Source of the DNA: Escherichia coli | GTDB taxonomy: Bacteria; Pseudomonadota; Gammaproteobacteria; Enterobacterales; Enterobacteriaceae | DNA: 64,000 bases | NCBI RefSeq assembly: GCF_013122565.1 | Contig: NZ_CP053258.1 | Direction: 5' to 3' (one strand) | Shown here: piece after piece, positions 1 through 64,000 of the stretch | Layout of the letters: each line of letters begins with the position of its first letter | Numbering within the stretch: position 1 is the first letter of the stretch | Made by a program: the position numbers and the translations under genes | The notes under the pieces: model-generated | Database searches by the model: none | What the model was told of the DNA's origin: nothing | What the model saw: the letters and a program-made list of their open reading frames with translations, nothing else

Positions 1-108
1 ATTCACTTCGCAGCGCATGTGGCCTTCAATGCGCGTAATCGGGTCGACCACCAGGCGGCGTCCGGCATTATTGATGGTGTATCCCTGAGTTTCGTACTGA
101 GTGCTCAT
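1..108 (-). CDS. hyaB: Hydrogenase-1 large subunit HyaB, first 36 codons only (gene runs off the window start)
   Basis: Reverse complement of 1..108 translates [36 protein letters not shown]; ATG at 106-108 overlaps hyaA stop (ATGA). Confidence 0.85.
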
Positions 109-1223
109 GCCTGTTTATCCTCATTGCCTGGCTGATGTTCGGTTTCTGTAGGTTGCTGGTTATGACGTCTGCGCTGGTCAACGGCGCTGGCGACTGCGTG
201 CACACCAACAGCCGCTGCCACCACGCCAAGCGCGGTTAAACCGACGGTATCGGCGGTGGAATGAGTACCCATTTGCGGAATATCGACCACGCGGCTGTAG
301 AACGAACCGCGATCCCAGAAACCATTTTCCGCACAGCCCAGGCAGCCGTGACCAGACTGGATTGGGAAAGAAACGCCATCATTCCAGCGTGTGGAGGAAC
401 AGGCGTTATAGGTGGTAGGCCCTTTGCAGCCCATTTTGTACAGGCAGTAACCTTTGCGGGCAGCGTCATCATCCCAACTCTGGACGAACTCTCCGGCGTC
501 GAAGTGGGCGCGGCGATAGCATTTATCGTGGATTCGCTGACCATAGAACATCAATGGACGGCCCATTCTGTCGACATCTGGCAAGCGATCAAAGGTCACC
601 ATGTAAGTAATGATGGCGCTCATCACATCCGGGATCGGCGGGCAGCCAGGTACTTTGATAATGGGTTTGTCGGTGATGACTTTGTCGATAGGCGTTGCCT
701 GTGTCGGATTAGGTCGCGCGGCCTGCACGCAGCCCCAGGACGCGCAGGTTCCCCAGGCGATAATCGCACTGGCTCCGGCAGCGGCACGTTTAAGTTTCTC
801 AATAAACGGTCGTCCGCTGCTGATACAGAACATCCCCTGCTCGCCCAGCGGCGGATTACCTTCTACTGCGAGGATATATTTGCCATTGTATTGCGTGATG
901 ATGTCTTCAAAGACTTCTTCCGCCTGGGTTCCGGCGGCAGCCATCAAAGTATCGTCATAATCGAGGGAAATCAGGGAAAGGATGACGTCCTTTGCCAGCG
1001 GGTGAGCGGAGCGGATAAAAGATTCGGTACAGCAGGTGCATTCCAGACCGTGGATCCATACCACCGGAATGCGCGGTTTGTTCTCCAGCGCCCAGGCAAT
1101 CTTTGGTGCCATTCCCGCGCCTAATCCCAGCGACGTGGCAGCCAGACTGCAATATTTGAGAAAGCTGCGTCGGGTAACGCCCTGACGCCGCATGGCCTGG
1201 TAAAATGTTTCCTCGTTATTCAT
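105..1223 (-). CDS. hyaA: Hydrogenase-1 small subunit HyaA with Tat signal (RRSFLK), 372 aa
   Basis: ORF 105..1250 trimmed to the [25 protein letters not shown] start; Cys-rich [NiFe] small-subunit motifs. Confidence 0.93.
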
Positions 1224-1608
1224 ATCGCACGTCTCTTCTCCTTGCGACACCGGCAGGACACCGGGCGCTTATGGTCGGCAAGCGACGTCCCTGTAGCAAG
1301 GCAAACCATCGCTTCACGTGAGATGCTGAAAACGAAAGCTCATCCTTCTGCACTGGCGCACGTCGCCAGAAAGTATTGTTAATAAAGCGTAGTGAAACTT
1401 TTGCACAAAACAATACAAACTGTGTGGATTTATCTTTTAGCGATAAAAATGGACCTATTTTTCTTTTTGCCGGGCGGTGGGGATGTTTAGCCAGTTGCTA
1501 AACAAGTAAAAGAGAAGGAATTCATGGTGATGAAATGATCAATCTGCTGTTATTTCACGCTATTAATGCACTTTTGGCTGTTTTTCAGGCAAACAAACAA
1601 ATTAGGGG

Positions 1609-1637
1609 TTTACACGCCGCATCGGGATGTTTATAGT
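1609..1637 (+). promoter_or_regulatory. Putative sigma70 promoter of serT (TTTACA-17 nt-TATAGT, GC-rich discriminator)
   Basis: TTTACA at 1609-1614, TATAGT at 1632-1637, then GCGCGTC just before the tRNA 5' end. Confidence 0.5.
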
Positions 1638-1649
1638 GCGCGTCATTCC

Positions 1650-1737
1650 GGAAGTGTGGCCGAGCGGTTGAAGGCACCGGTCTTGAAAACCGGCGACCCG
1701 AAAGGGTTCCAGAGTTCGAATCTCTGCGCTTCCGCCA
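1650..1737 (+). tRNA. serT: tRNA-Ser (anticodon UGA), 88 nt with long variable arm
   Basis: GGAAGTGTGGCCGAGCGG...GGTTCCAGAGTTCGAATCTCTGCGCTTCCGCCA; anticodon loop CTTGAAA; T-loop GTTCGAATC. Confidence 0.95.
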
Positions 1738-1747
1738 AATAAGATAA

Positions 1748-1779
1748 GGGGTTAGCTAAATGCTAACCCCTTTTTCTTT
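1748..1779 (+). terminator. Rho-independent terminator after serT
   Basis: Stem GGGGTTAGC / GCTAACCCC, loop TAAAT, followed by TTTTTCTTTT. Confidence 0.75.
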
Positions 1780-1943
1780 TGCCTGTCTAAATTCTCAGGG
1801 CGTTATATTTGCTTAATGACCTGATAATCCGCTGTTAAACCTGTTCCAGATCAAATGCGTAAAGATGGGTAAAACTTCTGGGTGCCCTTACGCATTATCA
1901 TTATGCTGCTTAATTAATTACATCTGTCATAGAGAGTGACTCA

Positions 1944-2603
1944 ATGGATCGTATTGTTAGTTCTTCACATGACCGTACATCACTGCTTAGCACCCATAAG
2001 GTGCTGCGTAATACCTATTTTCTGCTGAGCCTGACGCTGGCCTTTTCGGCGATTACCGCAACTGCCAGTACGGTGCTGATGCTGCCATCTCCGGGTCTGA
2101 TTCTGACGCTGGTGGGTATGTATGGTTTGATGTTCCTGACCTATAAAACGGCGAATAAGCCGACCGGGATTATCTCCGCATTCGCCTTTACCGGTTTTCT
2201 GGGTTATATCCTCGGACCAATTCTGAATACCTATCTGTCTGCCGGAATGGGTGACGTAATCGCTATGGCACTGGGCGGAACGGCGTTAGTGTTCTTCTGC
2301 TGCTCTGCATATGTGCTGACCACCCGCAAAGATATGTCGTTCCTCGGCGGTATGCTGATGGCGGGTATTGTGGTGGTACTGATTGGTATGGTTGCGAATA
2401 TCTTCCTGCAGCTGCCTGCTCTGCATCTGGCGATCAGCGCGGTCTTCATTCTGATCTCCTCTGGCGCTATTTTGTTTGAAACCAGCAACATCATTCATGG
2501 CGGTGAAACGAACTATATTCGTGCCACGGTTAGCCTGTATGTTTCGCTGTACAACATCTTCGTCAGCCTGCTGAGCATTCTGGGCTTCGCCAGCCGCGAT
2601 TAA
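1944..2603 (+). CDS. yccA: Bax-inhibitor-1 family inner membrane protein YccA (FtsH modulator), 219 aa
   Basis: ORF 1944..2603; polytopic hydrophobic sequence matching remembered YccA. Confidence 0.93.
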
Positions 2604-2625
2604 TCTCACCCGCTAACACTGTCAT

Positions 2626-2655
2626 AGCCTCGCTTTATGCGGGGCTTTGTTTTTT
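2626..2655 (+). terminator. Rho-independent terminator after yccA
   Basis: Stem AGCCTCGC / GCGGGGCT with T-rich tail TTGTTTTTT. Confidence 0.6.
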
Positions 2656-2693
2656 GTTACACTGCCGCCAGTCTGATTAAGGTAGTAATAATT

Positions 2694-3023
2694 ATGCTGA
2701 TCTTCGAAGGTAAAGAGATAGAAACGGATACCGAAGGCTATCTCAAAGAAAGCAGCCAGTGGAGTGAGCCGCTGGCAGTGGTGATTGCAGAGAACGAAGG
2801 GATTTCGCTGTCGCCAGAACACTGGGAAGTGGTGCGTTTCGTGCGTGATTTCTATCTGGAATTCAATACTTCTCCGGCGATTCGTATGCTGGTAAAAGCG
2901 ATGGCGAATAAATTTGGCGAAGAAAAAGGTAACAGCCGCTATTTATATCGACTGTTTCCGAAAGGTCCGGCTAAGCAAGCCACCAAAATTGCTGGCCTGC
3001 CAAAACCGGTAAAATGTATTTAA
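2694..3023 (+). CDS. tusE: Sulfur relay protein TusE (DsrC-like), 109 aa
   Basis: ORF 2637..3023 trimmed to ATG at 2694 ([12 protein letters not shown]...); C-terminal PKPVKCI. Confidence 0.9.
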
Positions 3024-3298
3024 CGGATACGAAAATTGGTTAATTCACCCGAGGGATGATGCGGCTCGCTGAGCACCCGTTCTACACGCGCAGAACGCGG
3101 GCCGCCACTCTTTAACCACTGCATTAATTTTTCTACCTGCCCTTCTTCACCGCAAGCAACCACTTCCACGCTGCCATCGTCAAGATTTTTGGCGTACCCG
3201 GTTAAACCCAGTCTTTTCGCTTCGTACTGTGTGGTGTAGCGAAATCCTACGCCCTGAACTCGCCCGTAAACCCAGGCAATTATGCAGACTTTCGACAT
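3020..3298 (-). CDS. yccX: Acylphosphatase YccX, 92 aa
   Basis: ORF 3020..3511 trimmed to [21 protein letters not shown] (acylphosphatase signature); ATG confirmed at 3296-3298. Confidence 0.9.
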
Positions 3299-3392
3299 TG
3301 TTGCTCTCCTTATCCTTAATGGACGCGTTGCAAATCCATGGAAAACTCCGGACAATGACGCCCATTTCTTTGTATCGACAGAAAAGTAAATT

Positions 3393-4583
3393 ATGAGTGT
3401 ACGTTTAGTGTTAGCCAAAGGGCGCGAAAAATCATTACTTCGTCGCCATCCGTGGGTCTTTTCCGGGGCCGTTGCCCGCATGGAAGGTAAAGCCAGCCTC
3501 GGTGAAACCATCGATATTGTTGATCATCAGGGAAAATGGTTAGCACGCGGCGCTTATTCGCCAGCTTCGCAAATCCGGGCGCGCGTCTGGACGTTTGACC
3601 CGTCTGAGTCTATCGACATTGCTTTTTTTTCCCGCCGTTTGCAACAAGCACAAAAATGGCGTGACTGGCTGGCGCAAAAAGATGGCCTCGACAGCTATCG
3701 TTTAATCGCCGGAGAATCTGATGGCCTGCCGGGTATTACTATCGATCGTTTCGGTAATTTTCTGGTGCTGCAACTGCTGAGTGCTGGGGCAGAGTATCAG
3801 CGCGCGGCATTAGTTAGCGCCCTGCAAACGCTTTACCCGGAATGTGCGATTTACGATCGTAGCGATGTTGCGGTACGTAAAAAAGAAGGGATGGAGCTGA
3901 CCCAGGGCCCAGTCACCGGCGAGTTGCCGCCTGCCCTGCTGCCGATTGAAGAACACGGCATGAAGCTGCTGGTGGATATTCAGCACGGACACAAAACGGG
4001 CTACTACCTGGACCAGCGAGACAGCCGCCTGGCTACCCGCCGCTACGTTGAAAATAAACGTGTGCTGAACTGTTTCTCCTATACCGGTGGTTTCGCCGTA
4101 TCGGCACTGATGGGCGGTTGCAGCCAGGTTGTCAGCGTTGATACCTCCCAGGAAGCGCTGGATATTGCACGGCAGAACGTTGAGCTGAACAAACTGGATC
4201 TGAGCAAGGCTGAGTTTGTCCGTGATGATGTCTTTAAATTGCTGCGTACTTATCGCGATCGCGGTGAAAAATTTGACGTTATCGTGATGGACCCGCCGAA
4301 GTTTGTTGAGAATAAAAGCCAGTTGATGGGCGCGTGTCGTGGCTATAAAGATATCAACATGCTGGCGATTCAGTTGCTGAATGAAGGCGGTATTCTCCTG
4401 ACTTTCTCCTGTTCCGGTCTGATGACCAGCGATTTATTTCAGAAAATCATCGCGGATGCCGCAATTGATGCCGGCCGTGATGTACAATTTATAGAGCAGT
4501 TCCGTCAGGCAGCCGATCATCCGGTGATCGCTACCTACCCGGAAGGGCTATATCTGAAAGGGTTTGCCTGTCGCGTCATGTAA
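3393..4583 (+). CDS. rlmI: 23S rRNA m5C1962 methyltransferase RlmI, 396 aa
   Basis: ORF 3393..4583; PUA-like N-terminus plus SAM-dependent methyltransferase fold. Confidence 0.93.
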
Positions 4584-4958
<375 letters not shown>

Positions 4959-4967
4959 TCCCTGAAC

Positions 4968-5007
4968 AAATCCCCGGAAGGTTTTTGCCTTCCGGGGATT
5001 TTTTTAT
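4968..5007. terminator. Bidirectional Rho-independent terminator between convergent hspQ and yccU
   Basis: 10-bp stem CCCCGGAAGG / CCTTCCGGGG flanked by A-run and T-run. Confidence 0.8.
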
Positions 5008-5417
5008 TTGGCCAGGCCCAGGCGAGGGATCTCAATAGCCGGGCAGCGATCCATCACCACATTTAACCCGGCATCCCGTGCCAGTACTGCCGCTTGCTCA
5101 TTAATCACCCCCAGTTGCATCCAGAGGGTTTTCGCGCCAATGGCAATAGCTTCCTGTGCCACGCCCCACGCCGCTTCTGAATTACGGAAAACATCGACCA
5201 TATCGACCTTTTCCGGAACGTCTGCCAGCGTGCCATACCCCTGCTGGCCCAGCAGCGTTTTGCCGGCAACTTTTGGCGAAACCGGAATGACGTGATACCC
5301 CTGGTCGAGTAGATATTTCATCACGCGATAGCTGGGACGATCGGGTTTGTCGCTTGCCCCCACCAGCGCAATGGTGTGAGTGGACGTTAAAATACCTGCA
5401 ATATCGGTTTCTTTCAT
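5004..5417 (-). CDS. yccU: CoA-binding domain protein YccU, 137 aa
   Basis: ORF 5004..5498 trimmed to [30 protein letters not shown]; ATG confirmed 5415-5417. Confidence 0.88.
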
Positions 5418-5589
5418 TATTTCCTCCAGACTGTTTAACAAAGTGTACGACAAAGCCGACATGCCAACCATGCAGCTAATACGAATGAATGAGAGCAAAA
5501 GCGGGAAATATGTCTATATGTTAGTAAGTATGATTAAAGAAAAATTTTGACACATTATTATTTGGGCGGTCTTTTGACAGGAGCTACCT

Positions 5590-6252
5590 ATGAAAACCGG
5601 CATCGTGACCACCTTGATTGCATTATGTTTGCCGGTATCCGTTTTTGCCACCACGCTGCGGCTTTCAACCGATGTCGATCTTCTGGTACTCGACGGCAAG
5701 AAGGTTTCCAGCTCTCTGCTGCGCGGTGCGGACAGCATTGAACTGGATAATGGACCGCATCAGTTAGTGTTTCGCGTTGAGAAGACGATTCATCTTTCCA
5801 ATAGTGAAGAGCGGCTGTATATCTCCCCACCGCTGGTGGTCAGTTTTAATACCCAGCTCATCAACCAGGTCAATTTTCGCCTGCCTCGCCTGGAGAATGA
5901 GCGGGAAGCTAACCATTTTGATGCCGCGCCGTACCTTGAATTGTTGGATGGCGATGCGACGCCAATTCCGGTAAAGCTGGATATTCTCGCCATTACCTCA
6001 ACGGCAAAAACGATTGATTATGAGGTCGAGGTTGAACGCTATAACAAATCTGCGAAACGCGCTTCACTACCGCAATTTGCCACGATGATGGCAGATGACA
6101 GTACGCTGCTTTCGGGTGTTTCCGAGCTGGATGCTATTCCACCGCAGTCTCAGGTGCTCACAGAACAACGGCTGAAGTATTGGTTTAAACTGGCTGATCC
6201 CCAAACGCGAAATACTTTCCTGCAATGGGCGGAAAAACAACCATCTTCCTGA
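5590..6252 (+). CDS. yccT: Secreted DUF2057 family protein YccT, 220 aa with signal peptide
   Basis: ORF 5590..6252; N-terminal signal [20 protein letters not shown]. Confidence 0.9.
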
Positions 6253-6347
6253 GATTTTTGTGCCTGTGCGCAGGCTTTTTCGGTCTTTATCTTGCAGCGA
6301 TAAGTGCTTACAGTAATCTGTAGGAAAGTTAACTACGGATGTACATT

Positions 6348-6806
6348 ATGGAACTGACGACTCGCACTTTACCTGCGCGGAAACATATTGCGCTGGTGGC
6401 ACACGATCACTGCAAACAAATGCTGATGAGCTGGGTGGAACGGCATCAACCGTTACTGGAACAACACGTACTGTATGCAACAGGCACTACCGGTAACTTA
6501 ATTTCCCGCGCGACCGGCATGAACGTCAACGCGATGTTGAGTGGCCCAATGGGGGGTGACCAGCAGGTTGGCGCATTGATCTCAGAAGGAAAAATTGATG
6601 TATTGATTTTCTTCTGGGACCCACTAAATGCCGTGCCGCACGATCCTGACGTGAAAGCCTTGCTGCGTCTGGCGACGGTATGGAACATTCCGGTCGCCAC
6701 CAACGTGGCAACGGCAGACTTCATAATCCAGTCGCCGCGTTTCAACGACGCGGTCGATATTCTGATCCCCGATTATCAGCGTTATCTCGCGGACCGTCTG
6801 AAGTAA
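6348..6806 (+). CDS. mgsA: Methylglyoxal synthase MgsA, 152 aa
   Basis: ORF 6339..6806 trimmed to [23 protein letters not shown]. Confidence 0.92.
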
Positions 6807-6813
6807 TATTGCA

Positions 6814-6833
6814 CAGGTGGCAAACGCCACCTG
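6814..6833. terminator. Hairpin shared by convergent mgsA and helD
   Basis: Stem CAGGTGGC / GCCACCTG, loop AAAC, in the 31-bp gap between the two stop codons. Confidence 0.65.
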
Positions 6834-6837
6834 TTTC

Positions 6838-8892
6838 TTACGGTTTTCTCGCTACCGGCACATCCAGATTTTTCAGTATTTCCACAAAGGGAGAGGGATT
6901 CTCTTTGTTAAACAGTGCCCATACCCGATGGCGTGCCCGGGTCAGCGCCACGTACATTAACCGCCGTTCTTCAGCGTCCGGGAAATCCTCAACCGGTGGC
7001 AGTAGCGCCTCTTCCATAATCGACTCCCGCGCCGCAGCCGGAAAACCATCACTCCCCTCCTGCAAGCCAACGATGATGACGTAATCCGCCTGTTGCCCTT
7101 TGCTGGCATGAATGGTCATAAAGTCGATTTGCAACTTCGGCCAGCGTGTTGCCGCTTTTTCCAGGCTGGCAGGTCTCATGTGATGGTAACGCGCCAGGAT
7201 AAGAATGCGCTCTTCCGGTTTGGCATAACCAGAGAGCTTATCCAGCAAAGCGTCAAGTTGACTCTCATCCAATAACGTGACGGCTTTTTTGTCTCCATTG
7301 GTTAAGCTGTTTAGCGGCTTTTTCAACTGGCCTGGGTTCTGCTGAATAAACCGGTTTGCCACCTCACCGATACGACTGTTAAAACGGTAAGTCGTGTCTA
7401 AATCACAGCGATCGCCTTCACCAAAGTTTTCATGGAAAGCGGTGGTGAGCGACATTTGCGCACCGCTGAATCGGTAAATCGCCTGCCAGTCATCACCAAC
7501 GGCGAACAACGTCGTCTGACTGTTTTGCTTGCGTAATGCCGCTAACAACGCTGCACGCTGCGGCGAGATATCCTGAAATTCATCAACCAGAATATGCTTC
7601 CACGGGCTGATAAAGCGACCTTTCTCCAGAATCACAATCGCCTGGTGAATAAGGCCCGAAAAATCGACAGCGTTTTCTGCCTTCAGCGCACCTTTCCAGG
7701 CTTTTAATAACGGGGCCATCAACTTGATACGTTTACTGAACAGATCGCGAATCTCTTCGGGTGCACTGGCAATCATTTCTGCCTGTGCACCGCCGTGCAT
7801 CCGCATCAGACTTACCCAACGATCGAGGCGTGAGGCAAGACGACGCTGTAATTTTTCATCATCCCAGAAGTTACCTTCTGGCACTGACCACTGCATTTCT
7901 TCCGTCAGCCATTGCCGCCAGCCCTTCGCCTGCGCTTTCTTTTCGCTGCATTGCTTGCGCCACTCAGCAATAAAGAGTTCATGACGGGCAGCGGTATCAT
8001 TTTCCAGTTTGCTGACTATCGGAACTTTTTTGCTGCCCTGCTGAATAATATGCAGCGCCAGCGCATGAAACGTGCGTGCGGTAATGTCTTCAGTATGTAG
8101 CCGTTCGCGAATACGCTCGTCCATCTCTTCAGCGGCTTTGCGACCAAACGCCAGCAATAAAATTTGCTCAGGGGACGCTTCACCACGCGCCAGCAACCAG
8201 CCTGCACGGGCCACCAGCACCGACGTTTTTCCGCTTCCTGCACCTGCCAGCACTAACAGAGAATGCTCGCCATTAACGACTGCCCGGGCCTGCGCCGGAT
8301 TCAGCGGTGAAGACTCGACCTGGCGGAAAAAATCCGCATACTCGGTAAGCATGGCTTCGGTATACGCCTGGTTATGCTGCAACCGAGCGCTTTCAATATC
8401 TTTCAACCAGGCCTGACATTTACGCCACGCCTCACGGCAGTTATCGAATTCTTCCAGTCGGTTAACCGGCAACGGCAACGCCGACATAGCCTGGCGGATT
8501 TGTTGCTGAACGCCAGAGGTTTGCTCACGCGTCAGCCATTTATTTTCTCCAGTGTGCGTGGCAATCAAATCCAGTTGCTGGCGTAAAACACCAGACGCAA
8601 TTTCGCTCATCTCGCCACTCCACCGCCGCCAGTGAGCATCAAGATGATGGTAAAAACGCTGCGTCTCGCCCCATTCGGTGCCGTGCAGACGCACCACTTT
8701 TTCATCCGGCAGTACAAACTCCAGTTCGCCCCATACCAGACCACGCTTACAGTGAATCGCCAGTAATTGATTGAAAGGAATAAGGTATTCGTGGCGATCG
8801 CCGGAGACTTTAATCCCGGCATTGAGGATCACCGCCCGATCATAAGGGTGCTGTGCCAGACGTTTTCCAAGCGTTGTCGCTTTCAGTTCCAT
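6838..8892 (-). CDS. helD: DNA helicase IV (UvrD-family SF1 helicase), 684 aa
   Basis: ORF 6838..8985 trimmed to MELKATTLGKRLAQHPYD; Walker A AGAGSGKTS; ATG confirmed 8890-8892. Confidence 0.92.
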   Translation of the reverse strand: MELKATTLGKRLAQHPYDRAVILNAGIKVSGDRHEYLIPFNQLLAIHCKRGLVWGELEFVLPDEKVVRLHGTEWGETQRFYHHLDAHWRRWSGEMSEIASGVLRQQLDLIATHTGENKWLTREQTSGVQQQIRQAMSALPLPVNRLEEFDNCREAWRKCQAWLKDIESARLQHNQAYTEAMLTEYADFFRQVESSPLNPAQARAVVNGEHSLLVLAGAGSGKTSVLVARAGWLLARGEASPEQILLLAFGRKAAEEMDERIRERLHTEDITARTFHALALHIIQQGSKKVPIVSKLENDTAARHELFIAEWRKQCSEKKAQAKGWRQWLTEEMQWSVPEGNFWDDEKLQRRLASRLDRWVSLMRMHGGAQAEMIASAPEEIRDLFSKRIKLMAPLLKAWKGALKAENAVDFSGLIHQAIVILEKGRFISPWKHILVDEFQDISPQRAALLAALRKQNSQTTLFAVGDDWQAIYRFSGAQMSLTTAFHENFGEGDRCDLDTTYRFNSRIGEVANRFIQQNPGQLKKPLNSLTNGDKKAVTLLDESQLDALLDKLSGYAKPEERILILARYHHMRPASLEKAATRWPKLQIDFMTIHASKGQQADYVIIVGLQEGSDGFPAAARESIMEEALLPPVEDFPDAEERRLMYVALTRARHRVWALFNKENPSPFVEILKNLDVPVARKP

Positions 8893-9014
8893 GACTCTGT
8901 AGATCCACACGAAATTATTTCTTATCAGTGTAACCGTCAGAGAAAACGTGCTCCAGCCCAAAAAAACGTTACAATTGCCGCCCATTACTGAAAACCACAG
9001 TAAAGCGAGGTTTT

Positions 9015-9461
9015 ATGCGTACCGTTTTGAACATTCTGAACTTTGTGCTTGGCGGATTTGCCACCACTCTGGGCTGGCTGTTGGCGACTCTGGTCAGTAT
9101 TATGCTGATTTTTACCTTACCGCTGACACGATCCTGCTGGGAGATCACTAAACTGTCTCTGGTGCCTTATGGCAATGAAGCTATTCATGTCGATGAACTG
9201 AACCCGGCTGGCAAAAATGTGCTGCTGAATACTGGCGGTACGGTATTGAATATTTTCTGGCTGATTTTCTTTGGCTGGTGGTTATGCCTGATGCACATTG
9301 CAACGGGCATCGCACAATGTATTTCCATCATTGGCATTCCTGTCGGCATTGCGAACTTTAAAATTGCCGCTATTGCACTATGGCCGGTCGGTCGTCGCGT
9401 GGTATCGGTAGAAACAGCGCAAGCTGCGCGTGAAGCCAATGCACGTCGTCGTTTTGAATAA
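9015..9461 (+). CDS. yccF: Inner membrane protein YccF (DUF307), 148 aa
   Basis: ORF 9015..9461; hydrophobic. Confidence 0.9.
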   Translation: MRTVLNILNFVLGGFATTLGWLLATLVSIMLIFTLPLTRSCWEITKLSLVPYGNEAIHVDELNPAGKNVLLNTGGTVLNIFWLIFFGWWLCLMHIATGIAQCISIIGIPVGIANFKIAAIALWPVGRRVVSVETAQAAREANARRRFE

Positions 9462-9479
9462 TCCACTAATATGGCCTTT

Positions 9480-11633
9480 ATGCTAAGTCCTTTGCTCAAA
9501 CGCTATACCTGGAACAGCGCCTGGCTGTATTACGCGCGTATTTTTATTGCGCTTTGTGGAACCACAGCGTTTCCGTGGTGGCTGGGTGATGTAAAACTGA
9601 CGATTCCGCTGACGCTGGGGATGGTGGCAGCGGCGCTGACCGATCTCGATGACCGACTGGCGGGACGTTTGCGTAACCTCATCATTACGCTGTTCTGCTT
9701 TTTTATCGCCTCGGCCTCAGTAGAATTGCTGTTTCCCTGGCCCTGGCTATTTGCGATTGGCTTAACGCTCTCTACCAGCGGCTTCATTTTGCTCGGCGGT
9801 CTGGGTCAACGCTATGCAACAATTGCCTTCGGTGCATTGCTGATCGCCATTTACACTATGTTGGGAACATCACTGTATGAGCACTGGTATCAGCAGCCGA
9901 TGTATCTGCTGGCCGGTGCCGTCTGGTACAACGTCCTGACACTTATTGGTCATCTGCTGTTCCCGGTCCGCCCGCTGCAGGACAACCTGGCGCGTTGCTA
10001 TGAACAACTGGCGCGTTATCTTGAGCTCAAGTCGCGCATGTTTGATCCTGATATTGAAGATGAAAGCCAGGCACCGCTGTACGATTTGGCTCTCGCCAAC
10101 GGTCAGCTGATGGCGACATTGAATCAGACGAAACTCTCGCTGCTGACCCGCTTACGTGGCGATCGTGGTCAACGGGGAACGCGTCGCACGCTGCATTATT
10201 ACTTTGTCGCACAGGATATTCACGAGCGTGCCAGCTCTTCTCATATTCAGTATCAAACATTGCGTGAACATTTTCGCCACAGCGACGTGCTGTTCCGTTT
10301 TCAGCGGCTGATGTCGATGCAGGGCCAGGCGTGCCAGCAACTGTCACGCTGTATTTTGCTGCGTCAGCCTTATCAACATGATCCGCATTTTGAGCGCGCT
10401 TTTACGCATATTGATGCTGCCCTGGAGCGGATGCGCGATAACGGCGCGCCTGCCGATTTACTCAAAACACTGGGATTTTTGCTGAACAATTTACGCGCCA
10501 TTGATGCCCAACTGGCAACAATTGAATCAGAACAGGCCCAGGCACTGCCCCATAATAATGACGAAAATGAGCTCGCTGATGACAGCCCGCACGGATTGAG
10601 TGATATCTGGCTGCGTCTTAGCCGTCACTTCACGCCGGAATCCGCCCTCTTCCGTCATGCGGTAAGAATGTCGCTGGTGTTGTGCTTCGGCTACGCCATC
10701 ATTCAAATAACCGGAATGCATCACGGGTATTGGATCTTGCTGACAAGTTTGTTTGTCTGCCAGCCAAACTATAACGCCACGCGCCACCGCCTGAAGTTAA
10801 GGATTATTGGTACGCTGGTAGGTATCGCCATTGGCATTCCTGTGCTGTGGTTTGTACCGTCACTGGAAGGGCAGCTGGTGCTACTGGTTATTACCGGCGT
10901 GCTCTTTTTTGCCTTCCGTAACGTGCAATATGCCCATGCAACGATGTTCATCACACTTTTGGTGCTACTGTGTTTTAACTTGCTGGGTGAAGGTTTTGAA
11001 GTAGCGTTACCTCGCGTAATCGATACGCTGATTGGTTGTGCCATTGCGTGGGCGGCAGTGAGCTACATCTGGCCTGACTGGAAGTTTCGCAATCTGCCGC
11101 GCATGCTCGAACGCGCCACAGAGGCCAACTGTCGCTATCTCGATGCCATACTGGAGCAATACCATCAGGGGCGTGATAACCGTCTGGCGTATCGTATTGC
11201 CCGCCGCGATGCACACAACCGTGATGCTGAACTGGCGTCGGTGGTATCAAATATGTCCAGCGAACCGAACGTTACCCCGCAAATTCGCGAAGCCGCGTTT
11301 CGGTTGCTGTGCCTTAACCATACGTTTACCAGCTATATCTCAGCCCTCGGTGCTCACCGGGAGCAGTTAACTAATCCTGAAATTCTGGCGTTTCTTGATG
11401 ACGCAGTTTGCTATGTTGATGACGCGTTACATCATCAACCTGCTGATGAAGAACGCGTCAATCAGGCATTAGCTGGCCTGAAACAGCGGATGCAGCAACT
11501 TGAACCACGGGCAGACAGCAAAGAACCTCTGGTCGTACAACAAGTTGGGTTATTGATTGCATTACTGCCAGAGATTGGTCGTCTGCAACGCCAGATTACT
11601 CAAGTTCCGCAGGAAACTCCTGTTTCGGCGTAA
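9480..11633 (+). CDS. yccS: Inner membrane protein YccS (FUSC-like), 717 aa
   Basis: ORF 9471..11633; start set at second ATG (MLSPLLKRYTWNSAW) per remembered 717-aa length; 9471 is an alternative. Confidence 0.85.
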   Translation: MLSPLLKRYTWNSAWLYYARIFIALCGTTAFPWWLGDVKLTIPLTLGMVAAALTDLDDRLAGRLRNLIITLFCFFIASASVELLFPWPWLFAIGLTLSTSGFILLGGLGQRYATIAFGALLIAIYTMLGTSLYEHWYQQPMYLLAGAVWYNVLTLIGHLLFPVRPLQDNLARCYEQLARYLELKSRMFDPDIEDESQAPLYDLALANGQLMATLNQTKLSLLTRLRGDRGQRGTRRTLHYYFVAQDIHERASSSHIQYQTLREHFRHSDVLFRFQRLMSMQGQACQQLSRCILLRQPYQHDPHFERAFTHIDAALERMRDNGAPADLLKTLGFLLNNLRAIDAQLATIESEQAQALPHNNDENELADDSPHGLSDIWLRLSRHFTPESALFRHAVRMSLVLCFGYAIIQITGMHHGYWILLTSLFVCQPNYNATRHRLKLRIIGTLVGIAIGIPVLWFVPSLEGQLVLLVITGVLFFAFRNVQYAHATMFITLLVLLCFNLLGEGFEVALPRVIDTLIGCAIAWAAVSYIWPDWKFRNLPRMLERATEANCRYLDAILEQYHQGRDNRLAYRIARRDAHNRDAELASVVSNMSSEPNVTPQIREAAFRLLCLNHTFTSYISALGAHREQLTNPEILAFLDDAVCYVDDALHHQPADEERVNQALAGLKQRMQQLEPRADSKEPLVVQQVGLLIALLPEIGRLQRQITQVPQETPVSA

Positions 11634-12225
11634 GAGAGTCAGCCCATTCTGCAAGCTCCTGGCGGCGTGCCACCGGGAGCGCAGCTTCATGAATACCGAT
11701 AATGGCACCTTCAAGCATAAACAGAATCTTTTCTGTCACCAGACTGTTTTGCTGCCGCAGTCGCAACCAACACATTTTTGCCCCAAGTATACGTAACGCC
11801 CGTACATCCTTAATCCCCACCTCCCCGAGAATCGCTTCCAGATGAAAAGACATATTGGGCAAATCTTTCAGTCTTTCCCGGGTATTGCGCGTGCTTTTCT
11901 CTTTCAGCGCTGCATCGAGAGAATATTTCGACAGACGCACCAGCTTCAGTTGATTTCGCCATAGACTTTCATCAACCCGATAGTAATTGAGGGTAACGGA
12001 TCGGCCACACTTTTTATATGTCAGCCAGACAGGCGGATGTTTTACACAGTACTGTGCACTTTGCTCACAAGCCCGAAGATACAACTCACCATCAGAAACC
12101 ATCGCAAACACCGTGTCGTCAACGGTCAGGCTGTAACTGCCAAACAATGATCGGTATTCAATTGTGCCCAACGTTGCCAGGTATTCTTGTGATTTATAGA
12201 TCCGCTTATAGGAGAGGCTTTTCAT
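11596..12225 (-). CDS. sxy: Competence regulator Sxy/TfoX, 209 aa
   Basis: ORF 11596..12225; MKSLSYKRIYKSQEYLATLGTIEYRSLFGSYSL; 3' end overlaps yccS by 38 nt. Confidence 0.92.
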   Translation of the reverse strand: MKSLSYKRIYKSQEYLATLGTIEYRSLFGSYSLTVDDTVFAMVSDGELYLRACEQSAQYCVKHPPVWLTYKKCGRSVTLNYYRVDESLWRNQLKLVRLSKYSLDAALKEKSTRNTRERLKDLPNMSFHLEAILGEVGIKDVRALRILGAKMCWLRLRQQNSLVTEKILFMLEGAIIGIHEAALPVARRQELAEWADSLTPKQEFPAELE

Positions 12226-12401
12226 AAAATTCCTTTTAAAATCATAACATAAAAGAATGATTCACATTAACGGATCCGTTAACTACGAAAATAGGCAACT
12301 TATTCTTAAGGGGCAAGATTAATTTATGTTTTCCCGTCACCAACGACAAAATTTGCGAGGCTCTTTCCGAAAATAGGGTTGATCTTTGTTGTCACTGGAT
12401 G

Positions 12402-12421
12402 TACTGTACATCCATACAGTA
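12402..12421 (+). promoter_or_regulatory. LexA operator (SOS box) in the sulA promoter
   Basis: TACTGTACATCCATACAGTA, perfect CTGT-N8-ACAG palindrome, 23 nt upstream of the sulA ATG. Confidence 0.9.
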
Positions 12422-12443
12422 ACTCACAGGGGCTGGATTGATT

Positions 12444-12953
12444 ATGTACACTTCAGGCTATGCACATCGTTCTTCGTCGTTCTCATCCGCAGCAAGTAAA
12501 ATTGCGCGTGTCTCTACGGAAAACACTACAGCCGGGCTTATCAGTGAAGTTGTCTATCGCGAAGATCAGCCCATGATGACGCAACTTCTTCTGTTGCCAT
12601 TGTTACAGCAACTCGGTCAGCAATCGCGCTGGCAACTCTGGTTAACACCGCAACAAAAACTGAGTCGGGAATGGGTTCAGGCATCTGGGCTACCCTTAAC
12701 GAAAGTAATGCAGATGAGCCAGCTCTCCCCTTGCCACACCGTGGAATCAATGGTTCGCGCTTTACGCACGGGCAATTACAGTGTGGTGATCGGTTGGTTG
12801 GCAGATGATTTGACTGAAGAAGAGCATGCTGAACTTGTTGATGCGGCAAATGAAGGTAACGCTATGGGGTTTATTATGCGTCCGGTAAGCGCTTCCTCTC
12901 ACGCAACGAGACAACTTTCCGGGCTAAAAATTCACTCTAATTTGTATCATTAA
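12444..12953 (+). CDS. sulA: SOS cell-division inhibitor SulA, 169 aa
   Basis: ORF 12438..12953 trimmed to [15 protein letters not shown]. Confidence 0.93.
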
Positions 12954-13176
12954 GTAAATTTAGGATTAATCCTGGAACTTTTTTTGTCGCCCAGCCAATG
13001 CTTTCAGTCGTGACTAATTTTCCTTGCGGAGGCTTGTCTGAAGCGGTTTCCGCGTTTTTTTTCTGTAAATTGTCGCTGACAAAAAAGATTAAACGTACCT
13101 TATACAAGACTTTTTTTTCATATGCCTGACGGAGTTCACACTTGTAAGTTTTCAACTACGTTGTAGACTTTACATC

Positions 13177-13309
13177 GCCAGGGGTGCTCGGCATAAGCCG
13201 AAGATATCGGTAGAGTTAATATTGAGCAGATCCCCCGGTGAAGGATTTAACCGTGTTATCTCGTTGGAGATATTCATGGCGTATTTTGGATGATAACGAG
13301 GCGCAAAAA
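13177..13309 (+). promoter_or_regulatory. ompA 133-nt 5' untranslated leader (stabilising hairpins, Hfq/MicA target region)
   Basis: Sequence from GCCAGGGGTGCTCGGCATAAGCCGAAG to the ATG matches the remembered ompA leader; TSS placement is from literature. Confidence 0.7.
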
Positions 13310-14362
13310 ATGAAAAAGACAGCTATCGCGATTGCAGTGGCACTGGCTGGTTTCGCTACCGTAGCGCAGGCCGCTCCGAAAGATAACACCTGGTACACTG
13401 GTGCTAAACTGGGCTGGTCCCAGTACCATGACACTGGTTTTATTCCTAACAATGGTCCGACCCACGAAAACCAACTGGGTGCAGGTGCTTTTGGTGGTTA
13501 CCAGGTTAACCCGTATGTTGGTTTTGAAATGGGTTACGACTGGTTAGGTCGTATGCCGTACAAAGGCGACAACATCAACGGTGCATACAAAGCTCAGGGC
13601 GTTCAACTGACCGCTAAACTGGGTTACCCAATCACTGACGATCTGGACGTATACACTCGTCTGGGTGGTATGGTATGGCGTGCAGACACCAAGTCTAACG
13701 TACCTGGTGGCGCATCCACTAAAGACCACGACACCGGCGTTTCTCCGGTCTTCGCTGGCGGTGTTGAGTACGCGATCACTCCTGAAATCGCTACCCGTCT
13801 GGAATACCAGTGGACCAACAACATCGGTGACGCACACACCATCGGCACTCGTCCGGACAACGGCCTGCTGAGCTTGGGTGTTTCCTACCGTTTCGGTCAG
13901 GGCGAAGCAGCTCCAGTAGTTGCTCCGGCTCCAGCTCCGGCACCGGAAGTACAGACCAAGCACTTCACTCTGAAGTCTGACGTTCTGTTTAACTTCAACA
14001 AAGCAACCCTGAAACCGGAAGGTCAGGCTGCTCTGGATCAGCTGTACAGCCAGCTGAGCAACCTGGATCCGAAAGACGGTTCCGTAGTTGTTCTGGGTTA
14101 CACCGACCGCATCGGTTCTGACGCTTACAACCAGGGTCTGTCCGAGCGCCGTGCTCAGTCTGTTGTTGATTACCTGATCTCCAAAGGTATCCCGGCAGAC
14201 AAGATCTCCGCACGTGGTATGGGCGAATCCAACCCGGTTACTGGCAACACCTGTGACAACGTGAAACAGCGTGCTGCACTGATCGACTGCCTGGCTCCGG
14301 ATCGTCGCGTAGAGATCGAAGTTAAAGGTATCAAAGACGTTGTAACTCAGCCGCAGGCTTAA
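13310..14362 (+). CDS. ompA: Outer membrane protein A precursor, 350 aa (variant loop allele versus K-12)
   Basis: ORF 13238..14362 trimmed to [21 protein letters not shown] signal; beta-barrel plus C-terminal OmpA domain; APAPAPAP hinge. Confidence 0.95.
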
Positions 14363-14377
14363 GTTCTCGTCTGGTAG

Positions 14378-14407
14378 AAAAACCCCGCTGCTGCGGGGTT
14401 TTTTTTG
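14378..14407. terminator. Bidirectional Rho-independent terminator between ompA and matP
   Basis: AAAAA-CCCCGC-TGCT-GCGGGG-TTTTTTTT. Confidence 0.85.
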
Positions 14408-14437
14408 CCTTTAGTAAATTGAACTGACTTTCGTCAG

Positions 14438-14890
14438 TTATTCCTTACCCAGCAATGCCTGCAGATCCTGCTTCAGAGAAGACATTTTATTCGCGTATTT
14501 CTCTTTGTTTTCCGCATCTTCAATCAGCTGAACAATCGTTTCAGAAAGCGTTTTACCGCGACGCTGCGCAAGACCAGCCAGACGTTGCCAGACAATAAAT
14601 TCCAGATCGATCGATTTTTTGCGCGTATGCTGGTGTTCCGCATTAAAATGGCGCTTCCGTCTGGCCCGAATGGTTTGCTTCATGCGATTGACCAGTTCCG
14701 GATTCATATGCTTGTCAATCCAGCCATTTACCAGCACGGGTTCATTTTCCAGCGAGAGCAACACATCGACGGCTTCCTGGGCGGCACTGGCTTCTATGTA
14801 ACGGGTGATTAACTCCCCTTCGCGGTGCTTCTTCACCAGATACTTCCATTTCCAACCGCTTTCAAGATTTTCAAGTTGTTGATATTTCAT
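14438..14890 (-). CDS. matP: Ter macrodomain organiser MatP, 150 aa
   Basis: ORF 14438..14890; [26 protein letters not shown]. Confidence 0.93.
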
Positions 14891-15075
14891 AGCGATCTCA
14901 ATGTTACCGTGTAACTCTTTACAGAATATCAGCTTTTTAGGCCAGTGAAGAAAAGAATCTCCATCCTGTGAGCTTTAACGCTCATGCGAGGAGTATTGTC
15001 GGTGCTTTCTACGTGTGCTGTAGTGCCGGTTACGGTATAATCGCGGCTTTGACAACAGACTAAAAAACATCAACT

Positions 15076-16836
15076 TTGACCATTACGAAACTTGCATGGC
15101 GTGACCTGGTTCCTGATACCGATAGCTATCAGGAAATATTTGCTCAGCCACATTTGATTGACGAAAACGATCCTTTATTCAGTGATACTCAACCGCGACT
15201 GCAATTTGCGCTGGAGCAGTTGCTGCATACGCGAGCATCCTCCTCTTTTATGCTGGCGAAGGCCCCGGAAGAGTCTGAGTATCTGAATCTTATTGCCGAT
15301 GCCGCGCGTACGCTACAAAGCGATGCAGGCCAACTGGTGGGCGGTCACTATGAGGTTTCCGGCCACTCCATCCGCTTACGTCACGCAGTGAGTGCAGATG
15401 ATAATTTTGCGACTTTAACGCAAGTTGTCGCTGCCGACTGGGTAGAAGCGGAGCAACTCTTTGGCTGCCTGCGCCAGTTTAATGGCGACATTACCCTGCA
15501 GCCTGGTCTGGTGCATCAGGCAAATGGCGGTATTCTCATCATCTCTTTGCGTACACTGCTGGCGCAACCTCTTCTGTGGATGCGGCTGAAAAATATCGTT
15601 AACCGCGAGCGTTTTGACTGGGTTGCGTTTGATGAGTCGCGCCCTCTCCCCGTCTCTGTGCCTTCGATGCCATTGAAGCTGAAAGTCATTCTGGTAGGCG
15701 AACGCGAATCATTGGCTGATTTCCAGGAGATGGAGCCAGAGCTTTCAGAGCAGGCTATTTATAGCGAATTTGAAGATACTCTGCAGATTGTCGATGCGGA
15801 GTCAGTAACCCAGTGGTGTCGCTGGGTGACATTTACCGCCAGACATAATCACTTACCTGCACCGGGAGCGGATGCCTGGCCGGTACTTATCCGCGAAGCA
15901 GCACGCTACACCGGTGAACAAGAAACGCTGCCGCTTAGCCCGCAGTGGATCCTCCGCCAGTGTAAAGAGGTCGCCTCCCTGTGTGATGGCGACACCTTCT
16001 CCGGCGAGCAGCTAAACTTAATGCTACAGCAGCGTGAATGGCGCGAAGGTTTCCTCGCTGAACGCATGCAGGATGAGATCCTTCAGGAGCAAATCCTGAT
16101 TGAAACCGAAGGCGAACGCATCGGGCAAATTAACGCCCTTTCGGTCATTGAATTTCCGGGTCATCCACGCGCTTTTGGCGAACCTTCTCGCATTAGCTGC
16201 GTTGTGCATATTGGCGATGGTGAATTCACCGACATCGAGCGCAAAGCGGAGCTTGGCGGCAATATCCATGCGAAAGGGATGATGATCATGCAGGCGTTCC
16301 TGATGTCGGAACTACAGCTTGAGCAACAGATCCCCTTCTCAGCATCGCTGACATTTGAGCAGTCATACAGTGAAGTTGATGGAGATAGTGCCTCGATGGC
16401 TGAACTCTGCGCCCTGATAAGCGCCCTCGCCGATGTGCCGGTGAATCAGAGTATCGCTATCACAGGTTCAGTCGATCAGTTCGGTCGCGCCCAGCCGGTC
16501 GGTGGTTTAAATGAGAAAATCGAAGGCTTCTTTGCTATTTGCCAGCAACGTGAGTTAACCGGGAAACAAGGTGTCATTATCCCCACAGCTAACGTTCGCC
16601 ATTTAAGTCTTCACAGTGAACTGGTGAAAGCAGTAGAAGAAGGCAAATTCACCATCTGGGCAGTAGACGATGTGACTGACGCACTGCCGTTATTATTAAA
16701 TCTGGTGTGGGATGGCGAAGGCCAAACGACGCTGATGCAAACCATCCAGGAACGTATCGCGCAAGCATCGCAACAGGAAGGACGTCACCGTTTTCCATGG
16801 CCATTACGTTGGCTGAACTGGTTTATTCCGAACTGA
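15076..16836 (+). CDS. ycbZ: Lon-related protease-domain protein YcbZ, 586 aa, apparent TTG start
   Basis: ORF 15076..16836; C-terminal Lon S16-like region ([16 protein letters not shown]...GGLNEKIEG); no Walker A GxxxxGK[ST] seen; first codon TTG. Confidence 0.88.
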
Positions 16837-16866
16837 TCGGACTTGTTCAGCGTACACGTGTTAGCT
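16831..16866 (+). promoter_or_regulatory. fabA promoter operators: FadR box (AACTGATCGGACTTGTT) and FabR palindrome (AGCGTACACGTGTTAGCT)
   Basis: Both motifs read directly, about 40-75 nt upstream of the fabA ATG; the FadR box overlaps the ycbZ stop codon. Confidence 0.75.
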
Positions 16867-16904
16867 ATCCTGCGTGCTTCAATAAAATAAGGCTTACAGA
16901 GAAC

Positions 16905-17423
16905 ATGGTAGATAAACGCGAATCCTATACAAAAGAAGACCTTCTTGCCTCTGGTCGCGGTGAACTGTTTGGCGCTAAAGGCCCGCAATTGCCAGCACCG
17001 AACATGCTGATGATGGACCGTGTGGTCAAAATGACCGAAACGGGTGGTAACTTCGACAAAGGGTATGTTGAAGCAGAACTGGATATCAATCCGGATCTGT
17101 GGTTCTTCGGATGCCACTTTATTGGCGATCCGGTTATGCCGGGATGCCTGGGCCTGGACGCGATGTGGCAGCTGGTAGGGTTCTACCTCGGCTGGCTGGG
17201 CGGCGAAGGTAAAGGCCGCGCGCTGGGCGTTGGCGAAGTGAAATTCACTGGTCAGGTACTGCCGACAGCGAAAAAAGTGACCTACCGTATTCACTTTAAA
17301 CGCATTGTTAATCGTCGTCTGATTATGGGTCTGGCAGATGGCGAAGTGCTGGTTGATGGTCGTCTGATCTATACCGCCAGCGACCTGAAAGTCGGTCTGT
17401 TCCAGGATACGTCTGCCTTCTGA
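16905..17423 (+). CDS. fabA: 3-hydroxydecanoyl-ACP dehydratase/isomerase FabA, 172 aa
   Basis: ORF 16707..17423 trimmed to [23 protein letters not shown]; ATG confirmed at 16905. Confidence 0.95.
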
Positions 17424-17444
17424 TTATAATCAGACAGAGTATCA

Positions 17445-17480
17445 AAAGGCGAAACCTCCGCAATGCGGAGGTTTCTTTTT
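17445..17480. terminator. Bidirectional terminator between fabA and rmf
   Basis: Stem CCTCCGC / GCGGAGG, loop AAT, T-run on plus strand and A-run (T-run for rmf) on the other side. Confidence 0.75.
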
Positions 17481-17492
17481 AAAGAGACAGAA

Positions 17493-17660
17493 TCAGGCCA
17501 TTACTACCCTGTCCGCCATGGCTTCTCGCCAGCCTCCCAGCCATTGTGACCTTTGATTCAGCGTCTGATAGGGACACATTTCTTTTGAGCGTCCGGCGAT
17601 GCCGGCCTGATAACCACGTTGATGTGCCCGTTCCAGGCGATCTCGTTTTTGTCTCTTCAT
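17493..17660 (-). CDS. rmf: Ribosome modulation factor Rmf, 55 aa
   Basis: Absent from the ORF track (under 60 aa). Hand translation of the reverse complement gives MKRQKRDRLERAHQRGYQAGIAGRSKEMCPYQTLNQRSQWLGGWREAMADRVVMA. Confidence 0.92.
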   Translation of the reverse strand: MKRQKRDRLERAHQRGYQAGIAGRSKEMCPYQTLNQRSQWLGGWREAMADRVVMA

Positions 17661-17915
17661 GCCTCGTTTCCCTCATACTGGTTTCTGGTGGAAAAGAAAA
17701 CAGTGATTACTAAATGTGCAATCACAGTTAAGCAATACCGCGAATCATAACTGCCGTCAATGCGCAAAATTCACGCCACTGTCATATTTGTGAGCTACAC
17801 GGGCATGTCAGTTGTACAAAAAATGTGAAGAGGAACAACTTTTTCTGCACGTTAGAAACAAAAAAACCGCCTCAGGCAACATACCGGAGACGGTTATATT
17901 TACAAATCTTTATAA

Positions 17916-18479
17916 TTAAGGTAGACGCTTTATCTCTTGTGCAATAGAAGCGGCTTCCTGACTCCAGACACTGGCCAGCACTTTGACCATGTCATCGTAA
18001 CCATCCTGCGTTTGCACCCCTTCCAGACGGAACGGACGTTTGATCAGTTGTCCCTGGTGGTTCAACAGCCACTCCCCACTGACAATGACCTTGCCATCAT
18101 AGCGACCGTTAAACTCCGTTACGGTAACATTGAGCGTGTCCTGGGCGCTTCCCAGAGGCTGGGAGGCAACCACCCAGCCGGGCAGTTGCGTGCTCAGGTT
18201 GGCTACCAGGGTGTTGCGCAACTGTTGATCCAACGGGCTGGCCCACAAGTTGTTGTTGGCAATCACATACTTCACATCACTGGTTTGATAAACCACACCA
18301 TTCCCCGCCAGATAGTCAGGTACAGCGACCTGCTCTACCCATAACAGGCGATTACCCTGGCTGGCGGTACTTTGTGTACCGCTCTGCACCACAGGTAACT
18401 GGTAATAGTTTTTATTAATTTCGCCGGAGCTGCATCCGGCCAGCCACAGTGCTGCAATCGTCACTAGCCACTTTTTCAT
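17916..18479 (-). CDS. pqiC: Lipoprotein PqiC (YmbA), 187 aa
   Basis: ORF 17916..18479; lipobox LAGC in MKKWLVTIAALWLAGCSS. Confidence 0.9.
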   Translation of the reverse strand: MKKWLVTIAALWLAGCSSGEINKNYYQLPVVQSGTQSTASQGNRLLWVEQVAVPDYLAGNGVVYQTSDVKYVIANNNLWASPLDQQLRNTLVANLSTQLPGWVVASQPLGSAQDTLNVTVTEFNGRYDGKVIVSGEWLLNHQGQLIKRPFRLEGVQTQDGYDDMVKVLASVWSQEAASIAQEIKRLP

Positions 18480-20116
18480 TGTTTCGCCCTCTTCGGCTCT
18501 GGATCTTTTTTGTCCTTCGCTTCAAATACCAGCGCGTTACTCTTCTCGTTGAGCGTTTTCAGCACCGGTTGCAGTTCTCGCAACACCTGATCAAGGCGCT
18601 GCATATCCGCCACCATCTTGTTGTAGGCTGCGGAGCCAGGCTGGAAGCCCTGCATGCTGCGATTCAATTCACGCAACGTTGACTGCATATCCGTCGGCAA
18701 TTGCTGCATCGACTGGCTGGCGAGGATCTTGTTCATGCTATCCAGCGTCGTTTGCAGGTTTTTCATTGTGCGCTGACTTTCAGAAAGCGTACTGGTTGCC
18801 TGTTCAATCATCGGATTCAGTGGCAGTTTGTTGATCTTATCCAACGCTTCCATCAGTCGTTGCTGGATTTGCGCCAGGCCGCCGCTAACGGTCGGGATAA
18901 TCTGATAACCATTAAATTCACGAATACCGGTTATTGCAGGCGTATTTGGATAGAAATCGAGATCAACATACAGTGCGCCAGTGACCAGGTTTCCGGTTTT
19001 CAGCGATCCGCGTAAACCACGTTTCAACAATTCGCCAAGGTGCTCAACAACATCCGCATTTTCGCCAAGCTGCATTTTCAGCCGCTCTGGCTCGATACGA
19101 ATCAGCACCGGAATACGGTAATCATCGTTAAATGTCTGACGCATATTCGGCGCAAAGAATGGCACTTTGCTTACGGTACCCAGGCGAATACCCCGGAATT
19201 CTACCGGAGCTCCCGGTTGCAGACCGCGTACCGAATCTTTAAAGAACATCAGATAATCAATGTGATCGGTGTACAACGAATCCTGAATGCTCTTCTGATC
19301 ATCATACAAAACGAAAGCTGTTTTCGGTGCCACTGGCTGCCCTAAATCCAGACCTTCCGGCACATCAAAGCTGACACCGCCACTCAGCAGCGTTGTCAAT
19401 GAGCCCATCTCCACACGCATTCCCGCTGACGTCAGATCAACCGCAATGCCACTATCTTTCCAGAAGCGAACATTGCTGGTCACCAGTCGGTCATAAGGTG
19501 CATTGATGAACAGTTGATAGCTGATATTGCGTTTTTGTGTATCGAAGGTGCTGGTTTCAACCGAACCTACCCGATAGCCACGGAACAGCACCGGATCTCC
19601 TGGCGAGAGCTGCCCGGCTTTTTTGCTATCGAGAATCACACGGATACCTTTCGCATCAGGCGGGGCCAACGGTGGCGAGTCCAGCAAATCGTATTTATCC
19701 ATTTTGCTGCCTTTCGCGCCTGGCTGCAGTTCGATATAAACCCCAGACAGCAGCGTTCCCAGACCGCTAATCCCTTCTCGACCAATCTGCGGTTTCACCA
19801 CCCAAAAGACGGTATCTTTATGCAGCAATTTTTCCATACCGGAATTCAGCCGCGCTTTGATTTCAACGTGTGTCAAATCATCAGCCAGTGTGGCGCTTTC
19901 AACCACGCCGACGTCAACGCTACGGCTTTTAATGGTGGTTTTGCCACCTTCAATTCCTTCCGCATTCGCGGTGATCAGGGTCACTTCCGGTCCCTGATGG
20001 CTGTAATGATAAAAAAGAACCCAGGCCCCAATGAGCGCCGTGACGATAGGAAATATCCACACGGGAGACCAGTTCTTCACTTTCTGGATTTTGGCTTCCC
20101 CATTATTAGATTCCAT
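18476..20116 (-). CDS. pqiB: MCE-domain intermembrane transport protein PqiB, 546 aa
   Basis: ORF 18476..20176 trimmed to MESNNGEAKIQKVKNWSPVWIF; ATG confirmed 20114-20116. Confidence 0.92.
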   Translation of the reverse strand: MESNNGEAKIQKVKNWSPVWIFPIVTALIGAWVLFYHYSHQGPEVTLITANAEGIEGGKTTIKSRSVDVGVVESATLADDLTHVEIKARLNSGMEKLLHKDTVFWVVKPQIGREGISGLGTLLSGVYIELQPGAKGSKMDKYDLLDSPPLAPPDAKGIRVILDSKKAGQLSPGDPVLFRGYRVGSVETSTFDTQKRNISYQLFINAPYDRLVTSNVRFWKDSGIAVDLTSAGMRVEMGSLTTLLSGGVSFDVPEGLDLGQPVAPKTAFVLYDDQKSIQDSLYTDHIDYLMFFKDSVRGLQPGAPVEFRGIRLGTVSKVPFFAPNMRQTFNDDYRIPVLIRIEPERLKMQLGENADVVEHLGELLKRGLRGSLKTGNLVTGALYVDLDFYPNTPAITGIREFNGYQIIPTVSGGLAQIQQRLMEALDKINKLPLNPMIEQATSTLSESQRTMKNLQTTLDSMNKILASQSMQQLPTDMQSTLRELNRSMQGFQPGSAAYNKMVADMQRLDQVLRELQPVLKTLNEKSNALVFEAKDKKDPEPKRAKQ

Positions 20117-20120
20117 ACTG

Positions 20121-21374
20121 TCAGGACTCCTCATGCTCTGATTCAGGTTGACGATCCCACGACAAACGCGGGTCAAACGTCATAGCAGAAAACATTGTCA
20201 TTATGACGACTAAAGCAAACATTAATGCACCCATTGCCGGATAAATACTCATTAAACCTCCCATACGCACCAGCGCCGAGAGCACCGCGATAACGAAAAC
20301 GTCAATCATCGACCAGCGGCCTACAAACTCAACAACTTCATAAATCAAATGCATTCTTTCACTGTCGCGCTTGCCATGCCCTTTGGCATCCCAACACAGC
20401 CACGCGATGGCGATCATCTTTAACGTTGGCACCATAATACTGGCCAGAAAGATCACCGCAGCGACGGGATAAGAGCCTTCGCTCCATAACAGGATGACCC
20501 CAGCGAGAATCGTCGATGGCATCTTCGAGCCTAATAAATCCGTCACCATGATGGGCAAAATATTAGCCGGAAGATACAGCATGATGGACGTAACAAGCAG
20601 CGCGAGTGTCCATTGCAGGCTGTTTCTACGCCGAACGTACCCTTTGGTACTACAACGCGGGCACACGGGTTCATCAGCAGGAAGGATTGCCGTACAACAG
20701 GAGCACGAACGAAGCCCCTGACGTATCCCCGTGACGCCTGGTTTTAGCGGCTGGCGCAGTTCTGGCATCGGGGCGATATCGTCCCATAACCAGCGACGAT
20801 CAACGCACTGAAAAGCGCGCAGTTGCAGGACACAAAATAAACACCAGGGGAGAAAGCTGCTGCCTACGCCAATGCTGCCGTAAGCCATCAGTTTAACGAA
20901 ACTGACCAGCACACCAGCGAGGAAAATCTCCGCCATTCCCCAGGTTTTGAGTTGAAAAAGCACCCGTGCCAGTTGCTCTTTTAAACGGACCGGTAATTCC
21001 GCGCGATTCACCAGTAACAGAATGGTTATCAGACAAAACGCGGGAACCAGTTGCACAAACAACAGGAAAAAGGTGCCGAGGCTGGCGTAGTCCTCAGAAA
21101 AAAGCACGCCGGGAATTTCCAGTAATGTAATTTCACTGGTAACTCCTGCAACGTTCATATTCACAAAAGGAAACAAGTTGGACAGCAACAGCATGAACAG
21201 TGCAGCCAACGCATAGGCGGTAGGACGCTGCCGAGGGGCATCCCACGCCACGGTTAACGTTGTGCCACACCGGGGACATGCCGCTTTCTGACCATGCTCA
21301 AGGCGCGGTAACGCCACCAGCATGTCACACTGCGAGCACAGGATGTGCTTCGCGGCATGATGATGTTCGCACAT
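20121..21374 (-). CDS. pqiA: Paraquat-inducible inner membrane protein PqiA, 417 aa
   Basis: ORF 20121..21374; Cys-pair motifs and multiple TM segments. Confidence 0.92.
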   Translation of the reverse strand: MCEHHHAAKHILCSQCDMLVALPRLEHGQKAACPRCGTTLTVAWDAPRQRPTAYALAALFMLLLSNLFPFVNMNVAGVTSEITLLEIPGVLFSEDYASLGTFFLLFVQLVPAFCLITILLLVNRAELPVRLKEQLARVLFQLKTWGMAEIFLAGVLVSFVKLMAYGSIGVGSSFLPWCLFCVLQLRAFQCVDRRWLWDDIAPMPELRQPLKPGVTGIRQGLRSCSCCTAILPADEPVCPRCSTKGYVRRRNSLQWTLALLVTSIMLYLPANILPIMVTDLLGSKMPSTILAGVILLWSEGSYPVAAVIFLASIMVPTLKMIAIAWLCWDAKGHGKRDSERMHLIYEVVEFVGRWSMIDVFVIAVLSALVRMGGLMSIYPAMGALMFALVVIMTMFSAMTFDPRLSWDRQPESEHEES

Positions 21375-21504
21375 TGGTACTCCTTAATGATGCGCTATTT
21401 TACAGATGACTAACAAAGTGTTGGTTTTTCATGCCTGATAAACCCAGTTCATCAGGCAATTTTACCGTTGTCAGCTGTCTCTGTTTAAATCGACTATTTT
21501 GCGA

Positions 21505-23412
21505 TCAGCCACCATTTTTTAACGCTTCAAGATACTCCCAGCGTTCAAAGGCTTGCTCCAGTTCCTGTTCTGCGGCAGCCATATCAGCGAGCACTTTTTG
21601 CGTCTGCTCATGCGGCTGACTGAAGAAGGAAGCATCCGCCACCTGCGTCTGTAGGGCTTCCAGCTTCGCCTCCAGATCTTCGAGCAATTGCGGTAGCTGT
21701 TCCAGTTCGCGCTGCAATTTATAGCTTAGTTTGCTACTGCTGCGTTTTACAGTTTCTGCTTTTGGCGCGGCGGTTTCTTCGGTTTTTTTCACCGCAGGCT
21801 GTTTGAGCGCCACATACTGTTCTTGCTGACCACGGGCATCATGATAACCGCCGACATAACGACCAATTTTACCGCCGCCTTCGAAGATCCAGCATTCTGT
21901 AACGGTGTTATCGACAAACTGACGATCGTGGCTAACCAGCAATACCGTGCCCTGATAGCTGTCGATCAGTTCTTCCAGCAGTTCCAGCGTTTCGACATCA
22001 AGATCGTTGGTCGGTTCGTCAAGAATCAATAAGTTGCTTGGTTTGAGGAACAAACGCGCCAGCAGCAAGCGGTTCCGCTCACCGCCAGAAAGCGCACGTA
22101 CCGGCGTCATCGCCCGTTTCGGATGGAACAGGAAGTCCTGCAAATAGCCCAATACGTGGCGTGGCTTGCCGTTAACCATTACCTCTTGCTTACCTTCGGC
22201 AAGGTTATCCATCACCGTTTTATCGGGATCAAGTTCCGCGCGGTGCTGATCGAAATAAGCCACTTCCAGTTTGGTGCCAACGTGAATACGCCCGCTGTCC
22301 GCTTGAAGCTGACCGAGCATCAGTTTCAGCAGCGTGGTTTTGCCGCACCCATTCGGACCAATCAGGGCAATTTTGTCGCCACGTAGAACCTGGGCCGAAA
22401 AATCTTTCACCAGTTGCTTACCGTCAACCTGGTAGCAAACGTCTTCCATTTCGAAAACGATCTTACCGGAGCGGCTGGCCTCTTCCACCTGCATCTTTGC
22501 GGTACCCATCACTTCGCGACGTTCACCACGCTCGCGACGCATCGCTTTCAGGGCGCGTACGCGGCCTTCATTACGGGTACGGCGTGCTTTGATCCCCTGG
22601 CGGATCCACACCTCTTCCTGCGCCAGTTTGCGATCGAACTCGGCATTTTGTAGTTCTTCCACGCGCAGGGCTTCTTCTTTTTCCAGCAGGTACTGGTCGT
22701 AATTGCCGGGATAAGTCACTAACTTGCCGCGATCGAGATCAACAATACGCGTTGCCATATTGCGGATAAACGAACGGTCGTGGGAGATGAAAATAATCGT
22801 CCCGTTGAAAGTTTTCAAAAACCCTTCCAGCCAGTCGATGGTTTCAATATCCAGGTGGTTTGTCGGTTCATCAAGCAACAGCACGCGCGGATTACTCACC
22901 AGCGCGCGTCCTAATGCCGCTTTACGCAACCAGCCGCCGGAAAGCGACGACAGCGCAACGTTAGGATCTAACCCCAGTTGCGCCAGCACTTCGTTGATGC
23001 GGTTTTCCAGTTGCCACAGATTATGATGATCCAGCTGTTCCTGTACTTTCGCCAGTTCGTTGAGATTTTTCTCGCTCGGGTCGTTCATCACCAGGCGCGA
23101 AATATCGTGATAGCGTTTCAGGTACTCGGCCTGCTCTTCGATACCTTCGGCAACGAAATCATAAACGCTGCCCTCAACGTTACGCGGCGGATCCTGTTGC
23201 AGACGAGCCACAATCAAATCTTGCTCGTAAATAATGCGCCCGTCATCCAGCCCCTGTTCACGGTTGAGGATCTTCATTAACGTCGATTTGCCCGCGCCGT
23301 TACGGCCTACCAGACAAACACGTTCGTTATCTTCGATATGCAGTTCTGCGTTATCGAGAAGCGGCGCGTCGCTGAACGACAGCCATGCGCCATGCATACT
23401 GATTAATGACAT
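21505..23412 (-). CDS. uup: ABC-F family ATPase Uup, 635 aa
   Basis: ORF 21505..23412; two ABC cassettes (GRNGAGKST and GPNGCGKTT) plus C-terminal coiled coil. Confidence 0.93.
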   Translation of the reverse strand: MSLISMHGAWLSFSDAPLLDNAELHIEDNERVCLVGRNGAGKSTLMKILNREQGLDDGRIIYEQDLIVARLQQDPPRNVEGSVYDFVAEGIEEQAEYLKRYHDISRLVMNDPSEKNLNELAKVQEQLDHHNLWQLENRINEVLAQLGLDPNVALSSLSGGWLRKAALGRALVSNPRVLLLDEPTNHLDIETIDWLEGFLKTFNGTIIFISHDRSFIRNMATRIVDLDRGKLVTYPGNYDQYLLEKEEALRVEELQNAEFDRKLAQEEVWIRQGIKARRTRNEGRVRALKAMRRERGERREVMGTAKMQVEEASRSGKIVFEMEDVCYQVDGKQLVKDFSAQVLRGDKIALIGPNGCGKTTLLKLMLGQLQADSGRIHVGTKLEVAYFDQHRAELDPDKTVMDNLAEGKQEVMVNGKPRHVLGYLQDFLFHPKRAMTPVRALSGGERNRLLLARLFLKPSNLLILDEPTNDLDVETLELLEELIDSYQGTVLLVSHDRQFVDNTVTECWIFEGGGKIGRYVGGYHDARGQQEQYVALKQPAVKKTEETAAPKAETVKRSSSKLSYKLQRELEQLPQLLEDLEAKLEALQTQVADASFFSQPHEQTQKVLADMAAAEQELEQAFERWEYLEALKNGG

Positions 23413-23423
23413 TACTATTCCTT

Positions 23424-25532
23424 TCAGGCTGCGGTAATCAGCCAGCAGTTGTGGATCTGGCGGTTACGGGCGAAATCCTGAGAGAGCGTTTTTTGCGTAA
23501 TTTCTTGTGCTTTCAGTCCCAGTTTTGCCAGGCCGTCGAGATCCATACGGAAGCCACGTTTGTTGTTCGAGAACATGATCGTCCCACCTGCACGCAGCAG
23601 ACGTTTCAAATCTTTCATCAGCGCCAGATGATCGCGCTGAACATCAAACGCATCTTCCATTCGTTTTGAGTTAGAGAAGGTTGGCGGATCGATAAAGATC
23701 AGATCGAACTGTTCATTTGCCTCACGCAGCCACGCCAGGCAGTCGGCCTGAATCAGGCGATGCGCACGCCCGGTCAGGCCATTCAGACGCAGGTTGCGTT
23801 CTGCCCACTCCAGATAAGTACGCGACATATCCACGGTGGTGGTGCTGCGTGCACCGCCTAATCCCGCATGCACGGTGGCGCTGCCGGTATAAGAGAACAG
23901 GTTGAGAAAATCTTTGCCTTTGCTCATCTGACCGAGCATACGACGGGCGATACGGTGATCGAGGAACAGACCGGTATCGAGGTAATCCGTCAGGTTCACC
24001 CACAAGTGAGCGTTATATTCGGTAACTTCAAGAAACTCGCCCTTCTCGCCCAGTTTCTGGTACTGGTTTTTGCCCTTCTGGCGTTCACGGGTTTTCAGCA
24101 CCAGTTTGTTTGGCGCAATCCCCAGTACCGAAATGGTTGCAGCGATAATATCGAACAGACGCTGACGCGCTTTGTGCGCATCAATAGTTTTTGGCGGCGC
24201 ATACTCCTGCACCACCACCCAGTCGGCATAACGGTCAACGGCAACGTTATATTCTGGCAGATCGGCGTCATACAGGCGGTAACATTCAATCCCTTCCTGG
24301 CGAGCCCACTTCTCGAATTTTTTGAGGTTCTTACGCAGGCGGTTGGCGTAGTCTTCCGCTACCATCGCCGGTTTGCTGTCTGGAGTGCTTTCGGCAACGT
24401 GGTAATTTTTCTGTACACAGTCCAGCGGGCCGTTTTTCGCCTTGTACTGTTTGTCTGCACGCAGCTGCAAGCAGCTTAGCAGATCCGGCGAGGCACTAAA
24501 CAAAGAGAGATTCCAGCCACCAAACTGGTTTTTCATGATCCGACCCAGCAGGCTATGCAGCGCAATCAGCGCCGGTTCGCTGTCCAGACGTTCACCGTAT
24601 GGCGGGTTGCTCAACACTGTACCGTACGGCCCTTTCGGCAGCGGATTGGTCAGTTGCGCGACATCTTTCACCTCAAAGGTGATCAGTTCACCAATCCCCG
24701 CAAGACGGGCGTTAGTGCGCGCACGTTGAATCACCCGTGCGTCGCTGTCCGAACCGTAAAAATGAGAGCTATACTCAGCCAGGCCTTTACGGGCGCGAGT
24801 TTGCGCTTCCGCTTTCACTTCCTGCCAGATAGCTTCATCATGCTGCGCCCAGCCGCTAAAGCCCCAACGCCCACGGTGCAAGCCTGGTGCGCGATCGGTC
24901 GCCAGCATCGCCGCTTCAATCAGCAACGTACCGGAACCACACATCGGATCAAGCAGCGGTGTTCCTGGCTGCCAGCCAGATCGCATCACAATAGCGGCTG
25001 CCAGGGTTTCTTTGATCGGCGCAATACCAGCACGATCGCGATAGCCACGCAGATGTAAACCATCACCACTCAGATCAAGGGCGATACTGGCGGTTTCTTT
25101 ATGCAGCCAGACGTTAACGCGGATATCCGGCGCATCGCGATCAACATTTGGACGCGGCAGATTTTTCCGCGTGAAAGCATCGACGATCGCGTCTTTCACT
25201 TTCATCGCGCCGTACTGACTGTTGCGGATGGTGTCATTCAAACCACTGAAGTGGACAGCGAAGGTCGCGCCAGGATTAAACATCTCTGTCCAGTTGATCG
25301 CCTGAACACCGAGATAGAGGTCTAAATCGCTGTAAACCTTACACTCGCCCAGCGGCAACATAATACGCGAGGCCAGGCGGCTCCACATCAGGCTCTGGTA
25401 AACAAGCCGTGTGTCGCCCTTGAAATGGACCCCACCCTGAACCACCTGGCATTCAACGGCCCCCAGGTTTTCCAGTTCAGTTTTTAACAGCTCTTCCAGC
25501 CCACGGGCCGTACTGGCAAACAGAGAATTCAT
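23424..25532 (-). CDS. rlmL: Bifunctional 23S rRNA m2G2445/m7G2069 methyltransferase RlmKL, 702 aa
   Basis: ORF 23424..25532; [20 protein letters not shown]. Confidence 0.93.
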
Positions 25533-25775
25533 ATCGTCACTTTTACTCTAAGAGCCCACCGCAGTAGGCGTAATTGTTGCAGTCAGTCTGAACATGGACA
25601 GCGCGGAGAAACCGGAGCGTACACAAGTACGTGAGGATTTCGAGCACAACCCAGGGCCAAACTGACAAATAAAATAGCCTAATGGGACAGGCGCTAAGAA
25701 AATTGTTGCGCATTATAGCTAATAAGCGCGTCATGTCATAAAGTTGAGGGCTTATTTTCATTTGAGGACCGCACC

Positions 25776-26885
25776 GTGGCGACATTAACCCGGCTTTTTA
25801 TTCATCCTGTTAAATCGATGCGCGGCATTGGTCTTACACATGCTCTGGCAGATGTCAGTGGTCTGGCCTTTGATCGCATCTTTATGATTACGGAACCTGA
25901 TGGTACGTTTATTACCGCTCGCCAGTTTCCCCAGATGGTACGGTTTACTCCTTCACCTGTGCATGATGGCTTGCATCTCACCGCACCAGATGGCAGTAGC
26001 GCATATGTCCGTTTTGCTGATTTCGCCACACAAGACGCACCAACCGAAGTTTGGGGCACACATTTTACCGCGCGAATTGCGCCAGACGCGATCAACAAAT
26101 GGCTAAGTGGATTTCTCTCCCGCGAAGTGCAGTTGCGCTGGGTGGGGCCACAAATGACCCGGCGCGTGAAACGCCACAATACTGTACCCCTGTCATTTGC
26201 TGATGGCTATCCTTACCTTCTTGCTAACGAAGCCTCGTTACGTGATCTCCAACAACGTTGTCCGGCCAGTGTAAAAATGGAGCAATTCCGCCCCAATCTG
26301 GTGGTTTCCGGCGCGTCAGCCTGGGAAGAAGATCGCTGGAAAGTGATTCGCATTGGTGATGTGGTGTTTGATGTGGTTAAACCTTGTAGCCGCTGTATTT
26401 TCACCACCGTCAGCCCAGAAAAAGGGCAAAAACATCCGGCAGGCGAACCATTAAAAACATTGCAATCTTTCCGCACTGCCCAGGATAACGGCGATGTCGA
26501 TTTTGGTCAGAATTTAATTGCCCGTAATAGCGGCGTGATTCGCGTTGGCGATGAGGTGGAAATTCTGGCAACGGCTCCGGCAAAAATTTACGGCGCAGCT
26601 GCCGCTGATGATACCGCCAACATCACGCAACAACCGGACGCAAATGTAGATATTGACTGGCAGGGACAGGCATTTCGTGGAAATAACCAACAAGTGTTGC
26701 TGGAGCAATTAGAAAATCAGGGAATTCGTATCCCTTATTCTTGCCGCGCGGGCATTTGTGGAAGTTGCCGTGTTCAGCTTTTAGAAGGCGAAGTCACGCC
26801 GCTGAAAAAATCAGCAATGGGCGATGATGGCACCATTCTTTGCTGTAGCTGTGTACCGAAGACTGCACTTAAGTTGGCGCGTTAG
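25776..26885 (+). CDS. ycbX: MOSC-domain 2Fe-2S protein YcbX, 369 aa, GTG start
   Basis: ORF 25776..26885; C-terminal ferredoxin-like [11 protein letters not shown]; first codon GTG. Confidence 0.9.
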
Positions 26886-27424
26886 ACTGCCTGTTCGAGG
26901 CTGAAGCTGTCCGCATTAACCTGCGGTTTCAGCCTGTCGTTCATGATTTTAATGGCGTCGCCCAACTGCATCGCTCGACCCGCAATAACAACGCAGGGTT
27001 GTGCCAGCAGGCATAGTGCGGCATTTTCGCCTGATTCAACGACCAGCAAATTGACCTGCTCGTGAGTATCGCTCAACCAAACGCAGGCCGCATCGCCCGG
27101 CATGGGCACCCACATTTCGCCATGGGAAACAAAATGCCAGCTTTTCGGCATTTGCGGTTTGAGATAACGAATTGCTACCAGTGCATTCAGCACCAGTTCG
27201 GCTTTTTGGTCTTTAGATAAATTAAAATCGCGGCACTTTTCTTCAAAAGAGAAATAGAGCGCGGCATCATCAACGCAAAAGCCTGCGGGAGAAAAGGCAT
27301 CTGGAGTCAACATTTTGCGCGCAAAACGTGAGCGAAATAGCATACCATTGGCTAAATCGAGCATCATTCGATCGTGCTCTTCATCGTAATACCAACGCCA
27401 GTTATCGTCTGGTTTAATTCGCAT
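26882..27424 (-). CDS. zapC: Z-ring associated protein ZapC, 180 aa
   Basis: ORF 26882..27460 trimmed to [24 protein letters not shown]; ATG confirmed 27422-27424. Confidence 0.9.
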
Positions 27425-27597
27425 CTGCCTCTCCCCTACCCTATAAAACCGCAGCAACACAATCCATTGTCGCTTCGCTTAATAACCTCAACAATAAAAG
27501 TACAAAATGTCTAAATAAGCAACAGCGATGAATATAAAACAACCAGGGCTGAAAATAAAGCCCTGATTATCTTATAAAGAGGAATTCGAAGAAATAA

Positions 27598-28608
27598 TTA
27601 GATATGGGTAACGATTTCTTTAATCAGCGGCGGACCTTTAAAAATAAAACCAGAATAAATTTGCACCAGTGAGGCACCCGCAGCAATCTTTTCACGCGCA
27701 GCGATAACCGAGTCGATGCCGCCAACACCGATGATCGGTAAGCGACCGTTTAATTCCAGTGACAAGCGGCGAATAATTTCGGTGCTTTTTAACTGAAGCG
27801 GACGACCACTTAAGCCACCGGTTTGATCGCAATTTTTCATTCCCTGAACGAGGGAACGATCGAGTGTGGTATTGGTTGCAATAACGCCATCAATATTATG
27901 GCGAACTAAACTATCGGCAACCTGGATCAATTCTTCTTCAGAAAGATCCGGCGCGATCTTCACTGCGATCGGCACATATTTATGGTGCATCGCTTGCAAA
28001 TCATTTTGCTTATTTTTAATCGCGGTTAAGAGATCATCCAGCGCTTCACCATATTGCAGAGTGCGTAATCCTGGGGTATTCGGCGATGAAATATTGATGG
28101 CGATATATCCCGCATAGGCATAGATTTTTTCCATACAAATCAGATAGTCATCTTTGCCCTGCTCCACTGGCGTATCTTTATTTTTGCCGATATTAATACC
28201 CAGGACGCCGTCATAATGGGCCTTTTTTACGTTCTCTACGAGGTTATCAACGCCAAGATTATTAAAGCCCATACGGTTGATCAAACCTTCGGCATCTACC
28301 AGACGAAAGAGACGGGGCTTGTCATTACCTGGCTGTGGACGTGGCGTGACGGTACCGATCTCGATCGATCCAAATCCCATCGCGCCTAACGCGTCAATGC
28401 ACTCCCCGTCTTTATCAAGACCGGCTGCCAGACCAAGCGGATTTTTAAACGTCAGGCCCATGCAGTTAACAGGTTTCGCAGGCACTTTCTGCCGCACCAG
28501 TGCTTCAAACGGCGTTCCGGTAATGCGGCGTAATTGCTGAAAAGTAAACTCATGAGCGCGCTCTGGATCGAGCTGGAAAAGGGCTTTACGAACGAAGGGG
28601 TAGTACAT
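27598..28608 (-). CDS. pyrD: Dihydroorotate dehydrogenase (quinone) PyrD, 336 aa
   Basis: ORF 27598..28635 trimmed to [21 protein letters not shown]; ATG confirmed 28606-28608. Confidence 0.95.
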
Positions 28609-28694
28609 GAACTCTCCTGGATTCCCGGTGTGCAAACCGGGGGCGTATTATGTGCGAGTTCGGACCAAAAGGGAATTGACCTGCGGCAAAAAAA

Positions 28695-28708
28695 ACGCAA
28701 ACGTTTTC
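28695..28708. promoter_or_regulatory. PurR-box-like operator upstream of pyrD
   Basis: ACGCAAACGTTTTC matches the purine repressor operator core (ACGCAAACGTTT...); about 90 nt upstream of the pyrD ATG. Confidence 0.6.
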
Positions 28709-28718
28709 CGAACCTGTT

Positions 28719-29429
28719 TCAGGGCAGATTTTGCTCCTTCTTTGCACTCAACCCGCCGTAATCATTTATCGCCCGCCAGGCGACATGACACGGTGCGATT
28801 GCCTGACACCAGCTTGTCTGACGCTGGCTTTTAGGCGGCACAACTCCCGCATTACTAAACGCTTTACCATTTACGCTCACCTGAATCAGGTTAATGTAGT
28901 AAGGCGTTGGGTTAGTGAGTTGTACACCCTGCGAATTCCGTGTCCAGCGTAATTGTTGATAAGCTTCCAGCGGGTCGCCCGGCAAACCTTCGGGTCGCCA
29001 GAACAGTTTAAATACCGAGCGCATCGCCACTTTTACGCTCTGATTTTCAACTTTGCCGGATGGCACGCTGGCAATGCTTAACTCAAATAGCGTTTCGCGA
29101 TCCACAGGCAAGATGTCGCTTTCCGTTCTCAGCAAGCGCAACGTGCCTGTAGTACCGGGCTTCAGGAGAATAAGTGGCGGAGCGGCCAGTAATGGTGCTG
29201 GCACTGTCGACGCTTCACCCCCGGCCCAACGCGTTGGTCGATTGATTTTACTGTTAATAAGCCAGGATTCCTGACTGGTATTAGTCAGTAAAATAGATAT
29301 TGATTCTCTGTCTGCCGGAAAGATAAATCGCGTTCCGCCGACCACCACTCCTGCCTGCAATTCACCCGCCACCAGCAGCGATAAAACGGCGAAAATCAAG
29401 AGCGCCAATCTGTTCCACGTATTAGTCAT
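28719..29429 (-). CDS. ycbF: Periplasmic pilus chaperone (PapD-like) YcbF, about 236 aa
   Basis: ORF 28719..29456; start set at MTNTWNRLALLIFAVLSLL (ATG 29427-29429); chaperone-like sequence. Confidence 0.8.
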   Translation of the reverse strand: MTNTWNRLALLIFAVLSLLVAGELQAGVVVGGTRFIFPADRESISILLTNTSQESWLINSKINRPTRWAGGEASTVPAPLLAAPPLILLKPGTTGTLRLLRTESDILPVDRETLFELSIASVPSGKVENQSVKVAMRSVFKLFWRPEGLPGDPLEAYQQLRWTRNSQGVQLTNPTPYYINLIQVSVNGKAFSNAGVVPPKSQRQTSWCQAIAPCHVAWRAINDYGGLSAKKEQNLP

Positions 29430-29937
29430 AATGAAGTACAAATGTCGCGCTGGCATTCACTTTACCCGACTGCACATCGCTATTGACAGGTCGCAATTGC
29501 GCATAAAAAGTTAATGGCACCTTACCGCTATGTAGGCTGTAGTCTTTACTCGCCTGGTTAAGCGGAATCAATATCTTCGCATCATCCAGAATCGCAATTG
29601 CCAGCCCGCTGGCTGCATCCGTACCACTTTCAATGGACAGCATTTCGCTCTGCACTCCATCGGGGGCTCCTGAAAAGGTGACGTCAACCGTGCTGACATC
29701 TGTTCCGCAATCCTGCAAATTAATGATGAAAGATTTCTCCGGGCCATAATTCCCATGAGAAAAACGTGTCAGCGAGACATCGCCTAACTGCACATTGATT
29801 TGCTTGCTATCCTGTGCCAGCACGCATGTATTACGGCGAAACGATCCGCTAATGTTGACCGTGCCATCATGGGCAAATAGCTCACAGCCCCACGTTAATC
29901 CCAGTAAGAACAGAATCCAGATTATCCGTTTCAACAT
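29422..29937 (-). CDS. ycbV: Fimbrial subunit-like protein YcbV, about 171 aa
   Basis: ORF 29422..29985; start set at MLKRIIWILFLLGL signal (ATG 29935-29937); C-terminal ATFVLHYD pilin-like strand. Confidence 0.8.
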   Translation of the reverse strand: MLKRIIWILFLLGLTWGCELFAHDGTVNISGSFRRNTCVLAQDSKQINVQLGDVSLTRFSHGNYGPEKSFIINLQDCGTDVSTVDVTFSGAPDGVQSEMLSIESGTDAASGLAIAILDDAKILIPLNQASKDYSLHSGKVPLTFYAQLRPVNSDVQSGKVNASATFVLHYD

Positions 29938-29944
29938 CACTCCT

Positions 29945-30487
29945 TCACTGGTAAACCAGATCAAAATAGAGAACCGCCGTCGCATTACCGCCCGTTGCTC
30001 CCGCCTTTGTGGACTTATAACGAAGTTGATATTTGAGTGTGTTATCCCCGGCTTTTAAGGGCGTAAGAGGCTGGACCTGATTGAGCGGGATTTCTTGCTG
30101 ACTTTGCGCATCAAGAATTTGCACGGCAATCCCCGTTGCCATACCACCGCTTCCGCCTGTGTCAGTTAGTTTGAGCAGTGTTGGCGCAAGGGTGTCAGCC
30201 TCGCCGCTAAAAAGAACGTCCGCGCCAGTAATACCAGCGGCACAACCGGTGATATCGATATTCAAATCGGCAGCAGTGCTTACGGTATTCGCGACCTGAA
30301 AATCACTGATATTAAAATCGCCAATATGAATATTTTGTAATGCACTTTTGGTGGCGACATCACAGCCCTGATCGACCACATTCCCATAAATATGCATACT
30401 AACTTGTTCAGGCCCAGCCATCCCGACATGGATGTTAAGAAGGCTAAAGAACAAGATAACGCACTGAAATATCGTTTTTTTCTTCAT
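29945..30487 (-). CDS. ycbU: Fimbrial subunit-like protein YcbU, 180 aa
   Basis: ORF 29945..30487; signal peptide; C-terminal AVLYFDLVYQ. Confidence 0.85.
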   Translation of the reverse strand: MKKKTIFQCVILFFSLLNIHVGMAGPEQVSMHIYGNVVDQGCDVATKSALQNIHIGDFNISDFQVANTVSTAADLNIDITGCAAGITGADVLFSGEADTLAPTLLKLTDTGGSGGMATGIAVQILDAQSQQEIPLNQVQPLTPLKAGDNTLKYQLRYKSTKAGATGGNATAVLYFDLVYQ

Positions 30488-30498
30488 ACGTTCACGCG

Positions 30499-34160
<3,662 letters not shown>

Positions 34161-34184
34161 CTCGCTCTCTTAACTGAAGACGTC

Positions 34185-34886
34185 TTACGATTTACAGTTG
34201 AGTTGCGGCGTTTCCGCCCCGTAGTCATTGATAGTTCGGTACGTTACGCTGCTGCTTTGTGCTCCCTTTGGCAGAGAGAATTGGTATTTATCAAAGGGAG
34301 AAATCATTTGATTTTTAACTACTTTTCCACCAATTTTCAGGTCTGTCAGGGTAATGAAATAAGGTGTTGGGTTACTGACCGTAACCATGTCAGCTGACGA
34401 AGTGCAACGCAGTTTCGCCGGAGCCTCGGCTAAGGGATACGCTAAACCTTTTGGTCGCCAGAAAAGTTTGATGACGCTTTGTGTGGCAATCTTCAGGGTA
34501 TTTCCCTCTTCCCGCTTCGTTGTTGAAGGGACTGCCCGTACGCTAGTGAAGAAAAGGGTTTCTCTGTCTTTCGGCAACGGCGCGCCAATGTACATAATGC
34601 GTAACAGATTCTCATTTGCCGGATTCAGCACAAATAGCGGTGGTGTAATAATAAAGTCTGCTGATTTTTTATTATCTGGGGTCATCACCCATGACTGAAT
34701 AAGATAAGGAACATCCGGACTGGTGTTACGTACACCCAGTGAAATTTGCTCTTCACCTTCTGAATAAACAAGACGTGTTGCTGCAAGTCCAATCCCGCCT
34801 TTACCTGCCGCCCATGCGGATGAGCAGCTGAGCAATATTGCCGTTAAACTTACGGTCACAATTCCCTTTGTTATGCAAGTTTTCAT
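34185..34886 (-). CDS. elfD: Periplasmic fimbrial chaperone ElfD (YcbR), 233 aa
   Basis: ORF 34185..34886; PapD-like chaperone sequence. Confidence 0.9.
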   Translation of the reverse strand: MKTCITKGIVTVSLTAILLSCSSAWAAGKGGIGLAATRLVYSEGEEQISLGVRNTSPDVPYLIQSWVMTPDNKKSADFIITPPLFVLNPANENLLRIMYIGAPLPKDRETLFFTSVRAVPSTTKREEGNTLKIATQSVIKLFWRPKGLAYPLAEAPAKLRCTSSADMVTVSNPTPYFITLTDLKIGGKVVKNQMISPFDKYQFSLPKGAQSSSVTYRTINDYGAETPQLNCKS

Positions 34887-34968
34887 AAATAGTCACTCTT
34901 AAAAAATATGAATATCCCCTCCAGAACACTGGAGGGGTACTAATTAATAAAACAATTAATGAGTTCTA

Positions 34969-35508
34969 TTAATAATAGTTAATATGGAAATTTGTTACCG
35001 CATTCACATTACCAGAAGTCGCTTTCCCCGTAGCGATATAATCAACTTTAAAAGTCAACGTCTGATCTCCATCTTGCAACAAAATGTTCCCGGTTTCTGT
35101 GTCTGGCGTGATGGCCGTTCTACCATCATTCATATACATTTGCAGGGCCACGTTTGTAGCAGCATCAGATGAGGCCTGGTTAGCAAACGCTGTAATCTGA
35201 GTAGTATCCGCAGTGCCATTAAAGGTGAACGTTGCATTTTTTGTTACGGTAGTATCACAATCTTTTAATTCAATTGGCACATCAGTTTGCACGCCAGAAA
35301 CCTGACCATTGGTTTGCAACTTCGTGGCACTAACATCTGGCAAAGTCACCACGGAATCTTTCGTCGCAGCGACCAGAGTACAAGCTGGAGCAATAACTTT
35401 ACCATTAAATGTTACTGAGCCATCCGTGATAGCATTATCATCAGCAGCCATAACGCTGGACGTTGCACATACCACAGTTATAAACGCCGTCAATACACTT
35501 TTTTTCAT
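34969..35508 (-). CDS. elfA: Major fimbrial subunit ElfA (YcbQ), 179 aa
   Basis: ORF 34969..35517 trimmed to MKKSVLTAFITVVCATSSVMA; ATG confirmed 35506-35508; C-terminal VTNFHINYY. Confidence 0.88.
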   Translation of the reverse strand: MKKSVLTAFITVVCATSSVMAADDNAITDGSVTFNGKVIAPACTLVAATKDSVVTLPDVSATKLQTNGQVSGVQTDVPIELKDCDTTVTKNATFTFNGTADTTQITAFANQASSDAATNVALQMYMNDGRTAITPDTETGNILLQDGDQTLTFKVDYIATGKATSGNVNAVTNFHINYY

Positions 35509-35863
35509 CGTTATCATCCTGATCTCTTCGTAAATATGATAATGCCTTTAAATGACATTAGACTTAATAATAACAATAATTGTCCGCCATTTAAATCAAG
35601 CATACTAAATCCAATAAGTGACAAATCTTTAATTTATAGATTTCATGAATATTTAAATATTAACTGAACGAGTAATTCATTGATTCAACATCTAATGACT
35701 ATCCAATAAATCAATATGCGTGATATATAAAGCCCTTTCTTTAGTTTATTTTCAGAAAAAGATACACAAAATTTATATTTGGCATTTTCTTGTCTCTCCG
35801 ACAGACTGACCGAATTGTTATCAATGTTAACAAAAAAAGAACAATTGGTTATAAGGAGAGAGT
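35509..35863. promoter_or_regulatory. AT-rich divergent control region between elfA and ssuE
   Basis: 355 bp visibly AT-rich with A/T tracts; holds promoters for both divergent operons. Confidence 0.6.
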
Positions 35864-36439
35864 ATGCGTGTCATCACCCTGGCGGGTAGTCCTCGCTTTC
35901 CTTCTCGCTCCAGCTCCTTGCTGGAATATGCGCGGGAAAAACTAAATGGCCTGGATGTAGAGGTTTATCACTGGAATCTGCAAAACTTCGCCCCGGAAGA
36001 TCTACTTTATGCTCGTTTCGATAGTCCGGCACTCAAGACCTTCACCGAACAGCTGCAACAGGCCGATGGGCTGATTGTCGCCACGCCTGTGTATAAAACC
36101 GCCTATTCCGGTGCGCTGAAAACCCTGCTCGACCTGCTGCCAGAACGCGCTTTGCAAGGCAAAGTGGTGCTACCGCTGGCGACGGGCGGTACGGTGGCTC
36201 ATCTGCTGGCGGTCGATTATGCCCTTAAGCCAGTTTTAAGTACGATGAAAGCCCAGGAGATCCTGCACGGCGTGTTTGCCGATGACTCACAAGTTATTGA
36301 TTACCATCACAAACCCCAGTTCACGCCAAATCTGCAAACCCGTCTTGATACCGCGCTAGAAACTTTCTGGCAGGCATTGCACCGCCGCGATGTTCAGGTT
36401 CCTGACCTTCTGTCTCTGCGAGGTAATGTCCATGCGTAA
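35864..36439 (+). CDS. ssuE: NADPH-dependent FMN reductase SsuE, 191 aa
   Basis: ORF 35864..36439; preceded by AAGGAGAG. Confidence 0.93.
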   Translation: MRVITLAGSPRFPSRSSSLLEYAREKLNGLDVEVYHWNLQNFAPEDLLYARFDSPALKTFTEQLQQADGLIVATPVYKTAYSGALKTLLDLLPERALQGKVVLPLATGGTVAHLLAVDYALKPVLSTMKAQEILHGVFADDSQVIDYHHKPQFTPNLQTRLDTALETFWQALHRRDVQVPDLLSLRGNVHA

Positions 36440-37391
36440 CATCATTAAACTGGCGCTGGCGGGATTGCTTAGCGTCTCTACGATTGTGGTTGCTGCAGAA
36501 TCCTCGCCTGAAGCGTTAAGGATTGGCTATCAGAAAAGCAATATCAGTTCTGTGCTGGCGAAAAATTACCAAATGCTGGAAAAACGCTATCCGCAAACAA
36601 AAATCTCGTGGGTGGAGTTTCCCGCGGGACCGCAAATGTTGGAAGCGTTAAACGTTGGCAGTATTGATCTCGGCAGTACCGGGGATATTCCGCCAATCTT
36701 TGCCCAGGCTGCCGGGGCTGATTTGGTATATGTGGGCGTCGAGCCACCGAAGCCCAAAGCCGAAGTGATTCTGGTGGCAGAAAACAGCCCGATCAAAACC
36801 GTAGCCGATCTTAAAGGTCACAAAGTTGCCTTTCAGAAAGGTTCCAGTTCACACAACCTTTTACTGCGTGCACTGCGTCAGGCCGGACTTAAGTTTACCG
36901 ATATACAACCCACTTACCTGACACCCGCTGATGCCCGCGCCGCGTTCCAGCAAGGTAACGTTGACGCCTGGGCTATCTGGGATCCCTACTACTCTGCTGC
37001 ATTATTACAGGGCGGCGTGCGGGTGTTGAAAGACGGCACCGATCTCAATCAAACCGGATCGTTTTATCTGGCAGCTCGCCCCTATGCAGAAAAAAACGGC
37101 GCTTTTATTCAGGGCGTACTGGCAACTTTCAGCAAGGCTGATGCGTTAACTCGCAGCCAGCGTGAGCAAAGCATCGCTTTACTGGCCAAAACAATGGGTT
37201 TACCGGCACCGGTGATTGCCTCGTATCTGGATCATCGTCCTCCCACCACCATCAAACCGGTGAGCGCTGAAGTTGCCGCCTTACAGCAGCAAACGGCAGA
37301 TCTGTTTTATGAAAACCGTCTGGTGCCGAAAAAAGTCGATATTCGCCAGCGCATCTGGCAGCCCACTCAACTGGAAGGAAAACAATTATGA
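36432..37391 (+). CDS. ssuA: Aliphatic sulfonate ABC transporter substrate-binding protein SsuA, 319 aa
   Basis: ORF 36390..37391 trimmed to [21 protein letters not shown]; ATG 36432 overlaps the ssuE stop. Confidence 0.92.
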
Positions 37392-38533
37392 GTCTGAATA
37401 TGTTCTGGTTTTTACCGACCCACGGTGACGGGCACTATCTGGGAACGGAAGAAGGTTCACGCCCGGTTGATCACGGTTATCTGCAACAAATTGCGCAAGC
37501 GGCGGATCGTCTGGGTTATACCGGTGTGCTGATCCCAACGGGGCGCTCCTGCGAAGATGCGTGGCTGGTGGCGGCGTCGATGATCCCGGTGACGCAGCGG
37601 CTGAAGTTTCTTGTCGCCCTGCGCCCCAGCGTAACCTCACCTACCGTTGCCGCTCGCCAGGCCGCCACGCTTGACCGTCTCTCAAATGGTCGTGCGTTGT
37701 TTAATCTGGTCACAGGCAGCGATCCACAAGAGCTGGCAGGCGACGGCGTGTTCCTTGATCATAGCGAGCGCTACGAAGCCTCGGCGGAATTTACCCAGGT
37801 CTGGCGGCGCTTATTGCTGGGGGAAACCGTCGATTTCAACGGTAAACATATTCATGTGCGGGGAGCCAAACTGCTCTTCCCGCCGATTCAACAGCCGTAT
37901 CCTCCGCTTTACTTTGGCGGATCGTCAGACGTCGCCCAGGAGCTGGCGGCAGAACAAGTTGATCTCTACCTCACCTGGGGCGAACCGCCAGAACTGGTTA
38001 AAGAGAAAATCGAACAAGTGCGGGCGAAAGCTGCCGCGCATGGACGCAAAATTCGTTTCGGTATTCGTCTGCATGTGATTGTTCGTGAAACCAACGACGA
38101 AGCGTGGCAGGCCGCCGAGCGGTTAATCTCGCATCTTGATGATGAAACTATCGCCAAAGCACAGGCCGCATTCGCCCGGACGGATTCCGTAGGACAACAG
38201 CGAATGGCGGCGTTACATAATGGCAAGCGCGACAATCTGGAGATCAGCCCCAATTTATGGGCGGGCGTTGGCTTAGTGCGCGGCGGTGCCGGGACGGCGC
38301 TGGTGGGCGATGGTCCTACGGTCGCTGCGCGAATCAACGAATACGCTGCACTTGGCATCGACAGCTTTGTGCTTTCGGGCTACCCGCATCTGGAAGAAGC
38401 GTATCGGGTCGGCGAGTTACTGTTCCCGCATCTGGATGTCGCCATTCCGGAAATTCCCCAGCCGCAGCCGCTGAATCCGCAAGGCGAAGCGGTGGCAAAT
38501 GATTTTATCCCCCGTAAAGTCGCGCAAAGCTAA
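37388..38533 (+). CDS. ssuD: FMNH2-dependent alkanesulfonate monooxygenase SsuD, 381 aa
   Basis: ORF 37388..38533. Confidence 0.94.
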
Positions 38534-38543
38534 GGAAGAAATA

Positions 38544-39335
38544 ATGGCAACGCCAGTGAAGAAGTGGTTATTGCGCGTTGCCCCCTGGTTTTTACCGGTG
38601 GGCATCGTGGCGGTGTGGCAACTGGCCTCCTCAGTTGGCTGGCTGTCGACGCGTATTTTGCCCTCACCGGAAGGGGTGGTGATGGCGTTCTGGACGCTCT
38701 CCGCCAGCGGCGAACTGTGGCAGCATCTGGCGATCAGCACCTGGCGGGCGCTGATTGGCTTTTCAATTGGCGGATCGCTGGGCTTGATTCTGGGACTGAT
38801 TAGCGGGCTGTCACGCTGGGGAGAACGGCTGCTGGATACCTCCATTCAGATGTTGCGCAACGTGCCGCATCTGGCGCTGATCCCGCTGGTGATTTTGTGG
38901 TTTGGCATTGATGAATCCGCAAAAATCTTTCTGGTGGCGCTCGGTACGCTATTCCCCATTTATATCAACACCTGGCACGGCATCCGTAATATCGATCGCG
39001 GGTTGGTGGAAATGGCGCGTAGCTATGGATTATCCGGCATACCGCTGTTTATCCATGTGATCCTGCCTGGTGCCCTGCCCTCAATTATGGTCGGCGTGCG
39101 TTTTGCGTTGGGCCTGATGTGGCTGACGCTGATTGTTGCCGAAACCATTTCTGCCAATTCAGGCATTGGTTATCTGGCGATGAATGCGCGGGAGTTTTTG
39201 CAAACGGACGTGGTGGTAGTCGCTATTATTCTTTACGCCTTGCTCGGCAAACTTGCTGACGTCAGCGCGCAGCTGTTAGAGCGCCTCTGGTTGCGCTGGA
39301 ATCCGGCTTATCATTTGAAGGAGGCCACGGTATGA
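38544..39335 (+). CDS. ssuC: Aliphatic sulfonate ABC transporter permease SsuC, 263 aa
   Basis: ORF 38499..39335 trimmed to [19 protein letters not shown]. Confidence 0.92.
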
Positions 39336-40099
39336 ATACTGCTCGTCTGAACCAGGGCACGCCATTGTTGCTCAATGCAGTAAGCAAACATTACGCGGAA
39401 AATATCGTCCTGAACCAACTGGATTTACATATTCCGGCAGGTCAGTTTGTGGCGGTGGTGGGCCGCAGCGGTGGTGGCAAAAGTACCCTGCTGCGCCTGC
39501 TGGCAGGGCTGGAAACGCCAACCGCTGGCGATGTGTTAGCGGGCACCACACCGCTGGCTGAAATTCAGGAAGACACGCGAATGATGTTTCAGGATGCGCG
39601 TCTGCTGCCGTGGAAATCGGTGATTGATAACGTTGGGTTAGGCCTTAAAGGCCAGTGGCGCGATGCCGCGCGTCGGGCGTTGGCTGCGGTAGGACTGGAG
39701 AATCGCGCCGGGGAATGGCCTGCCGCACTTTCAGGCGGGCAGAAACAGCGAGTGGCGCTGGCAAGAGCATTGATTCATCGACCGGGTTTATTGTTGCTTG
39801 ATGAACCGCTCGGGGCACTGGACGCCTTAACGCGACTCGAGATGCAGGATTTGATTGTGTCACTTTGGCAGGAGCACGGCTTTACCGTACTGTTGGTGAC
39901 GCATGATGTGAGCGAAGCGGTAGCAATGGCTGACCGGGTGTTATTAATTGAAGAGGGAAAAATTGGTCTGGATTTGACAGTGGATATCCCCCGTCCGCGC
40001 CGGTTAGGGTCAGTGCGATTAGCGGAGCTGGAAGCGGAAGTGTTGCAAAGGGTGATGCAGCGTGGTGAATCTGAAACTCGCCTGAGAAAACAGGGATAA
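39332..40099 (+). CDS. ssuB: Aliphatic sulfonate ABC transporter ATPase SsuB, 255 aa
   Basis: ORF 39332..40099; Walker [10 protein letters not shown], signature LSGGQKQR. Confidence 0.94.
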
Positions 40100-40104
40100 A
40101 TTCC

Positions 40105-40134
40105 CCGAATGGCGGCGCTATTGCCGCCATTCGG
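40105..40134. terminator. Bidirectional terminator hairpin between ssuB and pepN
   Basis: 12-bp stem CCGAATGGCGGC / GCCGCCATTCGG with T-rich flank. Confidence 0.75.
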
Positions 40135-40141
40135 TTATTTA

Positions 40142-42754
40142 TTAAGCCAGTGCTTTGGTGATCTTCTCGTACAGATCGCCAGAGAGATTTTCCAGCCCTT
40201 TCAACTGTTCCAGCGCCGCGCGCATTTTCTCCTGACGTTTGGCATCATAACGTTTCAGGCGAATCAGCGGTTCAATCAGACGTGAAGCTACCTGCGGGTT
40301 ACGGCTGTTGAGGTCGGTAAGCATTTCCACCAGGAACTGGTAACCGCTGCCATCTTCGGCATGGAACGCTGCCGGGTTGCTGCCCGCAAACGCACCAATC
40401 AACGAACGAATACGGTTCGGGTTGCTCATGGTAAATGAGCGATGCTGCAACAGACCACGCACCGTCTCCAGCACATTCGCCGCCGGGCTGGTGGCTTGCA
40501 GGATAAACCATTTATCCATCACCAGACCATCCTGATGCCACTTGTCGTCGTACTCCTGCATCAGCGCGTCACGGCAAGGCAGCTGTGCAGCAACCGCCGC
40601 AGAAAGCGCTGCCAGCGCATCGGTCATATTGTTTGCTTCATGGTATTGCTTGCTCACCAGCACGTCAGCCAGATGCGTTTCACCAAAAGCAAGGAAGCGC
40701 AGGCAGGCATTACGCAGAGTGCGTTTTGCAATATCTTCATGCTCAACACGGTACTCGCTCTGGTAATTCGCGTTGTAAATAGCCAGGAGCTCATCCGCCA
40801 GTTCAGTCGCCAGAGTACGAGTGAGTGCTTCGCGTACTTCGGCAATAGCAATCGGGTCGATGATATCGAACAGTTCAGCCATTTCATTGACAGAAGGCAG
40901 CGTCAGGATTTCTGCCGCCAGCGCCGGATCAATCTTCTCATCGAGCAGCACCGCGCGGAAAGCGTCAGCCACATGTACCGGCAGAGACAGCGGCTGCCCT
41001 TGCTGATGACGGGCGACGTTCAGCTTGATGTAGGTTGCCAGCAAACTTTGCGCCGCATCCCAACGGGAGAAATCATTACGCGCATGACGCATCAGGAAGG
41101 TCAGTTGCTGATCGCTCCACTTATATTCCAGTTTCACTGGCGCAGAGAATTCGCACAGCAGCGCAGGCACCGGCTGGAAGTAGACATTATCAAAAACAAA
41201 GGTCTGTTCCGCCTGAGTGACGTTCAGCACGGAATTCACCGGATGACCGCCTTTCTGCAACGGGATCACTTTGCCTTCGTTATCATACAGTTCGATGGCA
41301 AACGGAATATGCAGCGGCTGTTTTTCTGCCTGATCCGGCGTGGCTGGCGTGCGCTGGCTGATGGTCAGGGTGTACTGCTCGGTTTCCGGATTGTAGTCGT
41401 CTTTGACGGTCACAACCGGCGTACCGGACTGGCTGTACCAACGGCGGAAATGGGAGAGATCGACATTCGACGCATCTTCCATCGCCTGCACAAAGTCGTC
41501 GCAGGTTGCCGCGCTACCATCATGGCGCTCGAAATAGAGTTGCATCCCTTTCTGGAAGTTTTCCTCGCCAAGCAGGGTGTGGATCATGCGAATCACTTCC
41601 GCGCCCTTCTCGTAAACGGTCAGGGTGTAGAAGTTGTTCATCTCAATGACCATATCCGGGCGGATTGGGTGCGCCATCGGGCTGGCGTCTTCCGCAAACT
41701 GCAATCCGCGCATGGTGCGCACATTATTGATGCGGTTAACTGCACGGGAACCAAGGTCAGAGCTGAATTCCTGATCGCGGAAGACGGTTAAACCTTCTTT
41801 CAGGCTGAGCTGGAACCAGTCGCGGCAGGTCACTCGGTTACCGGTCCAGTTATGGAAATATTCATGGCCGATAACGCGTTCAATATCGAGGTAATCTTTG
41901 TCGGTGGCAGTATCGGTGCGGGCCAGCACATATTTGGAGTTAAAGATATTCAGCCCCTTATTCTCCATTGCGCCCATATTGAAGAAATCCACCGCGACGA
42001 TCATATAGATGTCGAGGTCATACTCCAGGCCAAAGCGTTCTTCATCCCATTTCATGGAGTTTTTCAGCGAGGTCATCGCCCACGGCGCGCGATCAAGGTT
42101 GCCGCGATCGACGTACAGCTCCAGTGCTACTTCGCGACCAGAACGCGTGGTAAAGGTATCGCGCAGTACATCAAAGTCGCCTGCCACCAGCGCAAACAGG
42201 TAGCACGGTTTCGGGAACGGGTCCTGCCACTGTACCCAATGACGTCCGTTTTCCAGTTCGCCTTGTGCAACGCGGTTACCGTTGGAAAGCAGGAAGGGAT
42301 ATTTGGTTTTATCGGCAATAATTTTGGTGGTAAAACGAGCCAGTACGTCCGGGCGGTCGAGATAATACGTAATGTGGCGGAAACCTTCGGCTTCACACTG
42401 GGTGCAAAGCGCATCGCCTGACTGATAAAGCCCTTCCAGCGCCGTATTCGCCGCCGGGCTTATTTCATTAATGATCTTAAGCGTAAAACGCTCCGGCAAA
42501 TTACTGATGACCAGTGCGCCCTCTTCTTCTTTCCAGGCGGTCCACGGCTCATCATTAATATGAACAGAAACCAGTTTGAGGTCTTCGCCGTTGAGACGAA
42601 GCGGAGCATCTGATGCACCATGACGGACAGCCTGGCTGACCGCGGTAACGACCGTCTTTTGCGCGTCGAGGTCAAAGGTCAAGTCAATATCAGTAATCTG
42701 GTAATCCGGCGCACGATAATCGTGACGGTATTTGGCTTGTGGCTGTTGAGTCAT
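40142..42754 (-). CDS. pepN: Aminopeptidase N (M1 family), 870 aa
   Basis: ORF 40142..42754; zinc motif HEYFHNWTGNRVT...E. Confidence 0.95.
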   Translation of the reverse strand: MTQQPQAKYRHDYRAPDYQITDIDLTFDLDAQKTVVTAVSQAVRHGASDAPLRLNGEDLKLVSVHINDEPWTAWKEEEGALVISNLPERFTLKIINEISPAANTALEGLYQSGDALCTQCEAEGFRHITYYLDRPDVLARFTTKIIADKTKYPFLLSNGNRVAQGELENGRHWVQWQDPFPKPCYLFALVAGDFDVLRDTFTTRSGREVALELYVDRGNLDRAPWAMTSLKNSMKWDEERFGLEYDLDIYMIVAVDFFNMGAMENKGLNIFNSKYVLARTDTATDKDYLDIERVIGHEYFHNWTGNRVTCRDWFQLSLKEGLTVFRDQEFSSDLGSRAVNRINNVRTMRGLQFAEDASPMAHPIRPDMVIEMNNFYTLTVYEKGAEVIRMIHTLLGEENFQKGMQLYFERHDGSAATCDDFVQAMEDASNVDLSHFRRWYSQSGTPVVTVKDDYNPETEQYTLTISQRTPATPDQAEKQPLHIPFAIELYDNEGKVIPLQKGGHPVNSVLNVTQAEQTFVFDNVYFQPVPALLCEFSAPVKLEYKWSDQQLTFLMRHARNDFSRWDAAQSLLATYIKLNVARHQQGQPLSLPVHVADAFRAVLLDEKIDPALAAEILTLPSVNEMAELFDIIDPIAIAEVREALTRTLATELADELLAIYNANYQSEYRVEHEDIAKRTLRNACLRFLAFGETHLADVLVSKQYHEANNMTDALAALSAAVAAQLPCRDALMQEYDDKWHQDGLVMDKWFILQATSPAANVLETVRGLLQHRSFTMSNPNRIRSLIGAFAGSNPAAFHAEDGSGYQFLVEMLTDLNSRNPQVASRLIEPLIRLKRYDAKRQEKMRAALEQLKGLENLSGDLYEKITKALA

Positions 42755-43019
42755 AAATAACCTTTAGCATCTTTTATAGAGTCTGGTGTTCAGTCTATTC
42801 CTGTTGCGTAAATCGCGCTATGCAGAATCTTCATCTTTTCAGGTACAAACGCCTTTATTGCTACATTTTTATAACATACACCGCGTAATGCCATCGACCA
42901 GAAAGGTGGCATATGGTGTGATCGGGGTTCAATAAATTGCGAAACAAGGTATACTCCAGCAGTTCCTGAAGATGTTTATTGTACTAAACGCTCCTGTACG
43001 AGGACGCTACTGCGCACCT

Positions 43020-44222
43020 ATGACACAATTCGCTTCTCCTGTTCTGCACTCGTTGCTGGATACAGATGCTTATAAGTTGCATATGCAGCAAGCCGTGTTT
43101 CATCACTATTACGATGTGCATGTCGCGGCGGAGTTTCGTTGCCGAGGTGACGATCTGCTGGGTATTTATGCCGATGCTATTCGTGAACAGGTTCAGGCGA
43201 TGCAGCACCTGCGCCTGCAGGATGATGAATATCAGTGGCTTTCTGCCCTGCCTTTCTTTAAGGCCGACTATCTTAACTGGTTACGCGAGTTCCGCTTTAA
43301 CCCGGAACAAGTCACCGTGTCCAACGATAATGGCAAGCTGGATATTCGTTTAAGCGGCCCGTGGCGTGAAGTCATCCTCTGGGAAGTTCCTTTGCTGGCG
43401 GTTATCAGTGAAATGGTACATCGCTATCGCTCACCGCAGGCCGACGTTGCGCAAGCCCTCGACACGCTGGAAAGCAAATTAGTCGACTTCTCGGCGTTAA
43501 CCGCCGGTCTTGATATGTCGCGCTTCCATCTGATGGATTTTGGCACCCGTCGCCGTTTTTCTCGCGAAGTACAAGAAACCATCGTTAAGCGTCTGCAACA
43601 GGAATCCTGGTTCGTGGGCACCAGCAACTACGATCTGGCGCGTCGGCTTTCCCTCACGCCGATGGGAACACAGGCACACGAATGGTTCCAGGCACATCAG
43701 CAAATCAGCCCGGATCTAGCCAACAGCCAGCGAGCTGCACTTGCTGCCTGGCTGGAAGAATATCCCGACCAACTAGGCATTGCATTAACCGACTGCATCA
43801 CTATGGATGCTTTCCTGCGTGATTTCGGTGTCGAGTTCGCCAGTCGGTATCAGGGCCTGCGTCATGACTCTGGCGACCCGGTTGAATGGGGCGAAAAAGC
43901 CATTGCACATTATGAAAAGCTGGGAATTGATCCACAGAGTAAAACGCTGGTTTTCTCTGACAATCTGGATTTACGCAAAGCGGTCGAGCTATACCGCCAC
44001 TTCTCTTCCCGCGTGCAATTAAGTTTTGGTATTGGGACTCGCCTGACCTGCGATATCCCCCAGGTAAAACCCCTGAATATTGTCATTAAGTTGGTAGAGT
44101 GTAACGGTAAACCGGTGGCGAAACTTTCTGACAGCCCTGGCAAAACTATCTGCCACGATAAAGCGTTTGTGCGGGCGCTGCGCAAAGCGTTCGACCTTCC
44201 GCATATTAAAAAAGCCAGTTAA
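43020..44222 (+). CDS. pncB: Nicotinate phosphoribosyltransferase PncB, 400 aa
   Basis: ORF 42972..44222 trimmed to [24 protein letters not shown]. Confidence 0.93.
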
Positions 44223-44230
44223 TATCATCA

Positions 44231-44255
44231 GGGAGCTAATCGGCTCCCTTTTTTT
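44231..44255 (+). terminator. Rho-independent terminator after pncB
   Basis: Stem GGGAGC / GCTCCC followed by TTTTTTT. Confidence 0.65.
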
Positions 44256-44391
44256 ACCTTTAATTCCGAAATCTTTCGCTGCATTTGCGAATTCTGCTTG
44301 TCTGATTGCAGATGCCAGGTAACATAGGTATCCCCCCCATTTACGGGTGGACAAGTGTTTATTTTTTCCGACTATTAACAGAGAGAATATT

Positions 44392-45792
44392 ATGAGCGTT
44401 GTGCCTGTAGCCGACGTACTCCAGGGCCGCGTAGCCGTTGACAGCGAAGTCACCGTACGCGGATGGGTACGTACCCGCCGAGATTCAAAAGCTGGCATCT
44501 CCTTCCTCGCCGTTTATGACGGTTCCTGCTTTGATCCTGTACAGGCTGTCATCAATAATTCTCTGCCCAATTACAATGAAGACGTCCTGCGTCTGACCAC
44601 CGGTTGCTCGGTCATTGTGACGGGTAAAGTCGTGGCGTCGCCGGGCCAGGGGCAACAATTTGAAATTCAGGCCAGCAAGGTTGAAGTTGCTGGTTGGGTT
44701 GAAGATCCAGACACTTACCCGATGGCGGCAAAACGCCACAGCATTGAGTATCTGCGTGAAGTCGCTCACCTGCGTCCGCGCACAAACCTGATTGGTGCCG
44801 TCGCGCGCGTTCGTCATACGCTGGCGCAGGCGCTGCATCGCTTCTTTAACGAGCAGGGATTCTTCTGGGTTTCAACGCCACTGATTACTGCGTCTGATAC
44901 CGAAGGTGCTGGCGAAATGTTCCGCGTTTCTACGCTGGATCTGGAAAACCTGCCGCGTAACGATCAGGGCAAAGTGGATTTCGACAAAGACTTCTTTGGT
45001 AAAGAGTCTTTCCTGACCGTATCTGGCCAGTTGAACGGCGAAACCTACGCTTGCGCATTGTCCAAAATTTATACCTTCGGCCCGACTTTCCGTGCTGAAA
45101 ACTCCAACACCAGCCGTCACCTGGCGGAATTCTGGATGCTGGAGCCGGAAGTGGCGTTTGCTAACCTGAACGATATCGCGGGTCTGGCTGAAGCCATGCT
45201 GAAATATGTCTTCAAAGCGGTTCTCGAAGAACGCGCAGACGACATGAAATTCTTCGCTGAACGCGTAGATAAAGATGCCGTTTCACGTCTGGAACGCTTC
45301 ATTGAGGCCGATTTCGCGCAGGTGGATTACACCGACGCAGTGACCATTCTCGAAAACTGCGGCAGGAAGTTTGAAAACCCGGTTTACTGGGGCGTCGATC
45401 TCTCTTCTGAGCATGAGCGTTATCTGGCGGAAGAACACTTTAAAGCACCGGTAGTGGTTAAAAACTATCCGAAAGATATTAAAGCGTTCTATATGCGCCT
45501 CAACGAAGACGGTAAAACCGTTGCGGCTATGGACGTTCTGGCTCCGGGCATCGGTGAGATCATTGGTGGCTCCCAGCGTGAAGAACGTCTGGACGTGCTG
45601 GACGAGCGTATGCTGGAAATGGGCCTGAATAAAGAAGATTACTGGTGGTATCGCGATCTGCGTCGCTACGGTACTGTTCCGCATTCAGGTTTCGGTCTTG
45701 GTTTTGAACGCCTGATTGCTTACGTAACTGGTGTGCAAAACGTGCGTGATGTGATTCCGTTCCCACGTACTCCGCGTAACGCCAGCTTCTAA
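44392..45792 (+). CDS. asnS: Asparaginyl-tRNA synthetase AsnS, 466 aa
   Basis: ORF 44347..45792 trimmed to [33 protein letters not shown]. Confidence 0.95.
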
Positions 45793-45804
45793 TTTAGCGT
45801 CTAC

Positions 45805-45832
45805 AAGAGCCAGCACCCGCTGGCTCTTTTTT
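45805..45832 (+). terminator. Rho-independent terminator after asnS
   Basis: Stem GAGCCAGC / GCTGGCTC, loop ACCC, followed by TTTTTT. Confidence 0.8.
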
Positions 45833-45903
45833 ATCCTTTCTGTCAAGTTATCTGTTTGTTAAGTCAAGCAATCTATTTGCAACCCCGCCATAACGATCAT
45901 CCT

Positions 45904-45933
45904 GTTACGGAATATTACATTGCAACATTTACG
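45904..45933 (+). promoter_or_regulatory. Distal OmpR-binding site (F4-like) upstream of ompF
   Basis: GTTACGGAATATTACATTGCAACATTTACG with repeated TTACG/ACATT units about 380 nt upstream of the expected ompF TSS. Confidence 0.55.
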
Positions 45934-46183
45934 CACAAAAAATAACCCGCATTCTTATTGCGGATTAGTTTTTTCTTAGCTGATAGCACAATTTTCATAC
46001 TATTTTTTGGCATTCTGGATGTCTGAAAGAAGATTTTGTGCCAGGTCGATAAAGTTTCCATCAGAAACAAAATTTCCGTTTAGTTAATTTAAATATAAGG
46101 AAATCATATAAATAGATAAAAATTGCTGTAAATATCATCACGCTTCTATGGAAATATGACGGTGTTCACAAAGTTCCTTAATT

Positions 46184-46248
46184 TTTACTTTTGGTTACAT
46201 ATTTTTTCTTTTTGAAACCAAATCTTTATATTTGTAGCACTTTCACGG
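46184..46248 (+). promoter_or_regulatory. Proximal OmpR-binding sites F1-F2-F3 and ompF promoter
   Basis: TTTACTTTTGGTTACATATTTTTTCTTTTTGAAACCAAATCTTTATATTTGTAGCACTTTCACGG, tandem GNNNC/ACATNT-like OmpR half-sites. Confidence 0.75.
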
Positions 46249-46392
46249 TAGCGAAACGTTAGTTTGAATGGAAAGATGCCTGCAGACACATAAAGACACC
46301 AAACTCTCATCAATAGTTCCGTAAATTTTTATTGACAGAACTTATTGACGGCAGTGGCAGGTGTCATAAAAAAACCATGAGGGTAATAAATA

Positions 46393-47481
46393 ATGATGAA
46401 GCGCAATATTCTGGCAGTGATCGTCCCTGCTCTGTTAGTAGCAGGTACTGCAAACGCTGCAGAAATCTATAACAAAGATGGCAACAAAGTAGATCTGTAC
46501 GGTAAAGCTGTCGGTCTGCATTATTTCTCCAAGGGTAACGGTGAAAACAGTTACGGTGGCAATGGCGACATGACCTATGCCCGTCTTGGTTTTAAAGGGG
46601 AAACTCAAATCAATTCCGATCTGACCGGTTATGGTCAGTGGGAATATAACTTCCAGGGTAACAACTCTGAAGGCGCTGACGCTCAAACTGGTAACAAAAC
46701 GCGTCTGGCATTCGCGGGTCTTAAATACGCTGACGTTGGTTCTTTCGATTACGGTCGTAACTACGGTGTGGTTTATGATGCACTGGGTTACACCGATATG
46801 CTGCCTGAGTTTGGCGGTGACACGGCATACAGCGATGACTTCTTCGTTGGTCGTGTTGGCGGCGTTGCTACCTATCGTAACTCCAACTTCTTTGGTCTGG
46901 TTGATGGCCTGAACTTCGCTGTTCAGTACCTGGGTAAAAACGAGCGTGACACTGCACGCCGCTCTAACGGCGACGGTGTTGGCGGTTCTATCAGCTACGA
47001 ATACGAAGGCTTTGGTATCGTTGGTGCTTATGGTGCAGCTGACCGTACCAACCTGCAAGAAGCTCAACCTCTTGGCAACGGTAAAAAAGCTGAACAGTGG
47101 GCTACTGGTCTGAAGTACGACGCGAACAACATCTACCTGGCAGCGAACTACGGTGAAACCCGTAACGCTACGCCGATCACTAATAAATTTACAAACACCA
47201 GCGGCTTCGCCAACAAAACGCAAGACGTTCTGTTAGTTGCGCAATACCAGTTCGATTTCGGTCTGCGTCCGTCCATCGCTTACACCAAATCTAAAGCGAA
47301 AGACGTAGAAGGTATCGGTGATGTTGATCTGGTGAACTACTTTGAAGTGGGCGCAACCTACTACTTCAACAAAAACATGTCCACCTATGTTGACTACATC
47401 ATCAACCAGATCGATTCTGACAACAAACTGGGCGTAGGTTCAGACGACACCGTTGCTGTGGGTATCGTTTACCAGTTCTAA
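46393..47481 (+). CDS. ompF: Outer membrane porin OmpF precursor, 362 aa
   Basis: ORF 46393..47481; signal [22 protein letters not shown]; C-terminal VYQF. Confidence 0.96.
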
Positions 47482-47506
47482 TAGCACACCTCTTTGTTAA
47501 ATGCCG

Positions 47507-47536
47507 AAAAAACAGGACTTTGGTCCTGTTTTTTTT
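47507..47536 (+). terminator. Rho-independent terminator after ompF
   Basis: AAAAAA-CAGGAC-TTTG-GTCCTG-TTTTTTTT. Confidence 0.85.
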
Positions 47537-47665
47537 ATGCCTTCCAGAGCAATCTCACGTCTTGCAAAAACAGCCTGCGTTTTCATCAGTAATAGTTGGA
47601 ATTTTGTAAATCTCCCGTTACCCTGATAGCGGACTTCCCTTCTGTAACCATAATGGAACCTCGTC

Positions 47666-48856
47666 ATGTTTGAGAACATTACCGCCGCTCCTGCCGACCC
47701 GATTCTGGGCCTGGCCGATCTGTTTCGTGCCGATGAACGTCCCGGCAAAATTAACCTCGGGATTGGTGTCTATAAAGATGAGACGGGCAAAACCCCGGTA
47801 CTGACCAGCGTGAAAAAGGCTGAACAGTATCTGCTCGAAAATGAAACCACCAAAAATTACCTCGGCATTGACGGCATCCCTGAATTTGGTCGCTGCACTC
47901 AGGAACTGCTGTTTGGTAAAGGTAGCGCCCTGATCAATGACAAACGTGCTCGCACGGCACAGACTCCGGGTGGCACTGGCGCACTACGCGTGGCTGCCGA
48001 TTTCCTGGCAAAAAATACCAGCGTTAAGCGTGTGTGGGTGAGCAACCCAAGCTGGCCGAACCATAAGAGCGTCTTTAACTCTGCAGGTCTGGAAGTTCGT
48101 GAATACGCTTATTATGATGCGGAAAACCACACCCTTGACTTCGATGCACTGATTAACAGCCTGAACGAAGCTCAGGCTGGCGACGTAGTGCTGTTCCATG
48201 GCTGCTGCCATAACCCAACCGGTATCGACCCTACGCTGGAACAATGGCAGACACTGGCACAACTCTCCGTTGAGAAAGGCTGGTTACCGCTGTTTGACTT
48301 CGCTTACCAGGGGTTTGCCCGTGGTCTGGAAGAAGATGCTGAAGGACTGCGCGCTTTCGCGGCTATGCATAAAGAGCTGATTGTTGCCAGTTCCTACTCT
48401 AAAAACTTTGGCCTGTACAACGAGCGTGTTGGCGCTTGTACTCTGGTTGCTGCCGACAGTGAAACCGTTGATCGCGCATTCAGCCAAATGAAAGCGGCGA
48501 TTCGCGCTAACTACTCTAACCCACCAGCACACGGCGCTTCTGTTGTTGCCACCATCCTGAGCAACGATGCGTTACGTGCGATTTGGGAACAAGAGCTGAC
48601 TGATATGCGCCAGCGTATTCAGCGTATGCGTCAGTTGTTCGTCAATACGCTGCAGGAAAAAGGCGCAAACCGCGACTTCAGCTTTATCATCAAACAGAAC
48701 GGCATGTTCTCCTTCAGTGGCCTGACAAAAGAACAAGTGCTGCGTCTGCGCGAAGAGTTTGGCGTGTATGCTGTTGCTTCTGGTCGCGTAAACGTGGCCG
48801 GGATGACACCAGATAATATGGCTCCGCTGTGCGAAGCGATTGTGGCAGTGCTGTAA
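47666..48856 (+). CDS. aspC: Aspartate aminotransferase AspC, 396 aa
   Basis: ORF 47666..48856; PLP-lysine motif [14 protein letters not shown]. Confidence 0.96.
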
Positions 48857-48871
48857 ACGTTAAAAACAATG

Positions 48872-48897
48872 AAGCCCGCTGAAAAGCGGGCTTTTTT
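48872..48897. terminator. Bidirectional terminator between aspC and ycbL
   Basis: Stem AAGCCCGCT / AGCGGGCTT, loop GAAA, then TTTTTT. Confidence 0.85.
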
Positions 48898-48905
48898 ATG
48901 CGCCT

Positions 48906-49553
48906 TTACCAGACGGGCATTTCGTCTTGCAGGAAGGGATTATGCAGGCGTTCATAACCAAGTGTGGATAATGGTCCGTGACCCGGAATAAATGTCACGT
49001 CATCCCCCAGTGGCAGCAATTTATCTTTGATTGAAGAAATCAGTTGATTATGATCGCCACGCGGGAAGTCACTGCGCCCTACTCCGCCTTTGAAAATAAC
49101 ATCGCCAGAAATCAGCAGCTTTGCCCGATCATCAAAAAACACGACATGACCCGGCGTATGCCCAGGGCAATGTAACACCTGTAAAGTCACATTCCCTATG
49201 CTGATAGTATCGCCTTCGTTCAGCCAACGATCTGGTGTCAGCGGCTGGCACTCTTCCAGACCAAACATACGACTTTGCGCAGGCAAGCCTTGCAGCCAGA
49301 ACTCATCTTCTTTTTCCGGGCCAAAAACCGGCACGCCGTAATGTTGCGCCAGTTCCGCCGCTGCGCCAACGTGGTCCAGATGACCATGCGTCAGCAGGAT
49401 CTGCATCAGTGTCAGGCCGCTGTCATCAACTTCCTGTTTGATTTTTTCCGCATCGCCGCCAGGATCGACCAGTGCGGCCAGGCGGGTTTGTTCACACCAG
49501 ATCAATGAACAGTTCTGGGAGAATGCGGTGACCGGAATAATACGATAGTTCAT
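48906..49553 (-). CDS. ycbL: Metallo-beta-lactamase fold hydrolase YcbL, 215 aa
   Basis: ORF 48906..49553; THGHLDHVG metal-binding motif. Confidence 0.9.
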
Positions 49554-49579
49554 ACTGCCCCTGTTTCGTTAAGCGATTA

Positions 49580-50128
49580 CTACCAGTGCCGTGCTGGCCC
49601 GGTATCAATATGCACAAAGTTACTACGTGGGTAATATCCTACACCACCTGCGCGCATAGATAACGCGGCTTTGCGAATATTGCTTAACGCGATACCTTCA
49701 ATATGGAAATCCATCGCCTGGCCTTTAGTGTGATAGCTTTTCTTCGCTACTCCACGGCTGCGGGCGCGTAGTTCATTGTTGGTATCAATAGAACGATAAC
49801 CGGAAATGAGTTGCACCGGTTTGCGAGTGCCTAACAACCCTTGCAGGCGATACAACTGGTCGAATAATCCTGGGTCGATGGACTTTATTTTGTTCGCGCG
49901 GTAATCGCGGAAAAAATGGTTAAGTTTTGCCAATTCTTCCTGAATATAGCCTCTGCCATCGAAAAACTCCGCTTTGATTGACTCTCCGGTATGAAGATTA
50001 TTGAGTGTCAAAATGCGCGGGCGTGGGGTAGAGAGTGTTGCAAACGCAGGGGTCGGCAGGATGGCGGCACCGAGTGCAACGCCACCAAGCGCCAGCAATT
50101 TGCGGCGATTAGCGTCGAATTTGTCCAT
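49580..50128 (-). CDS. mepK: Peptidoglycan L,D-endopeptidase MepK (YcbK), Tat signal, 182 aa
   Basis: ORF 49580..50137 trimmed to MDKFDANRRKLLALGGVALGAAIL; ATG confirmed 50126-50128. Confidence 0.88.
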   Translation of the reverse strand: MDKFDANRRKLLALGGVALGAAILPTPAFATLSTPRPRILTLNNLHTGESIKAEFFDGRGYIQEELAKLNHFFRDYRANKIKSIDPGLFDQLYRLQGLLGTRKPVQLISGYRSIDTNNELRARSRGVAKKSYHTKGQAMDFHIEGIALSNIRKAALSMRAGGVGYYPRSNFVHIDTGPARHW

Positions 50129-50308
50129 GATAATCAAGTCTACAGGTCAATGTTATCGTTTATATGCACTTCTGGCGCACAAGAGGCACCTTAACCGCCC
50201 GTAAAGCAGACGTCAAGATGACTCAACCCCAGCAGTGACGGGGGCTGCAGAGAATTGCCCCCAATCATGCTAATTATTACGACAACTGATTTCCCCGAAC
50301 TACTTCAT

Positions 50309-52156
50309 TTACCTGATTAATTGTTCCGCTTTCGATACGATTTGCGAGCTGGATCGCGCAGGCAGATCATAATTGTAAATATCTGTACGATACTGGGTAC
50401 GACCATCTGCACCAACAAAGGCCGTCAGGTAGTAGAGATTCACCGGAATCGACTGCCGAATATTGACGTAACGTGTATCACCCTGCTTCAGCGCATCAGA
50501 AATACGTTTGTCATTCCAGCCTGCATCCTGCAACAGCATATTCGCCAGATCGGAAGCTTTATTCACTCGTACACAGCCTGAGCTCAATGCGCGTGTATCA
50601 CGCTTGAACAGATTGTGGTTCGGCGTGTCATGCAAATAAATGGCCTCTGAACTCGGCATATTGAATTTATAGCGCCCCAGCGAGTTTCGTGGGCCTGGAG
50701 CCTGCTGGAAGCGGAACGGTAAATTCGAGGCCGTGATTGTAGACCAGTCAACCTGCCATGGGTCAATCGCTTCTCTGCTGTTCCAGCCGCGCATCACCGT
50801 ATAGCCATGGCTTTCGAGATATCCCGGATCGTTGCGCACTTTCGGCAGAATATCTTTGCGTGCCAGAGTTGGTGGTACGTTCCACGGCGGGTTTACCACT
50901 ACGTTGTTAAGGGCACTGCTCATCATCGGCGTTTTGCGATCGGGGCGACCGACAATGACTCGCGAATCCAGCACCTGATTGCCGTTCTGATAATAAACCA
51001 GCGAATAGGCCGGAATGTTAACCATGATCCCGGTAGAAAGCTCTGTTGGCAGCAAGCGCAATCGCTGGATGTTGAGAGCCAACACGCCAGCACGCTGGGC
51101 GGGCGTTACGTTTAACCAGTCCCGCGTTGCCGGGCCAATAGCACCATCTGCCCCCAATCCTTGCCATGCCTGAAAACGTTTAACGGCTTCCACCAGTTCA
51201 TTATCGTAGGCGGCACGAACGGCAGGCGCAGGTTTACTACGAGACGTCGTTTGTTTGTCCATCGGTTTAGTTTCTGCTGTTTCAACAGTAACAGCGGATG
51301 GGCTGACTACCGCGTCACTTGGCGTGTCATCGCCAGGTAGAGTAATTTTCGGCCCCCCGTCCAACATGCCTGTGCGTTGCAATATTTCGCGCAACGCCGG
51401 TACGTCGTTACTCCACTGCCCTGGGCGCAACGTTGCTTTACCGGTCAGTTGAGGCCACGGTTTGGTGTCACTGAGTAAGGCCAGTAACGATTCATGCATC
51501 GCCGCATATTGCGGATGCTGCGGTGCCAGTCCTGCAACAAACGTAGGCAATTGACCTTTATCCAGCGCCAGCTGCCATTGGTTAATCACCGAAAGCGGCG
51601 GCGTTGAAAGCGCATAAGGTTTACTGCTATATAGCCAGCGAGTGCCTTTGACCGGAATATTTGCAATGAAATGGAGATAGCCCATCATCGCATCGGAGAG
51701 CACCACGTCGCGTGCCATCCCGTTAACACCAGGATCGGTCAGTAACTCTACCCATTTATTAAACTGCGGCTGGAAACCGGCAATCGCCACCTCTGCCAGC
51801 TGTTGCTGGAAGGCTTTAACAGCATCACGGTTTTCCCACATGGGTTGCATATCGCGTGCGGCATACAACAGTTGAAGCTGGTTAAGATAAACCGGCTTGT
51901 AACCTGCGGGTAATTGAGATTCGATTTGCGTGCGGGCTTTTTCAGCCGCACCTTCAGGCAATGGCTGGATCCCCGCCATTATTGCCGTGGCTTGCGCCTG
52001 CGGCAGTGCCTCGCCCTGTTCACTGACAGCCACCGGGCTGTCGCCAGGGATTACTTCAGGCTCATCGGCCTGCGCATTGAACAGTGGAGCGAATGTTACG
52101 GCCAGGCACAAACTGATTGCCGACAGCCGACGACCACACATCATATTAAGCAACAT
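50309..52156 (-). CDS. ldtD: L,D-transpeptidase LdtD (YcbB), 615 aa
   Basis: ORF 50309..52156; signal peptide; YkuD-type catalytic region with HDTPNHNLF...SSGCVRV. Confidence 0.92.
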
Positions 52157-52390
52157 CCCTTGCCCCCTGTTTTTATCATACTCTGAATAGCCAGGCTGTT
52201 ATTTTACGACTTGCCTGTACAACGCCAATACTCACGAAAGTATGACGAGCAAGCCTGTTACTCATCAGGCTTATCTTCAGTATATAAACGCCGATACGTT
52301 TTTACATAACCTAATGTAAAGAAGTTTAAAGAAAAGCGCGCCGTTATGTGCCATTTTTTTAGTGCAGAAACGGAGTTTTCGGAAAAAGAA

Positions 52391-52412
52391 AAGGCGGCAT
52401 TGCTGCCGCCTT
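52391..52412 (-). terminator. Rho-independent terminator after mukB
   Basis: Stem AAGGCGGCA / TGCCGCCTT immediately 3' of the mukB stop, with T-rich tail on the minus strand. Confidence 0.7.
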
Positions 52413-52416
52413 AATT

Positions 52417-55400
52417 TTAACTCGCCTGAGAAGGCGCTTCGTCACTTCCTGGAAGCGTTTCAGGGAGTTGCGGCGCAAATCCTCGCAGGCCGACGACATG
52501 AACGTGTTCGGTATTCTGGAAGACTTTACGTACCAGTTTATAGGTGGTGCCTTTTTCCGGACTGATATTTTCCGGCGCTGCGATGATGAGCTGCATTTGC
52601 AAACGTTCACACAATTCAAACAGCGTGGCGATAGAACGAGCATCCAGTCGCGCTGCTTCATCGAGGAACAGCAGGCGGCAAGGAGAGATATCTTTACCGC
52701 GCAGACGGCGAGATTCATCTTCCCAGCTTTGTACCACCATCACCAGAATCGACATACCGGTACCAATCGCCTCACCGGTCGACAATGCACCAGACTCTGC
52801 GCGCAACCAGCCATCGGAACCACGGTTAACCTCAACTTCCATTTCCAGATAGTTGCGGTAATCCAGCAGTTCTTCGCCAATGGTCTGCGGCGTGCGCTGC
52901 CCCATATCAATCTGCGGATTAAGACGCTGATACAATTTCGCCAGCGCTTCCGAGAAGGTCAGACGGTTGCTGTTAAACAGATCCTGATGCTGCTCGTGCT
53001 GTTCAGAGAGCACATCCAGCAGCATGGCGTGCGTTTCACGCACGTTCACGTTCAGGCGGACGCTGTTCACCTGACCGAACGATACGTTCTGCAAGCCCTG
53101 GTTGAGCATACGGATACGGTTCTGTTCGCGCTGAATAGTTTTGCGGATGATGTTCGCCACACTGCGGGAACTGATTGCCAGTTTCTGTTCACGGGAGGTT
53201 AACTCTTCGGTCAGACGGCTAAGTTCGATCTCCATCTGCTCGATAGCTTCCACTGGATCATCGGTACGAATAATATCCTGACGAATACGTTCACGCAGAT
53301 GCTGATAAACCGCCACGAAGAACTGGATTTTGCGCTCAGGTCGTTTCGGATCTTCCGACATACGCAGCACATCGCGCAGATGTTCGTTATCCGCCACCGC
53401 CAGACGCAGCGCACCCAACGCCTTATCCGACATGGAGCGCAAATCATCAGCGGAGAGATAAGCCAGCTCACGACGGTGTAAGCGGCGCTCAACGCCGTTA
53501 TCTTTCACCATGCGCATCACCGCACACCAGCCCGCTTTGGCGGTCACTACCTGCTCGCGCATCTCAAAGTAATCCCGCTCCAGCTTGCGCAGTTTGCGGG
53601 TCAGGTTGTCCATCTCCGCTTCGCAGAAGGTAAGCGCTTTTTCCAGTTGATTGCGGCGTGAACGGTTATTGCTCAGTTGCGCATGCAGCTCGTCACGGCG
53701 AATACGCGCCCGCTCTTCTGCCCCGCTATCAGCACGCACGCCGATATCCTGCAATTCACGTTGCAGATCGTTGAGTAGCTCTTTTTTGGTGTCGTAAGAA
53801 CTTTTCAGCGAAGCCAGCACCTGGTTGTACTGACTCAACTGCGCTGCGTGACCGCGCAACGCTTCGCGAGCGCGGGTACGCTCCGCTTCCGCCTGTTCCA
53901 GACGTTCACGCAGTTTTTCGTTGAGATCGCTGTTACCGCTAAGCATTTCTGCCGAGTCAGAGTAGCTAAAGTGCGCACGACGCTGCACCACTTCCGTCAG
54001 GGCAAACGCCTGCTGACGGGCATCACGCTGCATCTGCTGAGAGTACGCGTAATCTTCTTTTAACTGTTCGAACTGTTCCGGGTCGCTCTGCAACACTGAA
54101 ACAATCGGTTCCAGTTTCGCCAGTTGATTGCCAAACTGCTGAACAAAACGCGCGGCTTCCTGGGCTTCATCCAGACGTTCGCGGATTTCATCGACGCGAT
54201 CCGCCAGGCTGTCATCAGCCAACAGGTTGAGACGCGGCAGAATGCGGTTCAGCGCCGTAACGCCCTCTTTCGCCTGCTCAAATTGAATACGCTGCTGCTG
54301 GTTATCATTTTCATGATTACTCAGCGCCCGCTCCAGTTCGACGCGACGGCTGTTCAGTTGACGGATTTCTGCTTCCGGGTCAGACTCAAACGCCACCGCC
54401 AGATGACTGCCGATAAAGCGGCTGAACGCCTGATGCAGACGCTGGGTTTTCTGTACATCAAAGGAGAGCGTGGCGAAGCGTTCGGAAAGCACTTCACGCT
54501 CGGCATGGAGGCTTTCAATACGGCTTTCACGCGCAGCACGACCAAACAGCGGCACTTCCGGGAAACGTGAATAACGCCACTGACGATCGGCGATTTTCAC
54601 CACTACCGCTTTTTCCAGCTCATCAACGCTGAACACGCTGTCATCGAATGACTGCGGATCCCCTTCGATCAAATAGAGATCTTCCGGGCAATCGGTCAAG
54701 CCTTCCAGGTGTTCGGTTACCTGTGACAGATCTGGCACCACGATGGCGTGGCGTGACGGGCCATACAATGCCGAGAAGTACGGCGCATCTTCCAGGCTAA
54801 CGTCGTCATAAATTTCTGACAGCAGCACACCACCAAAACGCTCCGCCAGCGCGTTCAGACGCTGATCTTCCGAGCCGCCAGGCTGGCTTAAACGTTCGAT
54901 CTCTTCATCGACAGCGTTTTTGCGCGCGCCCACTTCATCGCGTTCAACAATCGCCTCTCGCTCACGCTCCAGCAACTGTTGCAGATATTCGGTAACGTCC
55001 TGGCTGGAGGTGAACTCTTCGCCGCACTGTTCGCTCAACTGGTTGAGACTGTTTTGCGCTGCCAGCCAAACCGGCGCACGCTGCATCAAACTCTGAATGC
55101 GAGACTGCAGCTGTTCCTGCTCCTGGCGCAGTGCCATACGCTCTTCGCGGGCGTTAGACACGCTATCGGAAAGAGAGGCAATACGCGCTTCCAGCTCCTG
55201 ATGCAGGGCTTCCAGTTCGTCGATATCAAAATTCTTGCCCTGACGTTTGCAGAAATCTGCCAGCAGGCGTTCGGCTTCTTGCTGCTCGCGCAGACGCTGT
55301 TCCAGTTCGCTTAAGCGCATCCGCAACGGCTGAACCTGCTCTGCCAGGTGACGCTGATCGACCCCTTCGCGCAATAGTTCGCGAGCGACATCCCACGCCT

Positions 55401-56877
55401 CGTTACGCGCCAGCGGGCCGTTGATTGCCACCACCAGCTGATAAGCCTGCTCAAACTGGCTGTGCGCGGTTTGCGCCATGCTCATTTTCTGCTCAAGAGA
55501 GAGCATTTTTTCAGTCGCTTCCAGCTCTTTCGCCTGGAAGGTTTCCAGCCATTCGGCGGCGCTGTCGGCGGTTAAGTCCGGCAGATGGCACAGTTCTTTG
55601 GCACGATTAAGCGCAGCAATCGCCTGGTTATACTGGATCGCGCGCGTTTGCTGGACGTCCAGCGCCTGCTGATAGTCAGCAAGCTGGCTTTTCAGCTCGT
55701 CCACTTCCAGTTCGGCAGCTTCCGCACGAGCCTCGTTCTCTTCCTGGCGTTCGATGGCTTCTGCCACCACTTCGTTTTGCTCTTCCAGACGGATCTGCAG
55801 CTCATCAAGATCCGCTTCGTAACGTTCGATCTTCTCCTGCTGACGTAGTGCGGTTTGCACCAGGTTCAGGTGATCGCTGGCCGCCTGATAATCTGCTTCC
55901 AGATCGCCTTCGGCACCGTTGTGCTCTGCCAGCTCACGCGCCATATCGACGTGTTTGTACTGCTCAGCCGCCAGTTGCTGACGCGAAGTATGTAGCTCGC
56001 GACGAAACTCCAGGGCTTTGTCGAGATGGACACGGCGCTCGTTGGCGTGACGCATGTAGTCCGCCGCCACGTAGTTGGTGGCTTCGCTGATCAGATGCTT
56101 AAACAGGTCACGGTCCGACTGGGTGACACGAATCGCTTCCAGCGTCATGCGATTTTCACGCAGTGCCGCTTCCATGTCCTGGAACGCTTTACGCACCCCG
56201 CTGTTTTCCGGCAACAGGTAGTCGCGCAGAGAACGGGTAATGGCACTGGAGATCCCGCCATACAGCGAAGCTTCGATCAGACGATAGAATTTGCTACGGT
56301 CAGATGCGGAGCGCAGACGACGCGCGATGATGCCCAGATCGAACATCAGCGAGTGGTAATCGGTAATGGAGTTGAACTGTTTAAACTGCACGCCTTCCAT
56401 CGCCTCGAGCTTGTCTTTCAGCTCGTTAAGCGGCAGCACGCGCGCCTGGCGTTCGTTCAGGGTTTCGGTCACCAACTGCGTCGGCTGCACCGACATCGGT
56501 AAACCCTGAATGGCAAACGGTTTGATATCGACTTTACGATCGCGTCCGGCAACCTGTTGCAGACGCACACCGACCACCACGCGCTGGTGGCGCGAGTTAA
56601 TGGTGTCGAGCATCGAATAACAGACACCCGCTTTCAGCTTACCGTGCAGACCTTTATCGCGCGAACCGCTGGTGGCCCCGGCTTCCGTAGTGTTACGGAA
56701 ATGCAGCAGGGTCAGGTCGGGGATCAGCGCCGTAACGAACGCCGCCATGGTGGTGGATTTACCCGCCCCGTTACCGCCAGAAAGCGTCGTGACCAGCTCG
56801 TCAAGGTCAAAAGTTCGGGCAAAAAAGCCGTTCCAGTTAATCAGCGTCAGTGAGCGAAATTTACCGCGTTCAATCAT
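52417..56877 (-). CDS. mukB: Chromosome partition protein MukB (SMC-like condensin), 1486 aa
   Basis: ORF 52417..56877; Walker [10 protein letters not shown] at the N-terminus; long coiled coils. Confidence 0.96.
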
Positions 56878-57581
56878 TATTCTTCCTCTCCGCTATCTGG
56901 CTGATTCTCTTCGGTTTCATCGTTGAGTTGCAGATGATTTTCAATCGGCATTGCTTCGCCATCACGAATCAGGCGACGCTGTGCTTCACGGGGATCGTCG
57001 CCAGCACGCACATCGGCTCCGAAGCGGAACACCGATTCGGTAATGCGGAACTTGCTGCTGTCGTGGCCCATAAACCACACCATGCCTAAACGACGCAGAC
57101 GGTTGAGCGAAGAACGTACTTTTTCCTGCAACTTCTGACGGTCAACGTCTGAACCGGTTGAACGGTTGTTCACCAGTTTCAGCAGTTTCGCTTCATCGGC
57201 CAGGGTGAGCAGTTCGTCGTACAGTTCCTGTTGAGTAAAAATCCCCTCATTCGCCAGCCGTTCCGGGCTGAGATAGAGATAACAGAGGATTTTCCCGACC
57301 ATCATATCCAGTTCCGACAAGACGGAACGAGGGATCAGCGTGGTGGAACGTGGACGTAAATAGAAGAACCCTTCCGGTGCACGAATAAGCTCAACGTTAT
57401 AACGCGCGTAAAACTCTTCCAGATATTCCTGAAAATCCATCAGGAATGCATGATTATCCAGTTCGTCGAGGCCAATATGGCGGCCTGAACGTAAGGCGCT
57501 GTCCAGCGCCGGAAATAACGGATTCGCCAGCGCCTGCGCCAGCTTAACCGGCATCACTTGTTCAATATTTGTCGATGACAT
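56877..57581 (-). CDS. mukE: Chromosome partition protein MukE, 234 aa
   Basis: ORF 56877..57608 trimmed to [16 protein letters not shown] (ATG 57579-57581); stop shares one nt with the mukB ATG. Confidence 0.88.
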
Positions 57582-58884
57582 GCGCCTGTACCTTGGCTCC
57601 GTAATCATTAATCGGCTGCCATTTCGCTGGCAGTCCGGTGAAATCTGCTTGCGCTACGCCAAGACGTACCGCCTGATCAATAACAATGCGCGCAACGTCA
57701 AAGTGACGTGCACGCGGATACTGTGACAGATATTCGCGTACCACCAGACCAAGATCCAGCGGCACTTGTCTGGTTTTGTACACAGCAAGTTGTTCTTCGA
57801 TGATCGCCGCCAGCTGTTCGCGGATCTCGTTAAATTCTTCGTATTCCAAATCTGGCGGAAGTTCCCCAGTCACTTCTTCATCGCGCAGTGCCATCTCTTC
57901 GTCACGCATATCCAGCAGACGATCGGCATTGGCATAAGTTAGCGCCCACGGCTCATCAAAATAGGTTTGTACCGACTGACGTAACCGCTGAGCAAAGACG
58001 CGGTTTTTATCCATATCGATCGCGGTACGAATAAATTTATGTACGTGGCGGTCGTAGCCAATCCACAAATCGATGGATTGCTGGCCCCAACTGATAATAC
58101 GGTCGAGTTTGCTCTGCAGATCGAACACCAGACGATCGACAAAATGCAGATCGTCATGAGTCATCGTCGCATCCTGAATGCGCAACAGATTAGCCTGCAA
58201 TTTGTCGCCTGCCGCTTCCAGCGTATCCTGCAATTCACGCAGCGTTCCGGAAGTTTCCGAAAGCAACAATTCACAGCTGGAAATCGCCGCCCGCCAGTCT
58301 TTGTTCAGCAACTGGGCAATATCGTCCTTCACCTGCTGCTGCTGTTCGTCCATCAGACGTTGCGTCAGGTCGATACTGTCGAAAATTTCTGCTACCGAAT
58401 ATTTCAGTGGCGCATAGACATTACGGTGCCAGTGAAATTCATCACCGCCCTCTTCGGCGGCATCTGCTGCGCGTTTTAGCTCACCCGCCACAATCGACAA
58501 CTGCATAGAAAGACGCAGCGTAGAAAACTCGCGCTGACGGATGTAATAGTCAGTAATGCCGATGCCGAGCGGCGTCAGACGGTAAATTGCGTTCCCTTCC
58601 GCCTGCTCGCTGGTAAAGCGGTTCAGCAGACGTTGACGCACCATGTCGTTGATCGCGTTGTTGGCGCGCACGCCGATGGTTTCGCTGGTTTGCTCAAACG
58701 CATCACTCACATGGCGGAATGCATCCACCAGCTCGCCTTCACTCATCTCACCATCCAGACGCTCGCTGTTCAGCGTGGCAACCGCCAGCAGAAAAGAGAG
58801 TCGGTCTACCGGCAGCGAGATGGAGAAGTCATTTTTTCTGGCCCAGGCAACCAGTTCGGGGACTGTCTGGGAAAATTCACTCAT
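57562..58884 (-). CDS. mukF: Chromosome partition kleisin MukF, 440 aa
   Basis: ORF 57562..58884; [25 protein letters not shown]. Confidence 0.94.
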
Positions 58885-59666
58885 ACTTTATCCTTGCTCT
58901 GCGGTTTGCGCGCGGTGACATGAATATAACGCCCCAGGGTAATATACGGTTCCTGACGGCAATAACGCGTTTCTAATTCAAGTAATGCTTCATAGCAGTC
59001 GCGCTGCTGGTGCTTCTCGCGCAGATAATCATGAAACACACGAACGCCTGTCTTACCCATAATTTGCCAACCAGCTTCTTCCAGCCACAGATAAACCTGC
59101 GCAGGGTCGCGTGGATAATCTGGCGAAAGCGTCCGTTTTTTCTTTTTCGGCATTCCCGCCTGCACGTAATCAAAATTCCCGGCGACCATGTTATGCATCA
59201 ACAAACCATGCGCATTGTAGAACATTAACGACAACACGCCGCCTGGACGCAACACTGACCACAGGGTCTGCAATACGCTGCGGGGATCAGCCACCCACTC
59301 GAGCACCGCATGGAACAATATCAGATCAACGGGCGTTTCCAAATGCGAAGCAACATCCTGAGCGGCGCAATGTATAAATTGCATGTTGTCGCTCACACCT
59401 TTTGCTTCTGCCGCCTGTTTTGCGCGGACGATCATCTGCGCAGAAAGATCGCATAAAATAACCTGATGCCCACGCTCGGCCATTTTGATTGCAGTCTGCC
59501 CTTCTCCACCGCCCGCATCCAGCACACGCAGTTTTTGCGGGCCCATTTCCGCCAGCACGCGATCGAGATCCTGCCACAGAATAGCCTGTCGAAGCTGTCC
59601 TTTGGTGGTGCCGTAAATGTTACGGGAAAACTTTTCCGCAATATCATCAAAATTGCGATCCTGCAT
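58881..59666 (-). CDS. cmoM: tRNA mcmo5U methyltransferase CmoM (SmtA), 261 aa
   Basis: ORF 58881..59678 trimmed to [19 protein letters not shown]; SAM motif VLDAGGGEG; stop overlaps the mukF ATG. Confidence 0.9.
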
Positions 59667-59801
59667 TGCTTTCTCCACCGGTTGGCTAAGACGTTTTCTG
59701 ATAAAGACGCTATTTTGTCACAGCCACGGCGAGAATGAACCCGTCTGGTGTAATATCGCTGGCGATCCCTTGCTATATGGTCAAAAAAGGAACCAGAAAG
59801 G

Positions 59802-60581
59802 ATGCTTTTTACACTGAAAAAAGTGATCGGCGGTATGCTGCTGCCACTTCCGCTGATGTTGTTAATTATTGGCGCTGGCCTGGCGCTGCTGTGGTTTAGC
59901 CGTTTTCAAAAAACCGGGAAGATTTTTATTAGCATTGGGTGGCTGGCACTCTTGTTATTGAGTTTGCAACCGGTAGCCGACCGGCTGCTGCGTCCCATCG
60001 AAAGCACCTATCCGACATGGAATAATTCGCAAAAAGTGGACTATATCGTGGTGCTCGGAGGTGGTTATACCTGGAACCCACAGTGGGCACCGAGCTCTAA
60101 TTTAATCAATAACAGTCTGCCACGCCTGAATGAAGGTATTCGCTTATGGCGCGCAAATCCGGGATCAAAGCTGATCTTCACGGGAGGCGTAGCAAAAACC
60201 AATACGGTGAGTACAGCGGAAGTAGGTGCCAGAGTTGCGCAATCGCTGGGCGTGCCGCGCGAGCAAATTATCACCCTGGATTTGCCAAAAGATACCGAAG
60301 AAGAAGCTGCGGCAGTGAAACAGGCGATTGGTGTCGCCCCTTTCCTGCTGGTGACCTCCGCATCACATCTGCCGCGGGCGATGATCTTTTTTCAGCAGGA
60401 AGGGTTAAATCCGCTACCAGCCCCGGCGAATCAGCTGGCCATCGACTCGCCGCTTAACCCGTGGGAACGGGCAATCCCTTCTCCGGTCTGGTTAATGCAT
60501 AGCGACCGCGTTGGCTATGAAACGCTTGGTCGCATCTGGCAGTGGCTGAAAGGTTCGTCAGGCGAGCCACGGCAAGAGTGA
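59802..60581 (+). CDS. elyC: Envelope biogenesis factor ElyC (YcbC, DUF218), 259 aa
   Basis: ORF 59802..60581. Confidence 0.9.
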   Translation: MLFTLKKVIGGMLLPLPLMLLIIGAGLALLWFSRFQKTGKIFISIGWLALLLLSLQPVADRLLRPIESTYPTWNNSQKVDYIVVLGGGYTWNPQWAPSSNLINNSLPRLNEGIRLWRANPGSKLIFTGGVAKTNTVSTAEVGARVAQSLGVPREQIITLDLPKDTEEEAAAVKQAIGVAPFLLVTSASHLPRAMIFFQQEGLNPLPAPANQLAIDSPLNPWERAIPSPVWLMHSDRVGYETLGRIWQWLKGSSGEPRQE

Positions 60582-61451
60582 TTTTGATGCCAGATCGAAG
60601 TTGCGCCGACTAAATCGTCCGGTATTAACCAGTTGCGCAACTTCATCCCATAACACATACAACCAACGCCGCCAGATGAACGACTCCGCCACTGGCGCGC
60701 GTTGCAGGTAACTCCAGAGCAAATCTTCCGCCAGAGAATTATCCATTAGTCGGAACAGTTCGTATTCCCGCGGTGCCCAAAGCATTAGTCCCGGCCCGAC
60801 CATCGCCAGTAACTGATCGCTGCGCGAATCTTTCAGCATGCTGCGTAAACAGAAGTTACCGTGAATCAGCACACAATTGTCGTTAAAGCCTTCAAATAAT
60901 GCCGGGAGACATTCGCGAGTGCGGAACAGGATCCGCTTATCCTGCATCGTCAGACCGGTGTTATTGAACTGATTGAGCGTGGTCCATAGCACTTCAACAT
61001 GTTGCCGGTACCATGAGGGCCAGAAATTTTCCTGAGTATTGTCGACCGCGCCGACGCAACCGCGACTGTCCTGACGGTGCCAGGCCAGTAAGGCTTCAAC
61101 GATTTGGTCTTTGAGCTGTTCCCAGCGTTCTGGTGTTCGGGCTGGTGCTTCCACCGAAACACCACGCATCCGCTCCAGTAGCAGGACATCGGGGCCGGAG
61201 TGTTCTTCATGCGTCATCACACCATAAATAGTCGGCATACGGACAGTCCCACTTCTTGCCAGCATGGTGGTTTTCCATGCCAGCTGTCGGGCTTTTCCGG
61301 GCGTACTAAAGCTTCTTGCCATTAACGGCATTGGGTTTCCCTGGCTGTCATACAAAGCCCACAACGCCGTATCCGCTTTTTCATTGACGCACTCAATACG
61401 ACTGAGTTTTTCGCCCAGTAAATGGCTTAATTCGGCACGCAGCTGTTCCAT
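60558..61451 (-). CDS. ycbJ: Kinase-like (aminoglycoside phosphotransferase fold) protein YcbJ, 297 aa
   Basis: ORF 60558..61451; 3' end overlaps elyC by 24 nt. Confidence 0.88.
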   Translation of the reverse strand: MEQLRAELSHLLGEKLSRIECVNEKADTALWALYDSQGNPMPLMARSFSTPGKARQLAWKTTMLARSGTVRMPTIYGVMTHEEHSGPDVLLLERMRGVSVEAPARTPERWEQLKDQIVEALLAWHRQDSRGCVGAVDNTQENFWPSWYRQHVEVLWTTLNQFNNTGLTMQDKRILFRTRECLPALFEGFNDNCVLIHGNFCLRSMLKDSRSDQLLAMVGPGLMLWAPREYELFRLMDNSLAEDLLWSYLQRAPVAESFIWRRWLYVLWDEVAQLVNTGRFSRRNFDLASKSLLPWLA

Positions 61452-61604
61452 TCAGATTACCCTCATAAAAGCTACTGCTTTCATAATGAGCGCCAATATA
61501 AAAGATGTCACCTGAATGAGATCAATTGTTGAAAAGAAAAATTGAGGAAAATCGTAACGGTACGACACTCCTCCCAAAATTGTCTGGAGTGTCGTGAAGT
61601 GAAA

Positions 61605-62530
<926 letters not shown>

Positions 62531-62581
62531 AGTTCCTCCAGATGGATCGGGTTATGAATGCATAAATCTTATCATAATCAT

Positions 62582-63814
62582 TTATGCGACGGGGTCTATT
62601 TCCCAGCCAGTGCGGCAATCAGTAAAGAGACCTTGCGGGCAGCGTCCTAATGTCACCCGCGTTGCCTGCTGCCAGCTCGCGAAATCAGTAATCGCCTGAC
62701 GTAACCCTTTTTGCAGCGTTGTCGTTGGTTTAATACCTTCCTGTAACCACAGAGAGATAACTTCAAGGATGCCTATCTGGCGATGCATTTTGGCATCCAT
62801 TCGCCCAACTAATTGCCCACGATGTAATAACGGCAGAACAAAATAGCCATACTGACGTTTCGGCGCTGGGGTATAGCACTCCAGCCGGTAGCTAAAATCA
62901 AAAAGCTGCTCTGCGCGTTTGCGATCCCAGACAACAGGATCAAAAGGCGAAAGTACCGCGCTGTGCGTTGCAGTGAGCTTTCCGGCCAGCGCACGCTCGA
63001 GTAGCGGCAGCAAATCAGCATGCAGCCAAAGATTGCCCAATTTTTCAACATGCACAGCAATGATTTGCTGCTGTTCAGCCCTCGCTTCACGCCACGCCGC
63101 CAGTGCCGGACGTTTCAGCCGATAGTAATCTGCCAGCCACTGTTCGCGGAATATTCCCAGGCTACGCGCACTGTTATCCAGCATGCTGATTTCTGCTTCT
63201 GTTTGCGAAACGAGATCGCGCTCATCATCCCAGTCAGGCATGACACGGTGGGTTAAATCATAAACGCGCTGGAAGTTACGCCGTTCAATCACCATCACCT
63301 TTCCGGCAGTAAATAAACCTTCCAGATGCCGTTTATGCGGCTTCCATTCCCACCAGCCGCTTGCACCTTTACGAGGATGCTCAAAATCGGCTGAACGTAC
63401 CGGCCCCTTATCATGAATATGCTGAATTAACTGTGCAATTTCCGCCTCATGTTCCTGCATCCAGGCGTCTTTGTATTTCCAGCCCATTTTTTCAGGTGCC
63501 AGCATGCGGTGGCGAATAAGACGAAAGTCGCTACGCGGCATAAAGCAGGCTTCATGCGCCCAGTATTCCATTAATTCGCCACGCGCCAGAGACTCATCCA
63601 GCCACTGGGCAGGATAATTTCCCAGACGACTGAAAAGCACCAGATATGGACTACGGGCAACAATATTGATGGTATCGATTTGCAGCAAGGACATGCGGGA
63701 GATAGTTGCCGGAATATCCTCCAACGACGCTCGACGGCGGGGTTTGTTTAACAGGCCTTGTGCGGCAAGGTGAAGATTACGCGCATCAGCAAGGGAGAGG
63801 TGCGGCAGCGACAT
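62582..63814 (-). CDS. ycaQ: Winged-helix DNA glycosylase family protein YcaQ, 410 aa
   Basis: ORF 62582..63814; ATG confirmed 63812-63814. Confidence 0.9.
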   Translation of the reverse strand: MSLPHLSLADARNLHLAAQGLLNKPRRRASLEDIPATISRMSLLQIDTINIVARSPYLVLFSRLGNYPAQWLDESLARGELMEYWAHEACFMPRSDFRLIRHRMLAPEKMGWKYKDAWMQEHEAEIAQLIQHIHDKGPVRSADFEHPRKGASGWWEWKPHKRHLEGLFTAGKVMVIERRNFQRVYDLTHRVMPDWDDERDLVSQTEAEISMLDNSARSLGIFREQWLADYYRLKRPALAAWREARAEQQQIIAVHVEKLGNLWLHADLLPLLERALAGKLTATHSAVLSPFDPVVWDRKRAEQLFDFSYRLECYTPAPKRQYGYFVLPLLHRGQLVGRMDAKMHRQIGILEVISLWLQEGIKPTTTLQKGLRQAITDFASWQQATRVTLGRCPQGLFTDCRTGWEIDPVA

Positions 63815-63850
63815 TCATGACTCCATCAATCGAACGCTGCCGCGGCGTAA

Positions 63851-64000
63851 CTAGTTGCCAGAAGCCAGCGAGGTTAGTTGCGTAAGCAGTTTCGCTGGTT
63901 CTTCACCTGAAAGCTGTGCGTCAACGGGCAAATACCACCAATTTTCTTCTGCAAAGGCCCGGCATTTCACCGCATCTTTTTCAGTCATTACCAGCGTTTG
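63851..64000 (-). CDS. lpxK: Tetraacyldisaccharide 4'-kinase LpxK, C-terminal ~49 codons (gene runs off the window end)
   Basis: Reverse complement translates ...[46 protein letters not shown] then TAG at 63851-63853. Confidence 0.8.

Follow-up and report, generated by a model that had tools for sequence, protein, structure and literature searches.

The 38-nt convergent overlap of yccS and sxy in Escherichia coli looks like a by-product of gene packing, next to a conserved yccS 3'-end hairpin inside sxy

In the 64,000-nt stretch of Escherichia coli DNA that we analysed (the window), the convergent genes yccS and sxy (tfoX) overlap at the ends of their coding sequences, and comparison across species suggests that this overlap looks like a neutral by-product of tight gene packing. 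What is conserved at the junction is a stem-loop of the yccS-sense RNA that lies inside the sxy reading frame, and we show that this hairpin constrains Sxy codon choice at residues 182-190. Neutral packing plus a 3'-end hairpin inside sxy, taken as the whole explanation, has in our estimate a probability of roughly 70%. The overlap itself is already known. As originally reported by the first-pass annotation it matters little, since the reference annotation already contains it, publications describe the converging transcripts and its length behaves as neutral.

In the ORF listing of the window, yccS encodes 720 aa and stops at TAA 11631-11633, and sxy, on the opposite strand, encodes 209 aa and stops at TAA 11598-11596 (Table 1). 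The YccS length is counted from the first ATG at 9471; the start annotated in K-12 corresponds to window position 9480 (717 aa). On the YccS side, the shared stretch, given by the ORF coordinates and read directly in the sequence, encodes residues 710-720 (TQVPQETPVSA) plus the yccS stop, and on the Sxy side 2 nt of codon 198, residues 199-209 (TPKQEFPAELE) and the sxy stop. The first codon positions of the two genes lie opposite each other, and in each gene the third codon position is opposite a second position of its partner. The 38 nt claimed for this overlap are borne out by these coordinates and by the K-12 MG1655 RefSeq annotation, in which sxy (1021138..1021767, +) and yccS (1021730..1023883, -) overlap identically. 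All but one of 5426 complete E. coli genomes (5425) matched an 801-nt query; among the matches listed, yccS and sxy were both annotated beneath the match in all records, and the identical overlap was also found in a strain with only 91% identity.

Table 1. Features at and around the yccS/sxy junction, in window positions
Feature	Position	Strand	Evidence
yccF, upstream gene of the yccFS operon (transcript end at 11688)	9015..9461	+	ORF, K-12 annotation, Conway 2014
yccS CDS, putative inner-membrane transporter of the FUSC family; second in the yccF-yccS operon	9471..11633	+	ORF, Pfam, K-12 annotation
sxy (tfoX) CDS, 209 aa, CRP-S regulon co-activator	11596..12225	-	ORF, Pfam, annotation
Convergent yccS/sxy CDS overlap, 38 nt	11596..11633	.	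ORF coordinates, K-12 annotation
Non-conserved 46-nt stretch from YccS Q708 to Sxy W194 (last conserved codon of each)	11598..11643	.	Multi-species alignment, columns 36-82
yccS 3' UTR, 55 nt, wholly antisense to the sxy CDS	11634..11688	+	TRS 3' end
GC-rich stem-loop in yccS-sense RNA, antisense to sxy codons A181-A192	11649..11684	+	RNA folding, 50-species consensus
Published steady-state 3' end of yccS (yccFS) mRNA, dominant position 11688	11680..11692	+	TRS mapping
C-rich, G-poor stretch, candidate rut region	11700..11877	+	Base composition, yccS sense

Both yccS and sxy are bona fide protein-coding genes, and neither is a spurious antisense ORF. Sxy matches the Pfam domains TfoX_N (residues 14-106) and TfoX_C (116-194), YccS matches FUSC-like, FUSC_2 and FUSC, with the FUSC matches stopping at residue 685, and the TfoX_N, TfoX_C, FUSC-like and FUSC_2 matches are far above cut-offs. 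Orthologues of both were recovered in 80 species. An annotation artefact as the source of the overlap was rejected, the stop codons being unambiguous and full-length orthologues existing for both proteins.

By calling stop positions across loci with protein-motif anchors (three Kosakonia loci were valued from separate stop calling), we found an overlap of 4 to 80 nt in 76 of 80 Enterobacteriaceae species, with lengths of 4, 7, 11, 14, 16, 20, 23, 32, 35, 38, 41, 44, 47 or 80 nt. The four species without overlap had values of 0, -11, -249 and -2286 nt. Irrespective of overlap length, the anchor-to-anchor DNA distance between the conserved cores was 129-140 nt (mostly 139) in 73 species. Conservation reaches "LLPEIxRLQxQ" in the YccS alignment and only W194/L198 in that of Sxy; the overlap involves nothing but the C-terminal tails, which are non-conserved in both proteins, and the stop codons of both genes shift position between genera within the 46 nt that separate the cores. 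First, the fixed distance between the cores means that the stop codons move about inside a stretch of constant length that is unconstrained. Second, the length of the overlap is not conserved, which speaks against the overlap itself being under selection. Third, Escherichia-wide, 11 of the 38 overlap sites are variable, no less than in the single-coding flanks (0.21 and 0.27).

We also estimated how often such an overlap arises by chance, keeping the real context and putting random sequence in place of the 46 non-conserved nt between the cores. Of 20,000 such trials, 87% gave overlapping ORFs and 74% an overlap of 38 nt or more. Given the gene packing, the 38-nt overlap is not beyond chance. 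Overlaps like this are what abutting convergent genes should produce and are no sign of regulation, and about 75 convergent CDS overlaps are annotated in E. coli (Huvet & Stumpf 2014, PMC4161906). A small hairpin within the overlap (CAGGA-AAC-UCCUG, 11609-11621) was rejected as a candidate element; it is not conserved and falls in the most variable alignment columns.

The first-pass annotation also stated that the two transcripts must overlap at their 3' ends, with no room for a terminator between them. The overlap of the transcripts holds: full-length yccS and sxy mRNAs are necessarily complementary at their 3' ends, and published data agree. Moreover, an end of both transcripts short of the overlap is impossible for translatable mRNAs, because both stop codons sit within it. 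The second part is literally true, but read-through is not unbounded. The absence of room for a terminator does not mean the absence of a terminator, as the partner ORF itself contains the yccFS 3'-end hairpin.

The primary 3' end of yccS has been placed at K-12 position 1021675, window position 11688, in the TRS tables of a single study, with adjusted p values of 1e-17 to 9e-9 (Supplementary Data 3 and 4, PMC10687069). This end lies 55 nt beyond the yccS stop, 93 nt into the sxy CDS and 4 nt past the stem of the hairpin. The core helix pairs 11655-11662 with 11673-11680, and in E. coli pairing between CUGC (11649-52) and GCAG (11681-84) lengthens it; the fold obtained in the window agrees with the published TRS fold (-22.5 kcal/mol), and the hairpin is found once only in the window. 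No U-tract follows the stem: the longest U run is 2, the hairpin tail is CUUCAUG and the sequence after the stem reads CUUCAUGAAU. Compared with an intrinsic terminator, the junction therefore has the hairpin and lacks the U run directly after it. A scan of 9000-13300 for consensus terminators and promoters returned terminator-like sites at chance (6 vs 5.4 expected), none of them placed to serve yccS or sxy at the junction, and a search of 8500-14500 against Rfam at permissive E-values gave no match at the junction. Elsewhere in 8500-14500, Rfam matches were at chance level near the ompA terminator and of snoRNA type at 12199-12276.

Downstream of the hairpin, the C/G ratio is 1.8-3.0 over the candidate rut region, with 30 C vs 10 G at 11760-11837, a C-richness antisense to a coding strand that is partly generic. 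By analogy with known 3' ends, the hairpin-terminated yccS end most likely belongs to the Rho-dependent class with a protective stem-loop, the Rho step being the most likely way in which transcription stops. The supplements of Adams 2021 and of PMC9160355 contain no bicyclomycin, rho-mutant or 3' end data for yccS/sxy.

In a 50-species alignment, the hairpin was the sole RNAalifold consensus structure of the region, and 95% of its stem cells were paired, versus 40-54% with partners slid. Compensatory changes occur in 3 hairpin pairs, and the observed values were reached in 0 of 500 shuffles. The codons of the stem are frozen at synonymous sites (L183 CTC, P184 CCG, R188 CGC, E190 GAG), with a normalised synonymous entropy of 0.05-0.47 versus 0.84 as the median of 71 conserved sxy codons outside the stem (Mann-Whitney p = 2.4e-4; the hairpin conservation statistics ignore phylogeny). 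L183, for instance, is CTC in 95% of species, and CTG and CTT prevail at other Leu sites. More distant relatives also carry hairpins: one (L084) has a different hairpin sequence at the equivalent site, and in another (L085) the two genes are separated by a 44-nt gap that carries an intergenic hairpin. We found no earlier description of a hairpin in a convergent ORF constraining its partner's synonymous sites family-wide.

The orientation of its pairs bears on which of the two RNAs the hairpin serves. Its stability is greater in the yccS sense for 41 of the 50 species, and G-U pairs are tolerated only in that sense (48 cells vs 7 in the sxy sense, most of the asymmetry coming from one Gln189-fixed site). 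L183 CTT and R188 CGT are almost never used, although both would preserve pairing in the sxy sense. These observations argue against a hairpin kept for a reason specific to sxy, be it a structure in sxy mRNA for translation or decay or a palindromic protein-binding DNA site, with the yccS 3' end there by coincidence. So does the mapped yccS end, so close to the stem, and the hairpin of L084, with another sequence at the same relative position, favours a positional function in yccS RNA over a sequence-specific binding site. The sxy-specific reading would fit with the inverted repeat being a near-perfect palindrome that keeps its stability (mean -18.2 kcal/mol) when read in the sxy sense, with the control of sxy by mRNA structure in H. 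influenzae (PMC2248739) and with RNA-level constraint elsewhere in sxy, codons 6-14 being likewise frozen at synonymous sites; on balance, we consider it very unlikely.

The hairpin is unable to serve sxy as a terminator because it is located upstream of the sxy stop. Downstream of that stop, yccS codons 686-702 have normal synonymous diversity with no dip, and RNAalifold over 75 species found no conserved structure in the region (-5.65 kcal/mol). From these negative results, sxy probably ends diffusely, via Rho, within antisense yccS. A sxy terminator candidate within yccS (stem 11576-11526, then UUCUUUGCU) was rejected as a conserved element. As to expression, sxy is barely expressed in laboratory culture, and the yccS CDS is weakly expressed, with about 0.15 read starts per nt in the TRS data. 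No natural inducing condition is known for E. coli sxy (PMC3330819).

The position of the hairpin also bears on whether it could act as a collision-type bidirectional terminator, at which head-on RNAP collisions would end both transcripts. The concept of collision termination and its stem-loop requirement were stated by Wang et al. 2022 (bioRxiv 10.1101/2022.10.23.513370), and a single strong stem-loop is indeed found near the junction of this convergent pair. However, it precedes the sxy stop by 51-88 nt, inside the sxy ORF and not between gene boundaries, and sxy transcripts ending there would be non-stop mRNAs. It is flanked by neither an A-tract nor a U-tract, and sxy transcription is too rare for frequent collisions (PMC3330819), making this explanation barely credible.

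We return to the reading that we prefer, neutral packing with a 3'-end hairpin inside sxy, which could work as follows. yccFS and sxy are convergent transcription units that abut without intergenic DNA, an arrangement that dates back to the origin of the family Enterobacteriaceae or earlier. With about 46 nt between the YccS and Sxy cores under little protein constraint, each frame would read on to its first stop, and gain or loss of stops through point mutations and small indels would give genus-specific overlaps, 38 nt in Escherichia, probably without a function of their own. Because no spacer exists, the yccFS 3'-end element sits inside the sxy ORF. The ribosome would depart at the yccS stop and, if yccS behaves as the class of Dar & Sorek 2018, Rho would load onto the untranslated C-rich antisense-sxy RNA and stop transcription, after which 3'-5' exonucleases would trim back as far as the protective hairpin. 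The hairpin limits stable yccS antisense RNA to the final 93 nt of the sxy CDS.

The junction has also been read as a regulatory one. In ExcludonFinder (2025, PMC12288877), sxy-yccS belongs to the core set of 165 convergent excludons, each found in at least 50% of 58 MG1655 transcriptomes; a true excludon would imply mutual repression of yccFS and sxy, through colliding RNAPs or through a duplex cut by RNase III, with yccFS helping to silence sxy. However, the criterion used there is the overlap of RNA-seq coverage only, which is automatic once the CDSs overlap, and we found neither anticorrelated expression nor RNase III dependence for the yccS/sxy pair, nor any data in which sxy mRNA responds to yccS transcription, the effect that the first-pass annotation had raised. 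Hot spots of p19-captured dsRNA inside yccS indicate that some antisense RNA of the sxy direction pairs with yccS mRNA, but their positions are some 560 and 1455 nt into yccS, with none in the overlap among the hot spots listed, and their read counts are low. The convergent adjacency of the genes, at most about 250 nt apart, is shared by 79 of the 80 Enterobacteriaceae and by Enterobacterales that are less closely related, and the stable yccS 3' UTR runs antisense over 93 nt of the sxy CDS, both of which favour mutual repression; against it, the overlap length is not conserved, four species have no overlap and both genes are weakly expressed in culture. Furthermore, a conserved hairpin that ends yccS RNA early is more like insulation than interference. 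We therefore hold a true excludon to be unlikely, although it keeps some weight: selection for antisense control could be what keeps the junction tight and conserved, in which case the overlap region would be functional as RNA and its length would not. If yccFS read-through modulated sxy, this would bear on the lack of a known natural inducer of E. coli sxy.

A bolder and quite unlikely idea is that the hairpin and the C-rich stretch in the Sxy codons form a conditional insulator and that yccFS-sxy is a bistable excludon. Were this true, relaxation of Rho or induction of yccFS would lead to antisense read-through over sxy and silence the competence regulator, and auto-induction of sxy would run into yccFS. 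The set-point of such an excludon would be guarded by synonymous-site selection across Enterobacteriaceae.

Compared with known systems, yccS/sxy shows no essential difference from the convergent overlapping pairs described in bacteria (Huvet & Stumpf 2014, PMC4161906): each stop lies inside the opposite ORF, and the overlap is a short one of C-terminal tails, arisen via gain or loss of stops. At the same junction, Phytobacter and Buttiauxella have a 4-nt overlap of the TTAA type, shorter than the 38 nt of E. coli; Kluyvera, like Phytobacter, falls in the range of 0-4 nt. yccFS and sxy were named as converging operons (Conway 2014, PMC4161252), and they resemble convergent excludons in that their 3' transcript ends are complementary. 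Excludons are defined by mutually exclusive expression via antisense RNA or RNase III, whereas yccS/sxy is placed among them by transcript overlap alone, an overlap that is forced by that of the CDSs and does not come from leaky intergenic termination.

The concept of intrinsic or bidirectional terminators between convergent genes is said to have been set out by Ju and colleagues in 2019. yccS/sxy is alike in having a single GC-rich stem-loop near the junction, and differs in that this hairpin has no U- or A-tract and is not intergenic. The relative L085, in which the genes lie 44 nt apart, does have a hairpin of this intergenic type.

The closest likeness in mechanism is to the U-less stem-loop ends of Rho-dependent transcripts (Dar & Sorek 2018, PMC6061677). 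As in that class, the 3' end of yccS is precise and directly follows a stable stem-loop, no U-tract is present and C exceeds G downstream; 3' ends inside the coding region of a downstream gene, as for yccS, were mentioned explicitly in that study. The yccS end differs in that its hairpin is part of a convergent ORF whose synonymous sites it constrains family-wide, and the yccFS hairpin illustrates clearly how an RNA element can limit a convergent gene's synonymous sites over family-level divergence.

The yccS/sxy junction sits in a gene run that reads yccF-yccS (+), sxy (-), then sulA and ompA (+) from the ORFs. The 38-nt convergent overlap proposed by the first-pass annotation is confirmed by the ORF coordinates (table below) and by the RefSeq annotation of K-12 MG1655, in which sxy (1021138..1021767) and yccS (1021730..1023883) also share 38 nt. 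The overlap is therefore already known as part of the reference annotation. Of 5426 complete E. coli genomes, 5425 matched an 801-nt query spanning the junction, and every record listed annotates both genes at the match; the 38 nt are also found in a strain of only 91% identity. The yccS start is placed at window 9480 (717 aa) in K-12 RefSeq and at the first ATG, 9471 (720 aa), 10 nt past the yccF stop, by PGAP in other strains.

Features of the yccS/sxy junction in window coordinates
Feature	Coordinates	Strand	Remark
yccS ORF	9471..11633	+	stop TAA 11631-11633
sxy ORF	11596..12225	-	stop TAA 11598-11596
yccS/sxy shared stretch	11596..11633	both	38 nt
Hairpin core helix	11655-11662 paired with 11673-11680	+	extension in E. 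coli to 11649-11684

The shared stretch codes for residues 199-209 of Sxy and 710-720 of YccS. These tails both fall outside Pfam domains (the TfoX_C match stops at residue 194, the FUSC-family ones by 685) and beyond the conservation seen in alignments, which reaches W194/L198 in Sxy and “LLPEIxRLQxQ” in YccS. By calling stops via protein-motif anchors in loci from 80 Enterobacteriaceae species, we found an overlap in 76, the remaining four giving 0, -11, -249 and -2286 nt. Its length is 4 nt (TTAA/TTAG) in Phytobacter, Buttiauxella and Pluralibacter, 7 in Kosakonia, 11 in two Citrobacter and two Kluyvera, 14 or 23 in Salmonella, 16 in Leclercia and Silvania, 23, 32 or 47 in other Citrobacter, 35 in Intestinirhabdus and Pseudenterobacter, 38 in Escherichia (41 in E. 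albertii), 44 in Enterobacter and Lelliottia, and 80 in Trabulsiella. The tight junction is lost in Superficieibacter electus (L051, 4115-6402 of that locus), where ~2.3 kb separate the two stops, and in UBA5654 (L049, 4124-4374), where 249 nt do. Irrespective of overlap length, the distance between the conserved Sxy and YccS anchors is 129-140 nt in 73 species, mostly 139; thus, the DNA is fixed and the stop codons shift within ~46 unconstrained nt. Within Escherichia, the overlap is no less variable than its single-coding flanks despite coding on both strands (11/38 sites, or 0.29, versus 0.21 and 0.27). With random sequence in place of these 46 nt and the real context kept, 87% of trials gave overlapping ORFs and 74% an overlap of at least 38 nt. 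The overlap is a default product of tight packing, and we infer that its length is neutral.

That the yccS and sxy transcripts must overlap, as also claimed at first pass, is right and documented already in publications. Conway et al. 2014 (PMC4161252) name the pair as converging operons and report overlapping 3' ends for 276 of 370 convergent operons genome-wide, and 75 of the 663 overlapping adjacent pairs of E. coli are convergent (Huvet & Stumpf 2014, PMC4161906). ExcludonFinder (PMC12288877), which asks only for overlapping RNA-seq coverage, includes sxy-yccS in a set of 165 convergent excludons, all of them detected in half or more of 58 MG1655 transcriptomes. This listing and the conserved adjacency would suit a true excludon-type mutual repression of yccFS (the yccF-yccS operon) and sxy. 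However, overlap length is not conserved, and among the dsRNA hot spots listed by p19-capture (PMC7373196) the only ones for this pair, of low abundance and RNase III type, lie inside yccS, ~560 and 1455 nt upstream of its stop (1021516-1021539 and 1022408-1022431, older K-12 numbering), so that we consider such repression unlikely. These hot spots imply some sxy-direction antisense transcription across yccS. The regulatory effect of yccS read-through on sxy mRNA suggested at first pass is hypothetical.

We favor another explanation, with a probability of roughly 0.7: the overlap would be a neutral by-product of an old convergent junction without spacer, and the functional element would be a yccFS 3'-end stem-loop embedded in sxy, probably of Rho-dependent type, which would confine stable antisense RNA to the sxy 3' end and constrain codons of Sxy. 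Since there is no intergenic DNA, any 3'-end signal must sit inside the partner gene. For translatable mRNAs it is logically impossible that both transcripts end before the overlap. The initial argument that there is no room for a terminator has to be revised, since the yccS 3'-end element is located inside sxy. In the TRS data (PMC10687069, Supplementary Data 3 and 4), a yccS terminus classed as “Primary” maps to K-12 1021675 (-), peak 1021671-1021683 (adjusted p = 2.6e-17, 1.0e-17 and 9.2e-9); it has a hairpin of -22.5 kcal/mol and no U run longer than 2, and the 3' UTR is given as 56 nt. Matching of the sequences places this terminus at window 11688, and its hairpin is identical to the GC-rich one that we folded independently. 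Stable yccS mRNA is therefore antisense to the final 93 nt of the sxy CDS. Supplementary Data 4 of that study also gives a “nearby TSS” of Thomason 2015 at window 11658 (+; K-12 1021705), within the hairpin 5' arm and 30 nt upstream of the yccS terminus; a 5' end left by processing is more likely here than a promoter. Read starts per nt are ~3-fold higher in the yccS 3' UTR (0.41-0.52) than in the CDS (0.15-0.18).

The hairpin, whose motif is present once in the window, is the sole consensus structure in a 50-species alignment over 11562-11700. Standard pairs fill 95% of the cells of its 10-bp helix versus 40-54% with slid partners, three pairs show compensatory changes and 0/500 shuffles attain the observed values; these tests, like the synonymous-site and strand comparisons below, carry no phylogeny correction, but other synonymous sites are near saturation in the same species. 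Because the stem falls in conserved Sxy residues (ALPxxRRQEL), synonymous sites were tested. Across 80 species, codon use is L183 CTC 95%, P184 CCG 99%, R188 CGC 92.5%, E190 GAG 91% and A182 GCG 76%, with a normalised codon entropy of 0.05-0.47 versus a median of 0.84 in a set of 71 further sxy codons of equal conservation (Mann-Whitney p = 2.4e-4). The structure is better in yccS sense than in sxy sense: 95.0% versus 86.8% paired cells, 48 versus 7 G-U cells, and a mean of -20.6 versus -18.2 kcal/mol, the yccS-sense hairpin being the stabler one in 41/50 species. L183 CTT and R188 CGT, which keep pairing only in sxy sense, are nearly absent. This strand asymmetry and the mapped yccS 3' end make an sxy-specific role of the palindrome very unlikely. 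A collision-type bidirectional terminator at the stem is more improbable still, given that the stem is positioned upstream of the sxy stop codon and has neither A-tracts nor U-tracts. That the yccS 3' hairpin would constrain synonymous sites of Sxy throughout the family is possibly unreported; a non-exhaustive search found no description.

On the sxy side, no 3' end is reported, and the gene is barely expressed in culture. Synonymous-site and RNAalifold tests found no conserved structure downstream of the sxy stop: synonymous diversity at yccS codons 606-706 is normal, RNAalifold over 75 species gives only -5.65 kcal/mol, and the C/G ratio there is ~1. At the other end of the gene, synonymous sites of Y6, Y10 and E14 (window 12184-12210, -) are near-invariant in 80 species (E14 GAA 100%, Y10 TAT 99%). 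These frozen codons may reflect 5' mRNA structure or translation-initiation control of the kind that governs H. influenzae sxy (PMC2248739). Further upstream, a stationary-phase antisense transcript crosses sulA (window 12438-12953; PMC4161252), where p19-capture found strong dsRNA hot spots (~2000 reads; PMC7373196). This RNA (- strand) heads in the sxy direction from immediately upstream, and may represent an extended leader of sxy or stem from an extra sxy promoter. Just past the ompA stop, sub-threshold partial Rfam matches at 14358-14446 (STnc370, RsmY 3' end, istR, Leu leader) most likely correspond merely to the strong ompA terminator hairpin.

The order ycbZ-matP-ompA-sulA-sxy-yccS-yccF-helD is retained in distant Enterobacterales, with Sxy 38-43% identical. 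In one such lineage (L084, 26-nt overlap), a different 13-bp hairpin occupies the equivalent place inside sxy, ~75-105 nt past the yccS stop; in a second one, with a 4-nt overlap, the hairpin is reduced to a weak remnant; and the 44-nt gap of L085/L086 (~4128-4171) holds a perfect intergenic GC hairpin (GGGUAGCCGGC...GCCGGCUACCC). This pattern fits a requirement for a stem-loop at that position 3' of yccS. Downstream of the E. coli yccS end, the C/G ratio of the same strand climbs to 1.8-3.0 over 11700-11877. Rho-dependent transcripts were described as ending precisely right after a stable stem-loop, without U-tract and with C > G downstream (Dar & Sorek 2018, PMC6061677); the yccS 3' end shares all three properties, and we infer for this site that it is probably Rho-dependent.

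Follow-up and report, generated by a model that had tools for sequence, protein, structure and literature searches.

The genes sxy and sulA of Escherichia coli are transcribed divergently, and the short region between them raises the question of whether the palindrome in front of sulA is the operator bound by LexA and how this palindrome is arranged relative to the promoter of the gene. The window, which is the whole 64,000-nucleotide stretch of DNA analysed, includes the coding sequence of sulA, the SOS-induced cell division inhibitor (12444–12953, plus strand; 169 amino acids plus a stop codon), and the sxy (tfoX) coding sequence (11596–12225, minus strand, with the start codon at 12225). 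The product of sulA scored 169.7 bits against the Pfam SulA family PF03846 (cut-off of 23.1 bits) and thus belongs to this family, and the product of sxy contains the Pfam domains TfoX_N and TfoX_C. The RefSeq annotation of the matching E. coli region has sulA and sxy at the same positions. The gene order is yccS, sxy, a 218-bp gap, sulA, ompA, and matP; the gap (12226–12443, from the ORF coordinates) is the sxy–sulA intergenic region, in which both promoters are located.

Numerous E. coli genomes, among them that of a K-12 derivative, have a gap that is 100% identical to these 218 bp. With 501 bp around the palindrome as the query, 5425 of the 5426 complete E. coli genomes were matched with up to 99.8% identity; no 100% match to 12100–12600 was found among the complete E. 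coli genomes of the collection, the best match being 99.8%. SulA of the window differs from K-12 SulA (WP_000288710.1) only by the substitution I91M (codon 91, 12714–12716). Among the complete E. coli assemblies, four plasmid records also carry a copy of the sxy–sulA region. A scan of the window at the Rfam gathering thresholds revealed only a PyrD leader (97.9 bits) and one tRNA (28603–28676, minus strand, and 1650–1734, plus strand, respectively), with no match in the sxy–sulA region.

The LexA operator of sulA

The palindrome, TACTGTACATCCATACAGTA, was read directly from the plus strand at 12402–12421. Its 20 bases form a 7 + 7 inverted repeat with a 6-nt centre, and we describe it as a left half-site TACTGTA (12402–12408), a right half-site ATACAGTA (12414–12421), and a variable centre between them (12409–12413). 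The inner segment CTGTACATCCATACAG (12404–12419) has its CTG and CAG motifs inverted and exactly 10 bp apart (CTGT-N8-ACAG), which is the obligatory spacing of a LexA operator. The box is separated from the sulA ATG (12444) by 22 nt, so that, counted from its last base, the A of the ATG is the 23rd nucleotide. The preliminary description of this DNA, which had placed a CTGT-N8-ACAG LexA operator 23 nt upstream of the sulA start codon, was therefore exact in both coordinates and sequence. It had also called the SOS box perfect, which is true of both half-sites but not of box positions 8, 11, and 12 (all C), which depart from the consensus TACTG(TA)5CAGTA; the sulA box matches 17 of the 20 positions of this consensus.

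The bare CTGT-N8-ACAG motif is not significant alone: it occurs once in the window versus 0.56 expected occurrences, and at least once in 39 of 100 shuffles. The longer consensus TACTG(TA)5CAGTA is reached with no more than 3 mismatches by the sulA box and by none of the 100 shuffles. For scoring, a position weight matrix was built with the sulA box left out, from the 17 remaining LexA boxes listed in Table 4 of PMC3009722. The sulA box scored 20.6 bits with this matrix, and the 17 published boxes range from 16.5 to 30.4 bits, which ranks the sulA box in the middle of the validated boxes and not at the top. A low matrix score, which had been named beforehand as grounds for giving up the operator, was thus not obtained. 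The sulA box leads all sites on either strand of the window by more than 9 bits; the runner-up, with 11.1 bits, falls below the mean best score of random sequence (12.5 bits). According to the exact score distribution, a score of 20.6 bits has P = 7e-8 per position, and chance alone should give 0.009 such sites per window (both strands) and 3e-5 across the 218-bp gap; of 1000 windows simulated with a first-order Markov model, only 6 attained 20.6 bits. With C instead of the T allele at box position 8, the sulA box loses about 6 bits in this matrix, and the 3 non-consensus central bases predict a mid-range LexA affinity for the sulA box.

The matrix revealed no second LexA-like site in the sxy–sulA gap or elsewhere in the window on either strand. 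The three next-best LexA-like 20-mers (57768–57787, 43156–43175, and 17077–17096; 10.5–12.9 bits) were rejected as operators, as they score no better than random sequence, whose best sites average 12.5 bits.

The box is well documented. Table 4 of PMC3009722 lists the exact 20-mer for sulA, and the sulA (sfiA) box appears in the lists of Lewis 1994, Fernandez de Henestrosa 2000, and Courcelle 2001 (quoted in PMC2994835, PMC11228462, and PMC3009722). The tight repression by LexA that had been proposed for this operator agrees with PMC2994835, in which the box has a heterology index of 4.65 and carries the comment “binds LexA tightly”, and with the matrix score and the cross-species footprint described below. 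A heterology index of 5.4 is given in PMC11228462. These values (4.65–5.4) place the sulA box mid-table among SOS boxes, weaker than those of tisB, umuD, dinD, and sbmC. Azidothymidine (AZT) induces sulA 20-fold with a lexA dependence of 15-fold (PMC11228462), sulA is not induced in lexA3 (PMC9505508), and its induction by UV was recorded on tiling arrays (PMC3009722). LexA binding constants are available for 28 chromosomal operators in PMC5999292, where sulA is a “late” SOS promoter with a high UV threshold (high ED50). PsulA is in routine use as an SOS biosensor, and the sulA box motif itself has been mutagenised. LexA binding at the box and lexA-dependent induction rest on this literature. 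LexA has reportedly also been mapped by ChIP-chip by Wade et al. in 2005.

Taken with the matrix score and the conservation below, we consider it nearly certain that TACTGTACATCCATACAGTA serves the sulA promoter as its only LexA operator. The operator has already been published, with the same sequence, gene, and context as in the classical LexA regulon lists; because the sulA box is known in the literature, the central finding contains nothing new. The sulA box is a classic regulatory site that underlies countless SOS reporters (PsulA-gfp and SOS chromotest-type assays), and the value of the present assignment lies in annotation.

Conservation and the putative sulA promoter

To describe the conservation of the upstream region, E. 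coli was aligned with 8 other genera (Citrobacter, Intestinirhabdus, Trabulsiella, Salmonella, Kosakonia, Leclercia, Raoultella, and Enterobacter), in which SulA is 75–88% identical to E. coli SulA and the yccS–sxy–sulA–ompA–matP synteny is kept. The alignment revealed that (i) TACTGTA and ATACAGTAAC are invariant in the 9 genera; (ii) TTGATCTTT, which includes TTGATC, is likewise invariant in the 9 genera; (iii) all 14 half-site positions are invariant, compared with 59 of the 218 intergenic positions (hypergeometric test, 3e-9; 9 genera); (iv) only 1 of the 6 central columns (12409–12414) is invariant in the 9 genera; and (v) the 17-bp spacer between TTGATC and the box is kept in length, with 3 of its 17 positions invariant in the 9 genera. 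Fixed half-sites around a variable centre have the look of a dimeric repressor site.

The breadth of this arrangement was measured by a scan for the pattern TTGATCTTT-N15-ACTGT-N8-ACAGT in one genome per species, which returned at least 120 loci; the scan is ascertained on the motif and therefore measures breadth, not the rate of box loss. A SulA homologue (36–95% identity) is located 0–37 nt downstream in 113 of the 120 matches listed. Among the matches listed, these 113 sulA-linked loci belong to 32 named genera of Enterobacterales from the families Enterobacteriaceae, Erwiniaceae, Yersiniaceae (Rahnella), Pectobacteriaceae (Dickeya and Lonsdalea), and Hafniaceae. The box positions that the pattern does not force, T1, A7, A13, and T14, are each present in 113 of 113 of these listed loci; at position 8, 89 of them have T and 24 have C, and position 11 is free. 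The two arms of the box show no compensatory change across the 113 loci among the matches listed.

A consensus promoter scan of 12150–12520 on both strands found no sigma-70 promoter at the scanner threshold; therefore, the sulA promoter was placed by conservation and spacing. The putative −35 element is TTGATC (12379–12384, plus strand) within the invariant TTGATCTTT, and the putative −10 element is TACTGT (12402–12407, plus strand), which lies 17 bp downstream of the −35 and consists of the same bases as the left LexA half-site. TACTGT has a TAnnnT skeleton, in which T-12, A-11, and T-7 of the −10 hexamer are kept (3 of 6 consensus positions), and the 2 hexamers together match 7 of 12 consensus positions. 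The transcription start is predicted at A12414 on the plus strand, 7 nt after the putative −10 and inside the operator, which would give a leader of 30 nt. From this arrangement, we infer a sulA −10 formed by the left LexA half-site and a transcription start near A12414, within the box. The earlier statement that the box lies over the sulA promoter would hold if the left half-site is the −10, as the conserved TTGATC at 17-bp spacing suggests; the consensus scanner did not find this promoter.

Box positions C12-A13-T14 (12413–12415) correspond to the predicted start. C12 is present in 105 of the 113 sulA-linked loci among the matches listed, and A13 and T14 in all 113; at position 12, T would be the consensus base for LexA. 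The triplet would fit a pyrimidine (−1)/purine (+1) start context, and the non-consensus C12 is probably kept for this context rather than for LexA.

Two other promoter placements were rejected. An alternative sulA promoter with TTGTCA (12389–12394) and TACAGT (12414–12419) would have its −35 in the non-conserved spacer and a spacing of 19 bp, which is too long. An extended −10 (TGn) was discarded, as the bases preceding the box are not conserved.

With the left half-site as the −10 and the start inside the box, a bound LexA dimer would cover the −10 and the start region and sterically exclude RNA polymerase; upon DNA damage, the RecA-stimulated self-cleavage of LexA would free the −10 region, and SulA made from the free promoter would block the assembly of the FtsZ ring until repair is complete. 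The conservation data would thus illustrate a repressor site and a promoter that use the same bases: the half-sites may have become fixed through the second role of one of them as the −10, and the centre may be free to tune affinity.

The conservation could in principle be that of the sulA core promoter only (the −10 and the start region), with LexA acting elsewhere or indirectly. The coincidence of the left half-site with the putative −10 and the resemblance of C12-A13-T14 to a start context fit this explanation; however, it accounts neither for the invariance of the whole right arm ATACAGTA (+1 to +8) nor for the exact two-fold symmetry and the score of 20.6 bits with an independent LexA matrix. 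Moreover, neither the gap nor the rest of the window offers another LexA-like site, and the literature names this very 20-mer as the sulA box. We therefore regard a core promoter without LexA at the box as very improbable.

An inverted repeat of 7 + 7 bases with a 6-nt centre could also form a nucleic-acid hairpin, such as a terminator or another RNA structure, or serve a different palindrome-binding regulator. Arms that are invariant without compensatory change are expected of a protein site and not of a hairpin, and not one compensatory change was seen in the 113 loci among the matches listed. No terminator-like site was found in a scan of 12150–12520, no T-run follows the palindrome, and the left arm would be outside the sulA transcript if transcription starts at the predicted A12414. 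The match is specifically to the LexA consensus, which also argues against another regulator, and we consider a hairpin or a foreign regulator site extremely unlikely. As to a chance palindrome without function, for which the expectation of 0.56 bare CTGT-N8-ACAG motifs per window leaves room, the full-length match has P = 7e-8 per site with 3e-5 sites expected in the 218-bp gap, and the box is invariant at the same place upstream of sulA in 32 genera among the matches listed. The probability of such an accident is negligible, and this explanation is already refuted by the conservation and the published regulation.

Comparison with known operators and natural variants

Compared with the catalogued E. 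coli sulA (sfiA) SOS box, the operator of the window has the same 20-mer, gene, and context (yccS–sxy–sulA–ompA–matP) and shows no difference. Every LexA-operator feature tested at the sequence level is present in the sulA box, and conservation argues for the predicted overlap with the promoter. The sulA box of Salmonella enterica has the half-sites, the −35, and the divergent sxy neighbour all as in E. coli, and is located 21 nt from the ATG with a heterology index of 1.49 (PMC8072944, Table 1). The 2 boxes differ in the centre, which is ATGAAT in Salmonella and ACATCC in E. coli; the Salmonella box is closer to the consensus, with a heterology index of 1.49 versus 4.65 and a matrix score of 27.2 versus 20.6 bits. 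In recA, a single LexA box represses a sigma-70 promoter by occlusion, as is predicted for sulA. By contrast, the recA box lies between the −35 and the −10 (PMC5999292), whereas in sulA the −10 and the start point themselves seem to be covered by the box.

At least 4 alleles of the sulA operator exist in E. coli, with all differences confined to box positions 8 and 11 (12409 and 12412). Their centres are ACATCC (the window and K-12), ATATCC, ACATTC, and ATATTC. The 65-bp promoter segment is the same as that of the window in 2935 of 5425 genomes, and the exact ATATCC and ACATTC haplotypes are present in 485 and 791 genomes, respectively. T at position 8 is the majority base across Enterobacterales (89 of 113 loci among the matches listed) and scores about 6 bits better than C. 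E. coli lineages may therefore differ in LexA affinity at sulA, and the C/T alleles at positions 8 and 11 might make some lineages filament at a different level of DNA damage from others, which is the one mildly new angle of these data.

The sulA −35/operator block is also kept where the sxy side of the gap has changed. In Raoultella (locus L008, 1036–1500), the sxy–sulA gap is 465 bp long, and its sxy-proximal part is unrelated to E. coli. In 3 Klebsiella/Raoultella loci (L072, L090, and L123), a match to sxy is absent within 400 bp upstream. The block is retained in all of these loci.

In a clade of Vibrio (V. breoganii, V. ezurae, Vibrio sp. UCD-FRSSP16_30, and V. superstes; L026, L041, L054, and L095), the module TTGATCTTT-N14-TACTGT..ATACAGTA is located shortly upstream (18 nt in 3 of the 4 loci) of an ORF of about 124 amino acids (MHFQNLNN...). 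The V. breoganii ORF scored 23.0 bits against Pfam SulA, for which the cut-off is 23.1 bits. This borderline ORF is probably a short, divergent SulA that keeps the enterobacterial promoter–operator architecture. Several SulA clusters (P0001, P0007, P0009, P0066, P0073, and others) are recorded with 187–227 amino acids versus 169; these lengths probably stem from gene calls extended too far at the N-terminus, which would run through the operator and the promoter.

The divergent sxy promoter

The preliminary description had noted that the same 218-bp gap must also hold the sxy promoter. The length of the gap was confirmed, and a putative CRP-S site of the divergent sxy promoter (TGCGA-N6-TTCCG; 12351–12372, 22 bp) was found in it, with half-sites TGCGA at 12354–12358 and TTCCG at 12365–12369. 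The half-sites TGCGA and TTCCG are named for the sxy promoter in PMC6728893, with TGCGA proximal to sxy; the site in the window has the same sequence and the same order, with TGCGA on the sxy side. The CRP-S site is kept in 8 of the 9 genera, and TGCGA is at a constant offset from TTGATC in 85 of the 113 loci among the matches listed. The half-sites (12354–12369) are 10 bp upstream of the sulA −35, and the 22-bp site ends 6 bp from it. Conservation extends to the bases that separate the two (gAAA.T.aGg). The constant spacing may reflect 2 tightly packed, independently constrained elements.

The 2 elements could also be under shared bidirectional control, in which CRP–Sxy occupancy would modulate sulA as well and thereby couple the competence regulator to division arrest. 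The centre of the CRP-S site is at about −52.5 relative to the predicted sulA start, which is not a canonical CRP activation position, and a literature search for a link of Sxy or CRP-S to sulA regulation found none. The evidence here is neither for nor against such shared control, which we consider rather unlikely.

For the core promoter of sxy, our guess from the sequence is a −35 at 12316..12311 (TTGCCC) and a −10 at 12293..12288 (TATTTT) on the minus strand, both of which lie in conserved blocks. At 12267–12282, 42–57 nt upstream of the sxy ATG, the 16 bp TTAACGGATCCGTTAA form a perfect palindrome centred on a GATC. Its segment AACGGATCCGTTA is kept in 7 of the 9 genera, as is the block GAAAATAGGCAAC (12288–12300) beside it. 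The palindrome could be a regulator site or a hairpin in the sxy leader.

In E. coli NH-21 (NZ_CP148034.1; locus L013, 2641–3410), the sxy CRP-S site is split by an IS1 element between its half-sites, at approximately 12358–12366 of the window, with duplication of the target GGCTCTTT. The IS1 cuts sxy off from the distal CRP-S half-site; the −35 and the operator of sulA are not disrupted.

Follow-up and report, generated by a model that had tools for sequence, protein, structure and literature searches.

The stretch of Escherichia coli DNA analysed here (64,000 nt of contig NZ_CP053258.1, hereafter designated as the window) contains the genes yccS, sxy (minus strand), sulA, ompA, matP (minus strand) and ycbZ, which occur in the order found in K-12 and on the opposite strand. 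An 8-kb alignment of this region with K-12 displays 98.75% identity, with differences that amount to 0.7-1.2% for each gene or spacer outside ompA and to 4.2% inside ompA. When the first 25 kb of the window were compared with 5,426 complete RefSeq E. coli genomes, the best of these was only 99.0% identical and, judged from such matches, finished genomes seem to cover the source lineage poorly. The idea raised by this 99.0% figure, that the DNA might come from Shigella or have been altered, was rejected because the exact OmpA protein is named E. coli at NCBI and because, across 4,053 bp, the window is 100% identical to a public contig obtained in sequencing run SRR11451224.

Several features were noted in the spacers of this region. 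Upstream of sulA, the sequence TACTGTACATCCATACAGTA (12402-12421) forms a CTGT-N8-ACAG palindrome that matches a LexA (SOS) box, and the sxy-sulA spacer (12226-12443) is the same as in K-12. Downstream of sulA (13040-13065), three linked substitutions at 13055, 13058 and 13060 convert the K-12 sequence ATTCTCTTC into a run of nine T located directly 3' of a short GC hairpin, GCGGTTTCCGC, which renders this end more terminator-like; the T,T,T form is common only to a few contigs having the same ompA allele. A GC-rich hairpin with T and A runs (14373-14406), located where the convergent ompA and matP genes meet, is likely to act as a bidirectional terminator. The corresponding spacer (14363-14437) has no difference from K-12 and, in an Rfam 15 scan of positions 11000-16000 (E-value up to 1), the segment 14358-14452 gave only weak, sub-threshold matches to terminator-like parts of unrelated families. 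In the same scan no family matched the ompA leader, for which apparently none has been curated.

The ompA 5' untranslated leader occupies positions 13177-13309 on the plus strand: its first bases, GCCAGGGGTGCTCGGCATAAGCCGAAG, are located at 13177, the ompA ATG lies at 13310, and all 133 bases are those of K-12 MG1655. The transcription start that defines a 133-nt leader has been described (PMC1807950) and, with length and position matching exactly, transcription of the ompA gene of the window would begin at the K-12 start. For comparison between species, one genome per GTDB species was scanned with a codon pattern of the signal peptide, a region belonging neither to the leader nor to the loops, resulting in 120 Enterobacterales loci. 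In this set, the promoter-proximal block (13130-13176, plus strand; -47 to -1) is 94-100% identical to the window across Enterobacteriaceae, while the DNA farther upstream is only ca. 50-60% identical. Within the block, comparison revealed a -10-like hexamer, TAGACT (13164-13169, plus strand), which is separated from the start of the leader by 7 nt and which is found upstream of ompA in 115 of the 116 loci having enough flanking sequence. A strict sigma-70 consensus scan found no promoter-like site upstream of 13177.

The architecture of the leader was predicted from minimum free energy and centroid folds, homologues being folded singly between conserved anchors. This procedure was used because RNAalifold, when applied to a MAFFT alignment of 101 leaders, missed the hairpins on misaligned variable stems and returned a meaningless structure of 8 pairs with no compensatory pair; structural support for the hairpins therefore comes from folding of individual sequences alone. 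Considered as a whole, the leader has an unremarkable fold stability (z = -0.6). Both types of prediction place a 5'-terminal stem-loop, hp1, at 13177-13239 (plus strand; leader nt 1-63), in which the first base is paired, G1 with U63. In 87 out of 91 distinct homologous sequences, the predicted hp1 likewise leaves no unpaired 5' base (mean z-score -1.8), and its closing pairs vary in a compensating fashion, as illustrated by GCC...GGU, GCC...GGC and ACC...GGU. A run of five C inside hp1 (13232-13236, plus strand) corresponds to the sole leader polymorphism in a sample of 19 E. coli sequences, the alternative being a run of four, which results from a one-base deletion and was seen in 4 of the 10 complete genomes sampled as well as in 7 of 30 matches taken at even intervals. 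The window and K-12 both have C5, and C4 is the form of about a quarter of the sampled E. coli, of E. albertii and of Salmonella. Since the extra C is predicted as an unpaired base opposite A4, the change would be structurally neutral, and C5 looks like a derived variant.

Next to hp1, a spacer (ss1; 13240-13250, plus strand) is unpaired in the predicted folds, and each of its columns either shows no variation among 101 distinct leaders or reaches a conservation of at least 90%. It begins with a block that is near-invariant in these Enterobacterales leaders, GAAGGAUU (13240-13247, plus strand; leader nt 64-71), for whose conservation we know of no assigned function. This block, lying between hp1 and hp2, resembles a Shine-Dalgarno sequence. 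The second predicted stem-loop, hp2 (13251-13279, plus strand; leader nt 75-103), is found as one hairpin, at a constant position, in nearly all of the 81 distinct homologues, with an upper stem that is completely different between genera; the mean z-score of these folds is -3.3, and 93% of them fall below -2.

The remaining part of the leader (ss2; 13280-13309, plus strand), as read from the sequence, is a single-stranded ribosome-binding region with a Shine-Dalgarno motif GAGG (13298-13301, plus strand) located 8 nt before the ATG. Leader nt 109-132 (13285-13308), UUUGGAUGAUAACGAGGCGCAAAA, are invariant or nearly so in the 101 distinct Enterobacterales leaders, as is the 5' end, GCCAGGG.UGCUC. 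RNAduplex analysis with K-12 MicA predicts that nt 8-24 of this sRNA pair with leader nt 113-128, GAUGAUAACGAGGCGC (13289-13304, plus strand), through 16 pairs with one bulged MicA base (-23.1 kcal/mol). The predicted site overlaps the Shine-Dalgarno sequence and is invariant in the 101 leaders. The interaction was computed with the 3' part of the leader only, the whole-length leader having given a spurious long interaction. An in-frame GTG at 13238, which would add 24 codons to the ompA reading frame through hp2 and ss2, was also noted; its use as the ompA start was rejected as a mechanical artefact of open reading frame detection, this codon having no Shine-Dalgarno sequence and the known start being the ATG at 13310.

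In K-12, the ompA leader is 133 nt long, its first 115 nt carry two stem-loops that stabilise the mRNA, and its duplex with MicA as well as the roles of Hfq and RNase E have been documented (PMC1807950; PMC2777011; PMC3074148). By its sequence, 13177-13309 is the canonical ompA mRNA 5' leader and, since it departs at no base from the K-12 leader that has been tested, the source strain would be expected to show a long ompA mRNA half-life together with Hfq binding, MicA repression and decay through RNase E. As established by others for K-12, hp1 with no free 5' end would, together with hp2, stabilise the mRNA against RNase E, and ribosomes would compete with Hfq and MicA for the single-stranded 3' part that includes the Shine-Dalgarno sequence. 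MicA pairing, in stationary phase or under envelope stress, would then block translation and trigger decay. Few bacterial mRNA stabilisers and sRNA targets have been studied as thoroughly as this leader, and its occurrence here has little discovery value.

The ompA coding sequence that follows (13310-14362, plus strand), as defined by its open reading frame and translation, has 350 codons plus a stop versus 346 codons in K-12. The N-terminal eight-stranded barrel and the C-terminal OmpA-like peptidoglycan-binding domain are both present according to Pfam records for the exact protein (PF01389, PF13505 and PF00691, corresponding to OmpA_membrane and OmpA domains) and to PDB matches, the best of which is the full-length 3nb3 (E = 6e-227), with the barrel structures 1bxw and 1qjp also matching. 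Over residues 21-195, 9fzd_A, a recent OmpA barrel deposit, gave 400 bits versus 358 for the classical K-12 structures 1bxw and 1qjp, which suggests that the structure of a loop variant other than that of K-12 has been solved. On the minus strand, a stop-free frame antisense to ompA (13310-14362) extends over 272 codons and is open through a 12-nt insertion (see below), the equivalent frame in K-12 and O157 having 268 codons. Open antisense frames are a common by-product of codon bias. A 603-bp overlapping gene antisense to ompA, pop, has been claimed in EHEC (PMC7103648).

When compared to K-12, ompA has 32 substituted bases and a 12-base insertion, all within 13441-13990. The distribution is strongly clustered (Fisher P = 9e-15), with 41 of the 44 differing alignment columns, corresponding to 29 substitutions and the insertion, located in a divergent tract at 13441-13724 (plus strand) that spans codons 44-139, namely loops 1 to 3 and the strands between them. 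In loop 1, a single variant codon (13445-13447, plus strand) encodes Pro at mature position 25, where K-12 has Asn; in loop 2, three codons (13568-13576, plus strand) encode DNI at 66-68 in place of SVE; and in loop 3 (13694-13726, plus strand) the SNVYGKN of K-12 is replaced by a longer variant, the 12-nt insertion being aligned at 13708-13719. Altogether the amino-acid changes are, in mature numbering, N25P, S66D, V67N, E68I, I93V, Y111P, the 4-residue insertion, N114D and M161L. In the Pautsch-Schulz numbering, position 25 belongs to loop 1, 66-68 to loop 2 and 108-113 to loop 3 (Liao et al. 2017, PMC5413513), position 114 is the start of the next strand, and 93 and 161 are within strands (PMC5413513). 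Loop 4, the hinge and the C-terminal domain are unchanged from K-12. The original prediction had described an intact leader and changes specific to the loops of the coding region, and both statements agree with these data. When the leader and the coding region are compared separately with K-12, divergence of the former (0 of 133) is not comparable to that of the loops (41 columns in the tract).

The loop combination of the window (positions 25, 66-68, 108-114 and 149, the last being H149) is the one listed in Table 3A of PMC5413513 for strain 256, where it was found in 1 of 78 isolates (Liao et al. 2017). In that survey, position 25 is polymorphic in E. coli (N, P or D), DNI occurs in 46% of the isolates, and V93 and L161 are also listed as polymorphisms, so that every variable position of the window OmpA is a listed E. 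coli polymorphism (PMC5413513). The strain 256 pattern is related to the common patterns II and III of the same study (ANVPGGASFKD), from which the window differs by two residues of loop 3 (S for A and T for F). Related alleles, as cited in PMC5413513, are ompA2 (Power et al. 2006) and that of strain 789 (Gophna et al. 2004), the latter being included in our comparison set as locus L010. The exact protein occurs on ca. 13 public E. coli contigs, and among complete RefSeq E. coli genomes no full-length match to the loop tract exceeded 98.7%; the ompA allele of the window is thus rare. Infection by phages of the Gp38 type is determined by the OmpA loop variant (PMC12032242), and the allele may affect recognition by OmpA-dependent phages (Gp38 adhesin types), by colicins or by antibodies.

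The original prediction further contrasted these loops with a conserved regulatory leader. Conservation proved to be real between species, and the comparison with K-12 from which it had been proposed turned out to be uninformative. At the background rate of 58 differences in 6,947 non-ompA bases, 1.1 differences from K-12 are expected per 133 nt and the probability of finding none is 0.33; this value becomes 0.36 when other intergenic DNA is taken as reference and 0.09 with the more variable sulA-ompA spacer. Because the absence of any change has such a probability at ca. 1% divergence, comparison with K-12 cannot reveal conservation of the leader and, more generally, identity of a 133-base element between E. 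coli strains ca. 1% apart carries no information on constraint. Within the species, 5,389 of 5,425 complete E. coli genomes have a leader with 99% identity or more, and the 19-sequence sample has no substitution in the leader versus 9 segregating sites in the 223-nt upstream spacer (Fisher P = 0.03). Across the interspecies set, leader identity to the window is 0.90-0.97 in Salmonella and Citrobacter, 0.74 in Klebsiella and Raoultella and about 0.6 in Erwiniaceae, the corresponding value for loops 1 and 3 being about 0.5 in most genera. Compared to Salmonella arizonae, the leader has 4 differences when ca. 31 would be expected at the silent-site rate of ompA (P = 7e-11), and the upstream spacer differs at 58 of 123 columns. 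On these sequence comparisons, the leader is under real purifying selection that is visible only between species.

Silent sites provide a means of distinguishing selection on the protein from a more general divergence. Pairwise Nei-Gojobori estimates against K-12, a comparison in which tests are weak, gave a dS of 0.32 (16.5 differences over about 63 sites, hence a large error) and a dN of 0.061 for ompA codons 44-140, versus 0.013 and 0.002 for codons 141 to the end and 0.031 and 0.0019 for the five flanking genes pooled. The tract is thus about ten times more diverged at silent sites as well, which indicates that it is generally more diverged and that it represents an old allele class placed there by recombination. 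This contradicts the original prediction, in which selection acting on the exposed surface, rather than general divergence, accounted for the difference between leader and loops.

An explanation of that kind would be that diversifying selection drove new loop substitutions in the source lineage on a K-12-like gene while purifying selection held the leader constant. Such a scenario would account for replacements that occur in loops 1 to 3 together with two conservative strand changes, for a loop dN (0.080) ten times that of the remaining barrel (0.008) and for a leader that is unchanged relative to K-12; ompA is moreover among the positively selected genes of published genome scans, as cited in bioRxiv 10.1101/2021.09.21.461324. 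However, dN/dS stays below 1 (0.19 in the tract and 0.26 in the loops alone), the replacement-to-silent ratio does not differ significantly between the loops and the rest of ompA (Fisher P = 0.12), the tenfold excess of silent divergence is not explained by selection on amino acids, and an unchanged leader is what chance predicts at 1% divergence. The states found in the window are in addition ancestral, being common to E. albertii and Salmonella (see below), so that the source lineage did not diversify. Silent-site divergence and outgroup polarity together largely refute this lineage-specific selection, which we regard as improbable. Before such selection is invoked for amino-acid clusters in surface loops, both silent sites and outgroups should be checked.

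Outgroups were used to polarise the 32 substitutions. E. albertii has the base of the window at 24 of these sites and that of K-12 at 7, the corresponding numbers being 24 and 5 for Salmonella arizonae, 26 and 6 for one further representative of an Escherichia species and 23 and 8 for another. The DNI of loop 2 is identical in Salmonella arizonae and E. albertii, and all sampled Escherichia outgroups carry the loop class of the window. Since the outgroups agree with the window, it is the window that keeps the ancestral loops and K-12 (L001) that has the diverged class. The idea of loops diversified in the source lineage, as put forward by the original prediction, has consequently to be reversed in direction, the outgroups siding with the window and K-12 being derived, and K-12, the usual reference, has an unusual ompA loop allele.

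The window and Salmonella arizonae have the same loops 1 and 2 and almost the same loop 3 in OmpA proteins whose other parts differ. This could also be taken as the result of convergent evolution under similar pressure, a resemblance to Salmonella or Shigella being interpreted in this way by the title of Gophna et al. 2004, which PMC5413513 cites for the related strain 789 allele, but this is very improbable because nearly all silent differences from K-12 in the part of the tract that runs from loop 2 to loop 3 are common to Salmonella, E. albertii and the two other Escherichia representatives, all Escherichia outgroups carry the same loop class, and shared ancestry accounts for the likeness with no need for convergence.

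Other observations concern the K-12 side of this comparison. Over 13568-13724, K-12 stands apart from Salmonella and from every Escherichia outgroup sampled, at silent and replacement sites alike. The K-12 states at 13568, 13573, 13575, 13690, 13693 and 13696 match Citrobacter; import of the K-12 tract from this genus was considered and discarded, such a small number of shared sites not being evidence and no sampled species being closer overall. A search for a donor of the K-12-type loop 2-loop 3 tract among ca. 90 Enterobacterales ompA genes found none closer than other E. coli alleles.

The reading that we retain, with high confidence, is that of a canonical ompA leader standing before a natural mosaic allele with an older, recombined loop tract. 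The tract is bordered by two segments that have no difference from K-12, one of 345 nt (13096-13440) comprising the promoter region, the leader and ompA codons 1-43, and the other at 13725-13864. K-12-like sequence makes up the leader, codons 1-43 and the 3' two-thirds of ompA, codons 44-139 deriving from a different and much older allele class. This class, defined by P, DNI and the loop 3 of the window, would be ancestral in Escherichia and Salmonella and would circulate in E. coli by short-patch homologous recombination. The leader lying outside the exchanged tract, the difference between leader and loops would mainly reflect where the recombination tract begins and ends; superimposed on this boundary would be purifying selection on the leader and long-term maintenance of alternative loop alleles, the latter having phages and other OmpA loop-binding agents as a plausible driving force. 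All four combinations of leader C4 or C5 with loop 2 SVE or DNI occur in the small E. coli sample, which fits recombination between leader and loops, repeated slippage in the C run being another possible origin of these combinations.

A broader proposal, which we put forward tentatively and consider somewhat less probable than its negation, is that the two main E. coli classes of loop tract (codons 44-140) are about as old as the split between Escherichia and Salmonella and represent a polymorphism of trans-species age under balancing selection. In that case the K-12 form (SVE, SNVYGKN) would be derived or would come from an unsampled donor, and the likeness of the other class to Salmonella would reflect ancestry and not the convergence proposed in 2004. 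This proposal is based on the silent divergence between the classes, 0.32, versus 0.28-0.36 between genera: the dS between the window and Salmonella in the tract is 0.355, roughly equal to the 0.32 between the window and K-12, and outside the tract E. coli and Salmonella arizonae have a dS of 0.28 and a dN of 0.039.

With regard to known systems, the leader, the loop allele and the mosaic evolution of ompA had already been described, and what appears mildly new, on a small number of sites, is the interspecies-level depth of silent divergence together with the ancestral status of the non-K-12 class. The K-12 ompA 5' UTR stabiliser studied by the Belasco laboratory and the MicA/Hfq site that it contains (Udekwu 2005; Rasmussen 2005; via PMC1807950 and PMC2777011) are reproduced in the window in all 133 bases, the predicted hp1, ss1, hp2 and ss2, the Shine-Dalgarno sequence and the 16-bp MicA site all being the same, and no sequence difference was found between the two. 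The OmpA of Salmonella enterica subsp. arizonae (locus L086) has the loops 1 and 2 of the window, a loop 3 that differs at 2 residues and a leader that differs at 4 positions, whereas its hinge and C-terminal domain are different and its upstream spacer is unrelated beyond the promoter block. Finally, mosaic evolution of E. coli beta-barrel porin genes has been reported by Chen et al. (bioRxiv 10.1101/2021.09.21.461324; AEM 2022), who place the ompA variable regions 1 to 3 in loops 1 to 3 and describe their shuffling by local recombination. Their work is protein-based, and neither silent-site depth nor outgroup polarity was found stated in the part of the preprint consulted, the former (dS 0.32) and the latter having been computed in the present analysis. 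The porin mosaics described there combine variable loops with conserved strands and periplasmic parts, and the same organisation is found in the window.

Follow-up and report, generated by a model that had tools for sequence, protein, structure and literature searches.

T-even-like phages, some colicins, conjugation partners, host receptors and diagnostic nanobodies all dock on the loops of OmpA. The OmpA allele of a strain helps to predict its phage host range, its coverage by vaccines or antibodies and its surface properties, as is established for the two main allele classes. According to Liao et al. (PMC5413513), two main forms of loop 3 had already been described by Gophna 2004 and Power 2006. 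Of the 524 isolates in the PCR screen of Power 2006, as summarised by later papers, 43% carried ompA2, and that work is reported to tie ompA2 to a lower sensitivity towards OmpA-dependent bacteriophage. Sequences of ompA from 78 isolates were obtained by Liao et al. 2017 (PMC5413513). The polymorphisms reported there include N, D or P at position 25, DNI at loop 2 (46% of isolates), I/V93 (50/50), N/D114 (55/45) and M/L161 (63/37), and the loop 1 proline and loop 2 DNI co-occur with a long loop 3 (rho 0.81-0.85). Nielsen et al. 2020 (PMC6995065) and Liao et al. 2022 (PMC9560509) found OmpA patterns to be related to phylogroup and pathotype.

Two studies from 2025 concern nanobodies and phages. 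In a nanobody study (PMC12259851), the OmpA of about 86,000 E. coli genomes was clustered into OmpA-short and OmpA-long, isoform-specific nanobodies were raised, among them Nb39, which recognises OmpA-long, and both complexes were solved; the nanobodies touch all four loops, loop 3 extensively. In a phage study (PMC12032242), eight natural ECOR OmpA variants were expressed in MG1655. Among the T-even phages that bear Gp38, one group infected all eight variants and another group infected only three, a restriction set by particular forms of loop 3 and loop 2. For some of these phages, infection is thus controlled by natural variation in the OmpA loops (PMC12032242). For variant 7, the same study mentions a loop 3 residue T137, which matches the allele described here by residue numbering alone. 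The two-form polymorphism of OmpA, including its effects on phages and antibodies, is therefore already published, and the locus described here adds an example of a rare sub-variant.

The window, the whole stretch of 64,000 nucleotides of E. coli DNA that was analysed, carries ompA as a gene of 1053 nt encoding 350 amino acids plus a stop codon (Table 1). Its ATG, at 13310, lies inside a longer open reading frame (13238-14362). The gene order yccS-sxy-sulA-ompA-matP-ycbZ is that of K-12, with the orientation of the window inverted relative to the K-12 record, and ompA occupies the orthologous position between sulA and matP. The homologous stretch bears the RefSeq label "ompA: porin OmpA" in 5,425 of 5,426 complete E. 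coli genomes. The exact 350-residue protein has Pfam entries for PF01389, PF13505 and PF00691. It has the 8-stranded beta-barrel domain (PF01389), with residues 22-196 matching the solved OmpA barrels 9FZD, 1G90, 1QJP and 1BXW (E = 1e-106 to 1e-118), and the proline-rich linker and peptidoglycan-binding domain (PF00691), matching 2MQE and 4ERH. Positions 13096-13440 contain zero mismatches to K-12, so that the 214 bp 5' of the start codon are also those of K-12. An antisense open reading frame of 139 amino acids (13544-13963, minus strand) lies opposite ompA; it was taken to be an incidental frame opposite a highly expressed gene.

Table 1. Coordinates in the window of ompA, its parts and its differences from K-12. 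Codons are numbered in the precursor.
Feature	Position in window	Strand	Basis
ompA coding sequence	13310..14362	+	Open reading frame and translation; sulA and matP as neighbours
Signal peptide, codons 1-21	13310..13372	+	Protein and DNA identical to K-12 by alignment
Diverged allele-class block, codons 44-139 (loops 1-3 and intervening strands)	13441..13726	+	dS/dN against K-12
Loop 1, codon 46, CCT (Pro) for K-12 AAC (Asn); mature position 25	13445..13447	+	Alignment
Loop 2, codons 87-89, DNI for K-12 SVE; mature positions 66-68	13568..13576	+	Alignment
Codon 114, GTA (Val) for ATC (Ile); mature position 93, transmembrane strand	13649..13651	+	Alignment
Loop 3 region, codons 129-139, SNVPGGAST type for K-12 SNVYGKN; +12 nt at 13709-13720	13694..13726	+	Alignment
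Codon 186, CTG (Leu) for ATG (Met); mature position 161, adjoins loop 4	13865..13867	+	Alignment
C-terminal part, protein identical to K-12, pattern "alpha" (A175, N203, G251)	13868..14362	+	Alignment

Alignment with OmpA of K-12 MG1655 (NC_000913.3, 1019013-1020053; 346 aa) gives exactly 12 differing columns: N46P, S87D/V88N/E89I, I114V, Y132P, the additional G134-A135-S136-T137, N139D and M186L. The corresponding nucleotide sequences differ by 32 substitutions and the 12-nt difference in length. The K-12 protein (OmpA-short, pattern I-alpha; structures 1BXW, 1QJP and 9FZC) shares with the window its signal peptide, most strands, loop 4, linker and C-terminal domain, and differs in loops 1, 2 and 3 and in I93V and M161L (mature numbering). 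No residue differs in the linker or in the C-terminal domain (100% identity), and in the DNA of the C-terminal part only 2 synonymous differences occur, at 13874 and 13990; the precursor residues N228 and G276 are mature positions 203 and 251. A first-pass annotation, made without database searches, had reported 350 against 346 residues and a set of loop differences. All of the strings that it quoted are present, the K-12 sequences that it gave were correct, and the aligned K-12 loops do differ. Its description of a strain-level surface-loop polymorphism in a phage-receptor protein is borne out by the amino-acid changes in or beside loops 1-3, as is its view that the hinge and C-terminal domain are unchanged. 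The range that it assigned to these differences, 13440-13740, leaves out M186L (its DNGLLSL), which lies beyond it at 13865-13867.

The allele has the features of the long class. Its loop 3 is four residues longer than that of K-12 with an NVPGG core, and it combines P46 with D87-N88-I89. OmpA of the long class (OmpA-long, ompA2, patterns II-III with loop 3 ANVPGGASFKD and N or H in loop 4; ST131, APEC O78, CFT073 and Shigella; structure 9FZD) likewise has 350 residues, the loop 1 proline, DNI, a loop 3 with the same four additional residues and NVPGG core, and aspartate at mature position 114. The barrel of 9FZD differs from that of the window at 4 of 174 residues, two of them in loop 3 (A to S and F to T), and the barrel of strain E7476 at 3 residues. 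The strict form of ompA2, pattern II of Liao et al., is defined by the loop 3 sequence ANVPGGASF and Asn149 in loop 4. The window instead has SNVPGGAST, with S129 and T137 in place of the common A and F, and histidine in loop 4 (precursor H176) in place of the asparagine of pattern II. E7476, a pattern II strain, differs from the window protein by precisely these residues (S129A, T137F and H176N). On this evidence the allele is best classed as a sister sub-variant rather than as ompA2 or pattern II proper. It is not new to the literature: Table 3A of PMC5413513 lists the exact outer-loop pattern, P / DNI / the 11-residue loop 3 of the window / H, in isolate 256. All four outer-loop states of that isolate are those of the window, and V93 and L161 are also among the polymorphic states in that study. 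The C-terminal pattern of isolate 256 is delta (T203, A251), whereas that of the window is alpha (N203, G251), as in K-12.

The differences from K-12 are concentrated in one contiguous block of approximately 290 bp, in which the last difference falls at 13724. Codons 44-139 hold 16 of the 18 synonymous differences in the gene (Fisher p = 3.6e-9) and 12 of the 13 non-synonymous differences (Fisher p = 1.2e-6), a clustering far beyond chance. Within the block dS is 0.324, a value resting on approximately 63 synonymous sites, and dN is 0.061; in the rest of ompA dS is 0.011-0.013 and dN 0.002, with a dS of 0 for codons 1-43 and 0.013 for codons 140-350. The first-pass expectation that divergence would be confined to the loops holds for the amino acids but not for the DNA, in which 14 purely synonymous differences are spread across the barrel strands that lie between loops 1 and 3. 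Since synonymous changes are found in the barrel strands also, the divergent unit is the contiguous block and not the loop tips alone.

The block lies in a background that is itself distinct from K-12. OmpF had been called K-12-like, and its protein is indeed identical (dN = 0, with 9 synonymous differences). The extension of that statement to the other genes did not survive comparison: the 64-kb window is 98.5% identical to K-12, and the per-gene medians are 0.042 for dS and 0.0023 for dN. With divergence of about 1.5% and such a median dS, the background is not that of K-12. The dS of the block is approximately eight times this background, the 3' two-thirds of ompA fall below it, and the dN of ompA is the second highest in the window, behind ssuA. 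The sharp bounds of the block, and the closeness to K-12 of the sequence on both its sides (the rest of ompA, the upstream region and sxy), would be expected if a foreign ompA segment had recently been imported into a K-12-like strain as a strain-specific mosaic patch. A recipient already 1.5% diverged from K-12 fits that account poorly, and the relatives of the block and its frequency in E. coli, given below, also bear on it.

Two other features of the window were noted in the comparison with K-12. A second peak of divergence covers ssuEADCB (35864-40099), with its maximum in ssuA (36432-37391), which is 5.5% diverged with a dS of 0.18 and a dN of 0.022 that no other gene of the window exceeds; dS is 0.11-0.13 for ssuD and ssuB. 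This peak is probably another recombinant or old-allele segment. Between aspC and gloC (48882-48892), K-12 carries approximately 163 bp more, past the aspC terminator hairpin, containing two REP-like palindromes that are absent from the window. This difference resembles an ordinary presence-absence polymorphism of REP/BIME elements.

The direction of change was assessed with ompA from other species. A conserved signal-peptide pattern, used in a plain-DNA scan of species-representative genomes, yielded 101 ompA loci, and full-length genes were extracted from 76 of them; the set is without E. fergusonii, S. enterica subsp. enterica and S. bongori, which the signal-peptide pattern missed. DNI in loop 2 together with a long loop 3 of the form NVPGG(A/P/V)S(T/F/Y)KD is found in E. 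albertii, in Escherichia sp. E1V33, in two representatives labelled "E. coli" that belong to separate species clusters, in Citrobacter sedlakii, C. amalonaticus, a Citrobacter MAG and Intestinirhabdus, and in Salmonella arizonae and diarizonae, where the core is NTPGG rather than NVPGG. In OmpA of these Salmonella, of Citrobacter and of E. albertii, loop 3 has the same length as in the window, and IPNNG is common to Salmonella OmpA and the window. V114 is shared with Salmonella and E. albertii, and L186 with Salmonella, Citrobacter and E. albertii. The 11-residue string of loop 3 (codons 129-139) is found unchanged in a Citrobacter MAG, HRGM_0066. The more distant genera Enterobacter, Yokenella and Trabulsiella also have a short loop 3, of unrelated sequence. 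Between the window and OmpA of these Salmonella, of Citrobacter and of E. albertii there are from 5 (E. albertii) to 18 (S. arizonae) residue differences, most of them located in the C-terminal domain and linker, and the dS of the rest of the gene against the window is 0.10-0.32, in line with separate species.

Parsimony on these outgroup states, with one genome per species, indicates that it is the K-12 class that lacks the four codons and that they were not gained here. The K-12 short form is thus the outlier, and the window allele is typical of the genus. The first-pass term "insertion in loop 3" has to be given up for the same reason, as the long loop 3 and DNI are present in outgroups. 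That the allele is four codons longer than that of K-12 could in principle reflect a de novo insertion or duplication of 12 nt in a K-12-like ancestor. Such an event is scarcely credible when the additional codons are accompanied by 16 linked synonymous differences over 290 bp and the same long loop is present in E. albertii, Salmonella and Citrobacter, in one Citrobacter MAG as an identical string.

Nucleotide distances over the block point in the same direction. The block of the window is 1.4-2.8% from E. coli long alleles, 3-5% from other Escherichia, 6-7% from Citrobacter and 8% from Salmonella; its nearest neighbours thus follow the order of the species tree, which is not what recent import of foreign DNA would leave. 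The K-12 block is near only to that of strain 536, another short-class allele (4%), and is 8.7-10.9% from everything else, Escherichia long alleles and Citrobacter alike. Between the window and K-12 the dS of the block (0.32) exceeds that between the window and E. albertii (0.15). It is similar to the dS between E. coli and Salmonella or Citrobacter in the rest of ompA (0.28-0.32), and as large as that between E. coli and Salmonella (0.28-0.30) for the rest of this codon-biased gene.

The frequency of each form was estimated with 70-nt loop 3 probes against 5,426 complete E. coli genomes, in all but 1 of which ompA was found; matches of the window type were counted at an identity of at least 95%. 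The K-12 type was present in 3,223 genomes (59%), the ANVPGGASF type in 2,065 (38%) and the SNVPGGAST type of the window in 64 (1.2%). Between the two probes for long types, 3 of 70 positions differ and no 28-nt word, as needed by megablast, is common to both, and their match sets were therefore treated as non-overlapping. A long loop 3 is thus present in approximately 39% of complete genomes, in agreement with the 43% reported for ompA2 by Power 2006. So high a frequency argues against a recent, strain-specific import. The sharply bounded block (codons 44-139, dS 0.32) that the first-pass annotation had taken for a local mosaic patch is real; it is not peculiar to this strain and reflects two old classes of E. 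coli allele.

The sub-variant itself recurs in other assemblies. The exact 350-residue protein is recorded at NCBI as E. coli "porin OmpA" and is encoded on 13 contigs from several projects, and a contig assembled from read set SRR11451224 matches the window at 7,053 of 7,053 bp around ompA. With an intact reading frame and this agreement between independent assemblies, the probability that the allele is a sequencing or assembly artefact is negligible. Contigs related to the window are 0.5-0.7% diverged in the flanks and differ by 1 nt in ompA, and hence ompA fits its own lineage. Taken with the block distances and the census, this makes the import of a foreign segment into a K-12-like strain very improbable. 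On the 7-kb loci that encode the identical OmpA protein (L004-L009), the nucleotide alleles differ at up to 9 synonymous sites and the flanks are 0%, approximately 0.6% or approximately 1.3% diverged from the window. The same protein in differing flanks fits an old allele moving between backgrounds.

Among the 5,426 complete genomes the best nucleotide match to the ompA allele is 99.0%, and the closest alleles, those of A25 and SMS-3-5, are two residues off (L186M with N228T or G276A). None of these genomes is more than 99.0% identical to the window over the 20 kb from 5000 to 25000. This ceiling at first suggested Shigella as the source, a reading that was rejected because the exact protein is deposited under E. 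coli and a contig identical over 7 kb is available. The lineage of the strain seems to be poorly represented among complete genomes. A three-way mosaic within the long class, with an E7476-like 5' part and an A25-like loop 3, was considered and not retained: the apparent sorting of the informative sites (EEEAE, then AAAAAAAA) has p = 0.12 in a single-breakpoint permutation test.

It is very probable, from the evidence above, that the ompA of the window is a natural allele of the OmpA-long class, a rare sub-variant with P25, DNI66-68, a loop 3 of the SNVPGGAST type and H149 joined to a K-12-type alpha C-terminal domain, and that it belongs to one of two old classes. These two allele classes of E. 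coli differ over approximately 290 bp (codons 44-139); the long class is the one common to the rest of Escherichia, Salmonella and Citrobacter, and the short class of K-12 is the divergent one. Homologous recombination has probably placed the block beside otherwise nearly identical flanking sequence. The changed residues lie on the exposed, mobile tips of loops 1-3 of the 8-stranded barrel, with the two conservative changes in or beside strands; the fold and scaffold of the barrel, the linker and the domain that binds peptidoglycan are left as they are. The surface so altered would be the one recognised by phage adhesins, colicins, conjugation partners (through TraN), antibodies and host factors, an expectation based on published allele-swap and structural work. 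By extension, the sub-variant may alter susceptibility to phages or colicins, and we infer that selection from such agents maintains the two classes in the population. Because S129 and T137 differ from the well-studied form, the published phage and nanobody results for ANVPGGASF may not transfer to SNVPGGAST.

The origin of the short class is a separate question. One proposal is that a divergent, unsampled donor gave codons 44-139 to the ancestor of the short class, as opposed to long-term balancing selection within the species. The short class is absent from all other species retrieved, the distance of the K-12 block from the long alleles of Escherichia is much the same as that from Citrobacter (8.7-10.9%), and SV(D/E) in loop 2 resembles Klebsiella. 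No donor is found, however, among the 76 other-species ompA sequences from the 101 loci, and the class is internally diverse, with a block dS of 0.14 between K-12 and 536 and of 0.16 to the nearest other allele, that of MOD1-EC7003. This internal diversity suggests that the short class has long been resident within Escherichia, and import from such a donor is considered possible though on balance unlikely. Escherichia sp. MOD1-EC7003 (locus L085) has a pattern-V-like allele with loop 3 AHNNVTGVSEKN and is the nearest relative of the K-12 block outside E. coli (dS 0.16), which hints at a common old origin of the short and pattern-V classes within Escherichia.

What remains of interest is how old the short class of K-12 is and where it came from. 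Tentatively, and with somewhat less than even confidence, the short and long classes may be regarded as a very old polymorphism, kept by frequency-dependent selection that phages or hosts drive, or arising from an unsampled donor of the short class; OmpA of K-12 would then be atypical, and the SNVPGGAST form might escape phages and nanobodies tuned to ANVPGGASF. K-12 has the unusual form, and to label the differences of other strains as insertions relative to K-12 reverses the evolutionary direction. If this proposal is true, the textbook OmpA of K-12 would be atypical and the allele of the window typical of the genus under either origin of the short class.

Follow-up and report, generated by a model that had tools for sequence, protein, structure and literature searches.

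YcbZ of Escherichia coli, a probable ATP-independent Lon-like protease of the LonC lineage with a TTG start and a degenerate AAA+-like module

The ycbZ locus

The window considered here, a stretch of 64,000 nucleotides of the Escherichia coli contig NZ_CP053258.1, carries on its forward strand the gene ycbZ (15076-16836, 1761 nt), which codes for a protein of 586 residues, begins with TTG and ends with TGA. A preliminary description, made from the letters alone, had delineated this 586-residue reading frame under the same name, and the RefSeq/PGAP annotation has exactly this CDS (WP_000156526.1, gene ycbZ). The region is found in 5425 of 5426 complete E. coli genomes, the protein of the window is 100% identical to a protein cluster of 6079 members (P0002), and the gene is kept even in an endosymbiont genome of 0.59 Mb. 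Almost everything here has been annotated or published before: the gene itself, its TTG-initiated product of 586 residues, its Lon homology with no ATPase motifs, the LonC subfamily, the fabA FadR box and the ribosome stall at Pro585/Asn586. RefSeq names the product 'AAA family ATPase', which misleads in the case of YcbZ.

On one side, matP (14438-14890, reverse strand) is divergent from ycbZ, as had been proposed, with 185 bp between the two genes. On the other side lies fabA (16905-17423, forward strand), the downstream gene of a ycbZ-fabA transcription unit that has been described as an operon (PMC4161252). The order matP/ycbZ/fabA is kept, wherever the contig reaches far enough, in the loci of free-living relatives whose proteins have as little as 46% identity. 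The end of ycbZ runs into the control region of fabA. The FadR operator of the fabA promoter, AACTGATCGGACTTGTT, occupies 16831-16847, so that the TGA of ycbZ (16834-16836) falls within it, again as the preliminary description had it. Assignment of this operator comes from a published E. coli fabA EMSA probe containing the FadR and FabR sites, which is identical to the window at 16822-16877; the exact string of the FadR box retrieved nothing in a full-text literature search. Directly downstream of the box is the FabR palindrome AGCGTACACGTGTTAGCT (16849-16866), marked as predicted in the published probe. In five of nine orthologous loci the same FadR core is present with the ycbZ stop at the same place.

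Start codon and upstream region

The TTG at 15076-15078, just after an ACT, is the first start codon following an in-frame TAA at 15061-15063, none of the four intervening codons being a start codon; Salmonella and Leclercia show the same layout. This bears out the earlier reading of TTG as the first in-frame start, and the TAA five codons upstream excludes an overlooked upstream ATG, the possibility that had been named as speaking against it. Further support comes from comparison: 'ACT TTG' stands exactly seven codons before the conserved Trp8 in eight of nine orthologous loci (46-100% identity), and several of these loci have an in-frame stop one to six codons upstream. No Shine-Dalgarno-like word precedes the start in seven of the eight lineages. 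That a weak initiation codon deprived of a Shine-Dalgarno sequence has been kept across such deep divergence suggests selection for low expression of ycbZ.

Might the protein nevertheless start further downstream, the annotated TTG being an artefact of choosing the longest reading frame? The next canonical candidates are a TTG at codon 27 and an ATG at codon 59, the latter being the first ATG of the frame, and a weak TTG with no Shine-Dalgarno sequence ahead of it would speak for such a relocation. Against this, residues 4-13 (KLxWxxLxPD), among them L6, W8, L11 and P13, which lie ahead of every alternative start, remain conserved at identities as low as 46%, and codons 2-3 differ synonymously between lineages. 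To the fixed distance between 'ACT TTG' and Trp8, with its nearby upstream stops, may be added the case of the one lineage that no longer has the TTG, where a new ATG arose three codons further upstream rather than downstream. Finally, residues 1-57 are part of the modelled fold with pLDDT values of 90-98, and initiation at Met59 would turn strand 58-62 into the new N-terminus. A downstream start is thus highly unlikely.

For transcription, a consensus sigma-70 scan of positions 14800-17500 returned no full -35/-10 pair, so that a TATAAT read at 15036-15041, 34 nt before the TTG, is no more than a candidate -10 hexamer of a putative ycbZ promoter. It is supported by published RNA-seq and by conservation: at a similar distance TATAAT is found in four orthologous loci (L002, L003, L005 and L007) and TATACT in another (L009). 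A terminator scan also brought up a 9-bp inverted repeat at 15110-15135. It was rejected as a selected hairpin, since Salmonella and Leclercia show an uncompensated synonymous change in its stem.

An AAA+-like module without its ATPase motifs

The first 336 residues (15076-16083) form an AAA+-like module made of an alpha/beta subdomain and a helical lid, as seen in the AlphaFold2 model (AF2; pLDDT 95.5 and pTM 0.91 for the protein), in Foldseek comparisons and in a match to Pfam AAA_32 above cut-off (residues 140-225). The closest solved relatives are the LonC proteins (MEROPS S16.007), MtaLonC of Meiothermus taiwanensis, the prototype of ATP-independent Lon-like proteases, and TTC1975 of Thermus thermophilus. 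The model fits the structure of MtaLonC along its whole length, and that of archaeal LonB too, and the AAA+ fold, predicted and degenerate as it is, is therefore called present.

The preliminary description had reported that YcbZ has no Walker A P-loop, and searches agree with the alignment columns on this point: G....GK[ST], [AG]....GK[ST] and GK[ST] find no match in the protein or in the six frames of 14891-16900. In the model, the first strand of the AAA fold begins at residue 58, and the place of the former Walker A is held by residues 63-70, APEESEYL (15262-15285), within a strand 58-62, loop and helix 67-80 arrangement. Both MAFFT and hhalign align this segment with the GxxxxGK[HTS] of long LonC-like homologues. 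The hhalign comparison of the N-terminal 111 residues with the long forms is weak (probability 27%, E 7e-4) and was used for register only; that register is the one given by MAFFT and by the fold match over the full length. At the position of the Walker A lysine YcbZ has Tyr69, and the former P-loop carries Glu65, Glu66 and Glu68. This is a property of the whole group of short, YcbZ-type forms: none of 41 has K/R or GK at the lysine position, which keeps K/R in 57 of 63 long forms, and Glu65 and Tyr69 are conserved among them.

Walker B has fared no better. The corresponding segment, residues 151-158 or GGILIISL (15526-15549), aligns with GGFLxLDA/GYLILDA of LonC-like proteins, with Ser157 and Leu158 at the Asp/Glu positions. 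A canonical DE pair occurs in no sequence of the family, and the two matches to hhhhD[DE] in YcbZ, at residues 182 and 527, both lie outside the Walker B position. With Walker A and Walker B both degenerate, the earlier view that YcbZ is not a canonical ATP-dependent Lon holds. Detection of an intact AAA+ module by profile search had been named as speaking against that view; an AAA+-like module is indeed detected, by AAA_32 and by the fold match, but it is not intact, since the Walker A lysine and the Walker B Asp/Glu are lost. YcbZ has also been said in print to 'lack ATPase activity' (PMC6510439), a statement that appears to derive from sequence; the literature searched yielded no biochemical measurement on YcbZ itself.

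An intact protease domain of LonC type

The Lon S16 protease domain spans about residues 345-545 (16108-16710), as delimited by profile, PDB sequence and fold matches. Pfam Lon_C matches residues 435-539 above its cut-off (E 2.5e-10), with 94 profile positions against 105 residues of YcbZ. The LonB model TIGR00764 matches residues 142-556 with 86 bits, for a cut-off of 517 bits. The Lon_C match, together with the motifs GDS438AS and NEK481, vindicates the C-terminal Lon S16-like catalytic region of the preliminary description. Catalytic Ser438 (AGT, 16387-16389; GDSAS) and Lys481 (AAA, 16516-16518; NEKIEGFF, aligned with the region of the catalytic lysine of MtaLonC) are invariant in 143 sequences, and so is Asp437, just before the serine. 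An aspartate at this place is typical of LonB and LonC, while LonA has a proline (PMC9569914).

Two insertions in the protease domain have been defined as specific to LonC (PMC3391209), and both are found. Insertion 1, residues 489-496 or CQQRELTG (16540-16563), aligns gapless with CKALGLSG of MtaLonC and departs once from the consensus CX3GLX(G/E), a glutamate replacing the glycine that most short forms have; all 36 short forms compared have Cys489. Insertion 2, residues 516-520 or LVKAV (16621-16635), has the pattern hydrophobic-x-x-A-hydrophobic and aligns gapless with VLEAV of MtaLonC; Ala519 is shared by 35 of the 36 short forms.

YcbZ among the Lon proteins

MtaLonC/TTC1975 is the best match of YcbZ among PDB sequences (E 1.2e-57, residues 140-547), ahead of LonB of Thermococcus onnurineus (TonLonB, 1e-15) and LonA (about 1e-4). 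Foldseek ranks the model likewise, with a TM-score of 0.82-0.83 to crystal chains of MtaLonC (about 610 columns), 0.71 to TonLonB and about 0.3-0.4 to LonA. Like LonC, YcbZ combines a Ser-Lys dyad preceded by Asp and both protease-domain insertions with an AAA+-shaped module deprived of the Walker B glutamate, and it is soluble, without a LonA N-terminal domain or a transmembrane segment; in keeping with this, it has no hydrophobic stretch of at least 15 residues. It differs from MtaLonC in having neither the residual Walker A-like GxxxxGKH loop nor the Walker B aspartate, from LonC generally in missing the type-specific helical-hairpin extension, and in its origin: mesophilic gammaproteobacteria, whereas MtaLonC and TTC1975 come from thermophiles.

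Whether YcbZ should be called a LonC depends on the definition. That of 2012 (PMC3391209) suits it, as both insertions fit, with one substitution in the first, and the canonical AAA+ motifs are absent as far as Walker A and Walker B go, both being more degenerate than those of MtaLonC. By contrast, the architectural definition (PMC13069640) rests on a helical-hairpin extension in the AAA+ alpha/beta subdomain, which YcbZ does not have. All length differences in the family are found at a single site, with 59 residues in YcbZ-type proteins and about 265 in long forms; in MtaLonC the site has about 215, a figure derived from the alignment offset. In the YcbZ model it is a 59-residue beta-hairpin, and residues 80-140 form no long helices. 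Pfam LonC_helical and LonB_AAA-LID have no match in the three YcbZ-type proteins tested (YcbZ, P0125 and P0138). LonC_helical matches all seven long and middle-length forms tested, one of them just below the Pfam cut-off. These forms are matched by both models, at or near the cut-offs in the two shortest. As the helical-hairpin extension is missing, YcbZ-type proteins are best described as a reduced LonC-like branch, without the residual nucleotide loop and without the substrate-capturing hairpin.

The other Lon types are more remote. Archaeal LonB (T. onnurineus, PDB 3k1j) resembles YcbZ in joining an AAA module to a protease domain with no N-terminal domain in front, and in having Asp before the active-site Ser, and AAA_32 is described as 'LonB-like AAA'; yet LonB is a genuine ATPase whose Walker A and B motifs are intact, and it carries a membrane-anchor insertion. 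None of these last features is found in YcbZ. LonA, the E. coli Lon or protease La, shares the homologous S16 protease domain and its Ser-Lys dyad, and this domain alone aligns. The large N-terminal substrate-binding domain, the functional AAA+ ATPase and the proline before the catalytic serine set LonA apart from YcbZ, which has neither such an N-terminal domain nor the proline.

The C-terminal arrest peptide and links to translation

The last 30 residues of YcbZ (16744-16833) are a published ribosome-arrest peptide (PMC8848927). In that work, ribosome profiling, reporter assays, tRNA-seq and cryo-EM place the arrest at the last two codons, the P site holding Pro585 (16828-16830) and the A site Asn586 (16831-16833). 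Among the short forms, the Trp-rich tail at this end of the protein is conserved. A role in membrane targeting was considered for this tail and rejected, its hydrophobic moment being moderate and unexceptional within the protein.

Published genetics also points, loosely, to the translation apparatus. Knockout of ycbZ confers resistance to erythromycin and other translation inhibitors (PMC7686311), a link to stop-codon read-through has been suggested, and a connection of YcbZ with translation is credited to Gagarinova 2016, as cited in PMC8848927 and PMC7686311.

Proposed function and its alternatives

The precedent for function is LonC. MtaLonC and TTC1975 have no ATPase activity, degrade unfolded substrates independently of ATP and form hexamers (PMC3391209; PMC13069640). 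MtaLonC nevertheless binds ATP-gamma-S in a 1:1 ratio by means of a Walker A-like loop containing GK (PMC3391209), and its helical-hairpin extension serves substrate capture and recognition as well as a chaperone activity, the chaperone mode being that of a heptamer (PMC13069640). With this in mind, we consider it probable that YcbZ belongs to the LonC lineage and works as a soluble Lon-like serine protease independent of ATP. Its S16 domain, with an intact Ser438-Lys481 dyad and both LonC-specific insertions, is fused to an AAA+-shaped module that has kept its fold and lost the lysine and glycines of the P-loop and both acidic residues of Walker B, with no helical hairpin to capture substrates as LonC does. 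By analogy with the biochemistry of MtaLonC, the protein would form a ring enclosing a sequestered chamber, and its dead AAA module would be scaffold and gate only; with no unfolding driven by ATP, cleavage would be restricted to polypeptides that are unfolded or intrinsically disordered and enter by diffusion. Output would be held low by the conserved TTG start with no Shine-Dalgarno sequence, and synthesis ends in the published stall at the last two codons. To be sure, the precedent has its limits. As YcbZ does not have the GK loop by which MtaLonC binds ATP-gamma-S, it cannot be transferred in full, and with the capturing hairpin gone as well, the substrate-recognition mechanism of MtaLonC is not simply transferable.

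Other views of the protein can be held against the same data. YcbZ might be a non-catalytic pseudo-protease, acting as a scaffold or chaperone and binding, for example, RNase E or ribosomes: bacterial two-hybrid signals have been seen between YcbZ and RNase E, turnover of DgcE is unchanged by deletion of ycbZ (PMC6510439), and the MtaLonC heptamer does have a chaperone mode. That mode, though, is attributed to the very extension missing from YcbZ, and the 143 sequences, whose identity to YcbZ goes down to about 30%, show no variation at Ser438, Lys481 or Asp437 or in the motifs around them, the pattern expected from selection for catalysis. This makes a pseudo-protease improbable. A cryptic nucleotide-dependent Lon, binding or hydrolysing ATP through non-canonical residues as the RefSeq name implies, is a still poorer prospect. 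It could draw on the retained AAA+ fold with its AAA_32 match above cut-off, on the binding of ATP-gamma-S without hydrolysis by MtaLonC and on Arg277, nearly invariant in the lid subdomain. It would have to accommodate Tyr69 for the lysine amid three glutamates, Ser157 and Leu158 at the Walker B acidic positions and not one basic residue at the lysine position in 41 YcbZ-type homologues, when MtaLonC and TTC1975 are ATPase-inactive despite a better-preserved loop.

One might also think of a mobile anti-phage effector of BrxL/BREX type, as BrxL is Lon-related and has a divergent AAA module, and faint matches were recorded to NCBIfam TIGR02653 (E 0.22) and to PDB 8emh in Foldseek. The former is non-significant, with 9.8 bits for a cut-off of 628 bits, and the TM-score to the latter is 0.27. 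Neither does the setting suggest mobility, ycbZ being a core chromosomal gene outside any defence island, whose synteny with matP and fabA is kept, where the contigs extend that far, in free-living relatives with protein identities as low as 46%; these neighbours are not BREX genes. Synteny and low scores together effectively refute a defence role.

A bolder idea extends the proposal of an ATP-independent protease. As the last two codons and the stop of ycbZ are interlocked with the FadR/FabR region of fabA, stalling or termination of translation and occupancy of the promoter could interact. YcbZ-type proteins would then be a distinct minimal Lon subfamily, devoid of P-loop and helical hairpin, with synthesis deliberately throttled at both ends, at the front by the conserved TTG start with no Shine-Dalgarno sequence and at the back by the arrest peptide, and stalling or termination coupled to fabA promoter occupancy. 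We hold this to be quite improbable; were it true, a translation-linked protease would be coupled to unsaturated fatty-acid synthesis. Retention of the stop within the operator in five of nine lineages and co-transcription of ycbZ with fabA are both compatible with such a coupling.

A probable LonC-type protease under an ATPase name

The ycbZ open reading frame covers 15076-16836 on the + strand (1761 nt, 586 aa, TTG start, TGA stop), divergent from matP (14438-14890, - strand), as the preliminary description stated, and fabA is the next gene, from 16905. Of 5426 complete E. coli genomes, 5425 contain a match to the region at no less than 90% identity (best 99.5%), and a protein cluster of 6079 member sequences is 100% identical to YcbZ. 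RefSeq names the same 1761-nt CDS ycbZ with the product name 'AAA family ATPase'; this name comes from PGAP (locus L001, 2177-3937), other records having 'Lon protease family protein' or 'endopeptidase La', and it is not supported by the sequence. Every element of the earlier observation on ycbZ is correct: the finding is real, was correctly read, and is already known. What is added here is modest: the YcbZ-type proteins are delineated as a branch of the LonC-like family (ATP-independent Lon-like proteases) devoid of both the helical-hairpin extension (HHE) and the P-loop, and both the TTG start, deeply conserved without a Shine-Dalgarno sequence, and the placing of the stop codon in a FadR box prove to be conserved.

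The proposed Lon S16-like catalytic region is indeed found at the C-terminus, where Pfam Lon_C matches above its cut-off (aa 435-539); G436-D437-S438 and K481 are invariant in 143 of 143 sequences of an alignment of the LonC-like family. Pfam AAA_32 ('LonB-like AAA domain') also scores above its cut-off at aa 140-225 (profile positions 35-124 of 133); the NCBIfam model of archaeal LonB aligns over aa 142-556, with a score far below its own cut-off. In a sequence search of the PDB, the LonC proteins of Meiothermus taiwanensis (MtaLonC) and Thermus thermophilus (TTC1975) come out best by a wide margin (E 1.2e-57, aa 140-547), followed by the archaeal LonB of Thermococcus onnurineus (TonLonB, E 1e-15) and by LonA, over the protease domain only (E about 1e-4). 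An AlphaFold2 model built from the 143-sequence alignment, structure prediction having been proposed as a check, has a mean pLDDT of 95.5 and a pTM of 0.91. With Foldseek it superposes on MtaLonC crystal chains with a TM of 0.82-0.83 in both normalisations over some 610 columns, as compared with 0.71 for TonLonB and 0.3-0.4 for LonA. On the strength of this superposition, the N-terminal 139 residues, left unaligned by sequence searches, are also part of the LonC-type AAA-like fold. No transmembrane segment was found in YcbZ. The NCBIfam BrxL model matches without significance, and a BrxL-like defence protein is rejected by the scores as well as by core-genome synteny.

A reduced relative of LonC

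LonC was defined by three properties: no canonical AAA+ motifs, two insertions in the protease domain (CX3GLX(G/E) and hydrophobic-x-x-A-hydrophobic), and degradation of unfolded substrates independently of ATP, with no ATPase activity (Liao et al., PMC3391209); the same authors noted more than one Lon subfamily in E. coli. In later work the type-specific feature of LonC is the HHE, which the AAA alpha/beta subdomain carries as an insertion and which is credited with substrate recognition and chaperone activity (PMC13069640). Like MtaLonC, YcbZ has both insertions (C489QQRELTG496 and L516VKAV520, aligned without gaps), but it lacks the HHE and also the residual nucleotide loop that MtaLonC keeps. 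The best description of YcbZ is therefore that of a reduced LonC relative, which is LonC by lineage and protease-domain signature but has neither hairpin nor nucleotide loop. The 143 sequences range from about 550 to 840 aa and vary in length at a single site only, which lies between the P-loop helix and the invariant Gly130; there, some 59 aa are found in the YcbZ type, 125 in middle-length and 265 in long forms, the segments outside being of constant length throughout the family. Pfam LonC_helical and LonB_AAA-LID match all seven of the tested forms of long or middle length (with a single LonC_helical score just below the Pfam cut-off) and neither YcbZ nor two other short forms. The named short forms come from Enterobacterales and Vibrio, one of them from Candidatus Dasytiphilus stammeri, with its 0.59-Mb genome.

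Loss of the insertion goes together with loss of the Walker A lysine. Strict, relaxed and even bare GK[ST] patterns are absent from the 586 aa and from every frame of the region, so that the reported lack of a Walker A motif holds. The strand/P-loop/helix unit is made up, in the model, of strand 58-62 (FMLAK), a short loop and helix 67-80, and both MAFFT and an independent hhalign comparison of the N-terminal parts place A63-L70 (APEESEYL) on the GxxxxGK[HTS] of long homologues, with Glu68 at the second glycine and Tyr69 at the lysine. A basic residue or GK is kept at the Walker A columns in none of the 41 YcbZ-type sequences (610 aa or less), while long forms (above 740 aa) have K or R in 57 of 63, GK in 31 and the full motif in 10. 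At the Walker B columns the YcbZ type has mostly SL or SA, also GL or PL, with DA kept in two, and the long forms DA or EA; the canonical DE pair was found in no sequence of the family. With these columns degenerate in a retained fold, the AAA+-shaped module is present but not intact, and the original claim stands despite the AAA_32 match.

The former P-loop of the short forms is conserved in its own way (E/D at 65, Y/F/H at 69). A cryptic nucleotide-dependent enzyme is unlikely, as this loop is acidic and has no lysine and as the LonC precedent speaks against it. It is also unlikely that YcbZ is a non-catalytic scaffold, its catalytic residues being invariant. A protease without ATPase is, with good confidence, what we take YcbZ to be: it combines an intact LonC-type Ser-Lys protease domain with an AAA-shaped module deprived of its motifs and of the HHE, made from a conserved weak start. 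By analogy with MtaLonC, it may assemble into a ring with a sequestered chamber and cleave unfolded polypeptides independently of ATP.

A conserved TTG start

That the TTG is the first in-frame start after a stop was borne out: a TAA lies at 15061-15063, the four codons between them hold no start, hence no overlooked upstream ATG, and the annotated RefSeq start is identical. After this TTG, the first canonical candidates in frame are TTG27 and ATG59. Homologues with as little as 46% identity still share residues 4-13 (KLxWxxLxPD), and at eight of nine orthologous loci (46-100% protein identity) 'ACT TTG' (ACC TTG in one case) precedes the conserved Trp8 by exactly seven codons. In several of these eight the frame is closed by a stop one to six codons 5' of the TTG, and codons 2 and 3 vary synonymously among lineages. 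The TTG start is therefore well supported, and a start further downstream unlikely, since N-terminus and TTG are both conserved. The sole exception is the endosymbiont Candidatus Dasytiphilus stammeri (CP145875.1, locus L006, 1501-3252, 50% identity), where the ancestral TTG has become TTA and a new ATG is found three codons further upstream; neither matP nor fabA is still a neighbour there, ompA lying upstream and guaA downstream. No Shine-Dalgarno-like word was found in the 22 nt upstream of the TTG in seven of the eight TTG lineages, and the TTG seems to be kept as one element of a weak initiation region.

In E. coli this region (15054-15078) is A-rich, without a Shine-Dalgarno sequence. 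An ACA is located at 15067-15069, 9 nt before the TTG, and a study of the MazF regulon has ycbZ among the processed genes, 9 nt upstream of its start (PMC5001579).

A stop codon in a FadR box

The stop TGA (16834-16836) lies within AACTGATCGGACTTGTT (16831-16847), in the fabA FadR operator as had been noticed, and the published E. coli fabA probe for FadR gel shifts, a FadR box followed by a FabR palindrome (PMC4537474), is identical to 16822-16877. Five of nine orthologous loci keep the core CTGATCGGACTTGTT unchanged, with the stop identically placed, even though their last residues differ (IPN, TPN, NHG, NRG). The last two codons, CCG AAC, overlap the box together with the stop (16828-16847). 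Precisely there ribosomes stall strongly, Pro585 occupying the P site and Asn586 the A site, as validated by cryo-EM, tRNA-seq and reporter assays (PMC8848927); the stop follows directly on these two codons, of which that for Asn is already within the box. The arrest peptide is the Trp-rich basic C-terminal tail (16798-16833, aa 575-586), conserved among YcbZ-type proteins, of only moderate hydrophobic moment and of falling model confidence (pLDDT 62-72). It belongs to the fragment 565-586 that, as does the full-length protein, gives bacterial two-hybrid signals with RNase E (PMC13232886). In laboratory evolution, inactivation of ycbZ emerges and makes the cells resistant to erythromycin as well as to several further compounds (PMC7686311), and DgcE turnover was reported to be unaffected by its deletion; the genetics points loosely to translation.

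Minor features of the region

The perfect 9-bp inverted repeat TTCCTGATA...TATCAGGAA (15110-15135), flagged by a terminator scan inside ycbZ codons 12-20, probably arises incidentally from the coding sequence, because its stem carries an uncompensated synonymous change in Salmonella and Leclercia. The ORF list starts ompA (13238-14362) 25 codons upstream, at a GTG; the annotated start is an internal ATG, and the extension is an artefact of longest-ORF listing. Between the convergent fabA and rmf, a G+C-rich hairpin of 11 bp (17451-17475), which has T-runs on either strand, looks like a bidirectional intrinsic terminator.

What the first reader, a model, noticed from the sequence alone, without database searches (positions are those of the whole stretch)
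16831..16866. Adjacent FadR and FabR operators at the fabA promoter, overlapping the ycbZ stop codon
AACTGATCGGACTTGTT (FadR-like) is immediately followed by the palindrome AGCGTACACGTGTTAGCT (FabR-like), about 40-75 nt upstream of the fabA ATG. The FadR box begins inside the last codons of ycbZ, so regulatory and coding information are packed together with no spacer.
Basis: partly seen in the sequence, partly recalled or inferred. Interest (0 to 1): 0.25.

Follow-up and report, generated by a model that had tools for sequence, protein, structure and literature searches.

The report
Known FadR/FabR operators of fabA
This is the well-studied control region of the E. coli fabA gene, where the activator FadR and the repressor FabR bind side by side to set unsaturated fatty acid synthesis; it is real, correctly read, and already in the literature.

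Summary
AACTGATCGGACTTGTT lies at 16831-16847, a single C at 16848, and the imperfect palindrome AGCGTACACGTGTTAGCT at 16849-16866, that is 74 to 39 nt upstream of the fabA ATG (16905). The ycbZ stop codon TGA (16834-16836) is positions 4-6 of the first box.

The window is identical to E. coli K-12 MG1655 from 16633 to 17161. The 56-bp stretch 16822-16877 is the exact probe used in published FadR and FabR gel-shift studies.

My own tests agree:
- The fabB promoter carries the same two-box composite, 30 of 36 identical; the next best match in the window is 21 of 36.
- Across 67 Enterobacterales the two boxes are as conserved as the fabA coding sequence (0.87 and 0.89 against 0.88). The ycbZ 3' coding sequence beside them scores 0.63.
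- 5384 of 5425 complete E. coli genomes carry the 56-mer unchanged.
- RNA structure, terminator and chance explanations fail.

The stop-codon overlap recurs in 44 of 80 species examined, including one Vibrio.

Verdict: already known, low interest. One side lead in related loci: Pectobacteriaceae and Erwiniaceae appear to have lost the left half of the FadR box.

The parts
15076..16836 (+). ycbZ coding sequence (Lon-family/AAA ATPase-like protein, 586 aa), upstream gene of the ycbZ-fabA unit
   Evidence: ORF. RefSeq annotation under the match (b0955, same length). Described as the ycbZ-fabA operon in PMC4161252.
16633..16647 (+). CpxR box GTAGAagaagGCAAA inside ycbZ (-272..-258 from the fabA ATG); drives an acid-induced third fabA start site about 203 nt upstream of the ATG (about 16702)
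   Evidence: Sequence and positions from PMC7083825. A unique exact match in the window. The position of the start site is my arithmetic from the paper's numbering.
16834..16836 (+). ycbZ stop codon TGA, which is positions 4-6 of the FadR box
   Evidence: The same TGA sits at box position 4 in 44 of 80 related loci.
16831..16847 (+). FadR operator AACTGATCGGACTTGTT (17 bp); the activator site of the main fabA promoter
   Evidence: Exact sequence. 14/16 match to the published consensus. Lies within the published gel-shift probe. 15/17 identical to the fabB FadR site GGCTGATCGGACTTGTT. Mean conservation 0.87 in 67 Enterobacterales.
16848..16848 (+). Single-base linker (C) between the two operators
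   Evidence: The fabB composite has the same 1-nt C linker. C in 0.93 of the 67 species.
16849..16866 (+). FabR operator AGCGTACACGTGTTAGCT (18-bp imperfect palindrome, core ACAnnTGTnnnnT); the repressor site
   Evidence: Core motif from PMC4804515. 14/18 identical to the fabB FabR site. Mean conservation 0.89. A suppressor mutation inside it raises fabA expression (PMC11226057).
16843..16848 (+). Candidate -35 hexamer TTGTTC of the FadR-dependent promoter, overlapping the 3' end of the FadR box (inferred)
   Evidence: Read from the sequence: 3/6 to TTGACA, with a 17-nt spacer to TATCCT. It is too weak for the consensus scan, which found no promoter, as expected for an activator-dependent promoter.
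16866..16871 (+). Candidate -10 hexamer TATCCT, abutting/overlapping the 3' end of the FabR box (inferred); a start site is expected near 16878-16879
   Evidence: Read from the sequence. PMC3462791 says FabR overlaps the -10 region. PMC11226057 cloned up to +27 of the annotated start site, which fits a leader of about 27 nt. The start site itself was not determined here.
16905..17423 (+). fabA coding sequence (3-hydroxydecanoyl-ACP dehydratase/isomerase, 172 aa), the regulated gene
   Evidence: RefSeq annotation. 586 confirmed relatives found in the genome scan, of which the best 80 were kept.
17451..17475 (.). Bidirectional intrinsic terminator between the convergent genes fabA and rmf
   Evidence: 11-bp stem with 7 G-C pairs and T-runs on both strands.

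Best explanation
The 36-bp stretch 16831-16866 is the dual operator of the E. coli fabA promoter.

- FadR is a GntR-family dimer. It binds the 17-bp box centred about 40 bp upstream of the main start site, overlapping a weak -35 element, and activates transcription. Long-chain acyl-CoA releases FadR from DNA, so activation falls when exogenous fatty acids are available.
- FabR is a TetR-family repressor. It binds the adjacent 18-bp imperfect palindrome, which fills the spacer and touches the -10 region. It represses fabA, including a second, weaker promoter embedded in its own site.
- Together the two proteins tune the supply of unsaturated fatty acids.
- The operator begins on the last sense codon of ycbZ and contains its TGA stop. 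fabA's promoters are internal or secondary promoters of a ycbZ-fabA transcription unit with no terminator in between.

Shown here: sequence, geometry, paralogy with fabB, and evolutionary constraint. Taken from published experiments: binding, activation/repression, and ligand control. Inferred by me: the exact hexamers and the start-site coordinate.
For: (1) Exact sequences at the stated coordinates. The window is identical to K-12 MG1655 from 16633 to 17161, so K-12 experiments apply directly.

(2) The published FadR/FabR gel-shift probe equals window 16822-16877 (PMC4537474; PMC4259882).

(3) Published statements: FadR lies at the -40 region and FabR over the -10 region. There are two start sites, S1 FadR-activated and S2 FabR-repressed. 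A point mutation in the FabR site raises fabA expression, and transcription shifts to the promoter within the FabR site when fadR is deleted. FabR binds the fabA promoter in vivo in Salmonella by ChIP-qPCR.

(4) fabB, the other co-regulated gene, has the same FadR box, C linker and FabR box upstream of its ATG. It is 30/36 identical, the next best match in the window is 21/36, and the chance expectation is about 4e-8.

(5) The FadR matrix built from five fad operators only ranks the site 4th to 6th of 127,968 positions. With fabB added it ranks 1st by a 6-bit margin.

(6) Footprint across 67 Enterobacterales: FadR box 0.87, FabR box 0.89, fabA coding 0.88, ycbZ 3' coding 0.63. The full 36-mer is invariant from Escherichia to Kluyvera, Enterobacter and Pluralibacter while the flanks vary.

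(7) 5384 of 5425 complete E. coli genomes carry the 56-mer unchanged.

(8) No terminator lies between ycbZ and fabA, and the pair is described as an operon.
Against: No result here contradicts the identification. There are four limits.

- The primary footprinting papers (Henry & Cronan 1991/1992; Zhang et al. 2002; Feng & Cronan 2009, 2011; Zhu et al. 2009; McCue et al. 2001) are not held in the library. Box boundaries and start sites therefore rest on secondary citations and probe sequences.
- The fad-only matrix gives three chance hits in the window that score higher than the fabA site. fabA is an atypical FadR site, with A rather than G at position 6.
- The consensus promoter scan finds no sigma-70 promoter here. 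The hexamers are my reading.
- In Klebsiella pneumoniae, deleting fabR did not change fabA mRNA (PMC11481535). Repression of fabA through this site can therefore be weak.
Confidence: 0.96

Rival explanations
1. The block is conserved because it belongs to the ycbZ coding sequence or its translation termination context, not because proteins bind it.
For: The first six bases are the last codon and the stop codon of ycbZ. The TGA sits at the same box position in 44 of 80 loci.
Against: - Only 6 of the 36 nt lie in the ORF.
- The 96 nt of ycbZ coding sequence just upstream are far less conserved (0.63 against 0.87-0.89).
- Morganellaceae, Pectobacteriaceae and two Vibrio species end ycbZ upstream of the box. 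Morganellaceae and the Vibrio species still keep the FadR box.
- fabB has the same composite with no ORF overlapping it; its neighbour mnmC is divergent.
Confidence: 0.01
2. The palindrome acts at the RNA level, as a hairpin that terminates or stabilises the ycbZ transcript or structures a fabA leader.
For: The sequence is an inverted repeat. ycbZ transcription does read through this region.
Against: - The folding energy of 16822-16904 is no better than that of shuffles (z = 0.28; 120 of 200 shuffles fold at least as well).
- There is no T-run and no terminator-like site here.
- No Rfam match falls in the region.
- The central CG of the palindrome is its least conserved part while the arms ACA/TGT are fixed, as expected for a protein-recognised dyad. 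I did not test for compensatory changes.
Confidence: 0.01
3. The matches are chance resemblances to short degenerate motifs.
For: A loose FadR pattern with up to 3 mismatches finds 9 sites against 8.1 expected. The fad-only matrix gives a few higher-scoring chance hits.
Against: - About 0.06 chance matches at 14/16 to the consensus are expected in the window, and about 4e-8 at 30/36 to the fabB composite.
- The site sits at the correct place upstream of the correct gene.
- It is invariant across genera.
- Published binding data exist for this exact sequence.
Confidence: 0.005
4. The boxes are bound mainly by other regulators (another GntR- or TetR-family protein), and FadR/FabR are secondary.
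For: TGGTnnnACCA-like cores are shared by several GntR regulators (my knowledge). CpxR also controls fabA.
Against: - The CpxR site is 200 bp upstream, inside ycbZ.
- Genetic effects of fadR and fabR deletions on fabA and on fabA-lacZ fusions are published.
- The box carries CTGATC/GACTTG as at fabB, which is also regulated by FadR.
Confidence: 0.02

Closest known systems
E. coli K-12 fabA promoter dual operator (FadR activator site plus FabR repressor site)
   Same: Identical sequence. The window matches MG1655 at every base from 16633 to 17161 and matches the published 56-bp probe.
   Different: Nothing in the operator. The window strain differs from K-12 at 14 positions elsewhere in 15101-17700.
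E. coli fabB promoter composite GGCTGATCGGACTTGTT-C-GGCGTACAAGTGTACGCT
   Same: Same order, same 1-nt C linker, same orientation relative to the gene, and the same A at FadR position 6 (CTGATC rather than the CTGGTC of fad genes). 30/36 identical.
   Different: - The fabB box starts 83 nt from the ATG, against 74 nt at fabA.
- No upstream ORF overlaps it; mnmC is divergent.
- Its FabR palindrome is more symmetric (GCGTACAAGTGTACGC).
- FabR is reported to act more strongly at fabB.
FadR repressor operators of fad genes (fadBA, fadL, fadD)
   Same: The same 17-bp dyad family, aaCTGGTCnGACC(T/A)Gtt.
   Different: The fad sites overlap or follow the start site and repress. The fabA site lies in the -40 region and activates. 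It deviates at positions 6 and 13 and scores only about 10.6 bits on a fad-only matrix, on which the training sites score 18-22.
Pseudomonas aeruginosa fabAB control region (DesT/FabR site plus an unidentified activator site)
   Same: A FabR-family palindrome upstream of fabA, combined with positive control that is relieved by unsaturated fatty acids.
   Different: The order is reversed, with the DesT site upstream of the activator site, and no FadR homologue was found there.

Membership tests
FadR operator (GntR/FadR-subfamily 17-bp dyad) | Match to the published consensus aaCTGGTCnGACC(T/A)Gtt | tested here: met
   14 of 16 specified positions match. About 0.06 such matches are expected by chance in the window. 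The mismatches are at position 6 (A for G) and position 13 (T for C), as in fabB.
FadR operator (GntR/FadR-subfamily 17-bp dyad) | High score with a matrix built from independent, experimentally used FadR sites | tested here: met
   With the matrix from five fad sites only, the two orientations rank 4th and 6th of 127,968 positions (z = 4.05), equal to the 99th percentile of best-in-200-nt background. With fabB added, the site ranks 1st (18.2 bits against 12.3). The fad-only result is supportive but not unique.
FadR operator (GntR/FadR-subfamily 17-bp dyad) | Direct binding by FadR protein, released by long-chain acyl-CoA | not testable with these tools
   Published gel shifts used a probe identical to window 16822-16877. 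The primary footprint papers are not held.
FadR operator (GntR/FadR-subfamily 17-bp dyad) | Position appropriate for activation (about -40, overlapping the -35 element) | tested here: inconclusive
   The box centre is 16839. With a start site near 16878-16879 (inferred) the centre is at about -40, as states. I could not determine the start site, and the consensus scan finds no promoter.
FadR operator (GntR/FadR-subfamily 17-bp dyad) | Conserved upstream of orthologous genes in species that have the regulator | tested here: met
   Mean identity is 0.87 over 67 Enterobacterales. The box is also present in Vibrio and Pasteurellaceae fabA upstream regions. Whether each genome encodes fadR was not checked.
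FabR operator (TetR-family 18-bp imperfect palindrome) | Imperfect palindrome with core ACAnnTGTnnnnT | tested here: met
   AGCGT-ACA-CG-TGT-TAGC-T has 7 of 9 dyad pairs. The core is as defined in PMC4804515.
FabR operator (TetR-family 18-bp imperfect palindrome) | Similarity to the other established FabR site (fabB), in the same position next to a FadR box | tested here: met
   The 18-mer alone is 14/18 identical to the fabB site, but two other places in the window also reach 14/18. The composite is decisive: 30/36 against a next best of 21/36.
FabR operator (TetR-family 18-bp imperfect palindrome) | Direct binding by FabR and derepression in a fabR mutant | not testable with these tools
   Published: ChIP-qPCR and transcriptomics in Salmonella; fabA-lacZ derepression in an E. 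coli fabR mutant; reporter data.
FabR operator (TetR-family 18-bp imperfect palindrome) | Conserved upstream of orthologous fabA genes | tested here: met
   Mean identity is 0.89 over 67 Enterobacterales. The central two bases are the least conserved. The box is retained even in lineages where the FadR box has decayed.

The most novel reading that the evidence does not exclude
Nothing new is likely in the window itself. The most novel reading that the data leave open concerns related loci, and has two parts.

(a) The operator/stop-codon overlap is ancestral. The TGA lies at box positions 4-6 in 44 of 80 species, including Vibrio penaeicida. It has therefore coupled the YcbZ C-terminus to FadR recognition for a very long time.

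(b) In Pectobacteriaceae, and perhaps Erwiniaceae, the E. coli-type FadR box has lost its left half. FadR control of fabA has either been lost there or has moved 14 bp upstream, to the palindrome AACTGGTTYAACCAG. That palindrome derives from the ycbZ codons for Asn-Trp-Phe-Asn-Gln. It is kept in what is now intergenic DNA after an early stop truncated ycbZ.
Probability: 0.25. Interest if true: 0.3.

Novelty: already known. Interest (0 to 1): 0.07.

Why it matters
The site is a classic example of one promoter integrating two lipid signals: acyl-CoA through FadR, and the ratio of unsaturated to saturated acyl thioesters through FabR. It is also the first described case of an activator released by a small molecule.

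The only mildly useful additions are quantitative. They show how tightly the 36-mer is fixed within E. coli and the Enterobacteriaceae, that the overlap with the ycbZ stop codon is old but not obligatory, and that some plant-associated Enterobacterales seem to have remodelled the FadR half of the composite.

Tried and rejected
- **Primary papers.** I tried to read the primary footprinting and start-site papers (PMC2787350, PMC30389, PMC4072462, PMC2785586, PMC99677, PMC4288677). None is held. No supplements are held for the RNA-seq operon paper. I therefore could not pin S1 and S2, or the base mutated in PfabA(-19G>A), to window coordinates.
- **Promoter scan.** The consensus scan found no sigma-70 promoter in 16500-17600. 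I treat this as expected for a weak, activator-dependent promoter, not as evidence against one.
- **Loose IUPAC search.** A search for the FadR consensus with 3 mismatches is uninformative: 9 found against 8.1 expected.
- **FabR 18-mer alone.** Compared with the fabB site, it is not unique in the window, because two other places also reach 14/18. Only the composite is decisive.
- **RNA-level readings.** These are rejected by folding (z = 0.28) and by Rfam, which gave only sub-threshold hits at the fabA/rmf terminator.
- **K-12 record.** The RefSeq K-12 record carries no binding-site features at this locus.
- **Review search.** A review searched for the -40 statement had no relevant text.
- **Upstream palindrome.** The fad-only matrix scores of AACTGGTTYAACCAG in Pectobacteriaceae and Erwiniaceae (about 5-9 bits) do not exceed the background 95th-99th percentile (8.5-10.8). 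That lead remains unproven.

Full report
**1. What is in the sequence**

Window 16831-16847 reads AACTGATCGGACTTGTT. Position 16848 is C. Positions 16849-16866 read AGCGTACACGTGTTAGCT. Each box occurs exactly once in the 64-kb window, even when three mismatches are allowed.

The second box is an imperfect palindrome, with 14 of 18 positions self-complementary.

The upstream ORF (15076-16836, 586 aa) is ycbZ and the downstream ORF (16905-17423, 172 aa) is fabA. This follows from the RefSeq annotation of essentially identical E. coli genomes and of K-12 MG1655.

The last ycbZ codon AAC and the stop TGA (16834-16836) are positions 1-6 of the first box. The boxes lie at -74..-58 and -56..-39 from the fabA ATG.

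**2. Identity with the studied sequence**

The window differs from MG1655 at 14 positions between 15101 and 17700, but at none between 16633 and 17161. The 56 bases 16822-16877 are letter for letter the 'fabA_ec-BD' / 'fabA-F' oligonucleotide used as the FadR and FabR gel-shift probe (PMC4537474; PMC4259882). Published K-12 experiments therefore apply directly.

**3. Is it more than chance?**

- The FadR box matches 14 of the 16 specified positions of the published consensus aaCTGGTCnGACC(T/A)Gtt (PMC9329746). I calculate about 0.06 such matches expected in the window.
- I built a log-odds matrix from five fad-gene FadR probes only (fadL x2, fadD x2, fadBA). It places the two orientations of the fabA site 4th and 6th of 127,968 positions (z = 4.05). 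This is good, but three chance sites score higher.
- Adding the fabB site makes the fabA site first by about 6 bits.
- The strongest internal test is the composite. The fabB promoter has GGCTGATCGGACTTGTT-C-GGCGTACAAGTGTACGCT upstream of its ATG, in the same orientation. The fabA 36-mer is 30/36 identical to it, while the next best match in the window is 21/36. The chance expectation is about 4e-8.
- The FabR 18-mer alone is not unique at 14/18. A loose IUPAC search is uninformative.

**4. Evolutionary constraint**

A scan for FabA relatives returned 80 loci from Enterobacterales, Pasteurellaceae and Vibrionaceae.

- The full 36-mer is invariant in Escherichia, Citrobacter, Enterobacter, Leclercia, Kluyvera, Pluralibacter, Pseudocitrobacter and others, while the immediately flanking bases vary.
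- In an alignment of 67 Enterobacterales, mean identity to E. coli is 0.87 for the FadR box, 0.93 for the linker and 0.89 for the FabR box. It is 0.88 for the first 60 nt of fabA but only 0.63 for the last 96 nt of ycbZ before the box.
- Within the FabR box the central CG is the least conserved part. This fits the published core ACAnnTGTnnnnT.
- Within E. coli, 5384 of 5425 complete genomes carry the 56-mer without any change.

**5. The overlap with ycbZ**

ycbZ is the upstream neighbour of fabA in 78 of the 80 loci.

- In 44 loci the TGA stop sits at box positions 4-6, exactly as in the window. These include Vibrio penaeicida.
- The C-terminal residue varies (Asn, Gly, Ser) with the weakly specified box positions 1-2.
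- The overlap is not obligatory. Morganellaceae and two Vibrio species end ycbZ 2-12 nt before a retained box.
- fabB has the same CTGATC half-site with no overlapping ORF. The A at position 6 that creates TGA is therefore a feature of fab-type FadR sites, not something forced by the stop codon.
- No terminator separates ycbZ from fabA. [quoted passage not shown]
- A CpxR box (GTAGAagaagGCAAA, -272..-258) and an acid-induced start site at -203 also lie inside ycbZ (PMC7083825). The box is at window 16633-16647.

The 'no spacer' packing is therefore real, and it is part of a larger known pattern.

**6. Mechanism**

From published work:
- FadR activates fabA and fabB, and is released from DNA by long-chain acyl-CoA.
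- FabR represses both genes, with affinity enhanced by unsaturated acyl thioesters.
- FadR overlaps the -40 region and FabR the -10 region.
- There are two start sites, one FadR-activated and one FabR-repressed.
[quoted passage not shown] A G-to-A change at '-19' in that site raises expression.

My inference from the sequence:
- There is a weak -35 TTGTTC (16843-16848) overlapping the 3' end of the FadR box, a 17-nt spacer filled by the FabR box, and a -10 TATCCT (16866-16871).
- The start site is near 16878-16879, consistent with a reporter cloned to +27.
- This places the FadR box centre at about -40 and the FabR box at about -30 to -13.
- The consensus scan finds no promoter, as expected for an activator-dependent promoter.
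- I could not read the primary footprints or start-site maps. The hexamers and the start coordinate therefore remain inference.

**7. Rivals**

- **Coding constraint.** Ruled out by the low conservation of adjacent ycbZ codons, by the fabB composite, and by lineages whose stop lies outside a retained box.
- **RNA hairpin or terminator.** Ruled out by folding no better than shuffles (z = 0.28), the absence of a T-run and no Rfam match.
- **Chance.** Ruled out by the statistics in section 3.
- **Other regulators.** CpxR acts 200 bp upstream.

**8. Comparison and novelty**

This is not merely similar to the known fabA operator; it is that operator. Every sequence-level feature defining FadR and FabR sites that could be tested was met. 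Protein binding could not be tested here but is published for this exact DNA. Classification: already known. Interest is low.

**9. Side observations in related loci**

- In Pectobacterium, Brenneria and Dickeya the left half of the FadR box is gone (GACGCAACAGACTTGCT) while the FabR box is kept.
- In those genera ycbZ ends eight codons early, at a stop that replaces the Trp of ...RWLNWF....
- The former coding stretch AACTGGTTYAACCAG is a near-perfect dyad resembling CTGGTCnGACCAG. It persists in what is now intergenic DNA. In Dickeya the arms are kept and the centre has changed.
- Erwiniaceae mostly carry TAA instead of TGA at box positions 4-6, and a degenerate box.
- Matrix scores for the upstream palindrome are within background. 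Operator loss or relocation is therefore a hypothesis only.

Noticed in passing
window 16633-16647 (and about 16702): The CpxR box GTAGAagaagGCAAA lies inside the ycbZ coding sequence, 272-258 nt upstream of the fabA ATG. It is published as driving an acid-induced third fabA start site at -203. The window differs from K-12 at the base immediately 5' of the box (16632, A against G).
   Followed up: partly
L028, L030, L031, L033, L047 (Brenneria, Pectobacterium, Dickeya), about -90 to -57 from the fabA ATG: The left half of the FadR box is lost while the FabR box is kept. ycbZ is truncated by an early stop. The palindrome AACTGGTTYAACCAG (formerly the codons for NWFNQ) is retained in intergenic DNA 14 nt upstream of the old box, and in Dickeya the arms CTGG/CCAG are kept with a changed centre. 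This could be FadR operator turnover. Matrix scores are not above background.
   Followed up: partly
L032, L038, L040, L050, L053, L055, L057, L065 (Erwinia, Pantoea, Tatumella, Rosenbergiella): The ycbZ stop is TAA rather than TGA at the same position (box 4-6), and the FadR box is degenerate (for example CGTTAATCCGATTTGCT). The FabR box is mostly retained. Two other Pantoea loci (L043, L061) keep a good FadR box.
   Followed up: partly
window 16882-16895 (fabA 5' leader, -23..-10 from the ATG): The block AAAATAAGGCTTAC is about 90-100% conserved across 67 Enterobacterales. It is more conserved than the bases nearer the ATG (CAGAGAAC). It may be the ribosome-binding region (AAGG) with unusually long spacing, or another leader element.
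   Followed up: no
window 17451-17475: A strong bidirectional intrinsic terminator (11-bp stem with T-runs on both strands) lies between the convergent genes fabA and rmf. RNA-seq literature says that rmf transcripts can end before or within ycbZ-fabA.
   Followed up: no
window 16400-17500, compared with the E. coli genome collection: Four plasmid-borne copies of the ycbZ-fabA region exist among the complete E. coli assemblies, and one of the 5426 genomes has no match. The window is not identical to any complete genome in this 1.1-kb stretch (best 99.8%).
   Followed up: no
window 13238-14362: The ompA allele differs from K-12 in a surface loop (...[15 protein letters not shown]...). This suggests that the window comes from a non-K-12 Escherichia or Shigella lineage. 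The K-12 loop sequence used for this comparison is from my memory, not from a tool result.
   Followed up: no
L074, L077, L073, L079 (Haemophilus), about 130-150 nt upstream of fabA: Pasteurellaceae keep a FadR-like box (CACTGATCCGACAAGTC or CACTGATCCGACTAGTT) next to or near a FabR palindrome (AGCTAACAGTTGTTAGCT). The distance from fabA is about twice as long, and the spacing between the boxes differs.
   Followed up: no
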